64,000 bases of DNA from Bacteroidia bacterium (GCA_037968415.1 JBBKVM010000078.1:4358-68357), one strand, 5' to 3'; positions 1 through 64,000 are shown, numbered from the stretch's first letter. A program made the numbers and translations. The notes: generated by a model from the letters alone, not told the origin.

Positions 1-99
1 GCGATAGCCAAAGTAGATAAGGATCAACAACAAGATTGTGTGAAATAAAACGGTGGCCAGGATTCCGCTTCGCTGGTCGTTGTTAACTGATATATCCAT
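1..99 (-). CDS. N-terminus of a TonB/TolA-like energy transducer (runs off the window edge; not in ORF track)
   Basis: ATG at 99 gives MDISVNNDQRSGILATVLFHTILLLILIYFGYR..., open to position 1. It has one TM helix with the conserved His and lies 5 nt downstream of exbD, as in exbB-exbD-tonB operons. Confidence 0.65.
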   Translation of the reverse strand, partial: MDISVNNDQRSGILATVLFHTILLLILIYFGYR

Positions 100-104
100 A
101 ATAG

Positions 105-497
105 CTATTCGGGTTTTGTAGCTAAAACGAGCTTGATCTTCATTTTATTGGCTACGTCCATCACTTTTACTGCGTACTCTATAGGTACGCTCTTGTCTAC
201 GTGTAAAACGATGGCGGGTTCCGTTTCGTTGGCCAATTTTTCCTGAAGGATATTTGAGAGGTTGTTGATGTCGATAGGTTCTGTGCCGACAAAATAGTTG
301 AGGTCTGCAGTGATGCTCACAGATACGGTTTGCTTTTCGAGCGTTTTTGCTGAACTGCTGGGCAGTAAAAGTTTCAGCGCGTTGGGACTTACAAGCGTGG
401 AGGTGAGCATAAAAAATATGAGCAGCAGAAACACTATGTCGGTCATTGACGACATACTGAAATTCACACTTATTTTGTTTCTGGTTTTTAGAGCCAT
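105..497 (-). CDS. exbD: Biopolymer transporter ExbD/TolR
   Basis: SMTDIVFLLLIFFM TM motif with conserved Asp; periplasmic domain ending IVLHVDKSVP...VMD...KLVLAT. Confidence 0.92.
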   Translation of the reverse strand: MALKTRNKISVNFSMSSMTDIVFLLLIFFMLTSTLVSPNALKLLLPSSSAKTLEKQTVSVSITADLNYFVGTEPIDINNLSNILQEKLANETEPAIVLHVDKSVPIEYAVKVMDVANKMKIKLVLATKPE

Positions 498-503
498 GTC
501 TTT

Positions 504-1196
504 TTATTTGGCAGGTTCCTGCAGGATGTCTAAAAATTCAATTGAACGGGCTTCCATTTTGTACACCACTTTTTCTACCATGGCAACAAGTATGTTGTAA
601 CCCAGGTATGCAATAATGCCTACTGCCAGGCCGGCCATTGTGGTAACCATCGCTTCATAAATACCTCCTGATAACAAACCCACGTCTATGTTGTTGCCGG
701 CTTTCGACATATTGTAAAATGCTTTGATCATTCCGGTCACAGTACCCAAAAATCCAATCATGGGTGCGGCACCAGCAATGGTAGCCATTGTGGGTAGGTT
801 TTTTTCTAATCTGTAGATTTCGAGTTTGGCCACATTCTCTACGGAGGTAGAAATGTCTTGCATCGATTTGCCAAATCGCGATATACCTTTGTCAATCATT
901 CTGGCTATGGGGCTTTCGGTATTGCGGCACAATGCTTTGGCAGCTTCTATGTTGTTGCTGTGAACAAAGTCACGTATCTGGTTCATAAAATTAATTTCCT
1001 CTCGCGCAGATTTTCTGATGGCCAAGTACCGCTCAATGAAAATATATACAGCCGCAATGGAAAGAATAGCGATAGGAATCATTACCGGCCCGCCTTTCAG
1101 CATTAGGTTGAGGAATGATAATGTTTCTTCGGTAGGCTGCGCTGCTTGCGCTAAGTTATCCTGCGCCAGCGCAGTGTTAACAATCTGTAAGATCAT
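504..1196 (-). CDS. exbB: MotA/TolQ/ExbB proton channel protein
   Basis: TIAGAAPMIGFLGTVTGMI and GIYEAMVTTMAGL motifs; directly upstream of exbD. Confidence 0.92.
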   Translation of the reverse strand: MILQIVNTALAQDNLAQAAQPTEETLSFLNLMLKGGPVMIPIAILSIAAVYIFIERYLAIRKSAREEINFMNQIRDFVHSNNIEAAKALCRNTESPIARMIDKGISRFGKSMQDISTSVENVAKLEIYRLEKNLPTMATIAGAAPMIGFLGTVTGMIKAFYNMSKAGNNIDVGLLSGGIYEAMVTTMAGLAVGIIAYLGYNILVAMVEKVVYKMEARSIEFLDILQEPAK

Positions 1197-1225
1197 GCTT
1201 CAGGAATTAGTAGATTTTAAACAGT

Positions 1226-1233
1226 CAAAAGTA
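1226..1233 (-). promoter_or_regulatory. Bacteroidota -7 promoter element (TACTTTTG) for exbB-exbD-tonB
   Basis: Plus-strand CAAAAGTA is TAnnTTTG on the minus strand, 30 nt upstream of the exbB ATG. Confidence 0.55.
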
Positions 1234-1363
1234 TCAATATATAATGCCCATGACGGTTTTAGTAATTGCCTTTTATGAACAAATCAGTGTTAATTGAAAT
1301 GCACAGCCTTATAACCAACAACAGATGTTGATTATTTTACTCGCCCAAAAATTAAGAAGGAAA

Positions 1364-2641
1364 TTAGTGTTGATAGAAAAATTGTTCCATCATGATGTAG
1401 ACCGCTGCTCCTGCAAAATATCCGATCAACGCGAATACGGTGATCTTTTTCAGGTACCACATGAAGTCAATTTTTTCCATGCCCATCACTGCTACGCCCG
1501 CAGCCGAGCCAATGATGAGTGCACTTCCGCCTGTGCCCGCGCAGTAGGCAAGAAATTCCCAGAATACGTGATCAGTCGGATAATCATACATACCTATTGC
1601 AGCAGCCACAAGCGGCACATTATCCACAATGGCGGAGAGCAACCCAATGCTGATGACAATGGTGTTCATGTCACCGATACTGTTGTCTAGCATCAGTGCC
1701 AGTTTTGCCAATTCTCCTGTTGATTGCAACGCTGAGATTGCCACAAGAATTCCAAGGAAAAACAATACACTGGGGATGTCGACCTTTTTCAGCGCATGAA
1801 TAACAGAGTAACTGGTGCGTTCTTCGTCATTCTTTTTCTTGTGTAGGATTTCAGTTACAACCCAAAGGATGCCCAGGCCAAAAAGCATACCCATAAAAGG
1901 AGGCAGGTGGGTGACTGTTTTGAATATTGGAACAAAGATCAATGCACCAACACCTGTGCCGAACACCATATTGCGTTCAAAAGAGGTGGTAGGTTCAAGA
2001 TTACTGGCTACTTCTTCGTCAGGACGGGAAAAAGTTCCGCGCAGTTTGAATGATAAAAATATCAATGGCACCACCATGCAAACCAAACTGGGTAAAAACA
2101 ACATCTCGATGATGTTGACAGTTGTGATTTTGTTTTGTATCCAAAGCATAGTGGTTGTTACGTCACCTATCGGTGACCAGGCGCCACCCGCATTGGCCGC
2201 TATCACAACAATACCAGCGTAAAGCAATCGCCCCTTGGTTGATTTAATAAGTTTGCGCAACAGAGAAACCATTACAATGGAAGTGGTGAGGTTATCGAGT
2301 ATGGCCGAAAAGAAAAAAGTAAGACCACCTATAATCCACAGCAGTTTGCGCTTGTCGGTCGTTTTAATTCTTTTGGTAATTACTTCAAAACCGTCATGCA
2401 TATCCACCAATTCTACAATAGTCATGGCTCCGAGTAGAAAAAACAAGATCCCTGAAATGTCACCGAGGTGTTCTACCAATTGATGTGTTACTTCCTCTGC
2501 ATCGTGCGCTGCCAAAATGTAAATCGTCCAACAAAGAACTCCGGTGAGAAGCGCGCTGGCCGCTTTGTTTATCTGAATGGTATGTTCAAATGCTATGGCA
2601 GCATAACCAATAATAAAAACGGCAGCTATAAGTAATTCCAT
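1364..2641 (-). CDS. nhaD: Na+/H+ antiporter, NhaD family
   Basis: Highly hydrophobic 425 aa; LDNLTT, AANAGGAWSPIGDVTT, SAIVDNVP and GGSALIIGSAAG motifs. Confidence 0.9.
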   Translation of the reverse strand: MELLIAAVFIIGYAAIAFEHTIQINKAASALLTGVLCWTIYILAAHDAEEVTHQLVEHLGDISGILFFLLGAMTIVELVDMHDGFEVITKRIKTTDKRKLLWIIGGLTFFFSAILDNLTTSIVMVSLLRKLIKSTKGRLLYAGIVVIAANAGGAWSPIGDVTTTMLWIQNKITTVNIIEMLFLPSLVCMVVPLIFLSFKLRGTFSRPDEEVASNLEPTTSFERNMVFGTGVGALIFVPIFKTVTHLPPFMGMLFGLGILWVVTEILHKKKNDEERTSYSVIHALKKVDIPSVLFFLGILVAISALQSTGELAKLALMLDNSIGDMNTIVISIGLLSAIVDNVPLVAAAIGMYDYPTDHVFWEFLAYCAGTGGSALIIGSAAGVAVMGMEKIDFMWYLKKITVFALIGYFAGAAVYIMMEQFFYQH

Positions 2642-2683
2642 GTTAGGTACTTGTATAAATTTTAGGCGCGCAAAGGTTAATTT

Positions 2684-3784
2684 TTAATTTGTTTTTTCCA
2701 AATACACTGAATGGGTAGGAAAAGCAAAGCTGCTGCCATGCTTACTCACTATTTCCATAATCCTGAAATTGATATTTTCTCGCACAGCAATGTATACGTC
2801 CCAATCCATAGTGTTCACAAAATACTGCACCATAATGTCGAGCGAACTGGCACCAAATTCCATAAACCGCACCTTGCCTTCCTGATTGGTTTGTGGATGC
2901 TCATCAATGTAGTTTTGTATATCAGCAACGATGGCCCGAATTTGTTTTTCGGATGTGTTGTAAGTAATGCCAATGTTGAAACGTCCGCGTCTAAACGTGC
3001 GTAGGGAAAGATTATCGAGCTCGGTATCGATCATCTTCTTGTTAGGAATGGTTACAAATGTTTTGTCGAGTGTGCGAATGCGCGTGCTTCGGAAGCCAAT
3101 AACTTCTACTGTGCCCACCACTGTGCCCACCTGCACCATGTCGCCAACCGTAAATGGTTTGTCTAAAAAGATGGTAAAAGACCCAAGTAAATTCTCGAGC
3201 GACTCTTTGGCGGCAAGCGCAAGGGCCAACCCGCCTATGCCTAGCCCGGCCACCAGCGAGGCCACATTCAACTTAAAAACGGTGCCCGCGATAAAAAAGA
3301 AACTAAAAATAATTATTATCACTTTGAGGGCATCGCGTAAAAAAGGAACTAATTGGTCATCTGATTTGGTATCGGTGAGCGAGGCGCGATAAGCAAGCAT
3401 GAGCGTAAAAAAATCCACTATACGCATGAGAATCCAAGTAAGCGAGCCAAGTAGCAGTATAAAATAACTTCGCTCGAAAATCATTTTTATTCCAAACTCT
3501 TCTTTGGCAACAAGCTCCCAATGGGAGGGGGATTCTACCTGATCGAATGCAATGTATAATGAGAGCAATAAAATAAAAACACCCAGCGGTCGCTTGAGCA
3601 ACCGTTCAAAATCTTCCCCGCTTACGCCAATCGAATATTTCTTAAACAACTTGAAAAGTAAGCGCGAAAGTAGCTTGCCCACAAAAGCCTGAAAAAGCAG
3701 ACCTGCCAACAATATGATTACAAAGCGCGCCAGATCGTGAATTGGTATCCCAAGTATTTGATGACCAAAGAATTCTTCCAGCAT
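2684..3784 (-). CDS. mscS: Mechanosensitive ion channel, MscS family
   Basis: GLGIGGLALALAAKESLENL, KPFTVGD, GTVEVIGFRSTRIRT and IPN motifs. Confidence 0.9.
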   Translation of the reverse strand: MLEEFFGHQILGIPIHDLARFVIILLAGLLFQAFVGKLLSRLLFKLFKKYSIGVSGEDFERLLKRPLGVFILLLSLYIAFDQVESPSHWELVAKEEFGIKMIFERSYFILLLGSLTWILMRIVDFFTLMLAYRASLTDTKSDDQLVPFLRDALKVIIIIFSFFFIAGTVFKLNVASLVAGLGIGGLALALAAKESLENLLGSFTIFLDKPFTVGDMVQVGTVVGTVEVIGFRSTRIRTLDKTFVTIPNKKMIDTELDNLSLRTFRRGRFNIGITYNTSEKQIRAIVADIQNYIDEHPQTNQEGKVRFMEFGASSLDIMVQYFVNTMDWDVYIAVRENINFRIMEIVSKHGSSFAFPTHSVYLEKTN

Positions 3785-3788
3785 TGTA

Positions 3789-5015
3789 TTAAATAAGTTT
3801 ATTCAACGCTATTTCAAATGCATTCTTTGAAATATTGGTTGTTGATTTATTACTAGCGTGCACTTGTTTCAGCGCATTGCCTATAGTCGCTGAACAATCA
3901 CTAAAGATCGCATCACTCGATACTTCCACTCCTTCCGTCATTAAAAATGCAAACACCCTAGCCATGCCACAATTAGAAATAAAATCGGGGATTACGCTCA
4001 AGCGGCTGTCGGCAAATTCGCTGATGGGACCAAAAAATATCTGGTTGTCAGCAAAAGGCACGTTAGCACCGCATGATATCACTTGCATGCCAGCGGCAAT
4101 CATCATTTCTACTTGTTGCTGGGTAATCAGTCGCGATGCGGCAGCAGGAATAAACACTTCTGCAGGTACGCTCCAAATCCTTTCATTCATTTCTGAAGAT
4201 GATAGAATATTGTCGGCATGGAGCATGTTGCCTTTGCGATCGAGAACCAGTTTGCGCACTTCGTCCAAGGTGAAACCATTTTCATTTAGTAGCCCGCCAT
4301 GGCGATCGATGATACCCACAATTTTAGCACCCTGCTGACTGAGGTAATAACCGGCAGCTGCACCCACATTGCCCCATCCCTGCACAATCACACGCTTGTC
4401 TTTTACATCGCCACCATAAATTTTATAAAAGTGCTTCACCGATTCGGCCACGCCATAACCGGTAATAAGATCTGCAACTTTATACTTTGATTTTAAATCG
4501 GGAGTGTATTCGGGATTTTCCACGATATGAGTGACCCCTACACGCAGTTGGCCCATCAACTTTATTTTATCAGCCCCATTGGGCTTCAGGTGGCCTTTTA
4601 CAACACCTTCCTGAGGATGCAGTAGTCCATATGATTCCGTAATTGGAATTACTTCCAAAACCTCGTCTACATTCAAATCGCCTCCAGTGCCATAGTATGT
4701 TTTTAAGATTGGCATAAGCGCTTTGTACCAGCGATGCAGCACCCCATCCTTGCGATTGTCGTTCGGGTCGAAATTGATACCCGATTTGGCTCCACCAATA
4801 GGAGGTCCCGACACAGTAAATTTCACTTCCATGGTTTTGGCGAGCGATTCTACCTCGTGCCTGTCGAGCCCTACGCGCATGCGAGTGCCGCCACCTGCCG
4901 CACCACCGCGCAACGAGTTTATCACCATCCAGCCTTCAGCTTCAGTTTCGGAATCTTTCCATTCAAAAACTATTTCGGGCTTCTTTTCTTCGAATCTCTT
5001 TAGCAGGTCTTTCAT
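3789..5015 (-). CDS. Glu/Leu/Phe/Val dehydrogenase family protein
   Basis: GGGTRM, GGAKSGI, TGYGV, VQGWGNVG (NAD-binding) and GAN motifs. Confidence 0.85.
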   Translation of the reverse strand: MKDLLKRFEEKKPEIVFEWKDSETEAEGWMVINSLRGGAAGGGTRMRVGLDRHEVESLAKTMEVKFTVSGPPIGGAKSGINFDPNDNRKDGVLHRWYKALMPILKTYYGTGGDLNVDEVLEVIPITESYGLLHPQEGVVKGHLKPNGADKIKLMGQLRVGVTHIVENPEYTPDLKSKYKVADLITGYGVAESVKHFYKIYGGDVKDKRVIVQGWGNVGAAAGYYLSQQGAKIVGIIDRHGGLLNENGFTLDEVRKLVLDRKGNMLHADNILSSSEMNERIWSVPAEVFIPAAASRLITQQQVEMMIAAGMQVISCGANVPFADNQIFFGPISEFADSRLSVIPDFISNCGMARVFAFLMTEGVEVSSDAIFSDCSATIGNALKQVHASNKSTTNISKNAFEIALNKLI

Positions 5016-5034
5016 CCATTTACTATTAAGTTGT

Positions 5035-5063
5035 CAAAAGTAATCAAATGATATACTTCGCAA
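5035..5063 (-). promoter_or_regulatory. Bacteroidota promoter for the dehydrogenase-mscS unit
   Basis: CAAAAGTA at 5035-5042 (TACTTTTG on minus) with TTG (plus CAA 5061-5063) 18 nt upstream. Confidence 0.55.
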
Positions 5064-5111
5064 TGACTCGGCACTTTTTCGCTTTGAAAATAAAAAAAAT
5101 AAAAAGTTGAA

Positions 5112-5119
5112 TATTTTTG
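5112..5119 (+). promoter_or_regulatory. -7 promoter element (TATTTTTG) upstream of the 66-aa acidic/basic protein
   Basis: Exact TAnnTTTG, followed by an A-rich leader before ATG 5184. Confidence 0.45.
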
Positions 5120-5183
5120 CAATCCTTATCATTACGAATTATTATTGCATCACAATTAGAAAACCAAATAACATTAGTAACCA

Positions 5184-5384
5184 ATGAAAACATCAAAAAG
5201 CACTTCCACTGATGGCGCAAAATCCAATGGGAAGAAAACTGCTGCCAAGTCTACTAAATCTGCCAAAAGTCCAAAGCCGAAAAGCAAAAAAATGGATGAT
5301 GACGATGATGACTTGGACATGGCACTCGATGATGATTTTGCCGATTTCAACGATTTTGATGATGATGATGACGATGATTTTTAG
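5184..5384 (+). CDS. Small intrinsically disordered protein with Lys-rich N-half and Asp-rich C-half
   Basis: 66 aa: 12 Lys in residues 1-36 and 19 Asp in residues 37-66. It fills the intergenic gap between opposite-strand genes and has an A-rich leader and a promoter element. Confidence 0.75.
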   Translation: MKTSKSTSTDGAKSNGKKTAAKSTKSAKSPKPKSKKMDDDDDDLDMALDDDFADFNDFDDDDDDDF

Positions 5385-5410
5385 TAATTAATTACTGCTT
5401 CGGCATTTCA

Positions 5411-6496
5411 TCAATTAAAGTAAGTTCCACCGGAAGAGTCTCTTGAGGCACCGGTAACCGAGCGTAATGCATTTGGTTCGTTTCGGTTTCTTAATACCCC
5501 CAGGAAGGCAAAAATCAAAGCTTCTTTGAACTCTATTGTGTGTTTATTGGGTATCTCAATATTGCTTTGCACACTTTTTATTATTGTGTTTACCAAAAAA
5601 CTATTGTAAGCTCCTCCTCCTGTGAGTAATATTTTTTTTTCTTTGCTGGCTAACTCAGTGCTTTTGAGAACTGCTCCAATTTGAGTTACGATATGCGAGC
5701 AAAAGGTAGCTGACAAATCTTCTGGCGACAAAGCAGCTTTTTCAACCAAAGAATTTACAAAGGACTCAATCCACTCGCGACCCATCGACTTGGGACCTTG
5801 CTGTTGGTAGTACTCAATTGAATTTAACTTGGTCAGCAAATCATCATTCACTTTTCCGCACGCGGCCATGGCGCCCCCATCGTCATAAGGCAGCCCTTTT
5901 TTGTGGGCAGCCGCATTTAGCACCAAGTTGCATGGGCATATGTCGCATGCAACCCGTTCCCCACGCCATTCATAGGATATATTGGCAATGCCACCCAGGT
6001 TTATGCAAGCATCATATTCATTGAATAACAGTTTGTCACCAATGGGCACCAATGGGGCACCTTGCCCGCCCAACGCCACATCCAGTGACCTGAAATCGGC
6101 ATATACCGGTACCCCGCAAGCTGCTGCAATGGCGGCCCCATGGCCGAGTTGAAAAGTAAAGCCCATATCTGGTTGATGAAAAATGGTGTGCCCGTGGCTC
6201 GATACAAAATCAACTTTTTCAATTTGTTGTTGAGAAATAAAATCTTTGACCAATAAACCGGTGTATTTACCATAATCAAAATGAAGTCGTGTAAGTGCCT
6301 GAGCGGAGGCGCCATGTGCGCTGGTAAGTTTCTGAGCCCATTCGGAAGGGTAGGGCCGGGTGTTGGCTGCCAGTATTTTGTAGGTCCATGAGGTGCCATC
6401 AAAATTAAACCGACAATAGGCCATGTCGAGGCCATCGAGCGAGGTACCCGACATGGTGCCAATAACAAAAAAGGAAGTAGCTGTGGACGGTGGCAA
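5411..6496 (-). CDS. anmK: Anhydro-N-acetylmuramic acid kinase
   Basis: GTMSGTSLDG, SHGHTIFHQP, DFRSLDVALGGQGAPLVP, NLGGIAN and KEALIFAFLG motifs; TTG start uncertain. Confidence 0.92.
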   Translation of the reverse strand: MPPSTATSFFVIGTMSGTSLDGLDMAYCRFNFDGTSWTYKILAANTRPYPSEWAQKLTSAHGASAQALTRLHFDYGKYTGLLVKDFISQQQIEKVDFVSSHGHTIFHQPDMGFTFQLGHGAAIAAACGVPVYADFRSLDVALGGQGAPLVPIGDKLLFNEYDACINLGGIANISYEWRGERVACDICPCNLVLNAAAHKKGLPYDDGGAMAACGKVNDDLLTKLNSIEYYQQQGPKSMGREWIESFVNSLVEKAALSPEDLSATFCSHIVTQIGAVLKSTELASKEKKILLTGGGAYNSFLVNTIIKSVQSNIEIPNKHTIEFKEALIFAFLGVLRNRNEPNALRSVTGASRDSSGGTYFN

Positions 6497-6604
6497 AGGG
6501 CTTGAGATTCTTTATATTAATTAGTAAAATAGGGTTGAAAAATATACTTTTGTCACCTCATATAAAAATATGGTGTCACTGGCACCCTAAGCCCACAAAA
6601 AGCT

Positions 6605-7744
6605 ATGAATTTTGAATTGAACGAAGAACACCTGATGATTCAGAAGGCGGCCCGCGACTTTGCCCAAAACGAATTGCTCCCAGGTGTAATAGAGCGCGAT
6701 GAACACCAGAAGTTTCCAACTCGCGAGATAAAGATGATGGGTGAGCTAGGATTTTTGGGAATGATGGTAGATCCTAAGTATGGCGGAGGCGGCATGGATA
6801 CCATTTCATATGTACTGGCCATGGAGGAAATATCAAAAGTAGATGCTTCTGCTTCTGTGGTGATGTCGGTTAACAATTCATTAGTGTGCTGGGGCCTTGA
6901 GACATTTGGCAACGAAGAACAAAAGCAAAAATACCTGATGCCATTGGCCAATGGAGAACAGATAGGTGCCTTTTGCTTGTCAGAGCCCGAAGCCGGATCT
7001 GATGCCACCTCACAGCGTACTACTGCGGTGGATATGGGCGACCATTACTTAGTGAACGGTACCAAAAACTGGATTACCAATGGTAACAATGCTTCGGTTT
7101 ATCTGGTAATAGCGCAAACAGATGTGGATAAGAAACACCGTGGCATCAACGCTTTGATTTTGGAAAAAGGAATGCCCGGATTTACGGTTGGACCTAAAGA
7201 AAATAAGCTTGGCATAAGAGGTTCTGACACCCATTCTTTGATGTTTACAGATGTGAAAGTCCCTAAGGCCAATCGTATAGGCGATGACGGTTTTGGTTTC
7301 ACGTTCGCCATGAAAACATTGGGCGGAGGGCGCATAGGCATTGCTTCTCAGGCATTAGGCATAGCGTCAGGCGCATTCGAGTTAGCGCTGGCCTATTCAA
7401 AGCAACGCAAGGCATTTGGAACCGAGATATGCAATCATCAAGCAATACAATTTAAGCTTGCGGATATGGCTACACAAATTGAAGCAGCGCGGATGCTTTG
7501 TTTGAAAGCAGCATGGCTTAAGGACCAAAAACAAGATTATACATTGGCAGGCTCTATGGCTAAGTTATACGCTTCTACCATTGCCATGGACATAGCAGTA
7601 GAGGCAGTGCAAGTGCATGGTGGATATGGATTTGTAAAAGAATTTCATGTTGAGCGCCTGATGCGCGATGCGAAAATCACTCAGATATACGAAGGCACCA
7701 GCGAAATACAAAGAATCGTTATCGCACGCAGCATACTGAAGTAG
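6605..7744 (+). CDS. Acyl-CoA dehydrogenase (short/branched-chain type)
   Basis: FCLSEPEAGSDA, NGTKNWITNG, KLGIRGS, GRIGIASQALG, QVHGGYG and IYEGTSEIQ motifs. Confidence 0.92.
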   Translation: MNFELNEEHLMIQKAARDFAQNELLPGVIERDEHQKFPTREIKMMGELGFLGMMVDPKYGGGGMDTISYVLAMEEISKVDASASVVMSVNNSLVCWGLETFGNEEQKQKYLMPLANGEQIGAFCLSEPEAGSDATSQRTTAVDMGDHYLVNGTKNWITNGNNASVYLVIAQTDVDKKHRGINALILEKGMPGFTVGPKENKLGIRGSDTHSLMFTDVKVPKANRIGDDGFGFTFAMKTLGGGRIGIASQALGIASGAFELALAYSKQRKAFGTEICNHQAIQFKLADMATQIEAARMLCLKAAWLKDQKQDYTLAGSMAKLYASTIAMDIAVEAVQVHGGYGFVKEFHVERLMRDAKITQIYEGTSEIQRIVIARSILK

Positions 7745-7797
7745 TCGTTTATCGTATTCAATCATTTATTTTTTTAGTTGTGGGAATGACAAATTCA

Positions 7798-8562
7798 ATG
7801 AAAAAACTGTGGACTTTGTGCGTATTGATAACGCTGGTTTCAGCTTGTGTACCTCACAAAAAGCTAGTTTATTTTCAAGGTGATTTGCCGTCTACTGTGT
7901 ATTCAGCTGGTGTGGATACTTTCCAGTTAAGGTTGCAGCCGGCAGATATCATTTCCATTTATGTGCTTACTTCAAACACCGAAGCTTTTCCCTATTTCAG
8001 CCCTTCGGGCGAGGGTAGGTTAGGAAGCGATTCAAAGTCGCCTTACGAACGATCTTATGTAATTGATGCGGATGGTAATGTTGAGTTGTTAATTGTAGGA
8101 AAGGTGAATTTTGCAGGTCTAACTATCAATGCGGCTCAGGCGAAACTTGCGCAGTTGGTAAAAGCTTATGTTACTGATCCGGTGGTGGTGATAAAGAAAC
8201 TTGACTTTAAAGTTACAGTGTTGGGAGAAGTGGTGCGCCCCGGAACTTTTAATGTGAATGACGAAAAAATCAGATTTACTGAGGCCATTGCGTTGGCTGG
8301 TGGATTGTCGGGCATGGCAAATCCCCGGAAAGTGAAGATAGTCCGAATCAACCAAAAAGAGCAAAAAACCTATGCTATCAACCTGAATACAACTGATGCT
8401 TTTTTGCCGGAGAATTTTTACCTTCAACCTAACGATTTAATTTATGTGGAGCCATTGAAGCGGAAATCACTTACAAGTGTCAATCCTGAAATCACTACCA
8501 TCGCTTCAATATTATCCACCACTATCCTCGTTATTACTGTGCTTACCCGCATATCATTTTAA
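7798..8562 (+). CDS. wza: Polysaccharide export lipoprotein, Wza/Poly_export family
   Basis: Lipobox LVSAC after MKK (start placed at ATG 7798; track start 7780). LQPADII, YVIDADGNV, VTVLGEV, EAIALAGG and FYLQPNDLIYV motifs. Confidence 0.85.
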   Translation: MKKLWTLCVLITLVSACVPHKKLVYFQGDLPSTVYSAGVDTFQLRLQPADIISIYVLTSNTEAFPYFSPSGEGRLGSDSKSPYERSYVIDADGNVELLIVGKVNFAGLTINAAQAKLAQLVKAYVTDPVVVIKKLDFKVTVLGEVVRPGTFNVNDEKIRFTEAIALAGGLSGMANPRKVKIVRINQKEQKTYAINLNTTDAFLPENFYLQPNDLIYVEPLKRKSLTSVNPEITTIASILSTTILVITVLTRISF

Positions 8563-8565
8563 CCA

Positions 8566-10974
8566 ATGCTCCAATCAAAAGAGGACTTGTTCCACAAAAA
8601 TGAAGATGAATTGGATGTGAAAGCGCTGATTGCCATCGCGCGCAGGCACTGGCATTATTTTGCATTGTCATTTATTGGTTGTTTGTTGGTGGCATTTCTA
8701 TACATCAAATTGACGCTGCCTGTATACGAGGCGCGTACAACCATCTTACTCAAGGACTCCAAGCACAAGTCAGCCAGTATGGAGGGTTATTTGGCTACCG
8801 ATTTTTTCGGGAATCAACGGAATATGGCTACAGAAATTGGAATTCTGCAATCGCGCACACTCATTCAGGAAACCGTGCAGGAATTGCCGGTTGCTATCGC
8901 TTATTTTGAAATCTCTCCATTTTTTAAAAAACCACTGTATCGTTACAGACCCTTCTCAGTGGAGGTGGTTCAGGTAGAGCGCAAGTTCAATGATCAGGCG
9001 TTTATTGTCGATTTGATTGATAACAACCGATTCAAAATAGAGTTTGAGTCGCAGAGTATGCCTGAAAACAATTTTGTAGGCGAGTTTAATTTTGGTGAAC
9101 TCATCAAAGCAAAAGGGTGGTCAATAATATTGCAGGCACATCCGGAATTTTTAGCAGAGACACCTGAAAAGCACTACCAGTTTATTCTCAATAGCAACAA
9201 TAGAGTGGTGCGACAGTTTACTGGAGGATTGCGGGTGGAACCTTTAAATAGAGACGCTTCTATAGTGTTGCTCACATTTACCGATGTGATTCCTGAACGC
9301 GCCACAGACTTCCTGAATGCTTTGGCACAGCAATACATCAATTTAGACGTGCGAGATAAAACTTCGGTTGCTACATTAACCCTCAAGTTTATTGATGAGC
9401 AAATGGACCAGATATCAAAAACGCTGGGTGGTATTGAAACTGACATGCAAAGTTTCAAGGAAGAGAAAGGAACTGTAAATCTCAGCGCTGAATCCGTTAA
9501 TTATTTGCAGAGATTGAGTGAAATAGATGTTCAAAAAATCAAGAATGATATCGATATAAAAACGCTTGATTATTTATATGAATATGTTTCGTCTAACAAA
9601 GAGTTAGCGGAAATGGCGCCCTCCAGTATGGGTATGCCCGATCCTTTGCTGGTGCAGTTGATATCACAATACCAAATACTGCAATCAAAAAGGAAGAGCT
9701 TGTTAGCCGGCACAAGTGCGGCATCACCAATCGTCAAGATTAATGAAACTCAAATAGCGGAAGTAAAAGCATCATTGCTCGAGAATATCAAATCCATTAA
9801 AACCAAAATGGTGCTAATGAATGAAGGCTACCAAAAGCAAATAGCATCTTACGAAACCAGTATTAGAAAAGTGCCTTTGCTCGAGCGCCAGTTACTTTCC
9901 ATTCAGCGCAACTTCGAAGTGAACCAGGATATATACGTGTACCTGCTGCAGAAAAAGGCAGAGACCAGTATAGCCAAGGCCACAGCAGTTTCTGACAATA
10001 AGATTCTTGATTCGGCAAACTATGGAGTTCGGAAAGTAAAGCCCAACACTCGGTCAATTTTGGGCATAGCAGTAATGATTTCAATTTTGTTTCCAATTGT
10101 GCTGATCACGCTGAAAAACTTATTGAAAACCACTATCAGCAGTAGGGAGGAAATCACAAAGCTCACACGCATTCCGGTAGTAGGGGTTGTGGGCCATCTC
10201 CATAAGTCTGATAATTTGGTGGTAAATAATTTCCCTAAATCATCGATGGCAGAAGCTTTCCGATCGATCCGTACCAATCTTCAGTTTTTTGGTTCAGATT
10301 CAGGAAAAGGGAAAATAATCTTAATCACCTCTTCAATCAGCAATGAAGGAAAATCCTTTTGTACGCTCAACTTAGCATCTATTCTGGCTTTGCAAGGAAA
10401 TAAAGTAGTGATTGTGGGAATGGATTTGCGTAAGCCAAAATTGTTCGATGACCTTAATGTGAAGAACAATCATGGCATCAGCAATGTGTTGATAGGAAAA
10501 AATTCGATCCAGGAAGTGATTCATACCACGGCTTTTGACAACTTGTTTCTGGTTCCGGCAGGACCTGTGCCGCCCAATCCGGCTGAATTGCTTACAAATA
10601 ATGAAGTAGGAGCTATTTTTAAGGAACTGAAAGCACAATTTGATTTTGTGTTGGTTGATACTCCGCCTATAGGTATTGTAACTGATGCTGTAGACCTTAT
10701 GAAGTTTTCTGACATCAATCTGTTTATTCTTCGTGAGAATTATTCAAAGAAAACTTTCATCAACAGTTTGAACGAGATGTATGCAAGTAACAAGATTAAA
10801 AATCTTGGCATAGTGCTCAACGACAGCACCTTTAAAGGTGCATATGGTTATGGCTATGGATATGGTTACGGCTACGGTTATGGTTACGGCTATACGAGTA
10901 ACAGCAACAATGGTGGATACTATCAGGAAGAGCCTCCCCAACCTTCTATCTTTACTCGGTTTTTTAAAAAATAA
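8566..10974 (+). CDS. wzc: Polysaccharide co-polymerase / BY tyrosine kinase, Wzc family
   Basis: Two TM helices around a periplasmic coiled coil; EAFRSIRTNL, Walker A SSISNEGKS, DMDLRKP, VDTPP; C-terminal Tyr cluster. Confidence 0.92.
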   Translation: MLQSKEDLFHKNEDELDVKALIAIARRHWHYFALSFIGCLLVAFLYIKLTLPVYEARTTILLKDSKHKSASMEGYLATDFFGNQRNMATEIGILQSRTLIQETVQELPVAIAYFEISPFFKKPLYRYRPFSVEVVQVERKFNDQAFIVDLIDNNRFKIEFESQSMPENNFVGEFNFGELIKAKGWSIILQAHPEFLAETPEKHYQFILNSNNRVVRQFTGGLRVEPLNRDASIVLLTFTDVIPERATDFLNALAQQYINLDVRDKTSVATLTLKFIDEQMDQISKTLGGIETDMQSFKEEKGTVNLSAESVNYLQRLSEIDVQKIKNDIDIKTLDYLYEYVSSNKELAEMAPSSMGMPDPLLVQLISQYQILQSKRKSLLAGTSAASPIVKINETQIAEVKASLLENIKSIKTKMVLMNEGYQKQIASYETSIRKVPLLERQLLSIQRNFEVNQDIYVYLLQKKAETSIAKATAVSDNKILDSANYGVRKVKPNTRSILGIAVMISILFPIVLITLKNLLKTTISSREEITKLTRIPVVGVVGHLHKSDNLVVNNFPKSSMAEAFRSIRTNLQFFGSDSGKGKIILITSSISNEGKSFCTLNLASILALQGNKVVIVGMDLRKPKLFDDLNVKNNHGISNVLIGKNSIQEVIHTTAFDNLFLVPAGPVPPNPAELLTNNEVGAIFKELKAQFDFVLVDTPPIGIVTDAVDLMKFSDINLFILRENYSKKTFINSLNEMYASNKIKNLGIVLNDSTFKGAYGYGYGYGYGYGYGYGYTSNSNNGGYYQEEPPQPSIFTRFFKK
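10843..10893 (+). repeat. Imperfect 6-bp tandem repeat encoding Y(GY)8, the Wzc autophosphorylation cluster
   Basis: tat ggt tat ggc tat gga tat ggt tac ggc tac ggt tat ggt tac ggc tat; third codon positions vary. Confidence 0.9.
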
Positions 10975-10975
10975 A

Positions 10976-12295
10976 TCAGTTTGATTTAAGAGGCTGAATA
11001 AGTTCTTCGAGTTTTATTTTTCGGGATCCTTTTAACAAAACAGCCGAATTAAAAATGGGATGTTTCACTAGATATTTTTGCAGTTCAGCAGAAGTTGTAA
11101 AATATTTTCCATTTATTCCCGAACCTGCGTCAGAGAAAAATTTACCCACATAATAAATTTTGTCGCTGGTATTCGATTCCATTAATTTAAGTACTTGTTT
11201 GTGTTCCATTTCTGAATCTTCACCAAGTTCCATCATATCTCCTAATATATAAACTCTATTGGCTGCGTTGAGTTTTTGAAAACTCTGAATGGCGAATGCC
11301 ATACTTGTGGGGTTTGCGTTGTAGCAATCTACAATCAGCGTGTTGGTTTTTCCTTTTACAATTTGTGACCTGTTGTTGTCTGGTTGAAAAGACTGAAGAG
11401 ATTCATTAATACCAGCGGCAGGAACTCCAAAATGATGCCCAATGCAGATTGCAGCAAGCAGATTGGGAAGGTTGTATGTGCCTGTAAGGTTTGTGGTGAC
11501 GGGATGAGTTTGGCTATCGCTCAATGATTGCCATTCAAAGGCGAGAGTGTTTTGTTCATTCATTGGTAACAATTTGCCAGTGATTAAACAATCTTCACTT
11601 GATCCGTATTTAATTATTTGGTCATAATTGCCAATCATATTTACCAAGGTGGGGTCGTCATTGTGGAGGAATACTTTTCCATTGAAATTTTTCAAGTGGC
11701 TGTACATTTCACCTTTGCCCTTGATGACACCTTCGATACCGCCAAAACCCTCCAAATGTGCTTTGCCAATATTGGTAATGAGCCCAAAGTCGGGGAGGGC
11801 TATTGCGCACAAAGCGGCTATTTCTTTTTGATGATTGGCCCCCATCTCGATGATGGCTATTTCGCACTGCTTGTCAATAGCGAGAAGCGAAAGCGGCACA
11901 CCAATGTGGTTATTGAGATTACCATGAGTGGCAAATGTTTTGAACTTGGTGGACAAGACCGCGTTCACCAATTCTTTGGTTGTGGTTTTACCGTTGCTTC
12001 CCGTGATTGCAATTACCGGCACACTTAATTGTTTTCGATGATGGGTGGCCAATTGTTGCAATGAAGTGAGCACATCATCTACTAAAATCGTATATCCGTC
12101 AATCCGGTACTGATCTTCGTCAATCACGGCAGCAATTGCGCCTTTTTCGCGTGCGGCAAATGCATATTCGTTGCCATTGAAGTTGGCTCCTTTTAATGCA
12201 AAGAAGACCGAACCCTCCGCAATGATGCGTGTATCTGTGGACACCTTTTCCGACTCTTGGTAGAGCGAATATATCTTTTCAATTATGTCTTTCAT
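10976..12295 (-). CDS. murF: UDP-N-acetylmuramoyl-tripeptide--D-alanyl-D-alanine ligase
   Basis: VSTDTR, ITGSNGKTTTKE, GNLNNHIGVP, EMGANH, TNIGKAHLEGFG, DCYNANP and LKGSR motifs. Start moved to ATG 12295 because the track extension overlaps gldJ. Confidence 0.92.
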   Translation of the reverse strand: MKDIIEKIYSLYQESEKVSTDTRIIAEGSVFFALKGANFNGNEYAFAAREKGAIAAVIDEDQYRIDGYTILVDDVLTSLQQLATHHRKQLSVPVIAITGSNGKTTTKELVNAVLSTKFKTFATHGNLNNHIGVPLSLLAIDKQCEIAIIEMGANHQKEIAALCAIALPDFGLITNIGKAHLEGFGGIEGVIKGKGEMYSHLKNFNGKVFLHNDDPTLVNMIGNYDQIIKYGSSEDCLITGKLLPMNEQNTLAFEWQSLSDSQTHPVTTNLTGTYNLPNLLAAICIGHHFGVPAAGINESLQSFQPDNNRSQIVKGKTNTLIVDCYNANPTSMAFAIQSFQKLNAANRVYILGDMMELGEDSEMEHKQVLKLMESNTSDKIYYVGKFFSDAGSGINGKYFTTSAELQKYLVKHPIFNSAVLLKGSRKIKLEELIQPLKSN

Positions 12296-12325
12296 AAAAA
12301 AACCCCGGTGTATACCGGGGTTAAA
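12296..12325 (-). terminator. Intrinsic terminator after gldJ
   Basis: Minus strand reads AACCCCGGT-ATAC-ACCGGGGTT then a T run (T7 counting the last stem bases), about 25 nt after the gldJ stop. Confidence 0.7.
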
Positions 12326-12347
12326 TTTATTTAAAATAATATGATTG

Positions 12348-13793
12348 TTATTTACGCTTTTTGGCTCCGCCCAAGCCAACTGGGCTGCCCACGCGGGCCA
12401 TTGCGCAGCGGAAGCCGATATAATCAGTAGCTTGTTCTTCGTCCATGAACCTGCGGGTGCCGGGAGACATCCAATAAGCTCTGTCTTTCCAAGATCCACC
12501 TTTATACACCCTTGCTTTATCATTTATCAATGATGTTAAACCATAGTTGTATGCTATATATTCAGGCTCGTCACCGTCAAGATAGCTTATGTTGTCAGAC
12601 TTGTTATAATTTCTGCGTGTCGCACTTTCTTCTTCCGTTACACTGCGTTTCACCACGCGACCCAGGCTGTCTTTTTCAACCAATTGACCTTCTTCGTCAC
12701 GCATTTGTGTTTCGAACACGTTACCACGGAATGAGTTGAAATCATCCTTGTCTTCAGGAGAAAGCGGACGGTACACGTCCATTACCCATTCTGAAACGTT
12801 GCCTGCCATGTTGTACAAGCCATAGTCATTTGGCCAATACGAGAATACCGGTGCGGGTCGGTCTGCATTGTCATTCAACATGCCTGCTACGCCCATGTTG
12901 TCACCTCGGCCACGCTTAAAATTCGCCATCATTTCTCCCTTGTATTTTTCATCTGCGTTTCGCACAAATGAACCATTCCATGGGTATTGACGTCTTTCGG
13001 TTACACGCTCAAACACGGTGTTGCCAATAAGGCCAAGCGAAGCGTATTCCCATTCCGCTTCAGTGGGCAGCCGGTAGCGTGGCAAAAATATGCCGTCTTC
13101 CATGCGTACTTTGCGTGTGTCTCGGTTGGGGTTAAGATCTACCATCGGACTTTTTACCAAGCCTTCGTATTGATCGGCTAGATAAGCATCGGTGTTGAAG
13201 TTGTCTTCGTTTATTTGATCAGGATTTACACGCAGGATTCCTTCGCGAATCAGGATTTGTTCATTTACCCTATCGGTACGCCATGCACAGAAGTCGTTTG
13301 CTTGTAGCCAGTTGATCCCCACCACAGGATATTGCTGGTAAGAGGGGTGACGCAGGTAATATTCAACCATTGGCTCGTTGTAAGCCAGTTTGCTTCTCCA
13401 AACAAGTGTATCGGGCAATGCCTTTTTGTAAACTTCAGGATAGTCAGAACCGAACACACGGTCGAGCCAGTAGAGATACTCCAGATAGTGGATGTTAGCC
13501 ACTTCGGTTTCGTCCATGTAAAAAGATGAAACCGTGATTCTGCGGGGAATGTTGTCCCAATCTTTCATCACTTGTTCCTCGGTGCGCCCCATTGAAAACG
13601 TTCCACCCTCGATAAGAACCAGGCCTGGACCAGTCTCTTGTTCGGTGTAGGCCACTACCTCAAATCCCCCGTTTGCAGGGTCATTGTAGTTCCATCCGGT
13701 TACACTTGATTTTTCTTTGAAACACGAAGTGAGTGACATAGTTGCCACTGCCATTAGTGCAAGCGAAGCGCTTTTAAAAGAAATTAATTTCAT
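12348..13793 (-). CDS. gldJ: Gliding motility lipoprotein GldJ
   Basis: Lipobox LTSC; GPGLVLIEGGTFSMG, SFYMDETEV, LPDTLVWR, YLRHPSY, YPVVGINW, WRTDRVNE, RLPTEAEWE and GLYNMAGNVSEW; flanked by murF and porU. Confidence 0.9.
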   Translation of the reverse strand: MKLISFKSASLALMAVATMSLTSCFKEKSSVTGWNYNDPANGGFEVVAYTEQETGPGLVLIEGGTFSMGRTEEQVMKDWDNIPRRITVSSFYMDETEVANIHYLEYLYWLDRVFGSDYPEVYKKALPDTLVWRSKLAYNEPMVEYYLRHPSYQQYPVVGINWLQANDFCAWRTDRVNEQILIREGILRVNPDQINEDNFNTDAYLADQYEGLVKSPMVDLNPNRDTRKVRMEDGIFLPRYRLPTEAEWEYASLGLIGNTVFERVTERRQYPWNGSFVRNADEKYKGEMMANFKRGRGDNMGVAGMLNDNADRPAPVFSYWPNDYGLYNMAGNVSEWVMDVYRPLSPEDKDDFNSFRGNVFETQMRDEEGQLVEKDSLGRVVKRSVTEEESATRRNYNKSDNISYLDGDEPEYIAYNYGLTSLINDKARVYKGGSWKDRAYWMSPGTRRFMDEEQATDYIGFRCAMARVGSPVGLGGAKKRK

Positions 13794-13817
13794 TTGCTGA
13801 TACCGTTTTTGCGAGTT

Positions 13818-13825
13818 CGAAAATA
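13818..13825 (-). promoter_or_regulatory. -7 element variant (TATTTTCG) for gldJ
   Basis: Plus-strand CGAAAATA, 25 nt upstream of the gldJ ATG; one mismatch to TAnnTTTG. Confidence 0.4.
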
Positions 13826-13851
13826 ATAATAATTTTTTATATGCCTTATAA

Positions 13852-14865
13852 CTAAAAGGTCGGACAACTTATTGTCCTAAATCTTTTGCGTTTTGGTTTG
13901 CATTCGAACTGAAGTCCGAATGATAATTCATGAGATCCACCAGGTGCATTTCCTAGCTTAGAAATAGTTAGGTCGTAACTATATCCAAATTTGAAAACTC
14001 CTTGTTGCAGTCCTACTAACGCAATAATGGACTCACCTGCAATGAAACTTGAAGTTTCGCCCAATGTATTTTCTTTTCTGCCCAGGTTGCTTCTAAACCA
14101 CAATCCGCCCACCAAAGGGGTTTTACTTACATATACTCCCAGATTCAAGTAATTGAAGCCGGCCTGTTGCTGGTATACCACGTTGGGTGAAAGATTGGAC
14201 TCGGAATATCTTGAATTTTCAAGTGGAATGATGGCTCCCAAATGTGCGGTATACTTGCGAGGAAGGGGACTTGATCCCTGAATGATGAATGCCTCATCGG
14301 GTTCGGTTATATGATGTACTGCAATTCCGCCATAAATGTTGGAACTATAACCCAAAAGGCCTGCAGATAGGTCCACGTATGATCTTGTTTCGTTAGGTCG
14401 TGATTCCTGGGTTTGGTACACAAATCCATACCTTGGATCTATCATATCACCAAAAGTGAGTTTGTCCCAATCTAGCTTTTTCTGAAAATAGGTTGCCTGA
14501 AAGCCTGCTTTTATCGAAAATTCACGACTTACGTTGAGCAGATAACTATACATTCCGCTTACTGAATTGGTGCTGATGGTTCCTTCTCCTGCTTTGTCGC
14601 TAAGTACAATAATTCCTAATCCTCCACCGATAGCATCCACATGTTGGTCGTAAGAAGCCGCGTAGGTCACAAAGGCACCCGGCAGCGCTGGCCATTGGTT
14701 GCGGTAATTCATCACAAGTCGGGGACACTTTACGCTGCCTGCAAATGCAGGGTTCATATATATAGGAGCCGCATAAAACTGCGTAAAATGCGGATCTTGA
14801 GCATTTAAAGTCATGCTCGAAATCAACAATATTAAAGAAAGAAACCTAGTCAGCCTAAATATCAT
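13852..14865 (-). CDS. Type IX secretion system membrane protein, PorP/SprF family
   Basis: AQDPHFTQFYAAPIYMNPAFAG, NYRNQWP, FKFGYSYD and GGSHELS motifs; signal peptide. Confidence 0.9.
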   Translation of the reverse strand: MIFRLTRFLSLILLISSMTLNAQDPHFTQFYAAPIYMNPAFAGSVKCPRLVMNYRNQWPALPGAFVTYAASYDQHVDAIGGGLGIIVLSDKAGEGTISTNSVSGMYSYLLNVSREFSIKAGFQATYFQKKLDWDKLTFGDMIDPRYGFVYQTQESRPNETRSYVDLSAGLLGYSSNIYGGIAVHHITEPDEAFIIQGSSPLPRKYTAHLGAIIPLENSRYSESNLSPNVVYQQQAGFNYLNLGVYVSKTPLVGGLWFRSNLGRKENTLGETSSFIAGESIIALVGLQQGVFKFGYSYDLTISKLGNAPGGSHELSFGLQFECKPKRKRFRTISCPTF

Positions 14866-14983
14866 GAATCCGCGGTAATTGAGGGTTTCTATTACGCAAA
14901 TAGAAAATGAATGTTACAAATTTATTATTTGAGCAATATCAACAGACTCCATACGTTTTTTAGCCTTGTATATTGTCTGATAG

Positions 14984-15014
14984 CAAAGGTAATTTTAATG
15001 CAATCATTCACAAA
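14984..15014 (-). promoter_or_regulatory. Complete Bacteroidota sigma-A promoter (TTTG-N19-TACCTTTG) for the PorP-family gene
   Basis: Plus-strand CAAAGGTA at 14984-14991 and CAAA at 15011-15014, 19-nt spacer; matches the consensus exactly. Confidence 0.7.
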
Positions 15015-15043
15015 TCTAAATAATTAAGCACATTTTAAATAAC

Positions 15044-15051
15044 TATCTTTG
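15044..15051 (+). promoter_or_regulatory. -7 element (TATCTTTG) for porU
   Basis: Exact TAnnTTTG, 45 nt upstream of the porU ATG; back-to-back with the divergent promoter. Confidence 0.6.
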
Positions 15052-15096
15052 TATGAGCTGATTTTACATTGTTTTTAACTCCCTAATTTTAAAATC

Positions 15097-18000
15097 ATGG
15101 CTTATCGCAAAGTGCGAAATTTAGTGTTGTTTTTTAGCTTAATTATTGGTTTTTCAAATGTCTCTGCTCAAGATATTGTGAAATCAGTTTCGCTTATATG
15201 GCAGGATCCGGCTATCGAAAAAGTAAGCGATGAGCAAACCATAAGTTTTCTGCGTTTTGAAAATTGTGTAATCGACCCCTCACGCGGATTGCTTCCAGTG
15301 TACATTGGCGAATTCGAAGTGTCCGGAGCCACCGTTTCTGTAGAAGCCCAAATCATTAACCCACAGTATAAAAGTATCGCGCACGCTTCGCTCAATCTTA
15401 ACAGCGAGCGAATTTCCAGCCTCCCGTTTGTGAAGGCCGATGTGGTGGTGCAAAACAAAAAAGCATCAGGGTTAATAACCGTGATGCCCATCCGTGCTAC
15501 TGGCAACGGAAATTTTGAAGCGCTCACCTCTTTTGATGTGATAGTAAAAGTTTTGCCAGTGCGGGCGGCCAACGTTGATAAAAGTGCATTGGCAACCAAT
15601 TCGGTATTAAACACAGGCTCCTGGTATCGGATAGCGGTGGCGAGCGATGGGGTTTATAAGTTGGATTACAATTTCTTGAAAGCAATTGGAGTGGACATGA
15701 CCAACTTCAACACAGCCAATTTGCGTGTGTTTGGAAATGGCGGTGGTATGTTGCCTTATGCCAACAGCATGCCCCGAACCGATGATTTGGCTGAGAACGC
15801 AATTTATATTTCCGATCAAAATGGAAATGGAATTTTTGATCAGACTGATTACGCATTGTTTTATGGCCAAGGGCAGACGCGATGGACTTATACAAGTGCC
15901 GATAAACGCTTTCATCACGCTATCAATGAGTATACTGACACTACTTACTATTTTGTAACAGCCAATCAAGGAGCTGGGTTGCGCATTAGCACAGTTCCAG
16001 TTCCTGGCGCACCTGCAAATAAGTTTGTAAATACTTTTGATGATTATGCAGTGCATCATTATGATAAAATAAATTTTTTAAAATCGGGGCGCCAATTTTT
16101 TGGAGAAACGTTCGACATATTGCTACAACAAACTTTCAACTTTAGTTTTCCGAATATCGATTTTTCCACCCCAGTTTATATAAAGACGCGCGCAGTGGCC
16201 CGCACGTTTGCGGCTTCTTCTATGAATGTGCGCGTTTCGGGCTCCAATGTGATGACACTGAATTTTACCGATTTGCCTGGTGGTCCCGGATGTTATTGGT
16301 GTGAGTACGCTAAGTCACCAATCAATTCTGATACAACTAGTTTTAGTACTTCGCTTTCTAATTTTGCGGTGGATTTGATTTATAATCCATCGGGCTCAGT
16401 TTCTACCGCATGGCTCGATTATATGGAGCTAAATGCCAGACGCCAGCTAAAAATGAGCGGGAATCAAATGATGATCAGAGACTTAGCTGCAATAGGCGCG
16501 GGCAACATAGCCGAGTACACCCTTGCACGCAATTCTACTTCACAATCCATTACAATTTGGGATGTAAGCAATCCCACTGCACCAGTTTTGGTGCCTCACA
16601 CGACCAGTGGCTTAAATGCGATTTTTAAAACGGACGCATCCAGTTTAAGAGAATATGCGCTGTTCACCACTTCAGGCTTTCCTACACCTATTAGTGTAGG
16701 GCCAGTTGCAAATCAGGATTTGCATGCCATGACTCAGGCCAACATGATCATCGTTGCACCCCCTGTTTTTATGAGCGAAGCCCAGCGTTTGGCTGAGTTC
16801 CACCGGAACGTTACCAACCTTACCGTGCATTTGGTTACGCCCCAACAGATATACAACGAATTTTCTTCAGGAGCGCAACAGGCGCAAGCCATCCGCGATT
16901 TCATGAAGATGTTTTATGACCGAGCCACAACATCAGTGGAGCAGCCAAGATTCCTTTTGTTATTTGGCGATGGATCATATGACAACAAAACCAATTCCGC
17001 CTCCAACACCAACTTTATACCCACCTATCAATCACTCAATTCGCTCTGGACTTTGAGTTCCTATGTTTCGGATGATTTTTATGGAAATCTGGACGACACA
17101 GAAGGCGACTGGGATGTAACCATTGATGCCAGTGATGTGGGTGTAGGGCGATTGCCAGTACGCTCGCTGACCGAAGCACGGAACATGGTGAATAAAATCA
17201 TTCATTATTCAAGCCCCGCGCCCCAACAAGATTTTGATTTTGAATACAGCAGCAATGGCTATCGTAAATCACCTTTTGGTGATTGGCGCAATGTAGTTTG
17301 TTTTGTAGGCGATGATGAAGACCTGGACTTGCATCTCGATCAGGCCAACACACTGGCCGACACTTTGTGGAGCCGATATCGCAATTACAACATTGATAAA
17401 ATTTACCTTGATGCTTATCCGCAGGAAAGCACTCCAGGTGGACATCGCTACCCGGGCGTAAAAGAAGCATTGAACAAGCGTGTAGAACGTGGTGCACTCA
17501 TCATCAATTATACCGGCCACGGAGGCGAACTTGGCTGGGCACATGAGCGGATACTCGACAATACTGACATTAATTCCTGGACCAACTGGAATAACATGCC
17601 GGCATTTTTCACAGCCACTTGCGAATTTAGTCGATTTGATGATCCTGCCAGGGTGTCAGCCGGAGAGTATGTGTTGCTCAATTCAAAAGGCGGTGGAATC
17701 GCTTTGTTCACCACTGTGCGGTTGGTTTATGCAACGCCCAATTTTGCACTCAACCGCGATTTTGTAAACTTAGTTTTCGAACCCGATAATGGCAATGTTC
17801 CGTTCATGGGTGATTTGTTCAGGAAAACAAAAAATGTATCTCCCGGAGATTACAACAGACGTAACTTTACTTTGCTTGGCGATCCAGCCATTCGACTTGC
17901 ATATCCAACAAACCGAGTAGTTACCACTTCTGTAAATTCTAATCCGGTGTCGGCTGTGGCAGACACGATACAAGGTTTGAGTAAAGTCATTATTACAGGT

Positions 18001-18993
18001 CAGGTGCAAGATGTTAATGGACAAAAGTTGAGCTCATTTAATGGAGTTCTTTATCCTACTATATTCGACAAGCCTTCTGCCATCACTACATTGAGCAATG
18101 ATGGTCCTCAAAACAGTCCACCGCGCACATTCCAATTGCAAAAGAACGTGTTGTACAAAGGCAAAGTGAGTGTTGTAAATGGTGAGTTTTCGTTTCAATT
18201 TATTGTCCCCAAAGACATTTCCTATCAATACGGATTTGGAAAAATCAGTTACTATGGTCACAACGGAAATACCGATGCACACGGTGCTTTTGAGAATGTT
18301 GTGATTGGTGGTTTTGATCCATTGGCTGTAGCCGACAATCAGGGACCTGCCGTGAAGTTATATATGAATGACGATAAATTTGCCTTTGGAGGTATGACCA
18401 ATGATGCACCTATATTGTATGCCACCATAACCGATTCGAGCGGCATCAATACATCCGGCAATTCTATTGGCCATGATATCGCAAGCGTGATGGACGACCA
18501 GTCGGATAAAACTTTGATACTGAATGATTTTTACCAGGCTGACCTGGACAGTTACCAAAGCGGCAAAGTGCGTTACCAACTTTCTAAACTTTCATCGGGC
18601 AGGCATACGGTTGACATCAAAGTGTGGGACGTTCACAACAATTCATCAAAAGACTATACCGAATTTATTGTAGCCGAGTCGGCCGACCTGGCCTTGAGCC
18701 ATGTGTTGAATTATCCGAACCCATTTACAACTCACACCAGCTTTTTCTTCGAGCACAACCGCCCCACATCCCCATTGGAAGTGCAAGTGCAGGTTTACAC
18801 TGTTTCTGGTAAGTTGATTAAAACCATCAACCAACAGATCACGACAGCCGGATTCAGATCAGATCAGATTACATGGGATGGCCGAGATGATTTTGGCGAT
18901 GCCATTGGCCGTGGTGTGTATGTGTACAGGCTGCGTGTCCGTGATGGTGAAAACAGCGCGGAGCAATTCGAGAAACTAGTGATCCTAAAATAA
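15097..18993 (+). CDS. porU: Type IX secretion system sortase PorU (peptidase C25)
   Basis: SVLNTGSWYRIAV, LLLFGDGSYD, SDDFYG, VGRLPV, catalytic NYTGHG (His) and TATCEF (Cys), LLGDPA; C-terminal T9SS CTD (VLNYPNPF...GVYVYRL); upstream of porV. Confidence 0.93.
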   Translation: MAYRKVRNLVLFFSLIIGFSNVSAQDIVKSVSLIWQDPAIEKVSDEQTISFLRFENCVIDPSRGLLPVYIGEFEVSGATVSVEAQIINPQYKSIAHASLNLNSERISSLPFVKADVVVQNKKASGLITVMPIRATGNGNFEALTSFDVIVKVLPVRAANVDKSALATNSVLNTGSWYRIAVASDGVYKLDYNFLKAIGVDMTNFNTANLRVFGNGGGMLPYANSMPRTDDLAENAIYISDQNGNGIFDQTDYALFYGQGQTRWTYTSADKRFHHAINEYTDTTYYFVTANQGAGLRISTVPVPGAPANKFVNTFDDYAVHHYDKINFLKSGRQFFGETFDILLQQTFNFSFPNIDFSTPVYIKTRAVARTFAASSMNVRVSGSNVMTLNFTDLPGGPGCYWCEYAKSPINSDTTSFSTSLSNFAVDLIYNPSGSVSTAWLDYMELNARRQLKMSGNQMMIRDLAAIGAGNIAEYTLARNSTSQSITIWDVSNPTAPVLVPHTTSGLNAIFKTDASSLREYALFTTSGFPTPISVGPVANQDLHAMTQANMIIVAPPVFMSEAQRLAEFHRNVTNLTVHLVTPQQIYNEFSSGAQQAQAIRDFMKMFYDRATTSVEQPRFLLLFGDGSYDNKTNSASNTNFIPTYQSLNSLWTLSSYVSDDFYGNLDDTEGDWDVTIDASDVGVGRLPVRSLTEARNMVNKIIHYSSPAPQQDFDFEYSSNGYRKSPFGDWRNVVCFVGDDEDLDLHLDQANTLADTLWSRYRNYNIDKIYLDAYPQESTPGGHRYPGVKEALNKRVERGALIINYTGHGGELGWAHERILDNTDINSWTNWNNMPAFFTATCEFSRFDDPARVSAGEYVLLNSKGGGIALFTTVRLVYATPNFALNRDFVNLVFEPDNGNVPFMGDLFRKTKNVSPGDYNRRNFTLLGDPAIRLAYPTNRVVTTSVNSNPVSAVADTIQGLSKVIITGQVQDVNGQKLSSFNGVLYPTIFDKPSAITTLSNDGPQNSPPRTFQLQKNVLYKGKVSVVNGEFSFQFIVPKDISYQYGFGKISYYGHNGNTDAHGAFENVVIGGFDPLAVADNQGPAVKLYMNDDKFAFGGMTNDAPILYATITDSSGINTSGNSIGHDIASVMDDQSDKTLILNDFYQADLDSYQSGKVRYQLSKLSSGRHTVDIKVWDVHNNSSKDYTEFIVAESADLALSHVLNYPNPFTTHTSFFFEHNRPTSPLEVQVQVYTVSGKLIKTINQQITTAGFRSDQITWDGRDDFGDAIGRGVYVYRLRVRDGENSAEQFEKLVILK

Positions 18994-19014
18994 CCTACTT
19001 CACACTTAATATTT

Positions 19015-19022
19015 TATATTTG
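19015..19022 (+). promoter_or_regulatory. -7 element (TATATTTG) for porV-ispF
   Basis: Exact TAnnTTTG overlapping the track's TTG start, which argues for a downstream ATG. Confidence 0.55.
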
Positions 19023-19043
19023 CAGCCTTGTATGAATAGAACT

Positions 19044-20273
19044 ATGAAAAGAATTACAGCTACTGCCGGAGCCATTGCTGTTGCATTATTGGCATTACCG
19101 GAAAGATCATCAGCACAGAAAACGCAGGATACTTTTGATGAATTGCAATTGAACACTATCACCACTGCAGTTCCGTTTTTACTTATTGCACCTGACTCGC
19201 GTGCTGGCGGAATGGGTGATGCAGGCGTTGCCTCTTCTCCCGATGCAAATTCGATCCACTGGAATCCAGCCAAGTTGGCGTTTGCTGAAAAGGACATGAG
19301 TTTCTCATTGTCTTACACGCCTTGGTTGCGTGCATTGGTGCCGGACATCAATCTTGCATATGTTTCTGGTTATAAAAAGCTCGATAAAGATCAGGCATTA
19401 GGAGTTTCGCTGCTCTATTTTTCATTGGGTGATATCACATTCACCGATGTAACAGGAAACACCATCGGCCAATACCGACCCAACGAATTTGCGATAGACG
19501 TAGCTTATGCTCGTAAACTTGGCGAAGAACTTTCGGGTGGTATGGCGTTGCGCTATATTTATTCAAACCTCACTGGAGGAATTGATGTGTTGGGAGCCTC
19601 TTCAAAGCCGGGCACTTCAGTGGCGGCTGATCTTTCAGTGTTTTACACCAAAGAAATGGATATCTCCAAAAAAGATGCGCAACTTTCTTTCGGTGCTAAC
19701 ATATCCAACATCGGAGCCAAAATGTCATACACCGAAACAGGCAACAAAGATTTTATTCCTGTGAGCATGCGATTGGGAAGCAGCCTGCTTTTGAATCTTG
19801 ATGAATACAATCAAATAGCCGTAAATCTTGATTTCAATAAGTTATTGGTGCCCACACCTCCAGTGTATGAAACTGATTCAAACGGAACACCCATCACCGA
19901 TGCCAATGGCGACAAAGTGATATTGGCAGGCAAGGATCCTGATGTGCCGCTGGTTTCAGGAATGTTGCAATCTTTTGGCGATGCACCAGGTGGATTTAAA
20001 GAAGAGATGCGCGAAGTGAATATTAGCTTTGGCGTAGAATACTGGTACGATCAGCAGTTTGCGTTTCGTGCCGGATATTTCTACGAGCATCCAACTAAAG
20101 GCAACCGCAAATTTTTCACGCTGGGCGCGGGGTTAAAATACAATGTTTTTGGACTCGACTTCGCTTATCTAATCCCTACCGAACAACGCAATCCTTTGGA
20201 GAATACGTTGCGATTTACCCTCAAGTTTGATCTTGCGGCCAACGCCAATGCCAAAGATAAAATTGCTGAATGA
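19044..20273 (+). CDS. porV: Type IX secretion system outer membrane protein PorV
   Basis: ITTAVPFLLIAPDSRAGGMGDAGVA, WNPAKLAF, SYTPWLR, GVEYWY, GYFYEH and NPLENTLRFTL motifs; start ATG 19044 (or 19032). Confidence 0.93.
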   Translation: MKRITATAGAIAVALLALPERSSAQKTQDTFDELQLNTITTAVPFLLIAPDSRAGGMGDAGVASSPDANSIHWNPAKLAFAEKDMSFSLSYTPWLRALVPDINLAYVSGYKKLDKDQALGVSLLYFSLGDITFTDVTGNTIGQYRPNEFAIDVAYARKLGEELSGGMALRYIYSNLTGGIDVLGASSKPGTSVAADLSVFYTKEMDISKKDAQLSFGANISNIGAKMSYTETGNKDFIPVSMRLGSSLLLNLDEYNQIAVNLDFNKLLVPTPPVYETDSNGTPITDANGDKVILAGKDPDVPLVSGMLQSFGDAPGGFKEEMREVNISFGVEYWYDQQFAFRAGYFYEHPTKGNRKFFTLGAGLKYNVFGLDFAYLIPTEQRNPLENTLRFTLKFDLAANANAKDKIAE

Positions 20274-20752
20274 AGATAAGGGTAGGACTCGGATTTGATG
20301 TTCACCAGTTAAAAGAAGGATCGGAATTTTGGCTCGGTGGAGTTAAAATTCCTTTTCACAAAGGCGCGGTGGGTCATTCGGATGCCGATGTTTTAATACA
20401 TGCCATTTGTGATGCGCTTCTTGGCGCTGCAGGCCTGCGCGACATAGGCTACCACTTTCCTGACACGGCTTCACAATTCAAGGGCATTGATAGCAAATTG
20501 TTGTTAGCTGATGTTGCTGCGCTACTTAAGAAAGAAAAATATACCATCTCCAATATAGATTCTACGGTGTGTCTGCAGCAACCTAAAATCAGCCATCACG
20601 TGCCAGACATGGTGGCAACACTTGCTACCACACTTGATATTCCCATTTCTGATATTTCAATCAAAGCTACCACTACCGAACAACTTGGCTACGTAGGACG
20701 GGAAGAAGGTGTCTCGGCCTATGCTGTAGCACTAATCATGTTAGAAGAATAG
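20270..20752 (+). CDS. ispF: 2-C-methyl-D-erythritol 2,4-cyclodiphosphate synthase
   Basis: RVGLGFDVH, GHSDADVLIHAICDALLGA and IKATTTE motifs; ATGA overlap with porV. Confidence 0.95.
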   Translation: MKIRVGLGFDVHQLKEGSEFWLGGVKIPFHKGAVGHSDADVLIHAICDALLGAAGLRDIGYHFPDTASQFKGIDSKLLLADVAALLKKEKYTISNIDSTVCLQQPKISHHVPDMVATLATTLDIPISDISIKATTTEQLGYVGREEGVSAYAVALIMLEE

Positions 20753-20818
20753 CAGGAAACAGTATGTGGAGATAATACTATCTCTGGTAATCAATTTAAA
20801 TTCTACAACGCGGACATA

Positions 20819-21310
20819 ATGGAGCGCAAAAAGTTAACCCTCACCTTCGAAGTGTATGACTCAATAAAGGAGATGGACGATGTGTCGGTCGATCTTATTC
20901 AGCAAGCGCGCAAGGCCTCTGCCCATGCCTATGCTCCATACTCAGGGTTTAAAGTGGGTGCTGCTGTTTTGTTGGCCAATGGCAAGATCATTACCGGTAA
21001 CAATCAGGAGAACGCGGCTTACCCATCGGGGCTGTGTGCCGAGCGTGTGGCCATTTTTAGCGCATCGGCCATGTACCCGGGAGAGGTGGTGAAAGCCATT
21101 GCCATTACCGCACATGCCGAAGACAGACCCATAGAAGAACCTGTGTGCCCGTGTGGTAGCTGCCGGCAAGTGCTTTCGGAATATGAGTACAAACAAAAAG
21201 AGAATATGCGCATACTGATGGCTGGCGAAGGAGGCACGGTTCTGGTGGCAGAAAATGTTTCTTCATTATTGCCGTATTATTTTACGGGTGAATTGCTCAA
21301 GCGCTCCTAG
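20819..21310 (+). CDS. cdd: Cytidine deaminase
   Basis: AYAPYSGFKVGAA, GNNQENAAYPSGLCAERVA and PCGSCRQ zinc motifs. Confidence 0.92.
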   Translation: MERKKLTLTFEVYDSIKEMDDVSVDLIQQARKASAHAYAPYSGFKVGAAVLLANGKIITGNNQENAAYPSGLCAERVAIFSASAMYPGEVVKAIAITAHAEDRPIEEPVCPCGSCRQVLSEYEYKQKENMRILMAGEGGTVLVAENVSSLLPYYFTGELLKRS

Positions 21311-21394
21311 CGTAAAACTACCGCACATTTTATTTTGTTATTTTGAAGTAGCCGCGGAAGCGACATAGCTTGCTCTTTGATATCAACCTACACT

Positions 21395-21898
21395 ATGGAC
21401 AAACAAATAGGCACATTGTATTTGCTCGAATGCATGAAGAGTTTCAAGGGGCTGAAATCTACATGCGAAAAAGCCATTTCACAGTTGGACAATGCACAGA
21501 TGCATCAAATATCAGAAGCGGATTCCAACAGTGTTGTAATTATCATGAAACACATGGCCGGCAGCATGCTATCGCGATGGACTGATTTTTTGACAACAGA
21601 TGGAGAGAAATCAGATCGCAACCGTGATGGTGAATTTGAAGATGATTTTACTTCGCGCGATCAATTGATGCAGTTTTGGGAGCGAGGGTGGGTATGCCTT
21701 TTTCAAGCGCTTGCGCAATTGCAAGCGCACCATCTTACTCAAAATATAACCATACGGGGCGAAGACCACACTGTGCTTCGCGCTATCAACAGGCAACTGG
21801 CGCACTACAGCTACCACACAGGACAAATAGTATTTGTGTCTAAAATGTTGCTGGGCACCAAGTGGCGAACCTTGTCGATTCCAAAAAAGGAAGCCTGA
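21395..21898 (+). CDS. DUF1572 family protein (DinB/YfiT-like superfamily)
   Basis: NSVVIIMKHMAGSMLSRWTDFLTTDGEKSDRNRDGEF and HYSYHTGQIV motifs; start set at ATG 21395. Confidence 0.85.
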   Translation: MDKQIGTLYLLECMKSFKGLKSTCEKAISQLDNAQMHQISEADSNSVVIIMKHMAGSMLSRWTDFLTTDGEKSDRNRDGEFEDDFTSRDQLMQFWERGWVCLFQALAQLQAHHLTQNITIRGEDHTVLRAINRQLAHYSYHTGQIVFVSKMLLGTKWRTLSIPKKEA

Positions 21899-21955
21899 CC
21901 CGGCTTGCTTTTACGCTGGTGCTTCACTCACATACTGCCAATACCAATTTTGTAT

Positions 21956-21963
21956 TAAATTTG
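21956..21963 (+). promoter_or_regulatory. -7 element (TAAATTTG) for pdhA-pdhC
   Basis: Exact TAnnTTTG, 21 nt upstream of ATG 21985. Confidence 0.55.
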
Positions 21964-21984
21964 CAGGGAACTCAAATACATGTG

Positions 21985-23022
21985 ATGGCACAGACTAAGC
22001 AAAAACCTACTACAAAACCTAAAAGCGCAAAGACATCAAAATTCTCGAAGGAAATTTATCTCGAGTGGTATGAGTCCATGTTGCTGATGCGGAGATTTGA
22101 AGAGAAATCAGGGCAACTTTACGGACAACAAAAGATTCGTGGATTTTGTCACCTGTATATTGGCCAGGAAGCAGTGGTGGCAGGTGCCATGTCGGTATTG
22201 AAAGCTGAGGACTCAATGATAACTGCGTATCGTGATCATGCGCATGCATTGGCCAAAGGCATTAGCGCGCGGGCCGTGATGGCCGAGCTATATGGTAAAA
22301 TAACAGGCTGTAGCAAGGGCAAAGGCGGATCCATGCATATGTTTTCAAAAGAGCATCGTTTTTTTGGCGGCCACGGAATAGTAGGTGGTCAAATACCGTT
22401 AGGCGCAGGCATTGCGTTTACCGAGAAATACAACAACACCGGTTTGGTATGTGTGTGTTATATGGGTGATGGAGCTGTGCGCCAGGGCGCATTTCACGAA
22501 GCGCTGAACATGGCCATGTTGTGGATGTTGCCGGTGGTTTTTGTGATTGAAAACAATGGTTATGCAATGGGTACTTCGGTAGAGCGAACCAGCAATGTAA
22601 AAGAATTATACACTCTGGGCGAGGCCTATGATATGCCTTCGGCTCCTGTGGATGGTATGAGTTGCGAAGATGTACATACCGCCATGGAAGAGGCAGTGAA
22701 TCGTGCACGTTCAGGTAAAGGCCCTACACTGCTCGAAATGCGCACATACCGATTCAAAGGACACTCTATGTCGGACCCCGCAAAGTATCGCAGCAAAGAA
22801 GAGGTGGAGACCTACAAATCAAAAGACCCTATAGAACAAGTATTGGCAGTGATAAAAAAAGAAAAATACGCTACTGAAAAGCAGCTTGAAGCCATCGCCA
22901 AAAAAGTAAATGACATAGTGGAAGACAGTGTGCAATTTGCGGAAGAATCACCCTATCCAGATGCTTCAGAATTGTACAAAGATGTATATGTGCAGGAGGA
23001 TTACCCTTACCTGATGGATTAA
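21985..23022 (+). CDS. pdhA: Pyruvate dehydrogenase E1 alpha subunit
   Basis: RGFCHLYIGQEA, KGKGGSMH, TPP motif GDGA...ENN and YRFKGHSMSDP; start moved to ATG 21985. Confidence 0.95.
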   Translation: MAQTKQKPTTKPKSAKTSKFSKEIYLEWYESMLLMRRFEEKSGQLYGQQKIRGFCHLYIGQEAVVAGAMSVLKAEDSMITAYRDHAHALAKGISARAVMAELYGKITGCSKGKGGSMHMFSKEHRFFGGHGIVGGQIPLGAGIAFTEKYNNTGLVCVCYMGDGAVRQGAFHEALNMAMLWMLPVVFVIENNGYAMGTSVERTSNVKELYTLGEAYDMPSAPVDGMSCEDVHTAMEEAVNRARSGKGPTLLEMRTYRFKGHSMSDPAKYRSKEEVETYKSKDPIEQVLAVIKKEKYATEKQLEAIAKKVNDIVEDSVQFAEESPYPDASELYKDVYVQEDYPYLMD

Positions 23023-23050
23023 TCATCAACAAAAAAAACTAAAAAAAAGA

Positions 23051-24343
23051 ATGGCCGAGATTGTTAGAATGCCCAAGATGAGTGATACCATGACAGAAGG
23101 AGTTGTATCAAAATGGCACAAGAAAGTTGGAGACCACATAAAAACCGGTGAGTTGGTGGCGGAGATAGAAACCGACAAAGCAACCATGGAGTTTGAATCA
23201 TACCAGGAAGGTGTGTTGTTATACCGCGGTGTGGAAGAAGGCAAGGCAGCACCAGTTAATGGAGTGTTGGCCATATTGGGAAAAAAAGGCGAGGACTATA
23301 AATCATTATTGGAAGGGGAGAAAAAAGCGACACCAGCTGCGGAGGCTGCAGCGCCAGCCACACCTAAAGCCGAACCCGCAAAACCTGCTGCCAAAGCAGC
23401 AGCTGCCCCAAGCCCAACTCCTGCGCCCGCAGCTACGCCAAAACCTGCAGTTGCTCCTCTAGCTCCCAATGCAAACGACTCACGACTTAAAGCATCGCCT
23501 CTGGCACGCAGACTTGCCGAAGAAAAAGGTCTTGACTTGCGGCATGTGAATGGCACCGGTGACCATGGAAGAATCGTAAAACGTGATATTGACTGGTACA
23601 AACAAATGCCTAATGGCGGTGGCTTGGCCATGCCCGGATTTGTTGCCACAGAGGGATTTGATGAAATAGAACTTTCGCAAATGCGCAAAACAATCGCGCG
23701 CAGATTAGCGGAAAGTAAATATTCTGCCCCCCATTTTTACCTGACCATGGAAATAGATATGGGCCGTGCGGTTGATGCTCGTGAAAGCATCAATGCAATA
23801 GCGCCTTTGAAAACATCTTTCAATGACATGATTTTGAAAGCCGCTGCCATGGCTCTTCGCCAGCACCCTAAAGTAAATGCTTCGTGGCTGGGCGATAAAA
23901 TCAGAATGCACCACCACATACACATAGGCGTGGCAGTAGCTGTGGAGGAAGGATTGCTGGTACCTGTTGTGCGATTTGCCGATGGCAAAACACTTTCACA
24001 GATAGGTGCAGAAGTAAAAGAGTATGCGCAAAAAGCTAAAGACAAAAAATTGCAACCTTCCGATTGGGAAGGCAACACTTTCACCATATCAAACCTGGGC
24101 ATGTTTGGCATCGATCAGTTTACTGCTATCATCAATCCGCCTGACGCTTGCATCTTGGCTATTGGTGCCATCAATGATGCGGCTGTGGTGAAAGATGGCA
24201 AAGTTGTTGCAGGCAAAAAGATGAAAGTCACCATGTCATGTGATCACCGTGCGGTAGATGGAGCAATAGGCTCCGCGTTTCTGCAGACCTTCCGTCAATT
24301 GTTGGAAAACCCGGTGTTAATGCTTGGCATGAGTTCAATCTAA
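23051..24343 (+). CDS. pdhC: Pyruvate dehydrogenase E2, dihydrolipoamide acetyltransferase (single lipoyl domain)
   Basis: EIETDKAT lipoyl site, Ala/Pro linker, ASPLARRLA E3-binding domain, FTISNLGM and DHRAVDG catalytic motif. Confidence 0.93.
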   Translation: MAEIVRMPKMSDTMTEGVVSKWHKKVGDHIKTGELVAEIETDKATMEFESYQEGVLLYRGVEEGKAAPVNGVLAILGKKGEDYKSLLEGEKKATPAAEAAAPATPKAEPAKPAAKAAAAPSPTPAPAATPKPAVAPLAPNANDSRLKASPLARRLAEEKGLDLRHVNGTGDHGRIVKRDIDWYKQMPNGGGLAMPGFVATEGFDEIELSQMRKTIARRLAESKYSAPHFYLTMEIDMGRAVDARESINAIAPLKTSFNDMILKAAAMALRQHPKVNASWLGDKIRMHHHIHIGVAVAVEEGLLVPVVRFADGKTLSQIGAEVKEYAQKAKDKKLQPSDWEGNTFTISNLGMFGIDQFTAIINPPDACILAIGAINDAAVVKDGKVVAGKKMKVTMSCDHRAVDGAIGSAFLQTFRQLLENPVLMLGMSSI

Positions 24344-24354
24344 AAACTACAAAC

Positions 24355-24813
24355 ATGAAAAAGCATTTCACGGCCACCTTCTTTTTTCTTGCATTTTCTT
24401 TCACACTTGTTGGACAAGATACACCAGTGGTAGAAAAAGCAGACACTGCAGATATAGTATATACGGTAGTAGAAACAATGCCCCAGTATGTGGGCGGGCA
24501 GGAAGCTATGATGGATTTTATTCGCAAGAATACGCAGTACCCAGCCGAAGCGAAAAAGCAAGGAGTTTCGGGGCGTGTATATGTTTCATTTGTAATAGAC
24601 AAAACAGGGCAGGTTACCGAAGCTAGTGTAATGCGCGGCATTGGTGGTGGTTGCGATGCAGAGGCCTTGCGCGTGGTCAACGCTATGCCTGCATGGGCAC
24701 CCGGCACACAGAGTGGAAAACCTGTGAAAGTGAGGTTTGTTTTACCTTTCAGTTTTGCCTTTGACAATACGCCTGCAGTTGAAGACTCCGGAAAAGAGAA
24801 ATCGGATAAATAA
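24355..24813 (+). CDS. TonB C-terminal domain protein (energy transducer)
   Basis: VETMPQYVGG, YPAEAKKQGVSGRVYVSFVIDKTG, DAEALRVV, WAPGTQSGKPVKV; N-terminal hydrophobic segment. Confidence 0.85.
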   Translation: MKKHFTATFFFLAFSFTLVGQDTPVVEKADTADIVYTVVETMPQYVGGQEAMMDFIRKNTQYPAEAKKQGVSGRVYVSFVIDKTGQVTEASVMRGIGGGCDAEALRVVNAMPAWAPGTQSGKPVKVRFVLPFSFAFDNTPAVEDSGKEKSDK

Positions 24814-25183
24814 GTTTTAATCCTGCATTTCTAAATTTCCAATAACCATTATTGTTTGCACTTTAACGTGATATTATTATATCTTGCCAATACCGTAATG
24901 TGTTGTGGGAATTGCCACCCGCTTTCGCTGATTGTAAAATTTTCGCTGCTCTAAATTCAATCGACAAGCAAAGTATTCAATAATAAGCTAAAATTTTAAT
25001 CTATTGAATATGTGCTTTTGATGGGTGTTTTTACCTGCTTGTGGCTCAATAACATGCCGAAAAGTGAAAATTTGAAAGGTGATCAACACAGGCGCTGTGA
25101 ATAGTCAAGAAAGCCGATTTTAATTTCGGTATTAGAATTTAATTAAAATTGACAGGCTAATGAAATTCGCTTTCATTTTGGAC

Positions 25184-25191
25184 TATTTTTG
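25184..25191 (+). promoter_or_regulatory. -7 element (TATTTTTG) for the cold-shock gene
   Basis: Exact TAnnTTTG, 33 nt upstream of ATG 25225. Confidence 0.5.
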
Positions 25192-25224
25192 GAAGTATTA
25201 CCTAATAGAAAAAAATTAATTGTC

Positions 25225-25416
25225 ATGAAAACAGGAACAGTAAAATTTTACAATGAAGCCAAAGGGTTTGGTTTTATAGTGCAAGATGAAAACCAACAGG
25301 AAATCTTTGTTCACCAAACAGGCATCACCGAAGCCATCCGTCAAAACGACAAAGTGGAATTTGAAGAAATTGACGGCCGCAAAGGATTGAACGCTGTAAA
25401 CGTGAAGAAGGTATAG
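25225..25416 (+). CDS. Cold-shock domain protein (63 aa)
   Basis: MKTGTVKFYNEAKGFGFI (RNP1) and IFVH (RNP2); start ATG 25225. Confidence 0.95.
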   Translation: MKTGTVKFYNEAKGFGFIVQDENQQEIFVHQTGITEAIRQNDKVEFEEIDGRKGLNAVNVKKV

Positions 25417-25448
25417 CAGAGACGATAAATCTTAAGTTGATAATTAAG

Positions 25449-25481
25449 AACCGGAAACATTTATTTGTTTCCGGTTTTTTG
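25449..25481 (+). terminator. Intrinsic terminator after csp
   Basis: AACCGGAAACA-TTTATT-TGTTTCCGGTT followed by TTTT. Confidence 0.75.
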
Positions 25482-25541
25482 TATCAAGCGATTCCGTTGA
25501 CAGTTTGCTATTTTTGCAATTCTTCAATCTACAAAGCAAAT

Positions 25542-27647
25542 ATGTCCATCAGTTTTTTTGATACATCCATAGAGTTTTTGAAAGGCGTTGGACCTGCCAA
25601 AGCAAAACTGCTTAAGTCGGAATTGAACATAACAACCTTTGGTGATTTACTAAATCATTTTCCGTTTCGATACATCGATCGCAGCAGATTTTTCACCATC
25701 GCGGAAGCGAATCCTGACATGCCTTACATTCAACTAAAAGTACAGGTTACAGGCATCACCACAGTGGGAGCCAAGCGCACTAAGCGTTTGGTAGCTCGCA
25801 TCAAAGATGATACTGGTTCAATGGAATTGGTATGGTTTCAAGGTGTAAAATGGATGGGTGATTATGTAAAGCCGGGTGGCTATTATGTGGTGTTTGGAAA
25901 GCCCTCATTGTTCAACGGAAAGTTAAATATTGTACATCCTGAGATGGAGATTATTACACAAGAGTCTCCTGTGATTTCAACTGGGCTTCAGGCTGTTTAT
26001 AACACTACCGAAAAACTTCGTCCGCGCGGTTTAGACAGTCGTGGATTGTGGCGGTTGATGCGCACAATGTTGAGCCAAATGCCTGCCGCATTGCCCGAAA
26101 CCATGTCTGAGAATTTGATCACAAAATTTAAACTCCATCCTCTGCGCGATGCTTTGTTTTCGGTGCATATGCCTTCTGATTTTGAGGTGTTGCAAAAGGC
26201 GCAATTCAGGTTGAAATTTGAAGAGCTGTTTTATTTGCAACTGCGATTGTTTGACCAAAAAAGAACACGCACTGAAAAGTATAAAGGACATAAATTTTCA
26301 GTGGTAGGGAATTTCTTCAATACATTTTACACCACTCGCCTCCCTTTCGAGCTAACCGGTGCACAAAAAAGAGTAATCAAAGAAATAAGAGCGGACATGG
26401 GTTCGGGGTTGCAAATGAACCGAATGCTTCAGGGCGATGTAGGCAGTGGTAAAACATTGGTGGCACTGATGTGTATGTTAATAGCCCTCGACAATAGCAC
26501 ACAGGCATGTTTGATGGTGCCCACTGAGATATTGGCCTCGCAGCATTTTGAAACGATCAGCCAATTGGTATCAGACATGGGCATTGAAGTGGCTTTGCTA
26601 ACGGGTAGCACCAAGAGCGCTAAGCGTAAGGATATATTGAGTCAAGCTGCAGACGGTACTTTGCATATACTCATTGGAACCCACGCTTTACTCGAAGCTG
26701 TAGTGCAATTTGATAATTTGGGATTAGTAATTATTGATGAGCAACACAGGTTTGGTGTGGAACAACGATCACGATTGTGGGAGAAAAATAATATGGTGCC
26801 GCATGTGCTTGTGATGACTGCCACGCCAATCCCGCGCACACTTGCTATGACTTTATATGGCGATTTGGATGTGTCGGTGATTGATGAAATGCCACCGGGC
26901 CGAAAGCCCATACAAACTATCCACCGGTATGAAAAGGCTCGCATAGCGGTATTTGATTTTCTGAGGAAAGAAATTGCCCTTGGCCGCCAGGTATACATCG
27001 TGTACCCGCTGATAGAAGAATCTGAGAAGATGGATTATAATGACCTGATGGCAGGTTTCGAAAGTATCAGCAGGTCGTTTCCACTGCCTCAATACCAAGT
27101 GAGCATAGTGCACGGGCGCATGAAAGCAGCTGACAAAGAATACGAAATGCAGCGTTTTGGCACCGGGCAGACACACATCATGGTGGCAACTACCGTGATA
27201 GAGGTAGGTGTAAATGTGCCCAACGCATCCATCATGCTTATTGAAAGTGCGGAGCGTTTTGGCTTATCGCAGATGCATCAGTTGCGCGGTCGAGTAGGGC
27301 GTGGTCACGAACAAAGCTATTGCATATTAATGACCTCCAATAAACTGACCAATGAATCGCGCGAAAGGCTTGCCACCATGGTCCGAACCAATGACGGATT
27401 TGAAATAGCCGAAGCCGATCTGCGGTTACGTGGGCCGGGCGATTTGATGGGGACCCAGCAAAGCGGCATGTTAGATTTACGAATCGCTGACCTGAGTACA
27501 GACGCTAGGATTTTGCAAACGGCTCGAATTGCAGCTGAAGAAGTGATTACTGCCGACCCGCTGCTGGCGTCAAAAGCCAACGCGCCCCTAAACAGAAAGC
27601 TCAAACACATTTGGGATAAGAAAGGTGACTGGAGTAAAATATCGTGA
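25542..27647 (+). CDS. recG: ATP-dependent DNA helicase RecG
   Basis: LKGVGP, QGDVGSGKT, DEQHRFG, TATPIPRT, TTVIEVGV and QLRGRVGRG; start ATG 25542 follows TATTTTTG at 25509-25516. Confidence 0.95.
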   Translation: MSISFFDTSIEFLKGVGPAKAKLLKSELNITTFGDLLNHFPFRYIDRSRFFTIAEANPDMPYIQLKVQVTGITTVGAKRTKRLVARIKDDTGSMELVWFQGVKWMGDYVKPGGYYVVFGKPSLFNGKLNIVHPEMEIITQESPVISTGLQAVYNTTEKLRPRGLDSRGLWRLMRTMLSQMPAALPETMSENLITKFKLHPLRDALFSVHMPSDFEVLQKAQFRLKFEELFYLQLRLFDQKRTRTEKYKGHKFSVVGNFFNTFYTTRLPFELTGAQKRVIKEIRADMGSGLQMNRMLQGDVGSGKTLVALMCMLIALDNSTQACLMVPTEILASQHFETISQLVSDMGIEVALLTGSTKSAKRKDILSQAADGTLHILIGTHALLEAVVQFDNLGLVIIDEQHRFGVEQRSRLWEKNNMVPHVLVMTATPIPRTLAMTLYGDLDVSVIDEMPPGRKPIQTIHRYEKARIAVFDFLRKEIALGRQVYIVYPLIEESEKMDYNDLMAGFESISRSFPLPQYQVSIVHGRMKAADKEYEMQRFGTGQTHIMVATTVIEVGVNVPNASIMLIESAERFGLSQMHQLRGRVGRGHEQSYCILMTSNKLTNESRERLATMVRTNDGFEIAEADLRLRGPGDLMGTQQSGMLDLRIADLSTDARILQTARIAAEEVITADPLLASKANAPLNRKLKHIWDKKGDWSKIS

Positions 27648-27648
27648 C

Positions 27649-27679
27649 AAAAAAACCCCCCAGGTTTTAACCTGGGGGG
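27649..27679 (-). terminator. Minus-oriented intrinsic terminator with no annotated minus-strand gene upstream
   Basis: Plus strand reads A7-CCCCCCAGGTT-TT-AACCTGGGGGG; the U tract exists only on the minus strand. Confidence 0.6.
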
Positions 27680-27801
27680 CTCCCATGAAATAAACTTTAA
27701 ATTAGCTTACAAGGGTTTATTACGGAACATTCGTCATAGGGTTTCATTTTCAGTAAAAAAACATTTGACAGCTTTATCTAGGGCCTTAATTTAACTAGCA
27801 A

Positions 27802-27830
27802 TTGGGTTACTTAGTTATTAGCTAAATTTG
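27802..27830 (+). promoter_or_regulatory. Promoter for pheT (TTG-N18-TAAATTTG)
   Basis: TAAATTTG at 27823-27830 with TTG at 27802-27804; ATG 19 nt downstream. Confidence 0.6.
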
Positions 27831-27849
27831 CGATCGATAAATTATTGCT

Positions 27850-30276
27850 ATGAAAATTTCTTACAACTGGTTGTTGCAGTATATTAAAACCGATGTGGTT
27901 TTGAATCCTGAATTGGTGGCAGAAATGCTTACCAATTGTGGCTTAGAAGTGGAAGCTACAACCACTTATGAATCTGTGGAAGGCGGTTTGCAAGGGCTGG
28001 TTGTGGGTGAAGTAAAAACCAAAGGCAAGCATCCGAATGCTGACAAGCTTTCGGTTACTACGGTGGAAGTTGGAAATGGAAGGTTGTTGAAGATTGTGTG
28101 TGGCGCGGCCAATGTGGAAGCAGGACAAAGAGTAATAGTGGCTTTGCCCGGTGCTACTTTGTATCCAATTAGTGGTGATTCATTTACAATAAAGGAAACC
28201 AAAATAAGAGGGGAAGAATCATGCGGGATGATTTGTGCCGAGGACGAGATAGGCATGGGCACTTCTCATGACGGCATCATGGTGCTTCCAGAAAACACTG
28301 TTGTTGGCACACCGGCTGCGGAGTATTTTCACATTTACAAGGATCATGTTTTCGAGATTGGACTTACGCCTAACCGTGCTGATGCCATTTCGCACATAGG
28401 CGTAGCGCGTGATTTGGCCACCATTCTCAGTCTGCAATCAAATGCAGCTTTAGTGATGCCGGCAACGGATGAGTTTAAAACTGGTAATGGAGCACCATCT
28501 TTCCCGGTAGAACTGGCCGACTCCCTAGCTTGTCCACGCTATACAGGGCTTAACATCACAGGCGTGCGTGTGGGCGCATCGCCAGCGTGGCTGCGCGATA
28601 AACTGACCGCTATAGGCTTGAAGTCAATCAATAATATAGTAGACATTAGTAACTATGTGATGCACGAAACAGGGCAACCGCTTCACATTTTTGATGCTGA
28701 TGCAATTACTGGAAATAAAGTAATTGTAAAAACGCAAAAGTCGGGAACCGAATTTGCCACGCTGGATGGTGTAGTTCGCAAACTCGCAGCTACCGATTTG
28801 ATGATATGCAATGAGCGTGAGGCAATGTGTATAGCCGGGGTATTTGGCGGTGCTTCTTCAGGTGTATCTGCAGCCACTGTGAATATTTTTATCGAGAGCG
28901 CATGCTTCTCGCAAGCAACCATACGAAAAACCAGCAAGCACCATGGTTTGAAAACGGATGCTTCGTTTCGTTTTGAGCGAGGTACTGATCCGGACGCAAC
29001 GCTATATGCCATTAAGCGCGCTGCATTGCTGTTAGTGGAAGTGGCCGGAGGAGAAATTGCTTCAGCAATTACCGATGTGTATCCATCGCCTGCGACCCGG
29101 GCCGAAGTAAACTATCACTACGCAACTGCAGCAAATCTTGCGGGAGTTGAGGTGAGCAAAGACATCACCCGAAAGATATTTGAAGGACTCGGCATCGAAA
29201 TAAGAAGTGAGAGCGGAGAAGGAATGGTGGTTTCAGTGCCCGGATCAAAAGTGGATGTAACACGCGAGGTGGACCTGGTGGAGGAAATATTGCGAGTGTA
29301 TGGTTACAACAATATTCCCGAGCCGGCAAAATTTAGTTTCTCTCCTCAGATCGCTCAAGTGGGTGTGAGCGAAGGTTTGCGAAATGGAATGGCGCAACAG
29401 CTTGCTGCGTTGGGTTTTGTGGAGATGATGTCAAATTCATTGACGCGTTCCTCTCATTATGGAGAAGATCCATCTGTAGTAAGTATTTTAAATCCATTGA
29501 GCAATGAACTTGATGTGCTGAGAAAAGATTTATTCTGGTCGGGTATGGAAGTGGTGGCCTATAACACCAATAGACAATCGGCTGATTTGAAATTATTTGA
29601 ATTTGGGAGTGGATATTTGAAACAACCAAAAGGAGGATATGCCGAGCCCAGGTATTTGTCTTTATTTGTTGCTGGCAAACGCTCGCCACAGTCGTGGATG
29701 AAGCGCGATGAAAAAGTTTCTTTTTATTACTTCAAAGCAGTGCTAGTGCAGTTGTTGGCCAAAGCAGGAGTAAAATCGAAAGTTACTTTTGAAAGCCTGG
29801 AAGACCATGCTTATTTGGCAGAAGGGCTTACTGCATACTCCGAGAAAAAACCACTGGCTAACATCGGATTGGTCAAGAGTAATTGTTTGAAGAAAGCTGA
29901 CATAAAGCACGAAGTTTATTTCGCTGAAGTGAACTGGGATGTAATGAGTACCGCACACAACCTGGAGACGGTTGTTTTCACCGAAATACCAAAATACCCA
30001 TCGGTGAGGCGTGACCTCTCGCTGGTGATTGATAAAAAAATCGGATTTGAAAAAATTAAATCAACCGCGCGGGTAGCTATATCAACGCAACTGAAAGAAG
30101 TAAATTTGTTTGATGTGTTTGAGGATGAAAAACTAGGCAAGGACAAAATATGCCTGGCCGTGAGTTTTGTTTTTCGAGATGATAACAAAACCCTTACTGA
30201 CAAGGGCATTGACAGTATGATGCAACGCATCATCAAGGCTATAGAGTTAGCCACCGGAGCCACTTTACGCCAATAA
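27850..30276 (+). CDS. pheT: Phenylalanine--tRNA ligase beta subunit
   Basis: MKISYNWL, HPNADKL, IVCGAAN, IRGEESCGMICA, LTPNRAD, INNIVDI, RFERG, DLVEEI and FDX-ACB domain (RRDLSL). Confidence 0.95.
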   Translation: MKISYNWLLQYIKTDVVLNPELVAEMLTNCGLEVEATTTYESVEGGLQGLVVGEVKTKGKHPNADKLSVTTVEVGNGRLLKIVCGAANVEAGQRVIVALPGATLYPISGDSFTIKETKIRGEESCGMICAEDEIGMGTSHDGIMVLPENTVVGTPAAEYFHIYKDHVFEIGLTPNRADAISHIGVARDLATILSLQSNAALVMPATDEFKTGNGAPSFPVELADSLACPRYTGLNITGVRVGASPAWLRDKLTAIGLKSINNIVDISNYVMHETGQPLHIFDADAITGNKVIVKTQKSGTEFATLDGVVRKLAATDLMICNEREAMCIAGVFGGASSGVSAATVNIFIESACFSQATIRKTSKHHGLKTDASFRFERGTDPDATLYAIKRAALLLVEVAGGEIASAITDVYPSPATRAEVNYHYATAANLAGVEVSKDITRKIFEGLGIEIRSESGEGMVVSVPGSKVDVTREVDLVEEILRVYGYNNIPEPAKFSFSPQIAQVGVSEGLRNGMAQQLAALGFVEMMSNSLTRSSHYGEDPSVVSILNPLSNELDVLRKDLFWSGMEVVAYNTNRQSADLKLFEFGSGYLKQPKGGYAEPRYLSLFVAGKRSPQSWMKRDEKVSFYYFKAVLVQLLAKAGVKSKVTFESLEDHAYLAEGLTAYSEKKPLANIGLVKSNCLKKADIKHEVYFAEVNWDVMSTAHNLETVVFTEIPKYPSVRRDLSLVIDKKIGFEKIKSTARVAISTQLKEVNLFDVFEDEKLGKDKICLAVSFVFRDDNKTLTDKGIDSMMQRIIKAIELATGATLRQ

Positions 30277-30431
30277 CACTGCCTCTCGTTTTATGCTACC
30301 TTTTATTCTGTTAGCTAATACATGGCTCAAGTCCGTATAGTCGACTATTTTTTGGTGGCCTGTATTTCAGAGCCTGATTGATTTTTTGTAAATTGCCATT
30401 CTATTTCAAAATACTTAAATCACTACCAACT

Positions 30432-32705
30432 ATGGCTTTTGACATCGACATGATAATAGGGTATTACAACGATTTGCCCTCGCGTATTGCAGCCGCTCGA
30501 AAACTGCTGGGCCGGCCAATGACCCTCACCGATAAAATTTTATACGCACATCTTCACAACCCTGCTCAGTCAGAGGAATTTAAGCGTGGGGATGCTTATG
30601 TCGATTTCGCACCCGACCGTGTGGGCATGCAGGACGCCACTGCGCAAATGGCTTTGCTTCAATTTATGCAAGCAGGTCGTGATAAAGTGGCAGTGCCCAG
30701 CACGGTGCATTGCGATCACCTTATACAAGCCAAAGTTGGCGCTACAGCCGATCTGGCGCGTGCCAAAGACCAAAACAAGGAAGTGTATGATTTCCTTGCT
30801 TCGGTGTCAGATAAATATGGCATCGGGTTTTGGAAACCGGGTGCGGGTATCATCCATCAAGTGATATTGGAGAACTATGCTTTTCCGGGTGGTATGATGA
30901 TAGGTACAGACTCACATACAGTAAACGCAGGTGGTCTGGGCATGGTTGCCATTGGAGTGGGTGGAGCCGATGCGAGTGATGTGATGGCAGGATTGCCATG
31001 GGAACTAAAGTTTCCAAAACAGATTGGCGTGAAACTTACAGGCAATCTTAATGGATGGACTTCATCTAAAGACGTAATATTAAAAGTAGCAGGCATCCTC
31101 ACCGTGAAAGGTGGAACCGGTGCCATCCTCGAATATTTTGGTCCGGGTGCCAACAGTTTATCATGCACAGGCAAAGGAACTATTTGCAACATGGGTGCTG
31201 AGATTGGTGCCACTACTTCCGTGTTTGGATATGACAAACGAATGGCCGATTATCTTAAAGCTACCGAGCGCGCAGACATAGCGCAAGCCGCTGACGCCAT
31301 TGCCGAACATCTTGATGGCGATGCTGAAGTGTATGCAAATCCTGAGAAATATTTTGATCAGGTAATTGAAATCAACCTGAGCGAGTTGGAGCCTCATGTA
31401 AATGGTCCGTTCACTCCTGATTTGGCATGGCCACTTTCGAAATTTGCAGCAGCTGTGCGCACCAATAACTATCCGGCTCGACTTGAAGTAGGTTTGATAG
31501 GCAGTTGTACCAATTCTTCGTACGAAGATATTACCCGTGCAGCATCTATCGCGCAGCAAGCCATTGACAAAAAACTGATAACCAAATCGGAGTTTACAAT
31601 CACTCCCGGTTCGGAGCAAGTACGGTATACAGTTGACCGCGATGGGTACCTGAAGATATTTGAATCAATGGGCGGGGTGGTGTTGGCCAACGCTTGCGGC
31701 CCATGCATAGGCCAGTGGGCGCGCCATAGCAGCGACCCTGAAAGAAAGAATTCAATTATCACTTCATTCAACAGAAATTTTGCAAAAAGAAATGATGGCA
31801 ATCCAAATACACACGCTTTTGTGGCTTCGCCCGAAATTGTGACAGCATTTGCCATTGCCGGAGATTTAACGTTCAATCCCATTACTGATACGCTCATCAA
31901 TTCAGATGGCGAAAAAGTAAAATTGGATGAGCCAAAAGGAATTGAGTTGCCGGTAAAAGGATTTGCCGTTGAAGATGCCGGCTACCAAGAGCCAGCTAAA
32001 GACGGAAGCAAAGTGAAAGTAGTGGTGGATCCTAAGTCTGAACGATTGCAGCTGCTCACCCCATTCAAAGAGTGGGAAGGCACCGACCTCAAAGATTTAC
32101 GATTGCTTATTAAGGCAAAAGGAAAATGTACGACTGACCATATCTCTATGGCTGGTCCATGGTTGAAGTTTCGTGGGCATCTCGATAACATCAGTAATAA
32201 CATGTTGATTGGCGCATTGAATTTCGCCAATGACAAAACCGATAGTGTAAAAAACCAACTTACCGGTGCATACGAAGCAGTACCCACAGCACAGCGTGCA
32301 TATAAGGCTGCTGGCATTGGCACAGTGGTGGTAGGCGATGAAAACTATGGTGAAGGTTCTTCTCGTGAGCACGCAGCTATGGAGCCACGCTTTTTAGGTG
32401 TGCGAGCTGTGCTTGTCAAATCATTTGCCCGCATTCACGAAACCAATTTGAAAAAGCAAGGAATGCTTGGACTCACTTTTGCAGATAAAGCAGATTACGA
32501 CAAGATTCAGGAAGACGATATGATCGATATCCTGGGGCTTACCACTTTTGCTGAAGGCACACCATTGACAATGGTATTCCATCATGCCGATGGTACCAAA
32601 GACGAGATCAAAGTGAATCACACCTATAATCAGCAGCAGATAGAGTGGTTCAAAGCAGGCTCGGCCCTCAACGTGATAAAGCGTGAACTTGGCGCCAACG
32701 CCTAA
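30432..32705 (+). CDS. acnA: Aconitate hydratase (mitochondrial-type, typical of Bacteroidota)
   Basis: [52 protein letters not shown] and [10 protein letters not shown]; start ATG 30432. Confidence 0.93.
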
Positions 32706-32728
32706 TCAAATAGTCTAAAAAATTATTT

Positions 32729-32762
32729 CAACCACCTCCATCCGGGGTGGTTGTTTTTTTTG
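32729..32762 (+). terminator. Intrinsic terminator after aconitase
   Basis: CAACCACC...GGTGGTTG stem followed by T8. Confidence 0.75.
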
Positions 32763-32799
32763 GAAGAGTATGCTTACTTTCGGATGCATATAATTGACA

Positions 32800-34173
32800 A
32801 TGGAAAAGAACAACCGAAAAACAATCAGGGCGTGGGCAATGTACGATTGGGCTAACTCGGCTTATTCGCTGGTCATAGTGTCGGCCATTTTTCCAATCTA
32901 TTTCGAAAAAGTGACATCGGCAGGCGGTAGTGAAATGGTTTCATTTCTTGGTATGCAGTTTGTCAATTCAGCACTGTTTTCTTACCTAATTTCATTTGCG
33001 TTTCTCATCATTGCAATCGTCTCGCCTATGTTGAGTGGCATCGCTGATTATGGAGGATATAAGAAAAGATTCATGCAGATGTTTTGTTACTTGGGAAGTA
33101 TCTCGTGTGCTGCTTTGTTTTTTTTTCAATCAGTTGACGACCTGCTATATGGAGCTATATTTTTTGTATTGGCGAGCGTAGGATTTGCGGGTAGCATCGT
33201 TTTCTACAATTCATTTTTGCCGGAGATAGCAGAACCTAAAGACCATGACAGAATCAGTGCGCGAGGGTTTGCAATGGGCTACATTGGCAGCTCATTGTTG
33301 CTGATATTTAACTTACTGATGATCATGATGCCCCAATTGTTTTTTGATGTATCGGGTTATGCACAAGAGTTAGTTTCTCTTAATCCGGAATTGAGTTTAG
33401 AAACGGCTAATGAGCAGGCCACCTCACATTATGCCGGATTTTCAACTAAAATTTCTTTTGTGCTGGTGGGTGTATGGTGGGCCGGTTTTGCACAGATAAC
33501 GTTTGCTGCATTGCCCACAAATATTCATAACCGAAAAAGTGAAGGCAACATTTTCTTAAAAGGATATCGGGAGCTGATGAAAGTGTGGGAACAACTAAAT
33601 GATACACCTCGATTGAAAATTTACCTGGCAGCATTTTTTTTCTCGAGCATGGGTGTGCAAACAGTGATGTATGTTGCCACTTTGTTTGGCGTCAAAGAAT
33701 TATCGATGGAGACATCCGAGTTGATCATCACCTTGTTACTCATACAGTTTGTGGCCATTGGTGGAGCCTTTTTGTTTTCGTGGTTGTCATCAAAGTTTGG
33801 CAATGTACGAGCGCTCATCATTGCTAACGTTGTGTGGATTTGTATTTGTATTGGGGCCTACTTTGTCACCGAGACCAATAGTTTTTACATGTTGGCATTT
33901 GTGGTAGGAATGGTGATGGGCGGCATCCAATCACTTTCACGTTCTACATACTCCAAGTTGTTGCCGAAGACAACGGATCACGCCAGTTACTTTAGTTTTT
34001 ATGATGTGTGCGAGCGCGTGGGAGTGGTGTTAGGCACTTTGATGTATGGCATGATAGAAGAGTCCACTGGCAGCATGCGGAATTCAGTTATTGCACTCGT
34101 ATCGTTTTTTGTGGTGGGTGTAATTCTGCTGTTCTTTATGCCAGCGCGCAAAGGCCATTTGGCAGCTGCCTAA
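32800..34173 (+). CDS. MFS transporter, UMF1/Atg22-like family
   Basis: AWAMYDWANSAY, SGIADY, FYNSFLPEIA, ISARGFAMGYIG, QSLSRSTYS and YFSFYD motifs. Confidence 0.88.
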   Translation: MEKNNRKTIRAWAMYDWANSAYSLVIVSAIFPIYFEKVTSAGGSEMVSFLGMQFVNSALFSYLISFAFLIIAIVSPMLSGIADYGGYKKRFMQMFCYLGSISCAALFFFQSVDDLLYGAIFFVLASVGFAGSIVFYNSFLPEIAEPKDHDRISARGFAMGYIGSSLLLIFNLLMIMMPQLFFDVSGYAQELVSLNPELSLETANEQATSHYAGFSTKISFVLVGVWWAGFAQITFAALPTNIHNRKSEGNIFLKGYRELMKVWEQLNDTPRLKIYLAAFFFSSMGVQTVMYVATLFGVKELSMETSELIITLLLIQFVAIGGAFLFSWLSSKFGNVRALIIANVVWICICIGAYFVTETNSFYMLAFVVGMVMGGIQSLSRSTYSKLLPKTTDHASYFSFYDVCERVGVVLGTLMYGMIEESTGSMRNSVIALVSFFVVGVILLFFMPARKGHLAAA

Positions 34174-34229
34174 TTTGGGTAAATGCGTTACATTTGCTTC
34201 TCATTATTTTAACCTGAATTGCACGGCTT

Positions 34230-34949
34230 ATGCTCGTTGATGTATTTATCCCATGTTATATGGATCAGATTTATCCCGAAACTGCGGAGAATATGATCAA
34301 AGTATTGGAGAAAGCAGGATGCAAGGTAAATTACAACCCTGAACAAACATGCTGTGGCCAGCCCGCTTTCAATGCAGGGTATTGGGATCATTGCAAGGAA
34401 GTAGGCGAAAAGTTTATCCGTGAATTTTCAAATGACAGGTATGTGATAATTCCGTCCGCTTCGTGTACCGGAATGGTGCGAAATTATTACCCCGAGATGT
34501 TTCACAATTCAGTGTTACACAATGAATACAAACAACTCCGCAAGAATACAATTGAGTTCACCGATTTTATGGTGAATGTATTGAAAGTTACGAATGTGGG
34601 TGCTGTGATGGCGGGCACAGCTGCATTTATGGACTCCTGCAGTGGCCTTCGCGAATGCAAAATAAAAGATACCCCACGCGCGCTTCTTAGCGAAGTCAAG
34701 GGCCTCGACTGGGTTGAGTTGAGTGATGGGGAAACGTGTTGCGGTTTTGGAGGCACCTTTGCGGTTAAGTACGAACCCATTTCTGTGGGTATGGCACAAC
34801 AAAAAGTTGAAGATGCTATGGCCACCGGTGCGGATTATTTGGTCTCAACAGATATATCTTGTCTCATGCATTTGGAGGGATATATACGCAAACAAGGATT
34901 AAGGTTGCGCACTATGCATGTGGCTGATGTGCTGGCAGCCGGCTGGTAA
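34230..34949 (+). CDS. (Fe-S)-binding CCG-domain protein, LutA/YkgE-like
   Basis: FIPCYMDQ, QTCCGQPAFNAG, SASCTGM, CCGFGGTF and DISCLMH; two CCG repeats. Confidence 0.85.
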   Translation: MLVDVFIPCYMDQIYPETAENMIKVLEKAGCKVNYNPEQTCCGQPAFNAGYWDHCKEVGEKFIREFSNDRYVIIPSASCTGMVRNYYPEMFHNSVLHNEYKQLRKNTIEFTDFMVNVLKVTNVGAVMAGTAAFMDSCSGLRECKIKDTPRALLSEVKGLDWVELSDGETCCGFGGTFAVKYEPISVGMAQQKVEDAMATGADYLVSTDISCLMHLEGYIRKQGLRLRTMHVADVLAAGW

Positions 34950-34977
34950 TCGCTAAATATTTTTACAATTAGATTGA

Positions 34978-36798
34978 ATGGATAGTTTTTTTTGGATAGC
35001 AAAATATGTAAGGAAATATTGGCGATATGCAGCCCTCAATATATTTTTCAATTTGTTGGCAGTGCTATTTTCTGTTGTTTCCATCACATTGGTCATACCT
35101 TTTTTAGGCTTGCTATTCGGCACGCAGGAGATGGTGACAGAACAACCTCAATTCCAGGCTAACATTGAGTCTGTTGTGAATGTATTCTACTATACTTTTT
35201 CTTCAGTTATTATTGAATACGGAAAAACCAAAGCACTGATGTTTATCTGTGGACTAGTGGCATTGTTGTTTTTATTGAAGAACTTGTTCATGTACCTGGG
35301 AATGTATTTTGTAGCACCTGTTAGACTAGGCGTGGTGCAGGATATTCGCAACCAGCTGTTTGATAAGACTATTGCTTTGCCATTGTCCTATTTTTCGGAA
35401 GAACGAAAAGGCGACATCATAGCACGTATGACCAATGACGTGCAAGAGGTTGAGTGGGCCATACTCACTTCGCTCGAAGCACTGTTTCGTGAACCGTTGA
35501 GTGTTGCATTTTTTCTGGCCACATTATTTTTCATGAATGCGCAGTTTACTCTTATCATTTTGGTGTTGCTGCCAATTACAGGATTATTGATAGGTCGAAT
35601 AGGTAAGAGTTTGAAGAAAACATCAGAAGAAGGCCAATTGAAAATGGGTTTGTTGCTTTCAATGATAGAGGAAAGCTTGACCGGATTACGAATTATCAAA
35701 GCCTTTACCGCGCGGGTTTTTATGAACAATAGTTTTAACCAAGCCAACCAGGATTACAGTACACTTATGATAAAAATGTATCGTAAACGCGATCTGGCAT
35801 CACCCATGAGTGAGTTGATGGGTGTGTTGGTACTTGTCATATTGATGTGGCTGGGAGGGCGGATGGTATTGAATGATGTGAACTCTATGAATCCAGCGGT
35901 GTTCATTGGGTTCATTGCGGTCTTTTCACAATTGATTCGGCCGGCAAAAGCGTTTACATCTGCCTATTACAATGTTCAGAAAGGAATAGCCTCTGCCGAT
36001 CGTATTCGTTATATACTTGACGCACCCATTACTATAAAAGATATGCCGGACGCTGTGGCCAAGCCCTCGTTCGAAAAGGAAATAAAGTTTGACAATGTAG
36101 ACTTTGCATATGGTGATCAGCCGGTATTAAAACAAATTAACCTTGTGATTGGCAAGGGTAAAATGGTAGCTCTTGTGGGCGCTTCAGGCGCAGGCAAGTC
36201 TACCGTGGCTGATTTGTTGGGACGATTTTATGACAGTCCGGATGAGAACATATTGATTGACGGAATTCCTGTGAAGCGAATTAAACTCAATGACCTTCGC
36301 AAACTTATGGGCATAGTTTCACAGGAAACAATCTTATTCAACGACACGGTTTTTAACAATATCGCATTTGGCAATAGCGCTGCCACCGCACAGCAAGTAG
36401 AAGAGGCAGCTCGCCTCGCCAACGCACACGAATTCATTGAGAAGATGCCAGGTGGATATCAAACCAACATAGGCGACCGCGGGGGTAAACTTTCAGGTGG
36501 GCAAAGGCAGCGCCTCAGCATTGCGCGTGCTTTGTTAAAGAATCCGCCCATACTTATTCTGGATGAAGCCACCTCGGCTCTCGATACTGAATCGGAGCGG
36601 TTGGTGCAGGACGCTATTCAAAATTTGATGAAGAATCGCACCTCGTTGGTGATAGCCCACCGCCTATCGACAGTACAGTTTGCAGATGAAATAATTGTGA
36701 TGCAGCAGGGAAAGATAATTGAGCGGGGGCGGCATGAAGAATTGCTTGCGCTCAAAGGTGTGTACAGAAAACTGTACGATCTTCAATCATTTGTCTGA
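34978..36798 (+). CDS. ABC transporter permease/ATPase, MsbA-like exporter
   Basis: Six-TM N-terminal domain; GASGAGKS, LSGGQRQR, ILDEATSALD and IAHRLST. Confidence 0.92.
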   Translation: MDSFFWIAKYVRKYWRYAALNIFFNLLAVLFSVVSITLVIPFLGLLFGTQEMVTEQPQFQANIESVVNVFYYTFSSVIIEYGKTKALMFICGLVALLFLLKNLFMYLGMYFVAPVRLGVVQDIRNQLFDKTIALPLSYFSEERKGDIIARMTNDVQEVEWAILTSLEALFREPLSVAFFLATLFFMNAQFTLIILVLLPITGLLIGRIGKSLKKTSEEGQLKMGLLLSMIEESLTGLRIIKAFTARVFMNNSFNQANQDYSTLMIKMYRKRDLASPMSELMGVLVLVILMWLGGRMVLNDVNSMNPAVFIGFIAVFSQLIRPAKAFTSAYYNVQKGIASADRIRYILDAPITIKDMPDAVAKPSFEKEIKFDNVDFAYGDQPVLKQINLVIGKGKMVALVGASGAGKSTVADLLGRFYDSPDENILIDGIPVKRIKLNDLRKLMGIVSQETILFNDTVFNNIAFGNSAATAQQVEEAARLANAHEFIEKMPGGYQTNIGDRGGKLSGGQRQRLSIARALLKNPPILILDEATSALDTESERLVQDAIQNLMKNRTSLVIAHRLSTVQFADEIIVMQQGKIIERGRHEELLALKGVYRKLYDLQSFV

Positions 36799-37668
36799 TC
36801 TTATTTCGCGATAGTTTTTATACTCCCCCAACCGCCATCCGGTAAATGCTTCAATCAAATGTAGCATGCGATTTTTAATATTCAGGTTCTTCTTTGTAGG
36901 ATCGAAATCAAACTTCCAGTTTTGTGTTTCAACGCGCGCTTGCATTACAACAGGATGCGTACCTTCAAAATGTTTCAGCGAATCTATTTGTGAATAATCA
37001 AATTCTGATTCATTGCCTATATGACTTTGCACCCAATTGTCATCGTGCCAGTATTTGTTAAACGATTGTTGTTTGGCTTGCTGCATTGACGGATGTTTAA
37101 CCCATCCGTAGTGATATATGCATGCGTTTGCCCTACGCACAGTCAACAGTTGCCCATCCATTCGAAACCCTTGCGCATCGCGAAACGAACGCATACCTTT
37201 TTTGTTCCTAATAATGCGCACTTCGCTGCGATACCATTTACGCGAATTGCCCACAAAATCGTACGACCCGTAAAAATGCAGATAGTCGAAAAGCAATCCG
37301 TCTACGGCTGGGTCATTGACATTTGCCGACATTGACTCTCGCACACTATCATGATATTTTTCGTGCAGCACCTCATCTCCCTGAATATAAAAACACCAGT
37401 CGCTGTCTTCATCAATCGCATCCAATGCTTTGTTGGTTTCTTCGGCCAGCACCTTGCCTCCACTGCGCTTGGCATCGTCCCACACCGTGTCCACTATTTT
37501 TATTTTTTGCGGATCGATTGACTCAATTAATTTTCGTGTGTTGTCATTAGAGCTTCCCACGGCCACCACAAAATTATCACACAGCGGTAATATCGATTTG
37601 ATGGCTTCTATTACAGGGTAGTCGTACAGTTCAGCGTTGCGAATAAATGTAAATCCGGTAACTTTCAT
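36787..37668 (-). CDS. Glycosyltransferase family 2-like protein
   Basis: MKVTGFTFIRNA, AVGSSND, YIQGDE (DxD-like) and YHYGWVK, typical of a Bacteroidota GT2 group. Confidence 0.8.
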   Translation of the reverse strand: MKVTGFTFIRNAELYDYPVIEAIKSILPLCDNFVVAVGSSNDNTRKLIESIDPQKIKIVDTVWDDAKRSGGKVLAEETNKALDAIDEDSDWCFYIQGDEVLHEKYHDSVRESMSANVNDPAVDGLLFDYLHFYGSYDFVGNSRKWYRSEVRIIRNKKGMRSFRDAQGFRMDGQLLTVRRANACIYHYGWVKHPSMQQAKQQSFNKYWHDDNWVQSHIGNESEFDYSQIDSLKHFEGTHPVVMQARVETQNWKFDFDPTKKNLNIKNRMLHLIEAFTGWRLGEYKNYREIRSDK

Positions 37669-37680
37669 GCAAACGTTTAA

Positions 37681-39027
37681 CTAAAAAATGCCGGTATAAT
37701 TATGTGGTGTGATTGCTTTTAGCTCTTTTTTTACTTTGTCATCGACATTCAAACTGTCAATAAATGTGTGCATCGTTTCTTTGTTTATTTCTTTGCCGGT
37801 TCGGGTAAGTTGTTTCAACGCTTCGTAGGGTTGAGGGTATTTTTCGCGTCTCAGTATTGTTTGAATTGCTTCGGCTACCACGGCCCAGTTGTGTTCCAGG
37901 TCGGCTTCAATTTTACTTTGGTTTACAATGAGTTTTTCCAGCCCTTTCATGATGGAGCGCAAGGCGATGAGGGTGTGTGCCATCGGTACGCCTACATTTC
38001 TCATCACCGTAGAATCAGTAAGGTCGCGCTGCAAGCGAGAAATGGGAAGTTTTTCAGATAAGTGCGTGAGCAATGCGTTGGCCAAACCCAGATTGCCTTC
38101 CGCATTTTCAAAATCGATAGGGTTAACTTTGTGGGGCATGGCGGATGAACCTATTTCCCCTTCTTTGATTTTCTGTTTGAAATAATCCATGGCGATGTAG
38201 GACCAAATGTCGCGGCACAAATCTATTAGAATGGTGTTGATGCGCTTCATGCCATCGCAGAAGGCCGCGAAACCATCGTAATGTTCTATTTGTGTGGTGT
38301 ATTTCTGGCGCGAAAGGCCAAGGCCGGTTTGCAGAAAATCATTGGCAAATTGTTCCCAATTTAAGTGTGGGTAAGCCGCATGATGGGCGTTGAAATTACC
38401 AGTGGCACCACCAAATTTGGCGCTGTGGGGGAGGGTTGATAAATGTCGGAATTGTACATCAAGCCGTTCGTGAAACACTTTGAATTCTTTGCCTAGTTTG
38501 GTGGGTGATGCGGGTTGGCCGTGTGTGCGTGCCAGCATGGCTATGTCCATCCATTCATCGGAAAGTTGCGCAAGGCTGGCAACAAGAGTCGCTATTGTTG
38601 GTTTGTAAATTTGCTCAATTGCATCGCGGAACATCATTGGCATAGAAGTGTTGTTGATGTCTTGCGAGGTAAGGCCAAAGTGGACAAACTCAGCCACATC
38701 ATTTAGCCCAATCGCCTCCATTTGTTTCTTCACAAAGTATTCTACCGCCTTCACATCGTGATTGGTAATTTTTTCTGTGTCCTTAATTTCCTGTAGATGT
38801 GCGGCCGAAATTTGATTTGGAATTTCTTGCAGTAGCTTGATTTGCGCAAGGCTCACGTGTGATAGTTGGGGTAATGGCAGACGGCATAAGGCAATGAAGT
38901 ATTCGATTTCTACACGGATACGATAGCGGATGAGCGCCCCTTCAGAAAAGAAGGTTGATAACGGTGCGGTTTGTGAATGATAACGGCCATCTACAGGCGA
39001 AATGGCTGACAACGGGGTTAGTTCCAT
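37681..39027 (-). CDS. purB: Adenylosuccinate lyase
   Basis: SPVDGRY, TNHDVKAVEY, HFGLTSQD, ARTHGQPASP, GSSAMPHKVNPIDFEN and RLQRDLTDS. Confidence 0.95.
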   Translation of the reverse strand: MELTPLSAISPVDGRYHSQTAPLSTFFSEGALIRYRIRVEIEYFIALCRLPLPQLSHVSLAQIKLLQEIPNQISAAHLQEIKDTEKITNHDVKAVEYFVKKQMEAIGLNDVAEFVHFGLTSQDINNTSMPMMFRDAIEQIYKPTIATLVASLAQLSDEWMDIAMLARTHGQPASPTKLGKEFKVFHERLDVQFRHLSTLPHSAKFGGATGNFNAHHAAYPHLNWEQFANDFLQTGLGLSRQKYTTQIEHYDGFAAFCDGMKRINTILIDLCRDIWSYIAMDYFKQKIKEGEIGSSAMPHKVNPIDFENAEGNLGLANALLTHLSEKLPISRLQRDLTDSTVMRNVGVPMAHTLIALRSIMKGLEKLIVNQSKIEADLEHNWAVVAEAIQTILRREKYPQPYEALKQLTRTGKEINKETMHTFIDSLNVDDKVKKELKAITPHNYTGIF

Positions 39028-39146
39028 AAGTAATTTGATAATTTGCGAAGATACGCTTTAGAATGGTTTTGTGTGAAGAAGTCTAATTGAATCGGGAGGG
39101 TTATGCGCTGTAAATCAACATGATGTACCTGAAAACGGTGCGCGGT

Positions 39147-39154
39147 TAAATTTG
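39147..39154 (+). promoter_or_regulatory. -7 element (TAAATTTG) for the tetR-efflux operon
   Basis: Exact TAnnTTTG in the purB/tetR divergent gap. Confidence 0.5.
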
Positions 39155-39173
39155 TTGACAATATTTTCCCTTC

Positions 39174-39201
39174 GGAAACTTTGTAATCGCTTAAAGTTTC
39201 C
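39174..39201. promoter_or_regulatory. Candidate TetR operator GGAAACTTT-N10-AAAGTTTCC
   Basis: Perfect 9-bp inverted repeat between the promoter element and the tetR start codon. Confidence 0.6.
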
Positions 39202-39238
39202 ATAGTTTTGATGCCCGTTCAAAAATCGAGTTAAATCA

Positions 39239-39844
39239 TTGGAAACAGATAGTCGGATATTATTAGGTTCTCAGGAGTTATTCTATCGTTATGGCATACG
39301 AAGTGTAACCATGGATGATATAGCCAAGCATTTGGCTATATCTAAAAAAACAATTTATCGTCATTTCGGTGACAAGAATGAATTGGTGATGGAACTTACT
39401 GAAATGGACATTGTGGCGCATCGCAATAAGTTTGACCATGTGGCTAAAGACAGTAAGCATGCTATCGATGAGATGTTCAGAATGATGCAGGATATGTCGG
39501 AGATGTTTGGAAAGATGAATGTCAATTTGTTTTATGACCTGCAAAAATATCATCCCAAGGCATGGGATCGATTCAGAGATTTTAAGAATAAGTCTATCTT
39601 GAAAATGGTGGAGACCAACCTGATAAGGGGAATCGAAGAAGGACTTTATAGAAAAGCTTTGAATGTGAAAGTGATGGCGCGTATGCGTATTGAAGTAGTG
39701 GAAATGGCCTTTAATCCCCAAATATTTCCGCCATCCAAAAACAGTATTTCTATAGTTCAAATGGCCATGCTAGAGCATTTTCTTTATGGAATAATTTCGC
39801 AGAAAGGATATGGCGTTTTGAATAAATTAATGACGAAAAAGTAA
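39239..39844 (+). CDS. TetR/AcrR family transcriptional regulator
   Basis: ELFYRYGIRSVTMDDIAKHLAISKKTIYRHFGDK helix-turn-helix; TTG start. Confidence 0.92.
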   Translation: METDSRILLGSQELFYRYGIRSVTMDDIAKHLAISKKTIYRHFGDKNELVMELTEMDIVAHRNKFDHVAKDSKHAIDEMFRMMQDMSEMFGKMNVNLFYDLQKYHPKAWDRFRDFKNKSILKMVETNLIRGIEEGLYRKALNVKVMARMRIEVVEMAFNPQIFPPSKNSISIVQMAMLEHFLYGIISQKGYGVLNKLMTKK

Positions 39845-39861
39845 ATACCACATAGATTATT

Positions 39862-41214
39862 ATGAACGCAAAAAAGTTATTGATCAGTTGTTTTTTAGCC
39901 ACCACCGTGAGCGGTGTAGTATGTGCGCAAGAAACCGTTGGCGAGACGCATTCATTTACACTTAAACAAGCGGTAGATTACGCCTATCAGCACGAGGTGA
40001 ATGTGAAGAATGCATCCATTGATGAACAAATTGCAAAGCACCGTGTGAGGGAAACTATCTCAATGGGGTTACCACAAATCAATGGCTCTGCTCAAATCAC
40101 AGATTATTTGGACTTACCCACTTCGTTGATACCGGGTGAGTTTTTTGATGAGCCTGCAGGAACTTTTATTCCGGTTAAATTTGGCACCAAATACAATGCC
40201 ACCGTAGGTCTTGAGTTATCACAGTTGATTTTTAATTCTGATTTTCTGGTGGGCCTAAAAGCAAGTCGAACTTACCAGGAGCTAATGAGCAAGCAGCGAG
40301 ACCGGGCTCGTGTGGAGGTGTCAGAGAAAGTGGCTAAGGCATACTACGGTGTGTTGATTGCTGAACAACGCCAGAAGCTCATTGATAATAATGTACAACG
40401 GTTGTCCAAATTGCTGAATGATACCAAAGCCATGTATCAGAATGGTTTTATTGAATTGGTAGACCTCAATCGTGTGATTGTAGCTTTTAATAACATGGAA
40501 TCTGAGCAGAAAAAAGTAGAGCGATTAATACCGCTTTCGGTTTCTATGTTGAAGTTTCAAATGGGAATGCCACAAAAAGATGATTTAGTGTTGACAGACA
40601 AACTTGACAGCATCAATTTTGCTTCTGCACTTGAAGCCCAGAAAATGGACCCTCAGAAAAGGGTTGAGTATTCAATATTGCAAACCGAGAAGCAGCTCGC
40701 ATCGCTCGATGTGAAGCGTAATCAGCTCAAGATTTTACCTTCAGTAGGTGCCTTTGCAAGTTATCAGTCGCAGGCGCAGCGCGATGAGTTTGATTTCTTT
40801 GAATCCGACAAAGAGTGGTTTCCAATCAGTTTGATAGGACTCCGCGTGTCTGTGCCCATATTTACCGGCATGCAACGCACACAAAAATTGCAGCAAGCCA
40901 AATTGGTGGTTACCAAAGTGGAGAACGGATTGGAGAATCTGGAGCAAGGTATTGATGTGCAATATCAGACCGCTAAGGTCAATATGTTAAATAGTATTGA
41001 ATCATTGGAAATTCAAAAGAAGAATATGGAACTCGCAGAGGAGGTATTTAGAATTTCGAAAATAAAATACGAACAAGGAATTGGTTCTAATCTTGAGGTG
41101 ATCAATGCCGAATCAGCCTTGAAAGAATCACAGACCAATTACTTTGGTGCTTTGTACGATGCACTTGTAAGCAAAGTAGATTTGGAAATTGCCACCGGAA
41201 CTTTTATAAAATAA
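39862..41214 (+). CDS. TolC family outer membrane efflux protein
   Basis: Signal peptide; LKQAVDYA, LPQING, GLELSQLIF, VPIFTG and YEQGIGSNLEV. Confidence 0.88.
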   Translation: MNAKKLLISCFLATTVSGVVCAQETVGETHSFTLKQAVDYAYQHEVNVKNASIDEQIAKHRVRETISMGLPQINGSAQITDYLDLPTSLIPGEFFDEPAGTFIPVKFGTKYNATVGLELSQLIFNSDFLVGLKASRTYQELMSKQRDRARVEVSEKVAKAYYGVLIAEQRQKLIDNNVQRLSKLLNDTKAMYQNGFIELVDLNRVIVAFNNMESEQKKVERLIPLSVSMLKFQMGMPQKDDLVLTDKLDSINFASALEAQKMDPQKRVEYSILQTEKQLASLDVKRNQLKILPSVGAFASYQSQAQRDEFDFFESDKEWFPISLIGLRVSVPIFTGMQRTQKLQQAKLVVTKVENGLENLEQGIDVQYQTAKVNMLNSIESLEIQKKNMELAEEVFRISKIKYEQGIGSNLEVINAESALKESQTNYFGALYDALVSKVDLEIATGTFIK

Positions 41215-41238
41215 ACTGAACCACACAAATATACAATC

Positions 41239-42351
41239 ATGAGGATACATTTAATTACAATTGCGATACTTGGGCTCATAGTAGCCTGCGGGCCGTCTGA
41301 CAAGAAAAGCGAACTGGAAAGTTTGAAGAAAGAATATGGAAGCATGGGCGAGAAGATTGCTAAGCTTGAGAAAGAGTTAGCAATGAGTGATACAACTGCC
41401 GGTGCGTTGAAGGCTAAACAAATTGTTGCCACTGAAGTGCAGTTGGGCACCTATCGACACTATCTTGAAGTACAAGGGAAGGTAGATGCAGAATCAAATG
41501 TTGATTTGAGTTCGCAAACCGGTGGGTTACTATTGAAAGTTTTTGTGCAGGAAGGCTCACGCGTTTCAAAAGGGCAATTGCTTGCTGAGACAGATAATTT
41601 GGTTTTGAAGCAGCAAGTGGATGAGGCACAAAGTTCATATCAACTTGCAAAGACATTGTTTGATCGTCAGAAAAACTTGTGGGATCAGAAGATTGGCAGC
41701 GAAGTTCAGTTCTTAACAGCCCGTACCAATAAGCAGTCTGCTGAAAAACGCGTAGCTGCCATGACCCAGCAGTTGGAAATGTCACGCATTAAGTCGCCCA
41801 TAAACGGAACCGTAGACAGGGTATATGTAAAAGAAGGTAATACTTTGATTCCAGGCCGACCTGCATTTAGGGTGGTGAATTTTTCAAACCTTAAGATTAT
41901 TGCTTCAGTGCCTGAAACGTATGCATCCAAATTGAGCGTCAAAGATTCTGTTGAGTTATACTTCCCTGATACAAAGAAGACCGTGTACTCACGAGTTAGT
42001 TTTGTGGCTAGGGTGATCGATCCCATCAATAGAACTTTTGATGTAGAGGTGTCGCTGCCGGCTTCAGTTGGTGCGCTAAATCCCAATATGGTTTCGCTTG
42101 TGAAGATTATAGACATGCAAGTAGATTCTGCCATTGTGGTTCCGATTAATGCCATTCAGAAAAGTAATCAGGAATCCTATGTGTTTATAGTCGAGCAGGA
42201 GGGGAACAATCAAGTGGCACGGAAGCGAAATGTATTGGTTGGTTCTACTTATAACGGAAACGCACTTATCACCGAAGGTTTGAAAGCGGGTGATAAACTC
42301 ATCACTGTTGGTCATCAATCACTCACCAACAACATGCCTGTCAAATTATAA
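41239..42351 (+). CDS. RND periplasmic adaptor (MFP) lipoprotein
   Basis: Lipobox IVAC; GGLLLKVFVQEGSRVSKGQLL, IKSPINGTV, IDPINRTF and GLKAGDKLI. Confidence 0.9.
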   Translation: MRIHLITIAILGLIVACGPSDKKSELESLKKEYGSMGEKIAKLEKELAMSDTTAGALKAKQIVATEVQLGTYRHYLEVQGKVDAESNVDLSSQTGGLLLKVFVQEGSRVSKGQLLAETDNLVLKQQVDEAQSSYQLAKTLFDRQKNLWDQKIGSEVQFLTARTNKQSAEKRVAAMTQQLEMSRIKSPINGTVDRVYVKEGNTLIPGRPAFRVVNFSNLKIIASVPETYASKLSVKDSVELYFPDTKKTVYSRVSFVARVIDPINRTFDVEVSLPASVGALNPNMVSLVKIIDMQVDSAIVVPINAIQKSNQESYVFIVEQEGNNQVARKRNVLVGSTYNGNALITEGLKAGDKLITVGHQSLTNNMPVKL

Positions 42352-42375
42352 AATCATTAGCATCCAAAAGCTGAT

Positions 42376-45300
42376 ATGAAACAAATATTCAAAGAATTCA
42401 AACCTACATCATGGGCGGTAAGCAATAAGACATCAGTTTATTTGCTTACTGTCATCATCACTTTTTTCGGGTTGTCAGCATACAATTCGTTGCCGAAAGA
42501 GAGTTTTCCTGAAATAGTGATTCCCACAATTTATGTGAGCACAGTTTATCCCGGCACAGCCCCTGCTGATATGGAAAACCTTGTAACACGGCCGATGGAG
42601 AAAGAGATAAAATCGGTTTCGGGAGTGAAGAAAATTACCAGCAATTCCATTCAGGATTTCAGTAATGTGATGGTAGAGTTTAATACTGATGTGGATGTGG
42701 CTGTGGCCAAGCAGAAAGTAAAAGATGCGGTAGATAAGGCTCGGCAAGATCTGCCATCTGATTTGCCAAACGAGCCAACAGTAATGGAAGTTGATTTCTC
42801 CGAAATTCCAATTATGCTCATCAACCTTTCGGGAGATTTTGATCTGGACAAGTTGAAGGAGTATGCGGAAGATTTGAAAGATAAAATTGAAACGCAGAAA
42901 GAAGTAACTCGTGTAGATATCGTAGGTGCATTGGAGCGGGAGATTCAAGTAAATGTGGACATGTACAAGATGGAAGCGTCCACTATTTCGTTGCAGGATA
43001 TTGAAAACGCCATTAAGTATGAAAACATGACAATAGCCGGTGGTTCGGTCGATATGGGTAGCATGAAACGTTCGGTACGTGTGGTGGGCGAGTTCAGCGA
43101 TGTGGATCAAATACGGGATATCATAGTGAAGTCGGGCGAAGGCGCCAACATTTATTTGAAAGACATAGCTGATGTGGTAGATGGATACAAAGAGCGCGAA
43201 AGCTATGCGCGACTCAATAAACAAAATGTAATAACACTGAATGTCATTAAGCGAAGTGGTGAGAACCTGATTACAGCTAGCGACAAGATTAATGATTTGA
43301 TTGATGTGATGAAGGAAGATAAGTTTCCTTCCGATTTGAATATTACGATAATGGGTGATCAATCGAAGCAAACCCGCCACACGCTTAAAGAACTCATCAA
43401 CACCATCATCATTGGTTTTATTTTGGTGACCATAGTACTTATGTTTTTCATGGGTGCCACCAACGCATTATTTGTAGGCTTGTCTGTGCCAATTTCTTCG
43501 CTTATCGCATTCATGGTGATGCCCAGCCTTGATATGACATTGAATATGATCGTGTTGTTTTCATTTTTGTTTGCTTTGGGTATTGTGGTGGATGATGCCA
43601 TCGTAGTGATTGAGAATACCTACCGACTATTTGATGGAGGCAAAACGGATATCCGCACAGCGGCCAAGCGCGCGGCCGGAGAAATATTTGTCCCTGTTTT
43701 TGCCGGCACACTTACTACTCTCGCACCGTTTTTTCCACTCTTATTTTGGCCGGGTGTGGTGGGCAAGTTTATGCAGTTTCTGCCCATGACACTTATTGTC
43801 ACACTCATTGCGTCTTTGGTTGTGGCGTTCATAATCAACCCCATATTTGCGGTGTCGTTCATGAAGCGCGATCAGGATTCTGAGCGCAAAGGCTACCGTG
43901 GGCAAATAATCATCACTGTTGTTTTATTGGCACTGGCAGTTATTTTTTATCTGTTCAAATCTAACGGCATGGCCAACCTTTCAATATTCTTTGTGATGTT
44001 GATATGGTTGAACAAGTTGGTATTGAAAAAGTTAGTTGTGGGATTTGAGAACAAAGTACTGCCCGCAATCATGAACACTTATGAGCGGTTTTTACGCTTC
44101 GCGTTAAAAGGGTTGAGACCTTATGCCATGCTGTTTGCAACGTTTGTGTTGTTGATTATATCATTTGTCACGTTTGCAATTTTAAGCCCACCTGTGGTTT
44201 TCTTTCCCAAGAGCGACCCCAATTATGTTTATGCATATTTGAGTTTGCCCATCGGCACCAATGTGGCCGTTACAGATTCTGTCACCCAAGAAGTGGAGAA
44301 GAGAATATATAATGTGCTAGGCGATAATAACAAGATTGTTGATGCTGTAGTTTCTAATGTGGCAATAGGGGCTGGAGACCCCATGGAGAATGACCGGAGT
44401 GTGGCACCACATAAGGGGAAAGTGACAGTCGCCTTTGTGGAATTTGCCGATCGTGATGGTGAATCCACTGTTGATTATATGGATAGAATTAGGGAAGCAG
44501 TAAAAGATATACCCGGAGCGGAAATTTCGGTGGATCAGGAGCAAGGAGGGCCACCCACGGGCAAGCCCATTAACATTGAAGTGTCGGGAGATAAGTTTGA
44601 AGACCTTATTGAGATCAGTAGTTCATTAAAGAAGTACCTAGACTCACTGCAAATACCCGGAGTTGAAGAATTAAAATCAGACTTGCAAGACAACAAACCC
44701 GAAGTGATTGTAAATATTGACCGTGAGCGCGCCTCTCGTGAGGGCCTGAGCACGGCACAGATTGGATCCGCGCTTCGCAATGCAGTTTTTGGTAAGGAAG
44801 TTTCAAAGTACCGTGTTGCCGAAGACCAGTACCCAATACAGTTGCGTTATGGTTACGACCAGCGAAACAATATTGATGCATTGCTGAATACACGAATCAC
44901 TTTCCGTGATATGGCGGCTGGAGGTATGATTCGTCAGATTCCTATTTCTGCAGTTGCTTCAGTTGAATACGTTAACTCATATGGGGGCATAAATCGCAAA
45001 AATCTAAAGAGGGTGGTCACCATTTCTTCTAATGTATTGACCGGTTACACACCCAACGATGTGGTAGCACAATTGCAAGCTGCTATCAAAACATTTCCTG
45101 TGAAAGATGGATATGAGGTGGGATTTACTGGTGAATCCGAAGATCAGCAAGAGTCCATGAATTTTCTGATGACGGCATTGATTATTTCAATGGGACTTAT
45201 ATTTCTGATTCTGGTAACCCAGTTTAATTCGATTTCAAAGCCGCTTATTATCATTGTAGAAATTCTGTTCAGTGTGATTGGCGTATTGCTTGGGTTTTCG

Positions 45301-45789
45301 ATTTTCGGTATGGAGATTTCGATTGTGATGACGGGTATTGGCATAGTAGCGCTGGCAGGTATTGTGGTAAAAAATGGAATATTATTGGTGGAATTTTCTG
45401 ATGAGTTGATAGAGCGCGGTGATAAAACCCGCAACGCAATAATAAATGCGGGCAAGATCAGAATGAAGCCAGTATTGCTTACTGCGCTTAGTACCATGCT
45501 TGGATTGCTGCCGTTGGCGGTAGGTTTTAATATTAACTTTAGCACACTGTTCTCCGATCTCGATCCACAGATTTATTTCGGTGGTGACAGCGTGGCGTTT
45601 TGGAAACCGTTGAGTTGGACTATCATTTTTGGACTTAGTTTCGCAACTTTCCTCACTTTAATACTTGTACCTTGTATGTACCTGATTGCACACAGCTTAA
45701 AAGTGAAGTTTAAACGCGGTGCTTTCAGAAGATCGCTTAATGGCTCAACGCATGCAGCAAATCTGAACGCCCCAGCGATACACAATTAA
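42376..45789 (+). CDS. RND efflux permease, AcrB/AcrD/AcrF family
   Basis: FPEI, GIVVDDAIVV (proton-relay Asp pair), VVKNGILLV (Lys), RMKPVLLT (Arg); two periplasmic domains. Confidence 0.93.
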   Translation: MKQIFKEFKPTSWAVSNKTSVYLLTVIITFFGLSAYNSLPKESFPEIVIPTIYVSTVYPGTAPADMENLVTRPMEKEIKSVSGVKKITSNSIQDFSNVMVEFNTDVDVAVAKQKVKDAVDKARQDLPSDLPNEPTVMEVDFSEIPIMLINLSGDFDLDKLKEYAEDLKDKIETQKEVTRVDIVGALEREIQVNVDMYKMEASTISLQDIENAIKYENMTIAGGSVDMGSMKRSVRVVGEFSDVDQIRDIIVKSGEGANIYLKDIADVVDGYKERESYARLNKQNVITLNVIKRSGENLITASDKINDLIDVMKEDKFPSDLNITIMGDQSKQTRHTLKELINTIIIGFILVTIVLMFFMGATNALFVGLSVPISSLIAFMVMPSLDMTLNMIVLFSFLFALGIVVDDAIVVIENTYRLFDGGKTDIRTAAKRAAGEIFVPVFAGTLTTLAPFFPLLFWPGVVGKFMQFLPMTLIVTLIASLVVAFIINPIFAVSFMKRDQDSERKGYRGQIIITVVLLALAVIFYLFKSNGMANLSIFFVMLIWLNKLVLKKLVVGFENKVLPAIMNTYERFLRFALKGLRPYAMLFATFVLLIISFVTFAILSPPVVFFPKSDPNYVYAYLSLPIGTNVAVTDSVTQEVEKRIYNVLGDNNKIVDAVVSNVAIGAGDPMENDRSVAPHKGKVTVAFVEFADRDGESTVDYMDRIREAVKDIPGAEISVDQEQGGPPTGKPINIEVSGDKFEDLIEISSSLKKYLDSLQIPGVEELKSDLQDNKPEVIVNIDRERASREGLSTAQIGSALRNAVFGKEVSKYRVAEDQYPIQLRYGYDQRNNIDALLNTRITFRDMAAGGMIRQIPISAVASVEYVNSYGGINRKNLKRVVTISSNVLTGYTPNDVVAQLQAAIKTFPVKDGYEVGFTGESEDQQESMNFLMTALIISMGLIFLILVTQFNSISKPLIIIVEILFSVIGVLLGFSIFGMEISIVMTGIGIVALAGIVVKNGILLVEFSDELIERGDKTRNAIINAGKIRMKPVLLTALSTMLGLLPLAVGFNINFSTLFSDLDPQIYFGGDSVAFWKPLSWTIIFGLSFATFLTLILVPCMYLIAHSLKVKFKRGAFRRSLNGSTHAANLNAPAIHN

Positions 45790-45793
45790 ACGG

Positions 45794-46558
45794 ATGAGTA
45801 AGGTAAAGTTAGCGGCAGTTTCATATCTCAATACGCGGCCATTTTTGTATGGATTGCGTCATAGCGAAATTATTGACCAGATAGAGCTCTCGTTAGAAAT
45901 GCCATCACAGTGCGCCACGCAGTTGTTGAATGATAAGGTGGATGGAGCATTGGTGCCCGTAGCAGTGTTGCTTGAAGATTCTGAGTTAAAAATATTTTCT
46001 GATTACTGCATTGGTTCTAACGGAGATGTGGGTAGCGTAAAACTATACAGTCAGGTTCCGCTGGCTGAACTAAAAAAGGTGTTTCTTGATTATCAATCAC
46101 AAACGTCTGTTTTATTAGCACAAGTTTTAGCCACACACTATTGGGATATACAGCCTGAATGGGTTACCGGATTACCTGGTTTTGAGAATCATATTGAAGG
46201 GACAACAGGTGGGGTAGTGATAGGCGACCGGACCTTTGATCTGGAAGAGAAGTTTAAGTATCGGTATGATTTGTCTTCTGAATGGAAGCGATTTTCGGGA
46301 ATGCCATTTGTTTTTGCTGTGTGGGCCGCGCGCAAGCCTCTCCCGACTGAATTTGTGGCATCATTCAATGGTGCGCTGGATTTGGGGTTGCGTAACATGG
46401 CTGAAGTGAAAAAGAAAGTCAACAGTGAGACTGGCCGCGATATGGATTTTTATTTTGAAAGTAATCTTTCTTACCAGTTTGATGCTGAAAAGAAAAAAGC
46501 GTTGGACCATTTTTTGGCATTGGCCGGTGCGATAAGAAAAGAAAACGTAAGCACATAA
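45794..46558 (+). CDS. mqnA: Chorismate dehydratase MqnA-like (futalosine menaquinone pathway)
   Basis: VSYLNTRPF, PSQCA, GDVGSVKL, QSQTSVLL, VVIGDRT, DLSSEWK and MPFVFAVW. Confidence 0.85.
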   Translation: MSKVKLAAVSYLNTRPFLYGLRHSEIIDQIELSLEMPSQCATQLLNDKVDGALVPVAVLLEDSELKIFSDYCIGSNGDVGSVKLYSQVPLAELKKVFLDYQSQTSVLLAQVLATHYWDIQPEWVTGLPGFENHIEGTTGGVVIGDRTFDLEEKFKYRYDLSSEWKRFSGMPFVFAVWAARKPLPTEFVASFNGALDLGLRNMAEVKKKVNSETGRDMDFYFESNLSYQFDAEKKKALDHFLALAGAIRKENVST

Positions 46559-46576
46559 ATATAATTCTATATGCGC

Positions 46577-47356
46577 TCAAGCTTGCGCTCGCACTCTGTT
46601 CCAATAGAAATAACTACTGGCCAAAGGATTGGTCTTAAAGTTTTCTAATTCGTCCATTGCATTATTAAATTGCCAGTTCGTCAATAGTCTTGCATCAATA
46701 AGTTGTTGATGAGCACCGCGCAAGTTGCCTGCTATGTTTTCTATCCAGTCAGTAAAGGCGCCTTCGCCCGCATAATGAACTTGTGGTGCTATGCTGCATT
46801 TTATTTTTTTGAATCCTGTTGTCAATAAATAACTGTACAGTTTTTTGCCTATTAGCGCATCGCCACCCATTTGCTCCTGTAGCTTCACAAATTTTTGCCA
46901 CGCTTTTTCAAATGACTTACACGTAGGAAAAAGCTCAAGTTTCAAAATGTCATTTTCCTGAATAAAAATGTGCGCATTTGTTTTCATCACGCGCCTGGCT
47001 TCGGTGAGCGCGCATAAAGGTTTGTCCACGTGCTCGAAAATAAAACGTCCGTAAACGGCATCAAATTTATTGGCAGCAAAGGGAAGGTTGGTGATATTGC
47101 CCGGTACAAAACTTACGTGCGGGGCGTTTTTGCGCGCAGTTTTAATTTGTGTTTTCGAAATCTCTACTCCCGTTATTTTACATTCAGGATATCGGGTGCT
47201 CATGGCGTGCCCCAATAATCCGGTGCCACTTCCCAGTTCAAGAACCTGGTGGCTTTCTGAAAGATCGGCAAAGCGAACGAAGGCAGGGTTTACTAATTTG
47301 TTAAGTAAGGAAAGTCTTATCTGTTCAGTGGAGTCGGTGCCATGTATGTAAGTCAT
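46577..47356 (-). CDS. Class I SAM-dependent methyltransferase
   Basis: YIHGTDSTEQIRL N-terminus, VLELGSGTG motif I, GVEIS, LPFAANKFDAVY. Confidence 0.85.
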   Translation of the reverse strand: MTYIHGTDSTEQIRLSLLNKLVNPAFVRFADLSESHQVLELGSGTGLLGHAMSTRYPECKITGVEISKTQIKTARKNAPHVSFVPGNITNLPFAANKFDAVYGRFIFEHVDKPLCALTEARRVMKTNAHIFIQENDILKLELFPTCKSFEKAWQKFVKLQEQMGGDALIGKKLYSYLLTTGFKKIKCSIAPQVHYAGEGAFTDWIENIAGNLRGAHQQLIDARLLTNWQFNNAMDELENFKTNPLASSYFYWNRVRAQA

Positions 47357-47423
47357 TACCGCTTTGAATTAAATAAAAAAAAAGAGTGTGAGTGCAAATG
47401 GAATTCAGGAGCAAGGAATTCAA

Positions 47424-47900
47424 TCAGTCTACTATTTGTTTCAAGTGGTATTCCATATGATCGATATAGTCATGCGCCAGCCAATGAAGCGTATGTTGTG
47501 ATTGCTTTGTGAAGCACACTTTTTCGCCTTGCGCATCTGGTATATTCGCTAGTATGTTTGTGATTTGATCATTAAGTGATTTCCAAAGTGCGATCACATC
47601 ATCCTTCTCGCGGTAATCATAATAATTGAGATTTACCCATGCATCCTGATCATAAGAAATTTCCGGCTGGTGTTGATATTGCCCGCGCACAAAGCGGTGT
47701 ATATTATTGAATGCGCTGTCGCACAGATGGCCAAGTATTTCTTTGTTACTCCACTTATCTTCCAGCGGTTTGTGGGAGAAGCCAGGTTCTTTGGCGTTCG
47801 TTAATTTCAAATGGTAGTTCGCCACACTTACTTTCAAACGTGACACGATTTCTTGAAATGTGATGTCGGGGTTGTAGTCGGTTGAATATTCCATAGTCAT
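47424..47900 (-). CDS. DinB family protein
   Basis: KWSNKEILGHLCDSA, YDQDAWV and DYIDHMEYHLKQI metal-binding His pattern. Confidence 0.82.
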   Translation of the reverse strand: MTMEYSTDYNPDITFQEIVSRLKVSVANYHLKLTNAKEPGFSHKPLEDKWSNKEILGHLCDSAFNNIHRFVRGQYQHQPEISYDQDAWVNLNYYDYREKDDVIALWKSLNDQITNILANIPDAQGEKVCFTKQSQHTLHWLAHDYIDHMEYHLKQIVD

Positions 47901-47934
47901 CTAAAGTACTCTTTGGAGGTTATTTTTCAAAACA

Positions 47935-47946
47935 TGACAAATGTCA
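47935..47946. promoter_or_regulatory. Palindrome TGACA-AA-TGTCA upstream of the ba3 oxidase operon
   Basis: Perfect 5-2-5 palindrome with imperfect AAAC/GTTT flanks, about 25 nt upstream of a -7-like TAACATTG (47970-47977). Confidence 0.5.
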
Positions 47947-47997
47947 GTTTTTTTGGATATCAGTGTGCATAACATTGCAAAAGCTAAATTAACCAAT

Positions 47998-48117
47998 ATG
48001 AAGCAAACGGATTCTGAAGAAAAATTTGTGCCCAAAGGCGCTATGACGTTTTTTTTATTGTTGATGGGGCTTATGGCTGCTATCTGGTATTCTATCTACA
48101 TCATATTACTTAACTAA
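47998..48117 (+). CDS. cbaD: Cytochrome ba3 oxidase subunit IIa (39 aa; not in ORF track)
   Basis: MKQTDSEEKFVPKGAMTFFLLLMGLMAAIWYSIYIILLN: the EE..PKGA-hydrophobic-W..Y pattern of Thermus subunit IIa; 7 nt upstream of subunit II. Confidence 0.8.
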   Translation: MKQTDSEEKFVPKGAMTFFLLLMGLMAAIWYSIYIILLN

Positions 48118-48124
48118 ATCAGAC

Positions 48125-48562
48125 ATGGATCGTTTTGAAAAAACTGCGTTGATGATTGCGGGAGCAATGCTGATGATCTTTTTCTTTTCAGTGTTGTATG
48201 CCGTAAAACAACGAGACCGCAATGTACCCCAGTGTGTGCCTTATGATCAGCCATACAGCAAAGGGAAACTGGTGCAACTGGATGCTAATACTTACCAATT
48301 ATACTACCTGGCCAAAATGTGGAGTTTTGATCCGCCCACCGTTGAGATACCTTTAGGGAGCGTAGTTGATATTTTTGTTACGTCAGCTGATGTGGTACAT
48401 GGGCTTCACATTGTGGAAAAAAAGGTAAACATGATGGCGGTAGGGGGCAGCCTCAATTTGCAGACTGTAACATTTGATAAGCCTGGAGTCTACAAAGTTA
48501 CTTGTCATGAGTTTTGCGGCATGGCGCATCAAACTATGCAAGGAGAAATTATTGTTAAATAG
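48125..48562 (+). CDS. cbaB: Cytochrome ba3-type oxidase subunit II (CuA)
   Basis: Single N-terminal TM helix; MWSFDP, DVVHG and CHEFCGMAHQTM CuA ligands. Confidence 0.9.
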   Translation: MDRFEKTALMIAGAMLMIFFFSVLYAVKQRDRNVPQCVPYDQPYSKGKLVQLDANTYQLYYLAKMWSFDPPTVEIPLGSVVDIFVTSADVVHGLHIVEKKVNMMAVGGSLNLQTVTFDKPGVYKVTCHEFCGMAHQTMQGEIIVK

Positions 48563-48580
48563 TACCAACCACACATTAGT

Positions 48581-50260
48581 ATGCAAATAAACAGACTGAC
48601 ACAAAGGGTTTTGTTCTGGCAAATCACTATCCCCATTCTAATGCTAACCTTGGGTATCTATCATGGTCTGATGCAGGTTCTTTACAGGGCAGGGATTGTC
48701 CAAAGCGCTTCTTTTTTGGGACTTGAATATTATCAGGGTCTAACATTGCATGGCGTTATCAATGCCATTGTTGTGACCACTTTTTTTATTACAGCTTTCG
48801 GTCATACTTTGATTATTTATTACCTAAAAAAAGAGCTGCATCCCGGATTGGTTTTAAGTTCGTTTCTGACTATGCTCATAGGAACTGTGGCGGCCGCGTG
48901 GGCCATTCTGGCCGGAAAAGCTACTGTACTCTACACTTTTTATCCACCATTGATGGCGCATCCTGCTTTTTACATAGGAGCGGTGCTGATAGTGGTAGGA
49001 TCTTGGATCGGATTATATAGTTGGATCAAGCCCTATCTGCAATGGCGAAAAGAAAATCCGGATACTAAAATACCACTTGCAGTGGTAGGTATATTTTCAA
49101 CATTTATTGTCTGGTTTATAGCTACGCTACCTGTCGCCTATGAAATATTATTCATGCTGTTACCATGGTCCTTGGGCTGGATCGATGAAGTGAACGTAAT
49201 GCTGGCACGCACGTTGTTTTGGTTTTTTGGTCACCCGCTTGTTTATTTTTGGTTGTTGCCTGCTTACATCATGTATTATGTGATGTTGCCCAAACTTGCC
49301 GGTGGCAAGTTGTTTTCCGACCGCGCAGGCAGGATTGTCTTTTATCTTTTTATCGTGCTTAGCATACCTGTGGGAGTGCACCACCAGTTCGCTGATCCTG
49401 CCATTACACAAGGTTTAAAAATGATGCATACAGTGCTCACTTTTGGTGTGGCGGTGCCTAGTATTATTACAGCGTTTACTATGGCCGCATCGCTCGAGTA
49501 TGCCGGCCGGCAGCGTGGGGCTACTGGGTTGCTCAACTGGATGGGCAAACTTCCATTTTTCGATCGTGAGCGTTATTTGTTTGCATACCTCATCAGCGGT
49601 CTTATCATATTCATTTTTGGTGGACTCACCGGGTTGGTTAACGCATCTTACAGCATGAACATGGTGATTCACAATACAGCCTGGTTGCCCGGCCATTTCC
49701 ATCTTACGGTGGCGGGGCCTGCTTTTTTGGCCATACTCGGTGGCTCTATTCATCTTGTTTCGAAATTATCGGGCAAAGAAATTAAACTCAAAAGTTGGAA
49801 TGTATTGGTGCCGTATGTGTGGTTGTTGGGGTTGATGTTGTTTTCATCAGGGCTCATGCTGGGTGGCCTAGAGGGTGAGCCACGTAGAACCAACCTGGGG
49901 TTGACATACACAAATCCTGACAGTCCATTATTTCGTGCCGACTGGATCACTTATGTTCACGTAACCATGGTTGGAGGAATTATAATGACTATTTCTGCGC
50001 TCATGTACTTCAGTGTATTTTTTACCACATTATTGGGGAAGAAATCTTTTGAACCTACAGTTGAATTTGCTTCATCTGAGTCTTATCATGACGAGCCAAG
50101 GGTAGGGTGGTTGGATACATTTACACCATGGATAATACTTGCGGTTATAATTATTCTGATTGCATACATCCCAGCAATAATGGATGTGTTGGAGAACACT
50201 GGCCCCGGCTCGCCAACATTTTCACCTAACTCTCCCATCCCAATCAAACCCGGTTATTGA
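48581..50260 (+). CDS. cbaA: Cytochrome ba3-type (B-family) heme-copper oxidase subunit I
   Basis: YYQGLTLHG, FWFFGHPLVY (His-Tyr), GVHHQFADP, WLPGHFHLTV and PRRT motifs. Confidence 0.92.
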   Translation: MQINRLTQRVLFWQITIPILMLTLGIYHGLMQVLYRAGIVQSASFLGLEYYQGLTLHGVINAIVVTTFFITAFGHTLIIYYLKKELHPGLVLSSFLTMLIGTVAAAWAILAGKATVLYTFYPPLMAHPAFYIGAVLIVVGSWIGLYSWIKPYLQWRKENPDTKIPLAVVGIFSTFIVWFIATLPVAYEILFMLLPWSLGWIDEVNVMLARTLFWFFGHPLVYFWLLPAYIMYYVMLPKLAGGKLFSDRAGRIVFYLFIVLSIPVGVHHQFADPAITQGLKMMHTVLTFGVAVPSIITAFTMAASLEYAGRQRGATGLLNWMGKLPFFDRERYLFAYLISGLIIFIFGGLTGLVNASYSMNMVIHNTAWLPGHFHLTVAGPAFLAILGGSIHLVSKLSGKEIKLKSWNVLVPYVWLLGLMLFSSGLMLGGLEGEPRRTNLGLTYTNPDSPLFRADWITYVHVTMVGGIIMTISALMYFSVFFTTLLGKKSFEPTVEFASSESYHDEPRVGWLDTFTPWIILAVIIILIAYIPAIMDVLENTGPGSPTFSPNSPIPIKPGY

Positions 50261-50907
50261 GGATGAAACAGAAAGCATTTTTCAAGAATCCGTTTGCACT
50301 TCTTTTGCTGGTGATAGTGATGCCATTGTTGGCCTATGGCGTGTATGAATATATTCAAAACAAGAATTATGTACTTCCAGTTTTAGGCCCTGTAGAATTG
50401 GCTGCAAATGGAGATACACTATTTCATGTCATTGAAGATTTTGAATTTGTGGACCAAACAGGGCAAACTATCGATAAGCAAATCACACTTAATAAAGTGG
50501 TTGTAATTGATTTCTTTTTTATCTCGTGCGCAGGCATTTGCCCCAAAATGTCAAGGCAGATGCAACGTGTGCATCAGCAATTTTTGAAAGATGATAATGT
50601 AGTGCTCCTTTCGCACACTGTAGATCCTGCGCGCGACAACCAGGAAGCGATGAGTGCTTATGCTGAATTATACGGGGCTAGTGGCAATTGGTATTTTTTA
50701 ACCGGAGATAAACCTTCGTTGTACAAGGCCGCGCGCAACAGCTACATGTTGGTGGCCTCAGAAGGGGATGGCGGTGACAACGATTTTATTCACAGCGAGA
50801 AGTTTGTGCTTCTGGACAAGCAAGGCAGAATTCGCGGTTATTACGATGGAACTGCAGAAACCGAAGTAAATCAGTTGATGAGCGATGTCAGATTGTTGTT
50901 GAAATAG
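50257..50907 (+). CDS. SCO family copper chaperone
   Basis: FFISCAGICP (CxxxC), HTVDP, WYFLTG and IHSEKFVLLD; overlaps the cbaA stop by 4 nt. Confidence 0.92.
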   Translation: MRMKQKAFFKNPFALLLLVIVMPLLAYGVYEYIQNKNYVLPVLGPVELAANGDTLFHVIEDFEFVDQTGQTIDKQITLNKVVVIDFFFISCAGICPKMSRQMQRVHQQFLKDDNVVLLSHTVDPARDNQEAMSAYAELYGASGNWYFLTGDKPSLYKAARNSYMLVASEGDGGDNDFIHSEKFVLLDKQGRIRGYYDGTAETEVNQLMSDVRLLLK

Positions 50908-51066
50908 AGTGATGTGTTTTCTGAGTTGATGCTTGTTTTTCGAGAGCATTTTTCCAATAATTTTTTGACCAAAACCTATTGATGGCCAATTTGGTTGATA
51001 ATCAAGGATATGAATTGTATTAGTGAAAGGAATTTCACTTAATTTAGCTTTATAAATAACACACCG

Positions 51067-53739
51067 ATGAAGCTAAAATTATACTCCCTCCTCATTGCGA
51101 TAATAGTGGCAAACAGCACGCTATTACATGCGCAAGTAATCAACTGTGCTGCGCCCGCAGGCTTAACTTCAACAGTAACAACCGCCAGTACTGTTACACT
51201 ACATTGGACTGCTACTACTGGAGTGAGTTTGTTCAATTTACAATACCGCGCGGTTACTCCTGCCAACACTGCCTGGACACAGCAGTTTTCGCAAACAACA
51301 ACTGTCACCGTTTCAAATTTGTTGTGTGGCCAGGTGTACGAGTGGCAAGTGCAATCAATTTGCGGAACGTCCACCAATAACGTTAGCAACTGGGTGGCCG
51401 GAACTGTATTTACTTTATTGCCATGCAACACCACTTGCCCCGCGCCTTCCGCATTAACAGTGGCCAACATCTCATCCACCGGTGCCACGTTTGGATGGAC
51501 AGCAGTTGTCGGTGTATCTGGCTATCATTTGCAATACAAACCTGTCAATTCAACAATTAGCTGGACCAGCGCCACATCTGGCACCAACTCGTTGACACTT
51601 CAAAACCTAACCTGCGGAACCACTTACGAGTGGCAAGTGCAAACTGTATGCAATGCCGGAGGATCAGTAAACACATTTTCACCATTTGTAGCGGGCCCGG
51701 TATTTACTACTATAGCTTGTAGTACTCCTTGCCCTGCACCTACCGCACTCAACGTGTCAAACATAGCACAAACCAGCGCAACGCTATCATGGACATCGTC
51801 ATCTAGTAACATAGCTTTTGTAGTTCAGTACAAGCCAGTGAACACGCCCAACACACCTTGGACAACAATTACAGGAACTTCAGCTCCCGTTCAACTTTCC
51901 GGATTGTTGTGTGGCACTACTTACGAGTGGCAAGTCACTGCTCATTGCCCTAACAGCAATGGCACAGTTGTGACAAGTACCACTGTGGCCGGCCCTTCCT
52001 TTACTACACTGGCTTGCGCCAGTACTTGCCCTTCGCCTTCCGTGTTGACAGTATCCGGGATCACTGCAAATGGTGCCATACTTAGCTGGACTGCGGCTTT
52101 AGGTGTGTCCGGTTATCATCTGCAATATAAGCCCACCAACTCAACAACCGGCTGGTCCAGCGTCACATCGGGTACTAATTCGTTGACGCTTCAAAATCTA
52201 ACATGTGGAACTACTTACGAATGGCAAGTTCAATCAGTTTGTAATGCCGCGGGCACATTAAATTCTTTTTCGCCATTTGTATCAGGGCTTGTATTTACTA
52301 CTGCGGCTTGCAGTACACCCTGCCCTGCACCCACCTCGCTCAGCGTTACAAATATTACACAAACCAGTGCCACACTTTCATGGGCCTCCTCATCAAATAA
52401 TATTGCCTTTGTCGTTCAGTACAAACCGGTAAACACACCCAACACACCCTGGGCAACCATTACCGGCACCGCTTCTCCTGTTCAGCTTTCCGGTTTGTTG
52501 TGCGGTACCACTTACGAATGGCAAGTCATTGCCCATTGCCCAAACAGCAATGGTAGTGTGGTGACAAGCACCACCATAGCCGGCTTTGCTTTTACCACAA
52601 TGGCCTGCGCCAATACTTGCCCACCGCCTAACGCACTGACTGTTTCTGGCATCACTGCTAATGGTGCTATACTTAGCTGGAATGCAGCGACTGGTGTCTC
52701 TGGTTATCATATCCAATACAAGCCTACGAATTCAACCATCGGCTGGACCAGTGTTACATCAGGCACCAACTCGTTGACGCTTCAAAACTTAACCTGCGGA
52801 ACCACTTACGAATGGCAACTGCAATCAGTTTGTAACGCCACGGGCACATTAAATTCTTTTTCGCCATTTGTTGCCGGTCCGGTGTTTACCACGCTGCCAT
52901 GCAACACGCCTTGCCCCATACCCGGAGGAACTCACACAACTCAAATTACCTCATCATCAGCAGTGGCCGGCTGGTCAGCTGTGCAAAGCGCAGTGATGTA
53001 TCAGGTAAGATACCGAGCGTTGTCAAGTGTTTTTCCTTCCAACTGGCTTGTGATATCCACTCAGAATTTGAATCAGTCGTTGTATAATCTTGCATGTGGC
53101 ACAGCATATGAGTGGCAAGTACAAACCCTTTGCGGAAACGGAAGTGCTACCAACGCCAACCCAAGCGGATACTCACCTAGTACAGTATTTACCACATTAC
53201 CTTGTACAACACTTTGTGCAGCACCTACTGGACTTACTTCATCTGTATTATCCAGCGGCAGTGCCACTCTCAGCTGGAATTCAACCGGGGCGTTCAATTA
53301 TCATGTGCGATATCGTTCAGTAAATAGCAACACATGGTTGTTTGCCGGAAGTGCTACAAATTCAGTTACAATCAATGGGTTGTTGGCAAGCACAGGTTAT
53401 GTGTGGCAGGTACAAAGTGCTTGTGGCAATTCAAATGGCACCGTTGTCTTGAGCGGATGGTCAGTGTTGTCGACACTCATTACGCCTGTGCTTAGTCCTC
53501 CGTTTCCAAATCCAGCTGCTACCGAACTCACCATTCCTGTTCAGTTGATAGAAGAGGGTGATGTGCGTGTGGAGTTGCGTAACAGCATGGGTATGCTTGC
53601 GCTTGAAGAAAACAGATATTTGGTAAATGGAGATATTTATGTGAAACTCAGCACCGGTCAACTGTCGGGTGGGTTGTATTTTGTATACGTGCATACCGCA
53701 GCCGGCATACAGGTTCACAAAGTTTACATTAGAAACTAA
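51067..53739 (+). CDS. Secreted protein with 8 Cys-rich fibronectin type III domains and a T9SS type A CTD
   Basis: Signal peptide ending LHA-Q; eight ~98-aa units CP.P..L......A...W......Y..QY...W......L..L.CGT.YEWQVQ..C; CTD PFPNPA...GLYFVYV...HKVYI. Confidence 0.85.
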   Translation: MKLKLYSLLIAIIVANSTLLHAQVINCAAPAGLTSTVTTASTVTLHWTATTGVSLFNLQYRAVTPANTAWTQQFSQTTTVTVSNLLCGQVYEWQVQSICGTSTNNVSNWVAGTVFTLLPCNTTCPAPSALTVANISSTGATFGWTAVVGVSGYHLQYKPVNSTISWTSATSGTNSLTLQNLTCGTTYEWQVQTVCNAGGSVNTFSPFVAGPVFTTIACSTPCPAPTALNVSNIAQTSATLSWTSSSSNIAFVVQYKPVNTPNTPWTTITGTSAPVQLSGLLCGTTYEWQVTAHCPNSNGTVVTSTTVAGPSFTTLACASTCPSPSVLTVSGITANGAILSWTAALGVSGYHLQYKPTNSTTGWSSVTSGTNSLTLQNLTCGTTYEWQVQSVCNAAGTLNSFSPFVSGLVFTTAACSTPCPAPTSLSVTNITQTSATLSWASSSNNIAFVVQYKPVNTPNTPWATITGTASPVQLSGLLCGTTYEWQVIAHCPNSNGSVVTSTTIAGFAFTTMACANTCPPPNALTVSGITANGAILSWNAATGVSGYHIQYKPTNSTIGWTSVTSGTNSLTLQNLTCGTTYEWQLQSVCNATGTLNSFSPFVAGPVFTTLPCNTPCPIPGGTHTTQITSSSAVAGWSAVQSAVMYQVRYRALSSVFPSNWLVISTQNLNQSLYNLACGTAYEWQVQTLCGNGSATNANPSGYSPSTVFTTLPCTTLCAAPTGLTSSVLSSGSATLSWNSTGAFNYHVRYRSVNSNTWLFAGSATNSVTINGLLASTGYVWQVQSACGNSNGTVVLSGWSVLSTLITPVLSPPFPNPAATELTIPVQLIEEGDVRVELRNSMGMLALEENRYLVNGDIYVKLSTGQLSGGLYFVYVHTAAGIQVHKVYIRN
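51436..52911 (+). repeat. Intragenic tandem array A-B-A-B-A (A 294 nt, B 297 nt; 591-nt period)
   Basis: A1 51436-51729, B1 51730-52026, A2 52027-52320, B2 52321-52617, A3 52618-52911; long shared nucleotide tracts such as AACTCGTTGACxCTTCAAAAC and ACTTACGAxTGGCAA. Confidence 0.9.
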
Positions 53740-53759
53740 TAAATGGAGATACTAAAGAA

Positions 53760-53786
53760 CGCGCTTTGCCTGCTAGGCAAAGCGCG
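53760..53786. terminator. Hairpin between convergent T9SS cargo genes
   Basis: CGCGCTTTGCCT-GCT-AGGCAAAGCGCG, a 12-bp stem. Confidence 0.7.
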
Positions 53787-53794
53787 CTCTTTAA

Positions 53795-55579
53795 TTATAA
53801 AACTAAAATCTTAACGGTGCGTGAAGTAAATCTGCTTTGCACCTGCAATCCATAAACACCAGGACTTAAAGTTTTATTCGGAGTCACTTTGAGTGGTGGA
53901 TCGCCCGATTTCCAATTGAAAAATTGTGTGTGCTCTGCTACACCAGCTAGGTTGATGATGGTGATAGAGTTGTTTTGCTCACTATTTAAACGTACCCAAA
54001 TTTCATTGCTGGTAGGATTAGGAAAAACATCAAAACTCAAGACATCGGTCGTTTGATTTTGATTGCTAGTAATTAATGGGACACAGCTAGCAATTGCGCT
54101 TCCGCCAGTATACCTAATCTTGGCGGGGATTGTGCCGCTGTTCAGTGTGTTGGGAATTCCAATTGTGGGCCACGTACCCGCATTCACCCAATACATGGGT
54201 GCAGCAGAATAGTAGTAGCCCAAGTCATTGAGTGTGCCAGTTCCGGTAGGTTGAATCGTTCCTTTAATGTTATTGCCATGTGCGAAATGCCCGCTTCCGT
54301 TCAGTATATAATTCCCAAGCGTAAACCCGGTATTGGTTACCTCATTGCCTACAAAATTTTGCGCATCAGATTGTACACTTCCCGTGCTCATAATGATACC
54401 ATATAGTTCAGCGCGGTTTCTCAAAAAAGTATTGTAAGGTCCTGAAGGCCCCCATGCCTGATCAATGTGTATGTTCTGCACGATGTTTCCTTCAAACAAA
54501 TTCGCGTATGCAAAATGACCATGTAAAGAAATGTCACCTCCTGCATTGGTTGGGAATTCGGTGCGCAATGGCTCTATGGAATAATTGTATCCAAACACAT
54601 TTCCGTTGGCACCTTCTTTTACTATCATCGCGTGTCGCAATTTTCTGAACACATTATTTTCTATCAGGCAATTGCTCGTTCGCTGGCGCAACATTACTCC
54701 ATATCCGCGAGTGCTGGTGCCATCATATGCAAATGATTCATGAATGTAACATTCGGACATTGTGATATGATTGCTACTATTAATACTTATGTGACTGCCA
54801 TTACTGCGATAACTGTAAACGCCTTGAAGATTGGAGTTGTAGGCGTAATCAAGATTTATATTATATGCATCTCCCGAAGTGACAGTGTCAAGACGTTGAA
54901 TAACTATGCACTTCAGACCAGTAGCCACAATCGGATTGAGAACCCTTATTTGTGGCATCAATAAGCTATCGTAAGTAATTCTAAGAGCCTCGTTAAGGAA
55001 AAGAGTGTCTCCGATGATGGAAGTGATTTTGGTTAGTTGACCAACGCTATAGCTCGCCCACGATGCAGGTTGTGTATCCCATGTTCCATTTTGTTGTCTC
55101 AATTCCACATGGCTGCCCACGGTAAAAGCTCCCACATTGTTCACCACTAGGGCCGAAGATCCTTTAATGTAGCCACTTACTATTGAGGAGAAAATGCCCG
55201 TTTGCGCTCTGGATATATTTATACAATTGCTCACCGCTCCTGACAGGTCGAAAAGTAGCCTTGTTGAATCGGCAGAATAGCCGCTGATAATTACACTGTC
55301 GCTTATCGTCAGATTACCCTTCAATAAATACTGACCCGGAGGGAAATATAGCTCAGCCTTAGAAATGTTTGCAATGTTAAGGGCTGCTTGTACGGCTGCG
55401 TGGTCATTGGTTATTCCATCGCCAACCGCACCATGGTTGAGTACATTCACTTGCAATGCGGGTACATATTTGTTGCCATCGTAACCTGCACCGGACCAAT
55501 CGGAGTATTGTGATGATGGTACTACTTGCGCATTGACCTGCAGCACCAGTAAACAACATATAGCCAATATGAGTTTCAT
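53795..55579 (-). CDS. Secreted right-handed beta-helix (pectate lyase 3 / GH28-like) protein with T9SS CTD
   Basis: Signal peptide MKLILAICCLLVLQVNA-Q (start 55579); VNVLNHGAVGDGITNDHAAVQAAL; Asn-ladder repeats (LIENNVF, NVFGYN, NLFEGN); CTD VFPNPT...GVYGLQV. Confidence 0.8.
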   Translation of the reverse strand: MKLILAICCLLVLQVNAQVVPSSQYSDWSGAGYDGNKYVPALQVNVLNHGAVGDGITNDHAAVQAALNIANISKAELYFPPGQYLLKGNLTISDSVIISGYSADSTRLLFDLSGAVSNCINISRAQTGIFSSIVSGYIKGSSALVVNNVGAFTVGSHVELRQQNGTWDTQPASWASYSVGQLTKITSIIGDTLFLNEALRITYDSLLMPQIRVLNPIVATGLKCIVIQRLDTVTSGDAYNINLDYAYNSNLQGVYSYRSNGSHISINSSNHITMSECYIHESFAYDGTSTRGYGVMLRQRTSNCLIENNVFRKLRHAMIVKEGANGNVFGYNYSIEPLRTEFPTNAGGDISLHGHFAYANLFEGNIVQNIHIDQAWGPSGPYNTFLRNRAELYGIIMSTGSVQSDAQNFVGNEVTNTGFTLGNYILNGSGHFAHGNNIKGTIQPTGTGTLNDLGYYYSAAPMYWVNAGTWPTIGIPNTLNSGTIPAKIRYTGGSAIASCVPLITSNQNQTTDVLSFDVFPNPTSNEIWVRLNSEQNNSITIINLAGVAEHTQFFNWKSGDPPLKVTPNKTLSPGVYGLQVQSRFTSRTVKILVL

Positions 55580-55749
55580 CGTATAAATGTAGTCATAACA
55601 TTGAGGTGTTTCCTCGATTAAATAAACCTTAAGTGAGTTGGTTCGTCTGTGAAGGGTTGCAAGGCTCAATTGTTCTCAAAATTTGCTTAATTGCAGGTCG
55701 GTTTAAAAACCGTAATAGAATTTACCTTCCACATCAAATTCTTTAGCAG

Positions 55750-56148
55750 ATGAGAAAAAATATTTTGTTGGTGTTTATTATTATCGGTACAGCCTTTACA
55801 TCGTGCCAAAAAGAAGCAGGCGAGGGGGGTAATTCAACCATCACCGGGCGGATTTGGGTGCGTAATTATAATGCCAATTTTACACAGCTTAACGGTCAAT
55901 ATGCGGGGGCCGATGAAGATGTATACATCATATATGGTGACGATGTGACTTATGGCGACCGCCAAAAAGCATCTCCCGATGGCATTTTCGAGTTCAAATA
56001 CCTTCGCAAAGGCGACTACCGCATCTACATTTACTCTAAAGACAGCACCATGCAATCACCTTCCGGCAAGGTAACTTTTACAAGAGATGCAGCCATAAAG
56101 TCGAAGAAAGAGACGGTTGATTTGGGCACTATCACCATTATTAATTAA
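55750..56148 (+). CDS. Hypothetical lipoprotein, transthyretin/CnaB-like beta-sandwich
   Basis: Lipobox FTSC followed by QKE; TITGRI...DGIFEFKYLRKGDYRIY pattern; first gene of a coupled operon. Confidence 0.7.
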   Translation: MRKNILLVFIIIGTAFTSCQKEAGEGGNSTITGRIWVRNYNANFTQLNGQYAGADEDVYIIYGDDVTYGDRQKASPDGIFEFKYLRKGDYRIYIYSKDSTMQSPSGKVTFTRDAAIKSKKETVDLGTITIIN

Positions 56149-56153
56149 GCAAA

Positions 56154-56714
56154 ATGAGACAGGGATTAGTGTTGTTATTATTTTGTGCATTTGCTTGCAA
56201 CATAGGATGGGCCCAAAGCAAAAAGCAAATTAAAAAGTATGGCATTAAATCAGTGAATGTCACTGTCGCTGATTCGGATGGAGGAAAGACAAGAGTCGAA
56301 TCAGCTATCAGTTTTGACAAACGTGGAAATGTGCTGCAAGAAAAAGAATATGGTAAATCGGGAGAGTTGAAGAAAACAACCACTGTGCGTTACGACAAAC
56401 ATAACAATCCACTTGAAGAGACCATAACCGGAAAGAATGGTGAGGTCATTAAACGAATGTTGGCCACTTATGATTTTGAAGGAAAGAAGTTGGAAGAAGT
56501 AGAAACCAACGCAGAGGGCACGGTTTTGTTAAAGACTGTGTATGAATACAACAAGTTTGGCGAGAAAATATTGGAAGAAGTGACCGGTAGTGATGGACTC
56601 ATGAAAGAAAAAACAGTATACACTTATGACAAGTTTGGTTTGCGCATACAGAAAGATATATTTGACGGAACAGGCAAATTTGTGCTACAGAAAAAGTACA
56701 GTTACGAGTTATAG
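56154..56714 (+). CDS. Hypothetical exported protein with five YD-like beta-hairpin repeats
   Basis: Signal peptide ending GWA-Q; repeats SFDKRGN, RYDKHNN, TYDFEGK, EYNKFGE, TYDKFGL at about 24-26-aa spacing. Confidence 0.7.
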   Translation: MRQGLVLLLFCAFACNIGWAQSKKQIKKYGIKSVNVTVADSDGGKTRVESAISFDKRGNVLQEKEYGKSGELKKTTTVRYDKHNNPLEETITGKNGEVIKRMLATYDFEGKKLEEVETNAEGTVLLKTVYEYNKFGEKILEEVTGSDGLMKEKTVYTYDKFGLRIQKDIFDGTGKFVLQKKYSYEL

Positions 56715-57494
56715 ATGGAGGACCTAGGTGCGATTGTAAATAAGTTTGGGCCTGTGCGGCTTGAAGAAATGGATGAGGTGGCGCTGCAAGACAGAATCGA
56801 CACCAAATTTATTTTTCCTGAATATTTGGTGCCCACAATTCTTCAGGAATTGACTGAGCATTATTGGGTTTTGGAAGTGGCCGGCAGTCGGGTTAATGAT
56901 TACAAATCGTTGTACTTTGATACCCCTTCATTTGGTTTGTATCACGAGCATCATCGCGGTAAGCTCAATCGTTTTAAGGTGCGATACCGGGAGTATTCTC
57001 AATCGGGCACCCACTATTTTGAAGTAAAATTGAAAAACAATAAAGGGCGAACCATAAAGTATCGCGTGCCAGACGCGGGCATGAATGCATTTATATCCGA
57101 ACCCGCCAGCAAATTGCTCGACCGCACCACAGAAATGGTAGCAGGAGAACTGGAGCCCAAGCTGATGGTTAGTTACACACGCTTGACATTGGTAAGCAAA
57201 AAGAAAACGGAACGAGTCACCATCGATATGAATCTGCGATTTCACAAAGATCCTGAGGTGCGCGATTTTGGTAAGTTGGTGATAGCGGAACTGAAACAAA
57301 GCGAGGCTCGTAATTCAAAGTTCAGCGAAGTGATGCGAAAGTTTGGCATACGCAGCTTGGCCATTAGCAAATACTGCTATGGTGTAATAAGTTTGTACAA
57401 CAACATCAAGTACAATAATTTTAAACCAAGATTAATATCAATTAATAAGATTAGAAATGGAATTGTTGCAAATACTCACCGAGCCGGCCACTGA
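56715..57494 (+). CDS. VTC-domain (polyphosphate polymerase-like, TTM fold) protein
   Basis: RIDTKF, YKSLYFDTP, RFKVRYREY, YFEVKLK, VSYTRLTL, ERVTIDMNL, VIAELK and ISKYC; no signal peptide or TM helix. Confidence 0.85.
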   Translation: MEDLGAIVNKFGPVRLEEMDEVALQDRIDTKFIFPEYLVPTILQELTEHYWVLEVAGSRVNDYKSLYFDTPSFGLYHEHHRGKLNRFKVRYREYSQSGTHYFEVKLKNNKGRTIKYRVPDAGMNAFISEPASKLLDRTTEMVAGELEPKLMVSYTRLTLVSKKKTERVTIDMNLRFHKDPEVRDFGKLVIAELKQSEARNSKFSEVMRKFGIRSLAISKYCYGVISLYNNIKYNNFKPRLISINKIRNGIVANTHRAGH

Positions 57495-58077
57495 AGCCGC
57501 GGTTAACTTATACGATAGATTGACGTCCGACTTTTTTATCAGGTTGGCCATAGATATAGCAGCCTTGTTGGTGCTCATTCGACTAATCTATTTTCCGGTA
57601 TATAAAAACCGCGAGTTCTTTTTTACCTATTTCATTTTCAACATTGTTATCTTCTTTGTGACATACCTATTGAATAAAGTAGAGATCAGCATGGGTGCAG
57701 CCTTTGGATTGTTTGCTGTGTTCTCCATGCTTCGCTATCGAACTGAAGGTATTTCGATGAAGGATATGACTTATCTTTTTCTTGCCATTGCGATGGGTTT
57801 GATAACTGCGGTGGCCAAAGGTGGATGGGATCAGCTCATACTTCTGAATGCGATAATTCTTGCATTTACTTTTTTGCTGGAAAGCAATCTGTTCATGAAA
57901 AGAGAGTTTTCGAAACTGATTCAATACGAAAATATTGAGATGATAAAGCCTGAGTTTCGCGAAAGATTAGTGATCGACCTCGAAACGCGCACCGGCATAA
58001 AAATTAACAGGATCACCATCAACAAAGTTGATTTTCTGCGCGACACCGCCATGATCCGTATTTACTACTATGAGTAA
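57457..58077 (+). CDS. DUF4956 family inner membrane protein
   Basis: LIRLIYF, GAAFGLFAVFSMLRYRT, MKDMTYLF and IQYENIEMIKPE...DLETRTG; 4-5 TM helices plus a small C-terminal domain; overlaps the VTC gene by 38 nt. Confidence 0.85.
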   Translation: MELLQILTEPATEAAVNLYDRLTSDFFIRLAIDIAALLVLIRLIYFPVYKNREFFFTYFIFNIVIFFVTYLLNKVEISMGAAFGLFAVFSMLRYRTEGISMKDMTYLFLAIAMGLITAVAKGGWDQLILLNAIILAFTFLLESNLFMKREFSKLIQYENIEMIKPEFRERLVIDLETRTGIKINRITINKVDFLRDTAMIRIYYYE

Positions 58078-58744
58078 AATAATTTCCGGCATGTTGCTTT
58101 TATGTGTGATGGCTGCAGGCCAGCAGGCCATGGCGCAGCAACGCGATGCAGGATTGTGGGTGGATGCAGAATTAAAATACTTAATAACGGAACGCGTAGG
58201 TGTGCAATTGAGTCAGTCGTTTCGAATAAATGAGAATTTTTCCGAGTTGGGGAGTACATATACTCAAATAGGTGTTCAACGAGTGATTACTCCGGCCATA
58301 AAAGGAGGCGTGTATTATCGATTTTCTCAGAAGAAGCAACTGGATGAAAGCCATAGTTTGCGGCATCTTTATATCGTAAATGCGATTTGCAAATTTGAGA
58401 TCGGGCGGTACAAATTCTCAGTAAGAGAGCAATACCAATCACAGTACACTGATGTTGGAAGGAGCGAACATTCTTTTTTAGCGGAAAATCATTTGCGGAG
58501 TAAACTGTCTATAGATTATGATTTGAGAAAGCGCTATGCTCCATTTATGGCTGCTGAAATATATTATCTCATTCAGAATGAAGGAACGAGTTTCATTGAT
58601 AATGTGCGTCTACAAGCAGGTATTGAATATGAACTAAGTAAGAGAAGCGGATTGAGCCTTGGGTATCTCTTCAACAAAGAGGTGAATGTAAATAATCCCA
58701 CCACTGATTTTGTAATCAGGACGGGATATCAGCATCAATTTTGA
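58070..58744 (+). CDS. DUF2490 family outer membrane beta-barrel
   Basis: Signal peptide ending AMA-Q; DAGLW, alternating beta strands, ENHLRSKL, PFMAAEIYY, RLQAGIEY; terminal Phe; 8-nt ATGAGTAA overlap with DUF4956. Confidence 0.75.
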   Translation: MSKIISGMLLLCVMAAGQQAMAQQRDAGLWVDAELKYLITERVGVQLSQSFRINENFSELGSTYTQIGVQRVITPAIKGGVYYRFSQKKQLDESHSLRHLYIVNAICKFEIGRYKFSVREQYQSQYTDVGRSEHSFLAENHLRSKLSIDYDLRKRYAPFMAAEIYYLIQNEGTSFIDNVRLQAGIEYELSKRSGLSLGYLFNKEVNVNNPTTDFVIRTGYQHQF

Positions 58745-58747
58745 CTG

Positions 58748-59677
58748 TCACAGTTTAAAAAATTTTCCGGAAGAAGTCTTGGTGCCTTTTGTGTACACTT
58801 GAAAGAAGTAAAGCCCGTTGGGCCATTCGGAGCAATTCAATTCAAATTCTTGATTCTCAAACCGCGAGGGGGCTAGCACTTGTTGCCCTTGGTTGTTGTA
58901 CACGGTGATGAACGATGTCTCGTAACGCAAACCGGTTTTTTTAATGCGCAACAGCCCGGTGGTGGGATTGGGGTAGGCAATGTGAGAGCCGGTTTCCAGC
59001 TCATTGATATCACTGCCCAAGTCCGCGTACGAGATTAGGAGGTTGTCGATCATCCAGCCATCCAGATTAGTTTGAATGCTATCGCTTTTAAAGTGAAACC
59101 TGAGGATAAGTGTGTCGGGAAGAAAACGCAATGGGAATGCCCATACCCATTGGATAGAGGTATTAACCCAGCCGTTTGAAGTACCTGAAAATGCAGGTGT
59201 GCCATTGTTCAAAATATCGGTTTTTGTATATAAGTTTTGTGAAGCAAAAACGATTGGCGAGGTCACGGTGTCATCGTGAATTACATTGTGCCACGAAGCC
59301 CCCTGATTGTATGAAACTTCAATATAGCCTCCATCATTACCAATATCAGTTTGATATTTGTGCCGGAAACTCACGATCATTCCCAGATAATAATACATGT
59401 TGTTGGGCAATACCAAATCGAACCACGAATGGTTGGAAGTGGGGTAGGGATTGAGGGTATCTGTCATGAGGGCATTGGGAGGGGAATAGGCCGTGCCAAA
59501 AAATGGTTTTGTGGTAGTGCCTACTTTCCACACATTGGTTGCGCTGGTGTCAGGTTTGAATATTTGGCAGGTAGTTTCAAAGTTGCAACTGTCCAGATCA
59601 AAAATTCCTAAAAAGGGCTGAATCTGGGCATTTACGGACAATGAGTAGAGGATGATTAGTAAGGACAAGTAGCGCAT
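58748..59677 (-). CDS. Secreted hypothetical protein (jelly-roll/MAM-like) with T9SS type A CTD
   Basis: Signal peptide ending VNA-Q; NVWKVG, SFRHKYQTD..DGGYIEVS, FHFKSD...DGWMIDNL; CTD AYPNPT...NGLYFFQV. Confidence 0.75.
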   Translation of the reverse strand: MRYLSLLIILYSLSVNAQIQPFLGIFDLDSCNFETTCQIFKPDTSATNVWKVGTTTKPFFGTAYSPPNALMTDTLNPYPTSNHSWFDLVLPNNMYYYLGMIVSFRHKYQTDIGNDGGYIEVSYNQGASWHNVIHDDTVTSPIVFASQNLYTKTDILNNGTPAFSGTSNGWVNTSIQWVWAFPLRFLPDTLILRFHFKSDSIQTNLDGWMIDNLLISYADLGSDINELETGSHIAYPNPTTGLLRIKKTGLRYETSFITVYNNQGQQVLAPSRFENQEFELNCSEWPNGLYFFQVYTKGTKTSSGKFFKL

Positions 59678-59703
59678 TGCGTTGAAGTTTGGATAGAGGA
59701 AAG

Positions 59704-59728
59704 TTAAAGAAAGTTTGGCTTTCTTTAA
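59704..59728. promoter_or_regulatory. Inverted repeat TTAAAGAAAG-N5-CTTTCTTTAA in the divergent promoter gap
   Basis: Perfect 10-bp arms between the 309-aa T9SS gene and cotH. Confidence 0.4.
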
Positions 59729-59799
59729 AAAAAATGTATGATCTTTAAACCATTCAAAAACCCTCTCGTCAATACCCCAACCTAAACCTTATTTGAACC

Positions 59800-62142
59800 A
59801 TGAAAGGAAAATTTACTTCCCTATTGCTTGTCTTAGCGGCTTTGAGTTTCTGTAGCCATCAAACGGTGGCACAGAGCTTACCATCCGAGATGCATTTTAC
59901 AGCTGATGGCCGCATGTTGATGCTTGGAGATAATGCCAACACAGGCTTGTACGATCAATCAACAATCAGAAGCGTTTATCTCACTTTTTCTCAGCCCAAC
60001 TACTGGACTTTGTTGCAGAATAACTATTCTTCGCAAACTGATTTGATTGCCACCATGGTAGTGGATGGTGTTACGTATGACAGTGTTGGCGTGCGGTTCA
60101 AAGGACAGACTTCTTATTCCATGAGTGGCACTTCGCAGAAAAAGTCATTTAATATTTCTCTTGATTATTTGAAGTCATCACAACGATTGATGGGATACCG
60201 CACTTTGAATTTGAATAATTCATTTCAGGACCCATCTTTTATGCGAGAAGTATTTTATCAAAGTCAGATTAAAAAACATATACCGGCTGCTAAATCGGCT
60301 TATGTGAAGTTGTATATCAATGGAGCCAACTGGGGTGTATATCCTAATGTACAGCAACTGAATGGCGATTTTTTGAAGGAGTGGTTCTTTAGCAATAATG
60401 GCACCAATTGGCGTGCCGACAAGCCACCGGGAAGCCCGGGCGGACCTGGCGGTGGCTGGGGTGATGGCACTGCTGCACTCAATTATCTGGGTGCAGATTC
60501 CAGTTTGTATAAACCGTACTACACTTTAAAGAGCACAGACAAACTTACACCTTGGAGCGACCTGGTGAATACTGCAAATGTGTTGAACACAACCCCGCTC
60601 GCCAACCTGCCTACCTCACTGCCTGCAGTGCTGGACATCGACAGGACATTGTGGTTTTTGGCTAGCGAGAATTTATTTTCTGACGATGACGGATATATCT
60701 ATAAAGGGAAAATGGATTACTATGCATACTGGGAAGCCGAAACCGGTCGCATGACACCGTTAGAGTATGATGGTAACAGCGTGATGGAAACGAATTTTGC
60801 CACCTGGAGCCCATTTTACAACGAAACTAAAATCAATTACCCATTAATGAATAGATTGTTTGCTGTGCCTGAGTATCGCCAGCGCTACCTCGCGCATTTG
60901 CGCACCATCATGAATGATTATTTCAACGCTACTAGTGCGGGAGCAAAGTTGGATGCATACAAAGCGCAGATAGACACCATGGTTCAGAACGATCCTAAAA
61001 AAGCAACTACCTACAGTGCATTTGTGAGTGAAGTGCAGGTGTTGAAGAACTTTATGACAACCAGACGCAACACTTACAATGCCAACACAGAATACAACCA
61101 GCCCACTCCCGCCATTGCTGCCACCGCTTTTTATTTTGGAGGTATTGCCTGGCAGCAGCCCAACCCTGGTGTGCCTGTGAATGTGCGCACTACTGTCACT
61201 TCTGCTAACGGCATTTCAAATGTATACCTATATTATTCGAATGCACTGGTTGGTAATTTTACACGCATTGCCATGTATGATGATGGGCTGCATGACGATG
61301 GTGCAACTGGGGATGGTGTGTATGGGGAAGCCATACCTGCATTTGCTGCAGGAACCTACGTAAGGTTTTATATTGAAGCAGCTGGAAACAACACTGCCAA
61401 AACCGTTTCCTATGACCCTCCGGGCGCAGAGCATAATGTGTACACATATTTAATTACGCCTGCTTTGGCGTCCGTTTCTGACGTGGTAATCAATGAGCTG
61501 ATGGCTTCCAACACAACAGCTGTCCCTGATAATTTTGGGGAGTTTGATGACTGGATTGAGTTGTATAATAAGTCAGGCAATTCAGTCGACCTCACCAATT
61601 TTCACCTCACGGACAATCCACTGAATCTTACCAAATGGAAAATCCCAGCCGGAACAGTGATGCCGCCCAATACATATCTGATTGTGTGGGCTGACGAAGA
61701 TAGCAGCCAGGGCCCGTTTCATGCCAATTTCAAGTTGTCTTCATTGGGTGAGCAAGTATGGCTCATCAACACAGCTGGGCAAATAGCTGACTCTATTTCC
61801 TGGGGCCAGCAAATTACTGATATGGCCTTTGCGCGCGTGCCCAATGGTACCGGCAACTTTTTGATTCAGCAACATACATATGCTGCCAACAATAATTTGA
61901 GCAGCATTGCTCCCAGCGTAAACAAGGCCTTTGCGCTTTACCCAAACCCTACCAATCAGGCATTCAACTTAAACTTTGCCGTGCAGCCCATAGGAAGCAT
62001 TCAGGTATACAATGCACAAGGTAGACTGATGCACATGCAAACTGCCATGTTGAACCAAATTATATCTGTGGAAGGATGGCCTGCCGGAATATATCTCGTA
62101 AGGGCAGGAGAAGTAACTCGCAAAGTTGTAGTTAAAGAATAA
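59800..62142 (+). CDS. CotH-family atypical kinase with choice-of-anchor-X-like insert, lamin-tail domain and T9SS CTD
   Basis: Signal peptide; VGVRFKGQTS, KKSFNI, LNLNNSFQDPSFMRE, YVKLYING...GVY, LDIDRTL; MYDDGLHDDGATGDGVYG; VVINELMASN...DWIELYN; CTD LYPNPT...GIYLVR. Confidence 0.85.
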   Translation: MKGKFTSLLLVLAALSFCSHQTVAQSLPSEMHFTADGRMLMLGDNANTGLYDQSTIRSVYLTFSQPNYWTLLQNNYSSQTDLIATMVVDGVTYDSVGVRFKGQTSYSMSGTSQKKSFNISLDYLKSSQRLMGYRTLNLNNSFQDPSFMREVFYQSQIKKHIPAAKSAYVKLYINGANWGVYPNVQQLNGDFLKEWFFSNNGTNWRADKPPGSPGGPGGGWGDGTAALNYLGADSSLYKPYYTLKSTDKLTPWSDLVNTANVLNTTPLANLPTSLPAVLDIDRTLWFLASENLFSDDDGYIYKGKMDYYAYWEAETGRMTPLEYDGNSVMETNFATWSPFYNETKINYPLMNRLFAVPEYRQRYLAHLRTIMNDYFNATSAGAKLDAYKAQIDTMVQNDPKKATTYSAFVSEVQVLKNFMTTRRNTYNANTEYNQPTPAIAATAFYFGGIAWQQPNPGVPVNVRTTVTSANGISNVYLYYSNALVGNFTRIAMYDDGLHDDGATGDGVYGEAIPAFAAGTYVRFYIEAAGNNTAKTVSYDPPGAEHNVYTYLITPALASVSDVVINELMASNTTAVPDNFGEFDDWIELYNKSGNSVDLTNFHLTDNPLNLTKWKIPAGTVMPPNTYLIVWADEDSSQGPFHANFKLSSLGEQVWLINTAGQIADSISWGQQITDMAFARVPNGTGNFLIQQHTYAANNNLSSIAPSVNKAFALYPNPTNQAFNLNFAVQPIGSIQVYNAQGRLMHMQTAMLNQIISVEGWPAGIYLVRAGEVTRKVVVKE

Positions 62143-62166
62143 GAACAGTTATCGAAAACAAAGATC

Positions 62167-62198
62167 AATGCCGGACTAAAGTCCGGCATTTGATTTTT
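62167..62198 (+). terminator. Intrinsic terminator after cotH
   Basis: AATGCCGGAC-TAAA-GTCCGGCATT followed by TGATTTTTT. Confidence 0.7.
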
Positions 62199-62231
62199 TA
62201 AGATATTTAGCATCCAGTCAATTCTGAATTC

Positions 62232-62897
62232 TTGAGCAAGTTGTCACACATATTGAGCGCAGGTAGGCGAATATTTTCACCTAAGGTTTTTTGTATTGGG
62301 CAAAATAAAACCGGTACAACCAGTATGGCTTTGGCCATGCAACAGCTTGGGCATTATGTAGCACCTCAGCGTCCTGCTGAACAGTTGCTTGATGATTGGC
62401 ATGAAGGTAAATTTACATCCACCATAAACTTTGTGAAGTACAATGGTAGCGCATTTCAAGACGTACCATTTAGTTTGCCGGGGACTTTTAAAATTATGGA
62501 TCAGCATTTCCCGAATGCCAAGTTTATCCTGACGGTGCGAAATGATCCTGACGAATGGTATCGGTCGCTAACAAAATTTCATGCGCAAATGTTTGGTGAT
62601 GGGGAAGTGCCCAATTCGCAACAATTGAAGGCCGCTCAATACATTCGCAAGGGCTATGCCTATGACTTTATGAAATGGGTTTATAAAACTTCAGATGAAG
62701 ACATCTATAACAAAGAGTTGCTTACCATACATTACACCCAATTCAACCGCGAAGTTGTCAATTACTTTGAAAACAAAACGGGCAAACTAATGGTAATAAA
62801 TTTGAAAGCACCGGATGCTGCACAAAAGCTATCAGAATTTTTAGCAACCGGACATACCATTCAAGAAATTCCGTGGGAAAATAAAACCAACGGATAG
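62232..62897 (+). CDS. Sulfotransferase-like P-loop protein (Sulfotransfer_4-type)
   Basis: KVFCIGQNKTGTTS PAPS-binding loop, FQDVP, FPNAKFILTVRNDPDEWYRS; TTG start uncertain. Confidence 0.78.
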   Translation: MSKLSHILSAGRRIFSPKVFCIGQNKTGTTSMALAMQQLGHYVAPQRPAEQLLDDWHEGKFTSTINFVKYNGSAFQDVPFSLPGTFKIMDQHFPNAKFILTVRNDPDEWYRSLTKFHAQMFGDGEVPNSQQLKAAQYIRKGYAYDFMKWVYKTSDEDIYNKELLTIHYTQFNREVVNYFENKTGKLMVINLKAPDAAQKLSEFLATGHTIQEIPWENKTNG

Positions 62898-62899
62898 CA

Positions 62900-64000
62900 T
62901 CACTCTTCCTTTACCCGTTTTGCTTCGTCAATTTCCTCCTCAGTGTCCAGCTGATTTTTTCCTGTTTCGCAGTAATCTACCAACATCTGCAGATGCCTTG
63001 CCCAATGGTAATTGCACGTGGCAAAAAACTCTGATTGGCCAGACCAGCCTGTATGTCGGAAATCGAGTTTGGTGTAATCACCATGGTGAGCAATATTGAA
63101 AATGATATGTGTGCCCACCCATTCTTCGTCTCCTTTTATGCATTCCCATTCCACTCGCTCATCCTCTACCAGGTCTGTTATTTTCATTCTATTGTTCACG
63201 TATTCACCTAATCGGAATTCGTTTACAAATCCCACTTCCGGCATTGCAATGCATTGGGCGATCCACCATTTTGACAACCCCGTTTGGAGTGTAACTGCAT
63301 CATATACGGTGTGTTTATCTGCCTTGATGAGGACCTGGTGATAGATTCGGCCCGCCATGCCCAGCGCACCACCAGCTTTCAGCCTTTTTTCTTCTTCTTT
63401 TTCAAAAAACCATGAGGCTGCAAATCCGGTGAAAGTGCCCACCAGCGCCACGCCTGCTGTCATTAAAAAACCAGCTATGATTCTGCCTTCGGTAGTTACC
63501 GGAACTTTGTCACCATATCCCACAGTAGTAATGGTAACAAGCGCCCACCACAAAGCGTCTTCCGCTGTGTGTATGTTGCCGTTGGCGGTGCCTTCCACTT
63601 GAAGTATGGCAATAGATCCAAACAACACCATCAATACGGCTATTACGCTCACGGTATTAAAGGCACCCTGCGCCCGGTTATTGTAAACGTGATTGACAAG
63701 CACACGGATGGAACGAAACACACGGAGTATTCTTAGAAGTCTTATAAGCCTAAGCGTACGGCCTGCGCGCAATTCGGTAAAGTAGGGGATGCTCGAAACA
63801 AGGTCTATCCAACCCCACTTCATAAACTTTAGCTTGTTCTCGGCCAAATAAAATCGCACGCTGAATTCGAACAAAAAGAAAATGCAAATTAAATTATCTA
63901 TTAAATGGATGAGATGCGAAACCTCATAAGGTAGCACCATTACGGTATCTACAACGATAGCCACCAGCACATAGATGGAGAGTATAATCTCCATCATCGA
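62900..64000 (-). CDS. Voltage-gated-type K+ channel fused to a C-terminal SRPBCC domain (frame open at window edge)
   Basis: S4 RAGRTLRLIRLLRILRVFR; filter WWALVTITTVGYGD; after Met 63358 an SRPBCC-like domain (IYHQVLIKA...LSKWW...VEWEC...W...L..Y.ETGK). The codon upstream of ATG 63997 is TCG, so the true start may lie outside the window. Confidence 0.82.
   Translation of the reverse strand, partial: SMMEIILSIYVLVAIVVDTVMVLPYEVSHLIHLIDNLICIFFLFEFSVRFYLAENKLKFMKWGWIDLVSSIPYFTELRAGRTLRLIRLLRILRVFRSIRVLVNHVYNNRAQGAFNTVSVIAVLMVLFGSIAILQVEGTANGNIHTAEDALWWALVTITTVGYGDKVPVTTEGRIIAGFLMTAGVALVGTFTGFAASWFFEKEEEKRLKAGGALGMAGRIYHQVLIKADKHTVYDAVTLQTGLSKWWIAQCIAMPEVGFVNEFRLGEYVNNRMKITDLVEDERVEWECIKGDEEWVGTHIIFNIAHHGDYTKLDFRHTGWSGQSEFFATCNYHWARHLQMLVDYCETGKNQLDTEEEIDEAKRVKEE

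Follow-up and report, generated by a model that had tools for sequence, protein, structure and literature searches.

The window, the whole 64,000-nucleotide stretch of Bacteroidia DNA that was analyzed, carries five tightly packed plus-strand genes at 55750-58744, downstream of which lie a convergent gene and a CotH kinase gene (Table 1). ORF calling confirmed the five genes and their gaps of +5, 0, -38, and -8 nt, as described in the initial annotation, and its domain calls and compartment assignments held in Pfam and NCBIfam searches and in the AF2 and Foldseek analysis of DUF2490. CotH had been placed about 1 kb downstream on the same strand, which is correct in position but overlooked the intervening gene: a minus-strand ORF of 309 aa (58748-59677) with a T9SS CTD (Pfam, 5.1e-12) separates DUF2490 from CotH. 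In related loci this T9SS-cargo gene was matched through its CTD alone, and it does not belong to the conserved gene set of the module. CotH represents a separate transcription unit outside the cassette operon, since it has its own upstream gap of 122 nt and its own terminator at 62167-62190, a hairpin whose 10-bp stem includes 6 GC pairs, with T-runs on each strand. T9SS machinery genes are present within the window, and four T9SS-cargo genes form a local cluster inside 11 kb around CotH.

Table 1. Features of the five-gene cassette and its downstream flank, in window coordinates.
Feature	Position	Strand	Basis
Small lipoprotein, 132 aa, first cassette gene	55750-56148	+	ORF, lipobox
YD/RHS-like exported repeat protein, 186 aa	56154-56714	+	ORF, weak Pfam
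VTC-domain TTM enzyme, 259 aa, cytoplasmic	56715-57494	+	Pfam VTC
DUF4956 inner-membrane protein, 206 aa	57457-58077	+	Pfam DUF4956
DUF2490 outer-membrane beta-barrel, 224 aa	58070-58744	+	Pfam DUF2490
T9SS-cargo gene, 309 aa, convergent with cassette	58748-59677	-	Pfam Por_Secre_tail
CotH kinase + choice-of-anchor-X + LTD + T9SS CTD, 780 aa	59800-62142	+	Pfam, NCBIfam
Bidirectional hairpin terminator at end of CotH unit	62167-62190	.	10-bp stem

The VTC protein matched PF09359 over model positions 2-235 of 235 (Pfam, 3.5e-29), and no second Pfam family was found in its 259 residues at E<=0.01. Its sequence contains neither a signal peptide nor a TM segment. Basic and acidic tunnel residues were invariant among 29 VTC homologues, and the TTM tunnel residues were also kept in Deinococcota, Alphaproteobacteria, and Actinomycetota. 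A profile search of the family against yeast Vtc4 structures gave a weak match (3g3q, E 0.07), and R27 and K31 aligned by profile to 'VRQTTKYW' and R90 and R92 to 'HRLRWY' of Vtc4. Judged by its sequence, the protein is a putative polyphosphate (polyP) polymerase. A literature search returned no biochemical data on bacterial VTC, DUF4956, or DUF2490 proteins. This enzyme and the yeast VTC complex have in common the PF09359 catalytic domain, its tunnel residues, and the fact that this domain is always paired with a membrane protein. In contrast to the latter, the bacterial enzyme is stand-alone and soluble, lacks the SPX domain and VTC-type TM helices, is acidic at position 29 (R-x-D/E-x-K versus R-x-T-x-K in Vtc4), and occurs in a setting to which outer-membrane components have been added, while its partner DUF4956 is not recognizably homologous to the membrane domain of yeast VTC. 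With PPK1 and PPK2 it would share the proposed product, polyP from NTP. Those enzymes have a fold unrelated to VTC, are soluble or peripheral, make polyP in the cytoplasm and, to our knowledge, have no dedicated envelope partners.

The DUF4956 gene (PF16316, 8.8e-53 in Pfam) shares an overlap of 38 nt with the VTC gene, and its product is an obligate VTC partner. Five predicted TM helices and a C-terminal beta-alpha-beta-beta domain make up the protein, which is the best conserved of the module with 66-75% identity compared to approximately 50% for VTC; the FGLF motif and R95 are most widely kept across phyla. Its AF2 model was poor (pLDDT 62), with values of about 55 in the TM part and about 80 in the C-terminal domain, and the fold search with this model yielded weak ACT-like matches, none of them at E<=0.001. 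Likeness to known Pi transporters was not found. The initial annotation had a polymer passing through DUF4956. This proposal was not supported: the model of the TM part is of low confidence, and neither the yeast VTC membrane domain nor any other PDB entry was matched in sequence or fold.

The two genes at the start of the cassette encode small exported proteins, which were followed through 80 related cassette loci from MAGs of uncultured Bacteroidota. The lipoprotein, identified by a lipobox read from the sequence (...GTAFTSC), matched no Pfam family above the cut-off, with only weak fn3_3 and Y_Y_Y matches, and neither it nor the YD-like protein had a match in a PDB sequence search. Lipoprotein homologues occurred in 71 of the 80 loci, upstream of the YD-like gene wherever both were present and as tandem duplicates in some related loci. 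Lipoprotein and DUF2490 form a separate adjacent pair in L062 and L074, and the lipoprotein is probably a beta-sandwich partner of the barrel. The YD-like protein has a signal peptide and approximately 5.5 repeats of about 26 aa, which matched RHS_repeat weakly (Pfam, 9.9e-05; 23.1 bits against a cut-off of 22) and TIGR01643 at 0.0048. Its gene was found in 76/80 loci and is missing from a marine cassette variant (e.g., L120, L128, L135, and L142); the protein is predicted to be an accessory periplasmic component.

DUF2490 (PF10677, 6.7e-21 in Pfam) begins with a signal peptide and closes with ...YQHQF, whose final Phe is of the OMP type. Its AF2 model (pLDDT 80, pTM 0.73), with a signal helix and 11 resolved strands, suggests a barrel of approximately 12 strands. 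Foldseek matched the model to bacterial intimin and autotransporter beta-domains, OmpG, PcoB, Occ porins, and AlgE at TM 0.4-0.5, and also to mitochondrial VDAC/TOM barrels. The lumen face, assigned by strand alternation and not by coordinates, would carry about 16 family-conserved K/R against about 7 acidic residues. This inferred richness in conserved K/R recalls the OprP/OprO porins (PF07396), and a porin of that type fills the gene position of DUF2490 after DUF4956 in Pseudoalteromonas. However, DUF2490 has no sequence relationship with OprP/OprO, and it is small, with about 12 strands and a fold nearest to autotransporter, intimin, and OmpG-type barrels.

Gene order in the cassette is conserved across the 80 related loci. 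All five genes occurred in this order in 62 of them, and many of the remaining loci are cut off by a contig end a few kb or less from the cassette. This arrangement is far beyond chance. In other phyla, an intact VTC gene adjoined DUF4956 in 6/7 loci from a plasmid collection, in either gene order; these six belong to Deinococcota, Alphaproteobacteria, and Actinomycetota, while the seventh, from Pseudoalteromonas, is partly decayed and retains only the last ~65 aa of VTC, with a phosphate-selective porin O/P (2.4e-47) directly after DUF4956. The operons of Nitratireductor and Aminobacter combine VTC-DUF4956 with a PiT phosphate transporter and phytase-like esterases. The invariant core is thus shown to consist of a Vtc4-like TTM enzyme in the cytoplasm and DUF4956, the two being translationally coupled; its accessory genes vary between a secreted CotH, PiT, a phytase-like esterase, and a phosphate-selective porin. 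The Bacteroidota extension of this core consists of the lipoprotein, the periplasmic YD-like protein, and the small basic-lined outer-membrane barrel. The finding of PiT, phytase-like esterases, and porin O/P beside VTC-DUF4956 lends support to the phosphate-related envelope crossing suggested by the initial annotation.

The CotH gene of the window encodes a signal peptide (read from the sequence), a CotH domain (Pfam, 1.1e-46), choice-of-anchor-X (NCBIfam), LTD (1.8e-18), and a T9SS CTD (1.5e-09), and it matched the B. cereus CotH structure 5jd9 at 2.7e-07. The catalytic aspartates of CotH are retained. D297 and D324 line up with the Asps of the conserved CotH motifs and are taken as the likely counterparts of D228 and D251 in B. 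subtilis (PMC7821199), from an alignment made without the B. subtilis sequence. In the catalytic loop, D306 stands in place of Asn, and this exchange is kept throughout a large subfamily. The protein thus resembles the Bacillus spore-coat CotH (5jd9/5jda) in its kinase domain and aligned motif Asps, but differs in the subfamily-wide catalytic-loop Asp, in T9SS export, and in its LTD and anchor domains. Moreover, Bacillus CotH acts on coat proteins in the mother cell, where ATP is available.

The co-occurrence of CotH, VTC, and DUF4956, which the initial annotation had mentioned, proved to be real and strong. In 32 of the 65 loci that could be tested, a same-strand CotH gene lay directly upstream of the cassette, and a CotH kinase domain was found within the flanks of 24 of the 42 cassettes with at least 7 kb on both sides; the chance expectation is approximately 0.0003 per 20 genes, based on 27,056 of 1.84e9 cluster representatives in the protein library. 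The linkage survives differing gene orders (L104, L109, L035, Deinococcus, and the present window), and the complete CotH-VTC-DUF4956 triad also occurs in Deinococcus. The linked CotHs bear secretion signals, a T9SS CTD in Bacteroidota and a signal peptide in Deinococcus. T9SS-secreted CotH-LTD kinases are thereby shown to be the usual genomic partner of the cassette, while approximately 40% of the full-flank cassettes have no CotH within 7-10 kb and most CotH genes do not adjoin a cassette.

A cotH/VTC/DUF4956 triad has been described beside the pel operons of streptococci, clostridia, and bifidobacteria (Whitfield et al. 2020; bioRxiv 10.1101/768473, PMC7112168), where the pel-linked accessory set is given as cotH / polyphosphate-polymerase / DUF4956 (/DUF4832) (PMC7112168). 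SIR_1594-1592 of S. intermedius constitute such a set, with a CotH homologue predicted to be secreted (bioRxiv 10.1101/2024.04.20.589940), and C. perfringens NELoc-2 is a further instance (PMC11677781). The module studied here is real, widespread, and uncharacterized, and it is an outer-membrane-extended variant of this already published triad. Both combine a secreted CotH-like kinase, a cytoplasmic VTC-like enzyme, and DUF4956, and are known by annotation only. In contrast to the Gram-positive set, Bacteroidota add the lipoprotein, the YD-like protein, and DUF2490, their CotH has LTD and a T9SS CTD, and the CotH of the window is separately transcribed and of a different subfamily. No pel genes were found in the window, and a Pfam scan that covered the cassette and flanking genes gave no DUF4832 match.

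The combination of a Vtc4-like enzyme with one inner-membrane protein, one outer-membrane barrel, and two exported proteins suggests that transport of a phosphate polymer through the cell envelope is the probable function of the module. The best explanation, to which we assign a probability of roughly 45%, is polymer synthesis, export via DUF4956 and lipoprotein-DUF2490, and use by CotH. In its likeliest step, the TTM enzyme would polymerize phosphate from NTP and hand the chain to a DUF4956 oligomer that carries it across the inner membrane, a functional analogue of the yeast VTC complex with a non-homologous membrane part. The lipoprotein-DUF2490 pair and the YD-like protein may then carry this polymer, or phosphate from it, through the outer membrane or onto it. 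Least certain is the last step, in which secreted CotH-LTD enzymes, presumed to be without ATP outside the cell, would bind the exported phosphoanhydride polymer or draw on it when phosphorylating surface proteins or glycans; we know of no protein-kinase-fold enzyme with polyP as donor. In the window, the paralogous CotH-LTD-CTD gene 1 kb downstream may fill the role of the missing upstream CotH.

The direction of transport could also be inward, as the neighbors in Proteobacteria (Pi transporter, phytase-like esterase, and OprO/P-type porin) are classic uptake components. The module would then scavenge phosphate or polyP: a basic-lined barrel, or OprO/P in Proteobacteria, would admit phosphate, pyrophosphate, or polyP, the inner-membrane entry would be formed by DUF4956, alone or together with PiT, VTC would store phosphate as polyP or process the incoming polymer, and secreted phytase-like esterases, possibly also CotH-LTD, would work on phosphorylated substrates outside the cell. 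Since the porins OprP and OprO serve uptake and PiT imports Pi, the alphaproteobacterial operons with PiT and esterases, the Porin_O_P gene after DUF4956 in Pseudoalteromonas, and the inferred basic lumen of DUF2490 all agree with scavenging. We nevertheless consider it unlikely: CotH, the strongest accessory link, is given no role because a kinase does not liberate phosphate, Vtc4-type enzymes use ATP and polymerize away from the cytosol, and DUF4956 is unlike any known Pi transporter. Retention of the VTC product inside the cell, with DUF4956 as a mere membrane anchor or regulator whose ACT-like C-terminal domain senses a metabolite, appears quite improbable. The exported proteins and CotH would then merely be co-regulated for a separate purpose, e.g., surface or matrix remodeling. 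The authors of the S. intermedius preprint propose that polyP may stay cytoplasmic (bioRxiv 10.1101/2024.04.20.589940), DUF4956 shows no sign of a pore, and its C-terminal domain, with the weak ACT-like matches, is its sole well-modeled part. However, such retention leaves unexplained the barrel, lipoprotein, and periplasmic protein packed in the same Bacteroidota operon, the phosphate-selective porin in the equivalent gammaproteobacterial position, and the five-TM part of DUF4956, which is the most conserved sequence of the module.

Compatible with every explanation above is a doubt that concerns CotH only. Its adjacency in the window may reflect a local pile-up of T9SS cargo, with the true partner CotH, if any, elsewhere in the genome, which we regard as somewhat doubtful but a real possibility. 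The convergent gene in between, CotH's own terminator, and the four cargo genes within 11 kb are consistent with such a pile-up. Furthermore, none of the 15 closest relatives of this CotH, which belongs to the 'MDYY...EYDGN' subfamily, has VTC or DUF4956 in its flanks, nor do the 15 share conserved neighbors, and the operon-linked CotHs of the 80 cassette loci all belong to other subfamilies of the same CotH-LTD-CTD architecture. As a separate unit with an unrelated gene between and 0/15 relatives linked, the window's own CotH was not supported as the cassette partner named by the initial annotation. On the other hand, about half of the cassettes adjoin a CotH-LTD-CTD gene of this architecture, and takeover by a paralogous CotH is plausible because this locus lacks the canonical upstream CotH. 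A CotH within ~1 kb by chance is unlikely as the family is rare, and two shorter 'MDYY/EYDGN' CotHs of the same subfamily sit inside VTC-DUF4956 operons (L104 and L109).

The cassette comprises five forward-strand genes, encoding a lipoprotein, a YD-like protein, a protein with a Vtc4-like TTM domain (VTC, PF09359), DUF4956, and DUF2490. The tight packing described in the initial annotation was reproduced, with open reading frames spaced by +5, 0, -38, and -8 nt, and profile searches against Pfam returned all of the domains named there, i.e., VTC, DUF4956, DUF2490, CotH, the lamin-tail domain (LTD), and the C-terminal sorting domain (CTD) of the T9SS. The CotH gene has its own 5' intergenic gap of 122 nt and is closed by a terminator, so the locus is read as one five-gene operon and a separately transcribed CotH. 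The earlier proposal that CotH and the cassette form one module held with respect to proximity, but a convergent T9SS-cargo gene lies between the two and CotH has a terminator of its own.

Features of the cassette, the CotH unit, and their surroundings in the window
Feature	Position	Strand	Remarks
Wza-like and Wzc-like genes	7780-10974		polysaccharide export pair
FGE-sulfatase-family protein	12348-13793		adjoins PorP/PorU/PorV genes; could be GldJ/GldK-like
PorP/SprF	13852-14865	-	T9SS machinery (13852-20273)
PorU-like C25 peptidase	15097-18993		T9SS machinery
PorV	19020-20273		T9SS machinery
T9SS cargo, two genes	51067-55669		890-aa protein with eight fn3 domains; 624-aa pectate-lyase-like protein
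Lipoprotein, 132 aa	55750-56148	+	lipobox …AFTSC read from the sequence; no Pfam family
YD-like protein, 186 aa	56154-56714	+	signal peptide; about 5.5 repeats of about 26 residues; RHS/YD Pfam score just above cut-off
VTC	56715-57494	+	Pfam VTC 3.5e-29, full model; no signal peptide or TM segment
DUF4956	57457-58077	+	Pfam 8.8e-53
DUF2490	58070-58744	+	Pfam 6.7e-21; signal peptide; terminal Phe
T9SS-cargo ORF, 309 aa	58748-59677	-	convergent with cassette; absent from the initial annotation
CotH	59800-62142	+	CotH, choice-of-anchor-X, LTD, and T9SS sorting domain (Pfam, NCBIfam)
Strong bidirectional terminator	62167-62190	both	closes the CotH unit
Sulfotransfer_4 gene	62232-62897		directly 3' of CotH
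K+ channel	62900-63997	-	voltage-gated type; C-terminal AHSA1/START-like domain fused

Conservation of the cassette was surveyed in 80 loci retrieved from species-representative genomes via the VTC homologue alignment, all from uncultured Bacteroidota with VTC identities of 44-51%, by searching six-frame ORFs with the window's proteins. The gene order lipoprotein, YD-like, VTC, DUF4956, and DUF2490 on one strand was kept almost everywhere, and the complete five-gene set was present in 62 of the 80 loci, many of the remainder lying on contigs that end a few kb from the cassette. The most conserved member was DUF4956 with 66-75% identity, compared to about 50% for VTC. A variant in marine metagenomes lacks the YD-like gene (compared loci L120, L121, L128, L135, L140, L142, L147, and L153), and in L121, L128, L135, and L142 the cassette is immediately preceded by two CotH-LTD-CTD paralogues in tandem. 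In the related loci L062 (5508-6607) and L074 (6601-7706), the lipoprotein and DUF2490 genes overlap as a pair 2-3 kb away from YD-VTC-DUF4956, which suggests that their products form an outer-membrane sub-complex of their own.

CotH was counted with an iterated HMM of the kinase domain only, as a full-length HMM also matches LTD-only or CTD-only proteins and inflates the counts. A CotH kinase domain was found in 44 of 80 cassette loci. The neighbourhood of VTC, DUF4956, and CotH mentioned in the initial annotation was borne out. Among the 65 loci whose upstream sequence extends for 3 kb or more, 32 have CotH immediately upstream in the same orientation (<=400 nt), and among the 42 loci in which both flanks reach 7 kb or more, 24 have CotH within them. 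The CotH-like family is very large, with 27,056 cluster representatives (E<=0.001) out of 1.84 billion, and this library share gives a chance expectation of about 0.0003 CotH per 20 genes, or no more than about 3% even at a 100-fold genomic enrichment; the figure is no formal probability because the loci are phylogenetically related. The link is kept across different arrangements, with CotH occurring upstream of the cassette, as tandem paralogues upstream, downstream on the opposite strand (L035), and in the orders DUF4956-DUF2490-CotH-VTC (L104), VTC-DUF4956-CotH (L109), and CotH-VTC-DUF4956 (Deinococcus taeanensis). Export signals accompany the linked CotHs, namely CotH+LTD+T9SS CTD in Bacteroidota and a signal peptide in Deinococcus. 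At the family level, the link between CotH and the cassette is solid.

The window's own CotH (780 aa) matched Pfam CotH (PF08757) at 1.1e-46 and the B. cereus CotH structure 5jd9 at 2.7e-07. It qualifies as T9SS cargo because it carries the sorting domain (Por_Secre_tail 1.5e-09, TIGR04183 3.3e-11) and T9SS machinery genes are present in the window. In the family alignment, D297 aligns to the Asp of ‘LDSY’ and D324 to the Asp of ‘WDLN’ in canonical CotHs; the two are taken to be equivalents of the catalytic aspartates D228 and D251 of B. subtilis CotH (PMC7821199), from motif position and B. cereus numbering, with no B. subtilis sequence in the alignment. An apparent replacement of the metal-binding Asp by Glu was rejected as a matter of HMMER pairwise register only, since the family alignment (P-x-x-[WY]-D-x-N) shows D324 to be conserved. 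The catalytic-loop Asn is replaced by Asp (D306). Because both motif aspartates are kept and this sole change is conserved subfamily-wide, the enzyme looks active.

The best relatives of the window's CotH (E down to 1e-296, 57% identity) belong to a large subfamily with the signature ‘D[SG]Y..KG.MDYY.Y … EYDGN’, whereas operon-linked CotHs carry ‘LDSY…QNYYLY … WDLN’. Both the Asp-for-Asn difference (‘MDYY’ vs ‘QNYY’) and that of ‘EYDGN’ vs ‘WDLN’ are kept in many representatives of 50%-identity clusters (P0241-P0390). When flanks were surveyed in a CotH-seeded metagenome scan, VTC or DUF4956 occurred beside 0 of the 15 closest full-length homologues, 2 of 3 shorter members of the subfamily, and 10 of 44 more distant CotHs. 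The closest full-length homologues are solitary genes with no conserved neighbours in common. It is plausible that the window's CotH is linked to the cassette as a paralogue substituting for the missing upstream CotH. In 18-24 of the 80 related loci, homologues of PorP/SprF, the PorU-like peptidase, and PorV follow the cassette at a distance of only 2-7 kb; synteny within the clade or a connection with the export of CotH by the T9SS could account for this.

The VTC protein was matched with 102.5 bits (cut-off 23) over model positions 2-235 of 235, and no second Pfam family was found at E<=0.01. Invariant residues in the homologue alignment were R27, D29, K31, R86, K88, R90, R92, Y94, E103, K105, K107, R112, K115, R117, Y154, R156, E166, R167, D171, E192, K194, S218, K219, and Y220. 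Most of them are kept across phyla, and the set is in line with the alternating pattern of residues in a TTM tunnel. A profile search against the PDB matched Vtc4 structures weakly (E 0.07), placing R27 and K31 on ‘RQTTK’ and R90 and R92 on ‘RLR’ of Vtc4, presumably at the catalytic K200, R264, and R266. The tunnel residues that Vtc4 reportedly needs for polyphosphate (polyP) synthesis (Hothorn et al. 2009) are K200, R264, R266, Y359, E426, S457, and K458. The invariant Y154-x-R156, E192-x-K194, and S218-K219 fit the remaining Vtc4 motifs by pattern alone. A single-sequence search of the PDB gave radixin matches alone, which are spurious. No published assay of any bacterial VTC protein was found in the literature.

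DUF4956 was matched over its full length by PF16316 (model positions 1-169 of 169), and the one other Pfam match at E<=10 was negligible (E 8.2). Its AF2 model consists of five helices (24-142) with a pLDDT of about 55 and a beta-alpha-beta-beta domain (150-205) of about 80. According to the positive-inside rule, the N-terminus would lie outside and the C-terminal domain in the cytoplasm, and because of this topology the conserved LRYRTEG…K loop would sit on the cytoplasmic face. The features conserved most widely across phyla are the FGLF motif and R95. DUF4956 as a homologue of the yeast VTC channel, or of any protein of solved structure, was rejected, as the PDB profile search gave only noise and no fold match to VTC structures was obtained. 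For the low-confidence model, Foldseek returned nothing at E<=0.001; its weak matches were ACT-like and confined to the last 55 residues.

For DUF2490 (PF10677), family match, signal peptide, fold, and C-terminal aromatic residue all point to an outer-membrane beta-barrel. The AF2 model (pLDDT 80, pTM 0.73) has 11 resolved strands. The fold matches listed for it are beta-barrels from membranes, mostly bacterial outer membranes, and the top TM-scores belong to bacterial outer-membrane barrels with about 12-14 strands. Judging from strand alternation, the polar face would carry about 16 family-conserved K/R versus about 7 acidic residues, and one homologue also matches Porin_4. Neither the lipoprotein nor the YD-like protein had a PDB sequence match.

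Homologues of the widespread VTC-DUF4956 pair number in the thousands. When plasmid and chromid records were searched with DUF4956 (tblastn) and the annotations then looked up, seven records emerged, six of which have an intact VTC adjoining DUF4956, the exception being a decayed Pseudoalteromonas locus. The order is CotH-VTC-DUF4956 in Deinococcus, DUF4956-VTC in Nonomuraea and Streptomyces, and DUF4956-VTC-(PiT inorganic phosphate transporter)-phytase-like esterase in Aminobacter and Nitratireductor. On the Aminobacter and Nitratireductor plasmids (L083, L084, and L086), an ECF sigma/anti-sigma pair and an S8 peptidase are encoded ahead of the operon, and CotH is absent. The decayed locus on the megaplasmid of Pseudoalteromonas sp. 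CuT4-3 (L081:7225-9603) encodes a 164-aa LTD protein, a VTC remnant comprising the last ~65 codons in another frame, an intact DUF4956, and directly after it a Porin_O_P protein (2.4e-47). A gammaproteobacterial phosphate-selective porin fills the slot of the Bacteroidota DUF2490. The PiT, phytase-like esterase, and porin contexts show that accessory genes in other phyla are phosphate-related.

By sequence, the presumed catalytic protein falls within the VTC domain family. The whole system does not belong to the eukaryotic VTC complex, in which SPX domains occur together with VTC-type TM helices forming the polyP channel, because the window's system lacks both and its membrane partner is non-homologous. 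The triad of cotH, VTC, and DUF4956 is already in the literature as an accessory set, by annotation: cotH, a polyphosphate polymerase, and DUF4956 lie beside pel operons in streptococci, clostridia, and bifidobacteria (Whitfield et al. 2020, PMC7112168), and the triad is present in S. intermedius (bioRxiv 10.1101/2024.04.20.589940) and in C. perfringens NELoc-2 (PMC11677781). The Gram-positive pel set has the three genes contiguous, together with DUF4832, adjoining pelDEA(DA)FG. The window does hold the triad, but its CotH stands apart, beyond the convergent gene and with its own terminator; the window's annotated ORFs include no pel genes, and DUF4832 had no match in a Pfam scan of the cassette and flanking genes. 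In related Bacteroidota loci, unlike in the window, the triad is contiguous. No description of the six-component Bacteroidota form (the triad, its CotH being a T9SS-CotH-LTD protein, plus lipoprotein, YD-like protein, and DUF2490 barrel) was found in the literature, nor were functional studies of bacterial VTC, DUF4956, DUF2490, or T9SS CotH.

We know of no function for CotH-like proteins outside Bacillus spores. There is no ATP outside the cell, and many CotH-like proteins are secreted. The simplest model using all parts has three steps: a Vtc4-like polymerase would feed a DUF4956 conduit in the inner membrane, the lipoprotein-barrel pair and the YD-like protein would handle the product at the outer membrane, and secreted CotH-LTD enzymes would use or bind it. 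The analysis demonstrates gene linkage, domain identities, residue conservation, compartment signals, and the barrel fold; polymerase activity, translocation and its direction, and any use of polyP by CotH are inferred. We give a chance of roughly one in five to the reading that a bacterial VTC-like machine with a non-homologous membrane part makes polyP and extrudes it through both membranes, and that secreted CotH-family kinases take the polymer rather than ATP as phosphoryl donor, or couple it to glycans or proteins of the surface. Chief among the rivals of the three-step model is scavenging and storage of phosphate in the inward direction, which fits the proteobacterial neighbour genes but leaves the kinase without a role. 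Another rival, a purely cytoplasmic polyP synthase, leaves the outer-membrane genes unexplained.

If the reading of a polyP-fed CotH is true, the system would serve extracytoplasmic phosphorylation in Bacteroidota, Deinococcota, Bacillota, and Actinomycetota as a dedicated line supplying energy and phosphate. Making and exporting polyP by VTC-DUF4956 would constitute a third, envelope-directed bacterial polyP route beside PPK1 and PPK2, would account for the polyP reported at the surface and in the periplasm, and would provide a concrete donor with which matrix or surface polymers could be phosphorylated outside the cell, with relevance to streptococcal Pel biofilms and C. perfringens NELoc-2, both of which have the triad. 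The hypothesis is directly testable, since the Bacteroidota version offers candidate periplasmic and outer-membrane parts and the DUF4956-DUF2490 pair is annotated as BT3498-BT3499 in the genetically tractable Bacteroides thetaiotaomicron (PMC10434189).

The remaining window is mostly housekeeping, except for the T9SS genes, the Wza/Wzc pair, and further T9SS cargo around the cassette. A reading as an anti-phage defence system was rejected, with 0 of 7 proteins matching in PADLOC. The three genes of the T9SS-cargo cluster surrounding the cassette are not conserved beside cassettes elsewhere. They were rejected as module members along with the sulfotransferase and the K+ channel, none of the five being conserved beside cassettes or CotH homologues. 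In 24 related loci, a T9SS-secreted arylsulfotransferase-like protein is encoded about 6 kb upstream of the cassette (e.g., L072:3056-4780) which would place a second type of enzyme for extracellular group transfer close to the module. In 17-23 loci, a histidine kinase of the LytS type and a response regulator of the LytTR type lie within about 6 kb of the cassette, mostly upstream on the same strand (e.g., L027:5793-6851 and L037:13136-13852), and may be regulators of the cassette.
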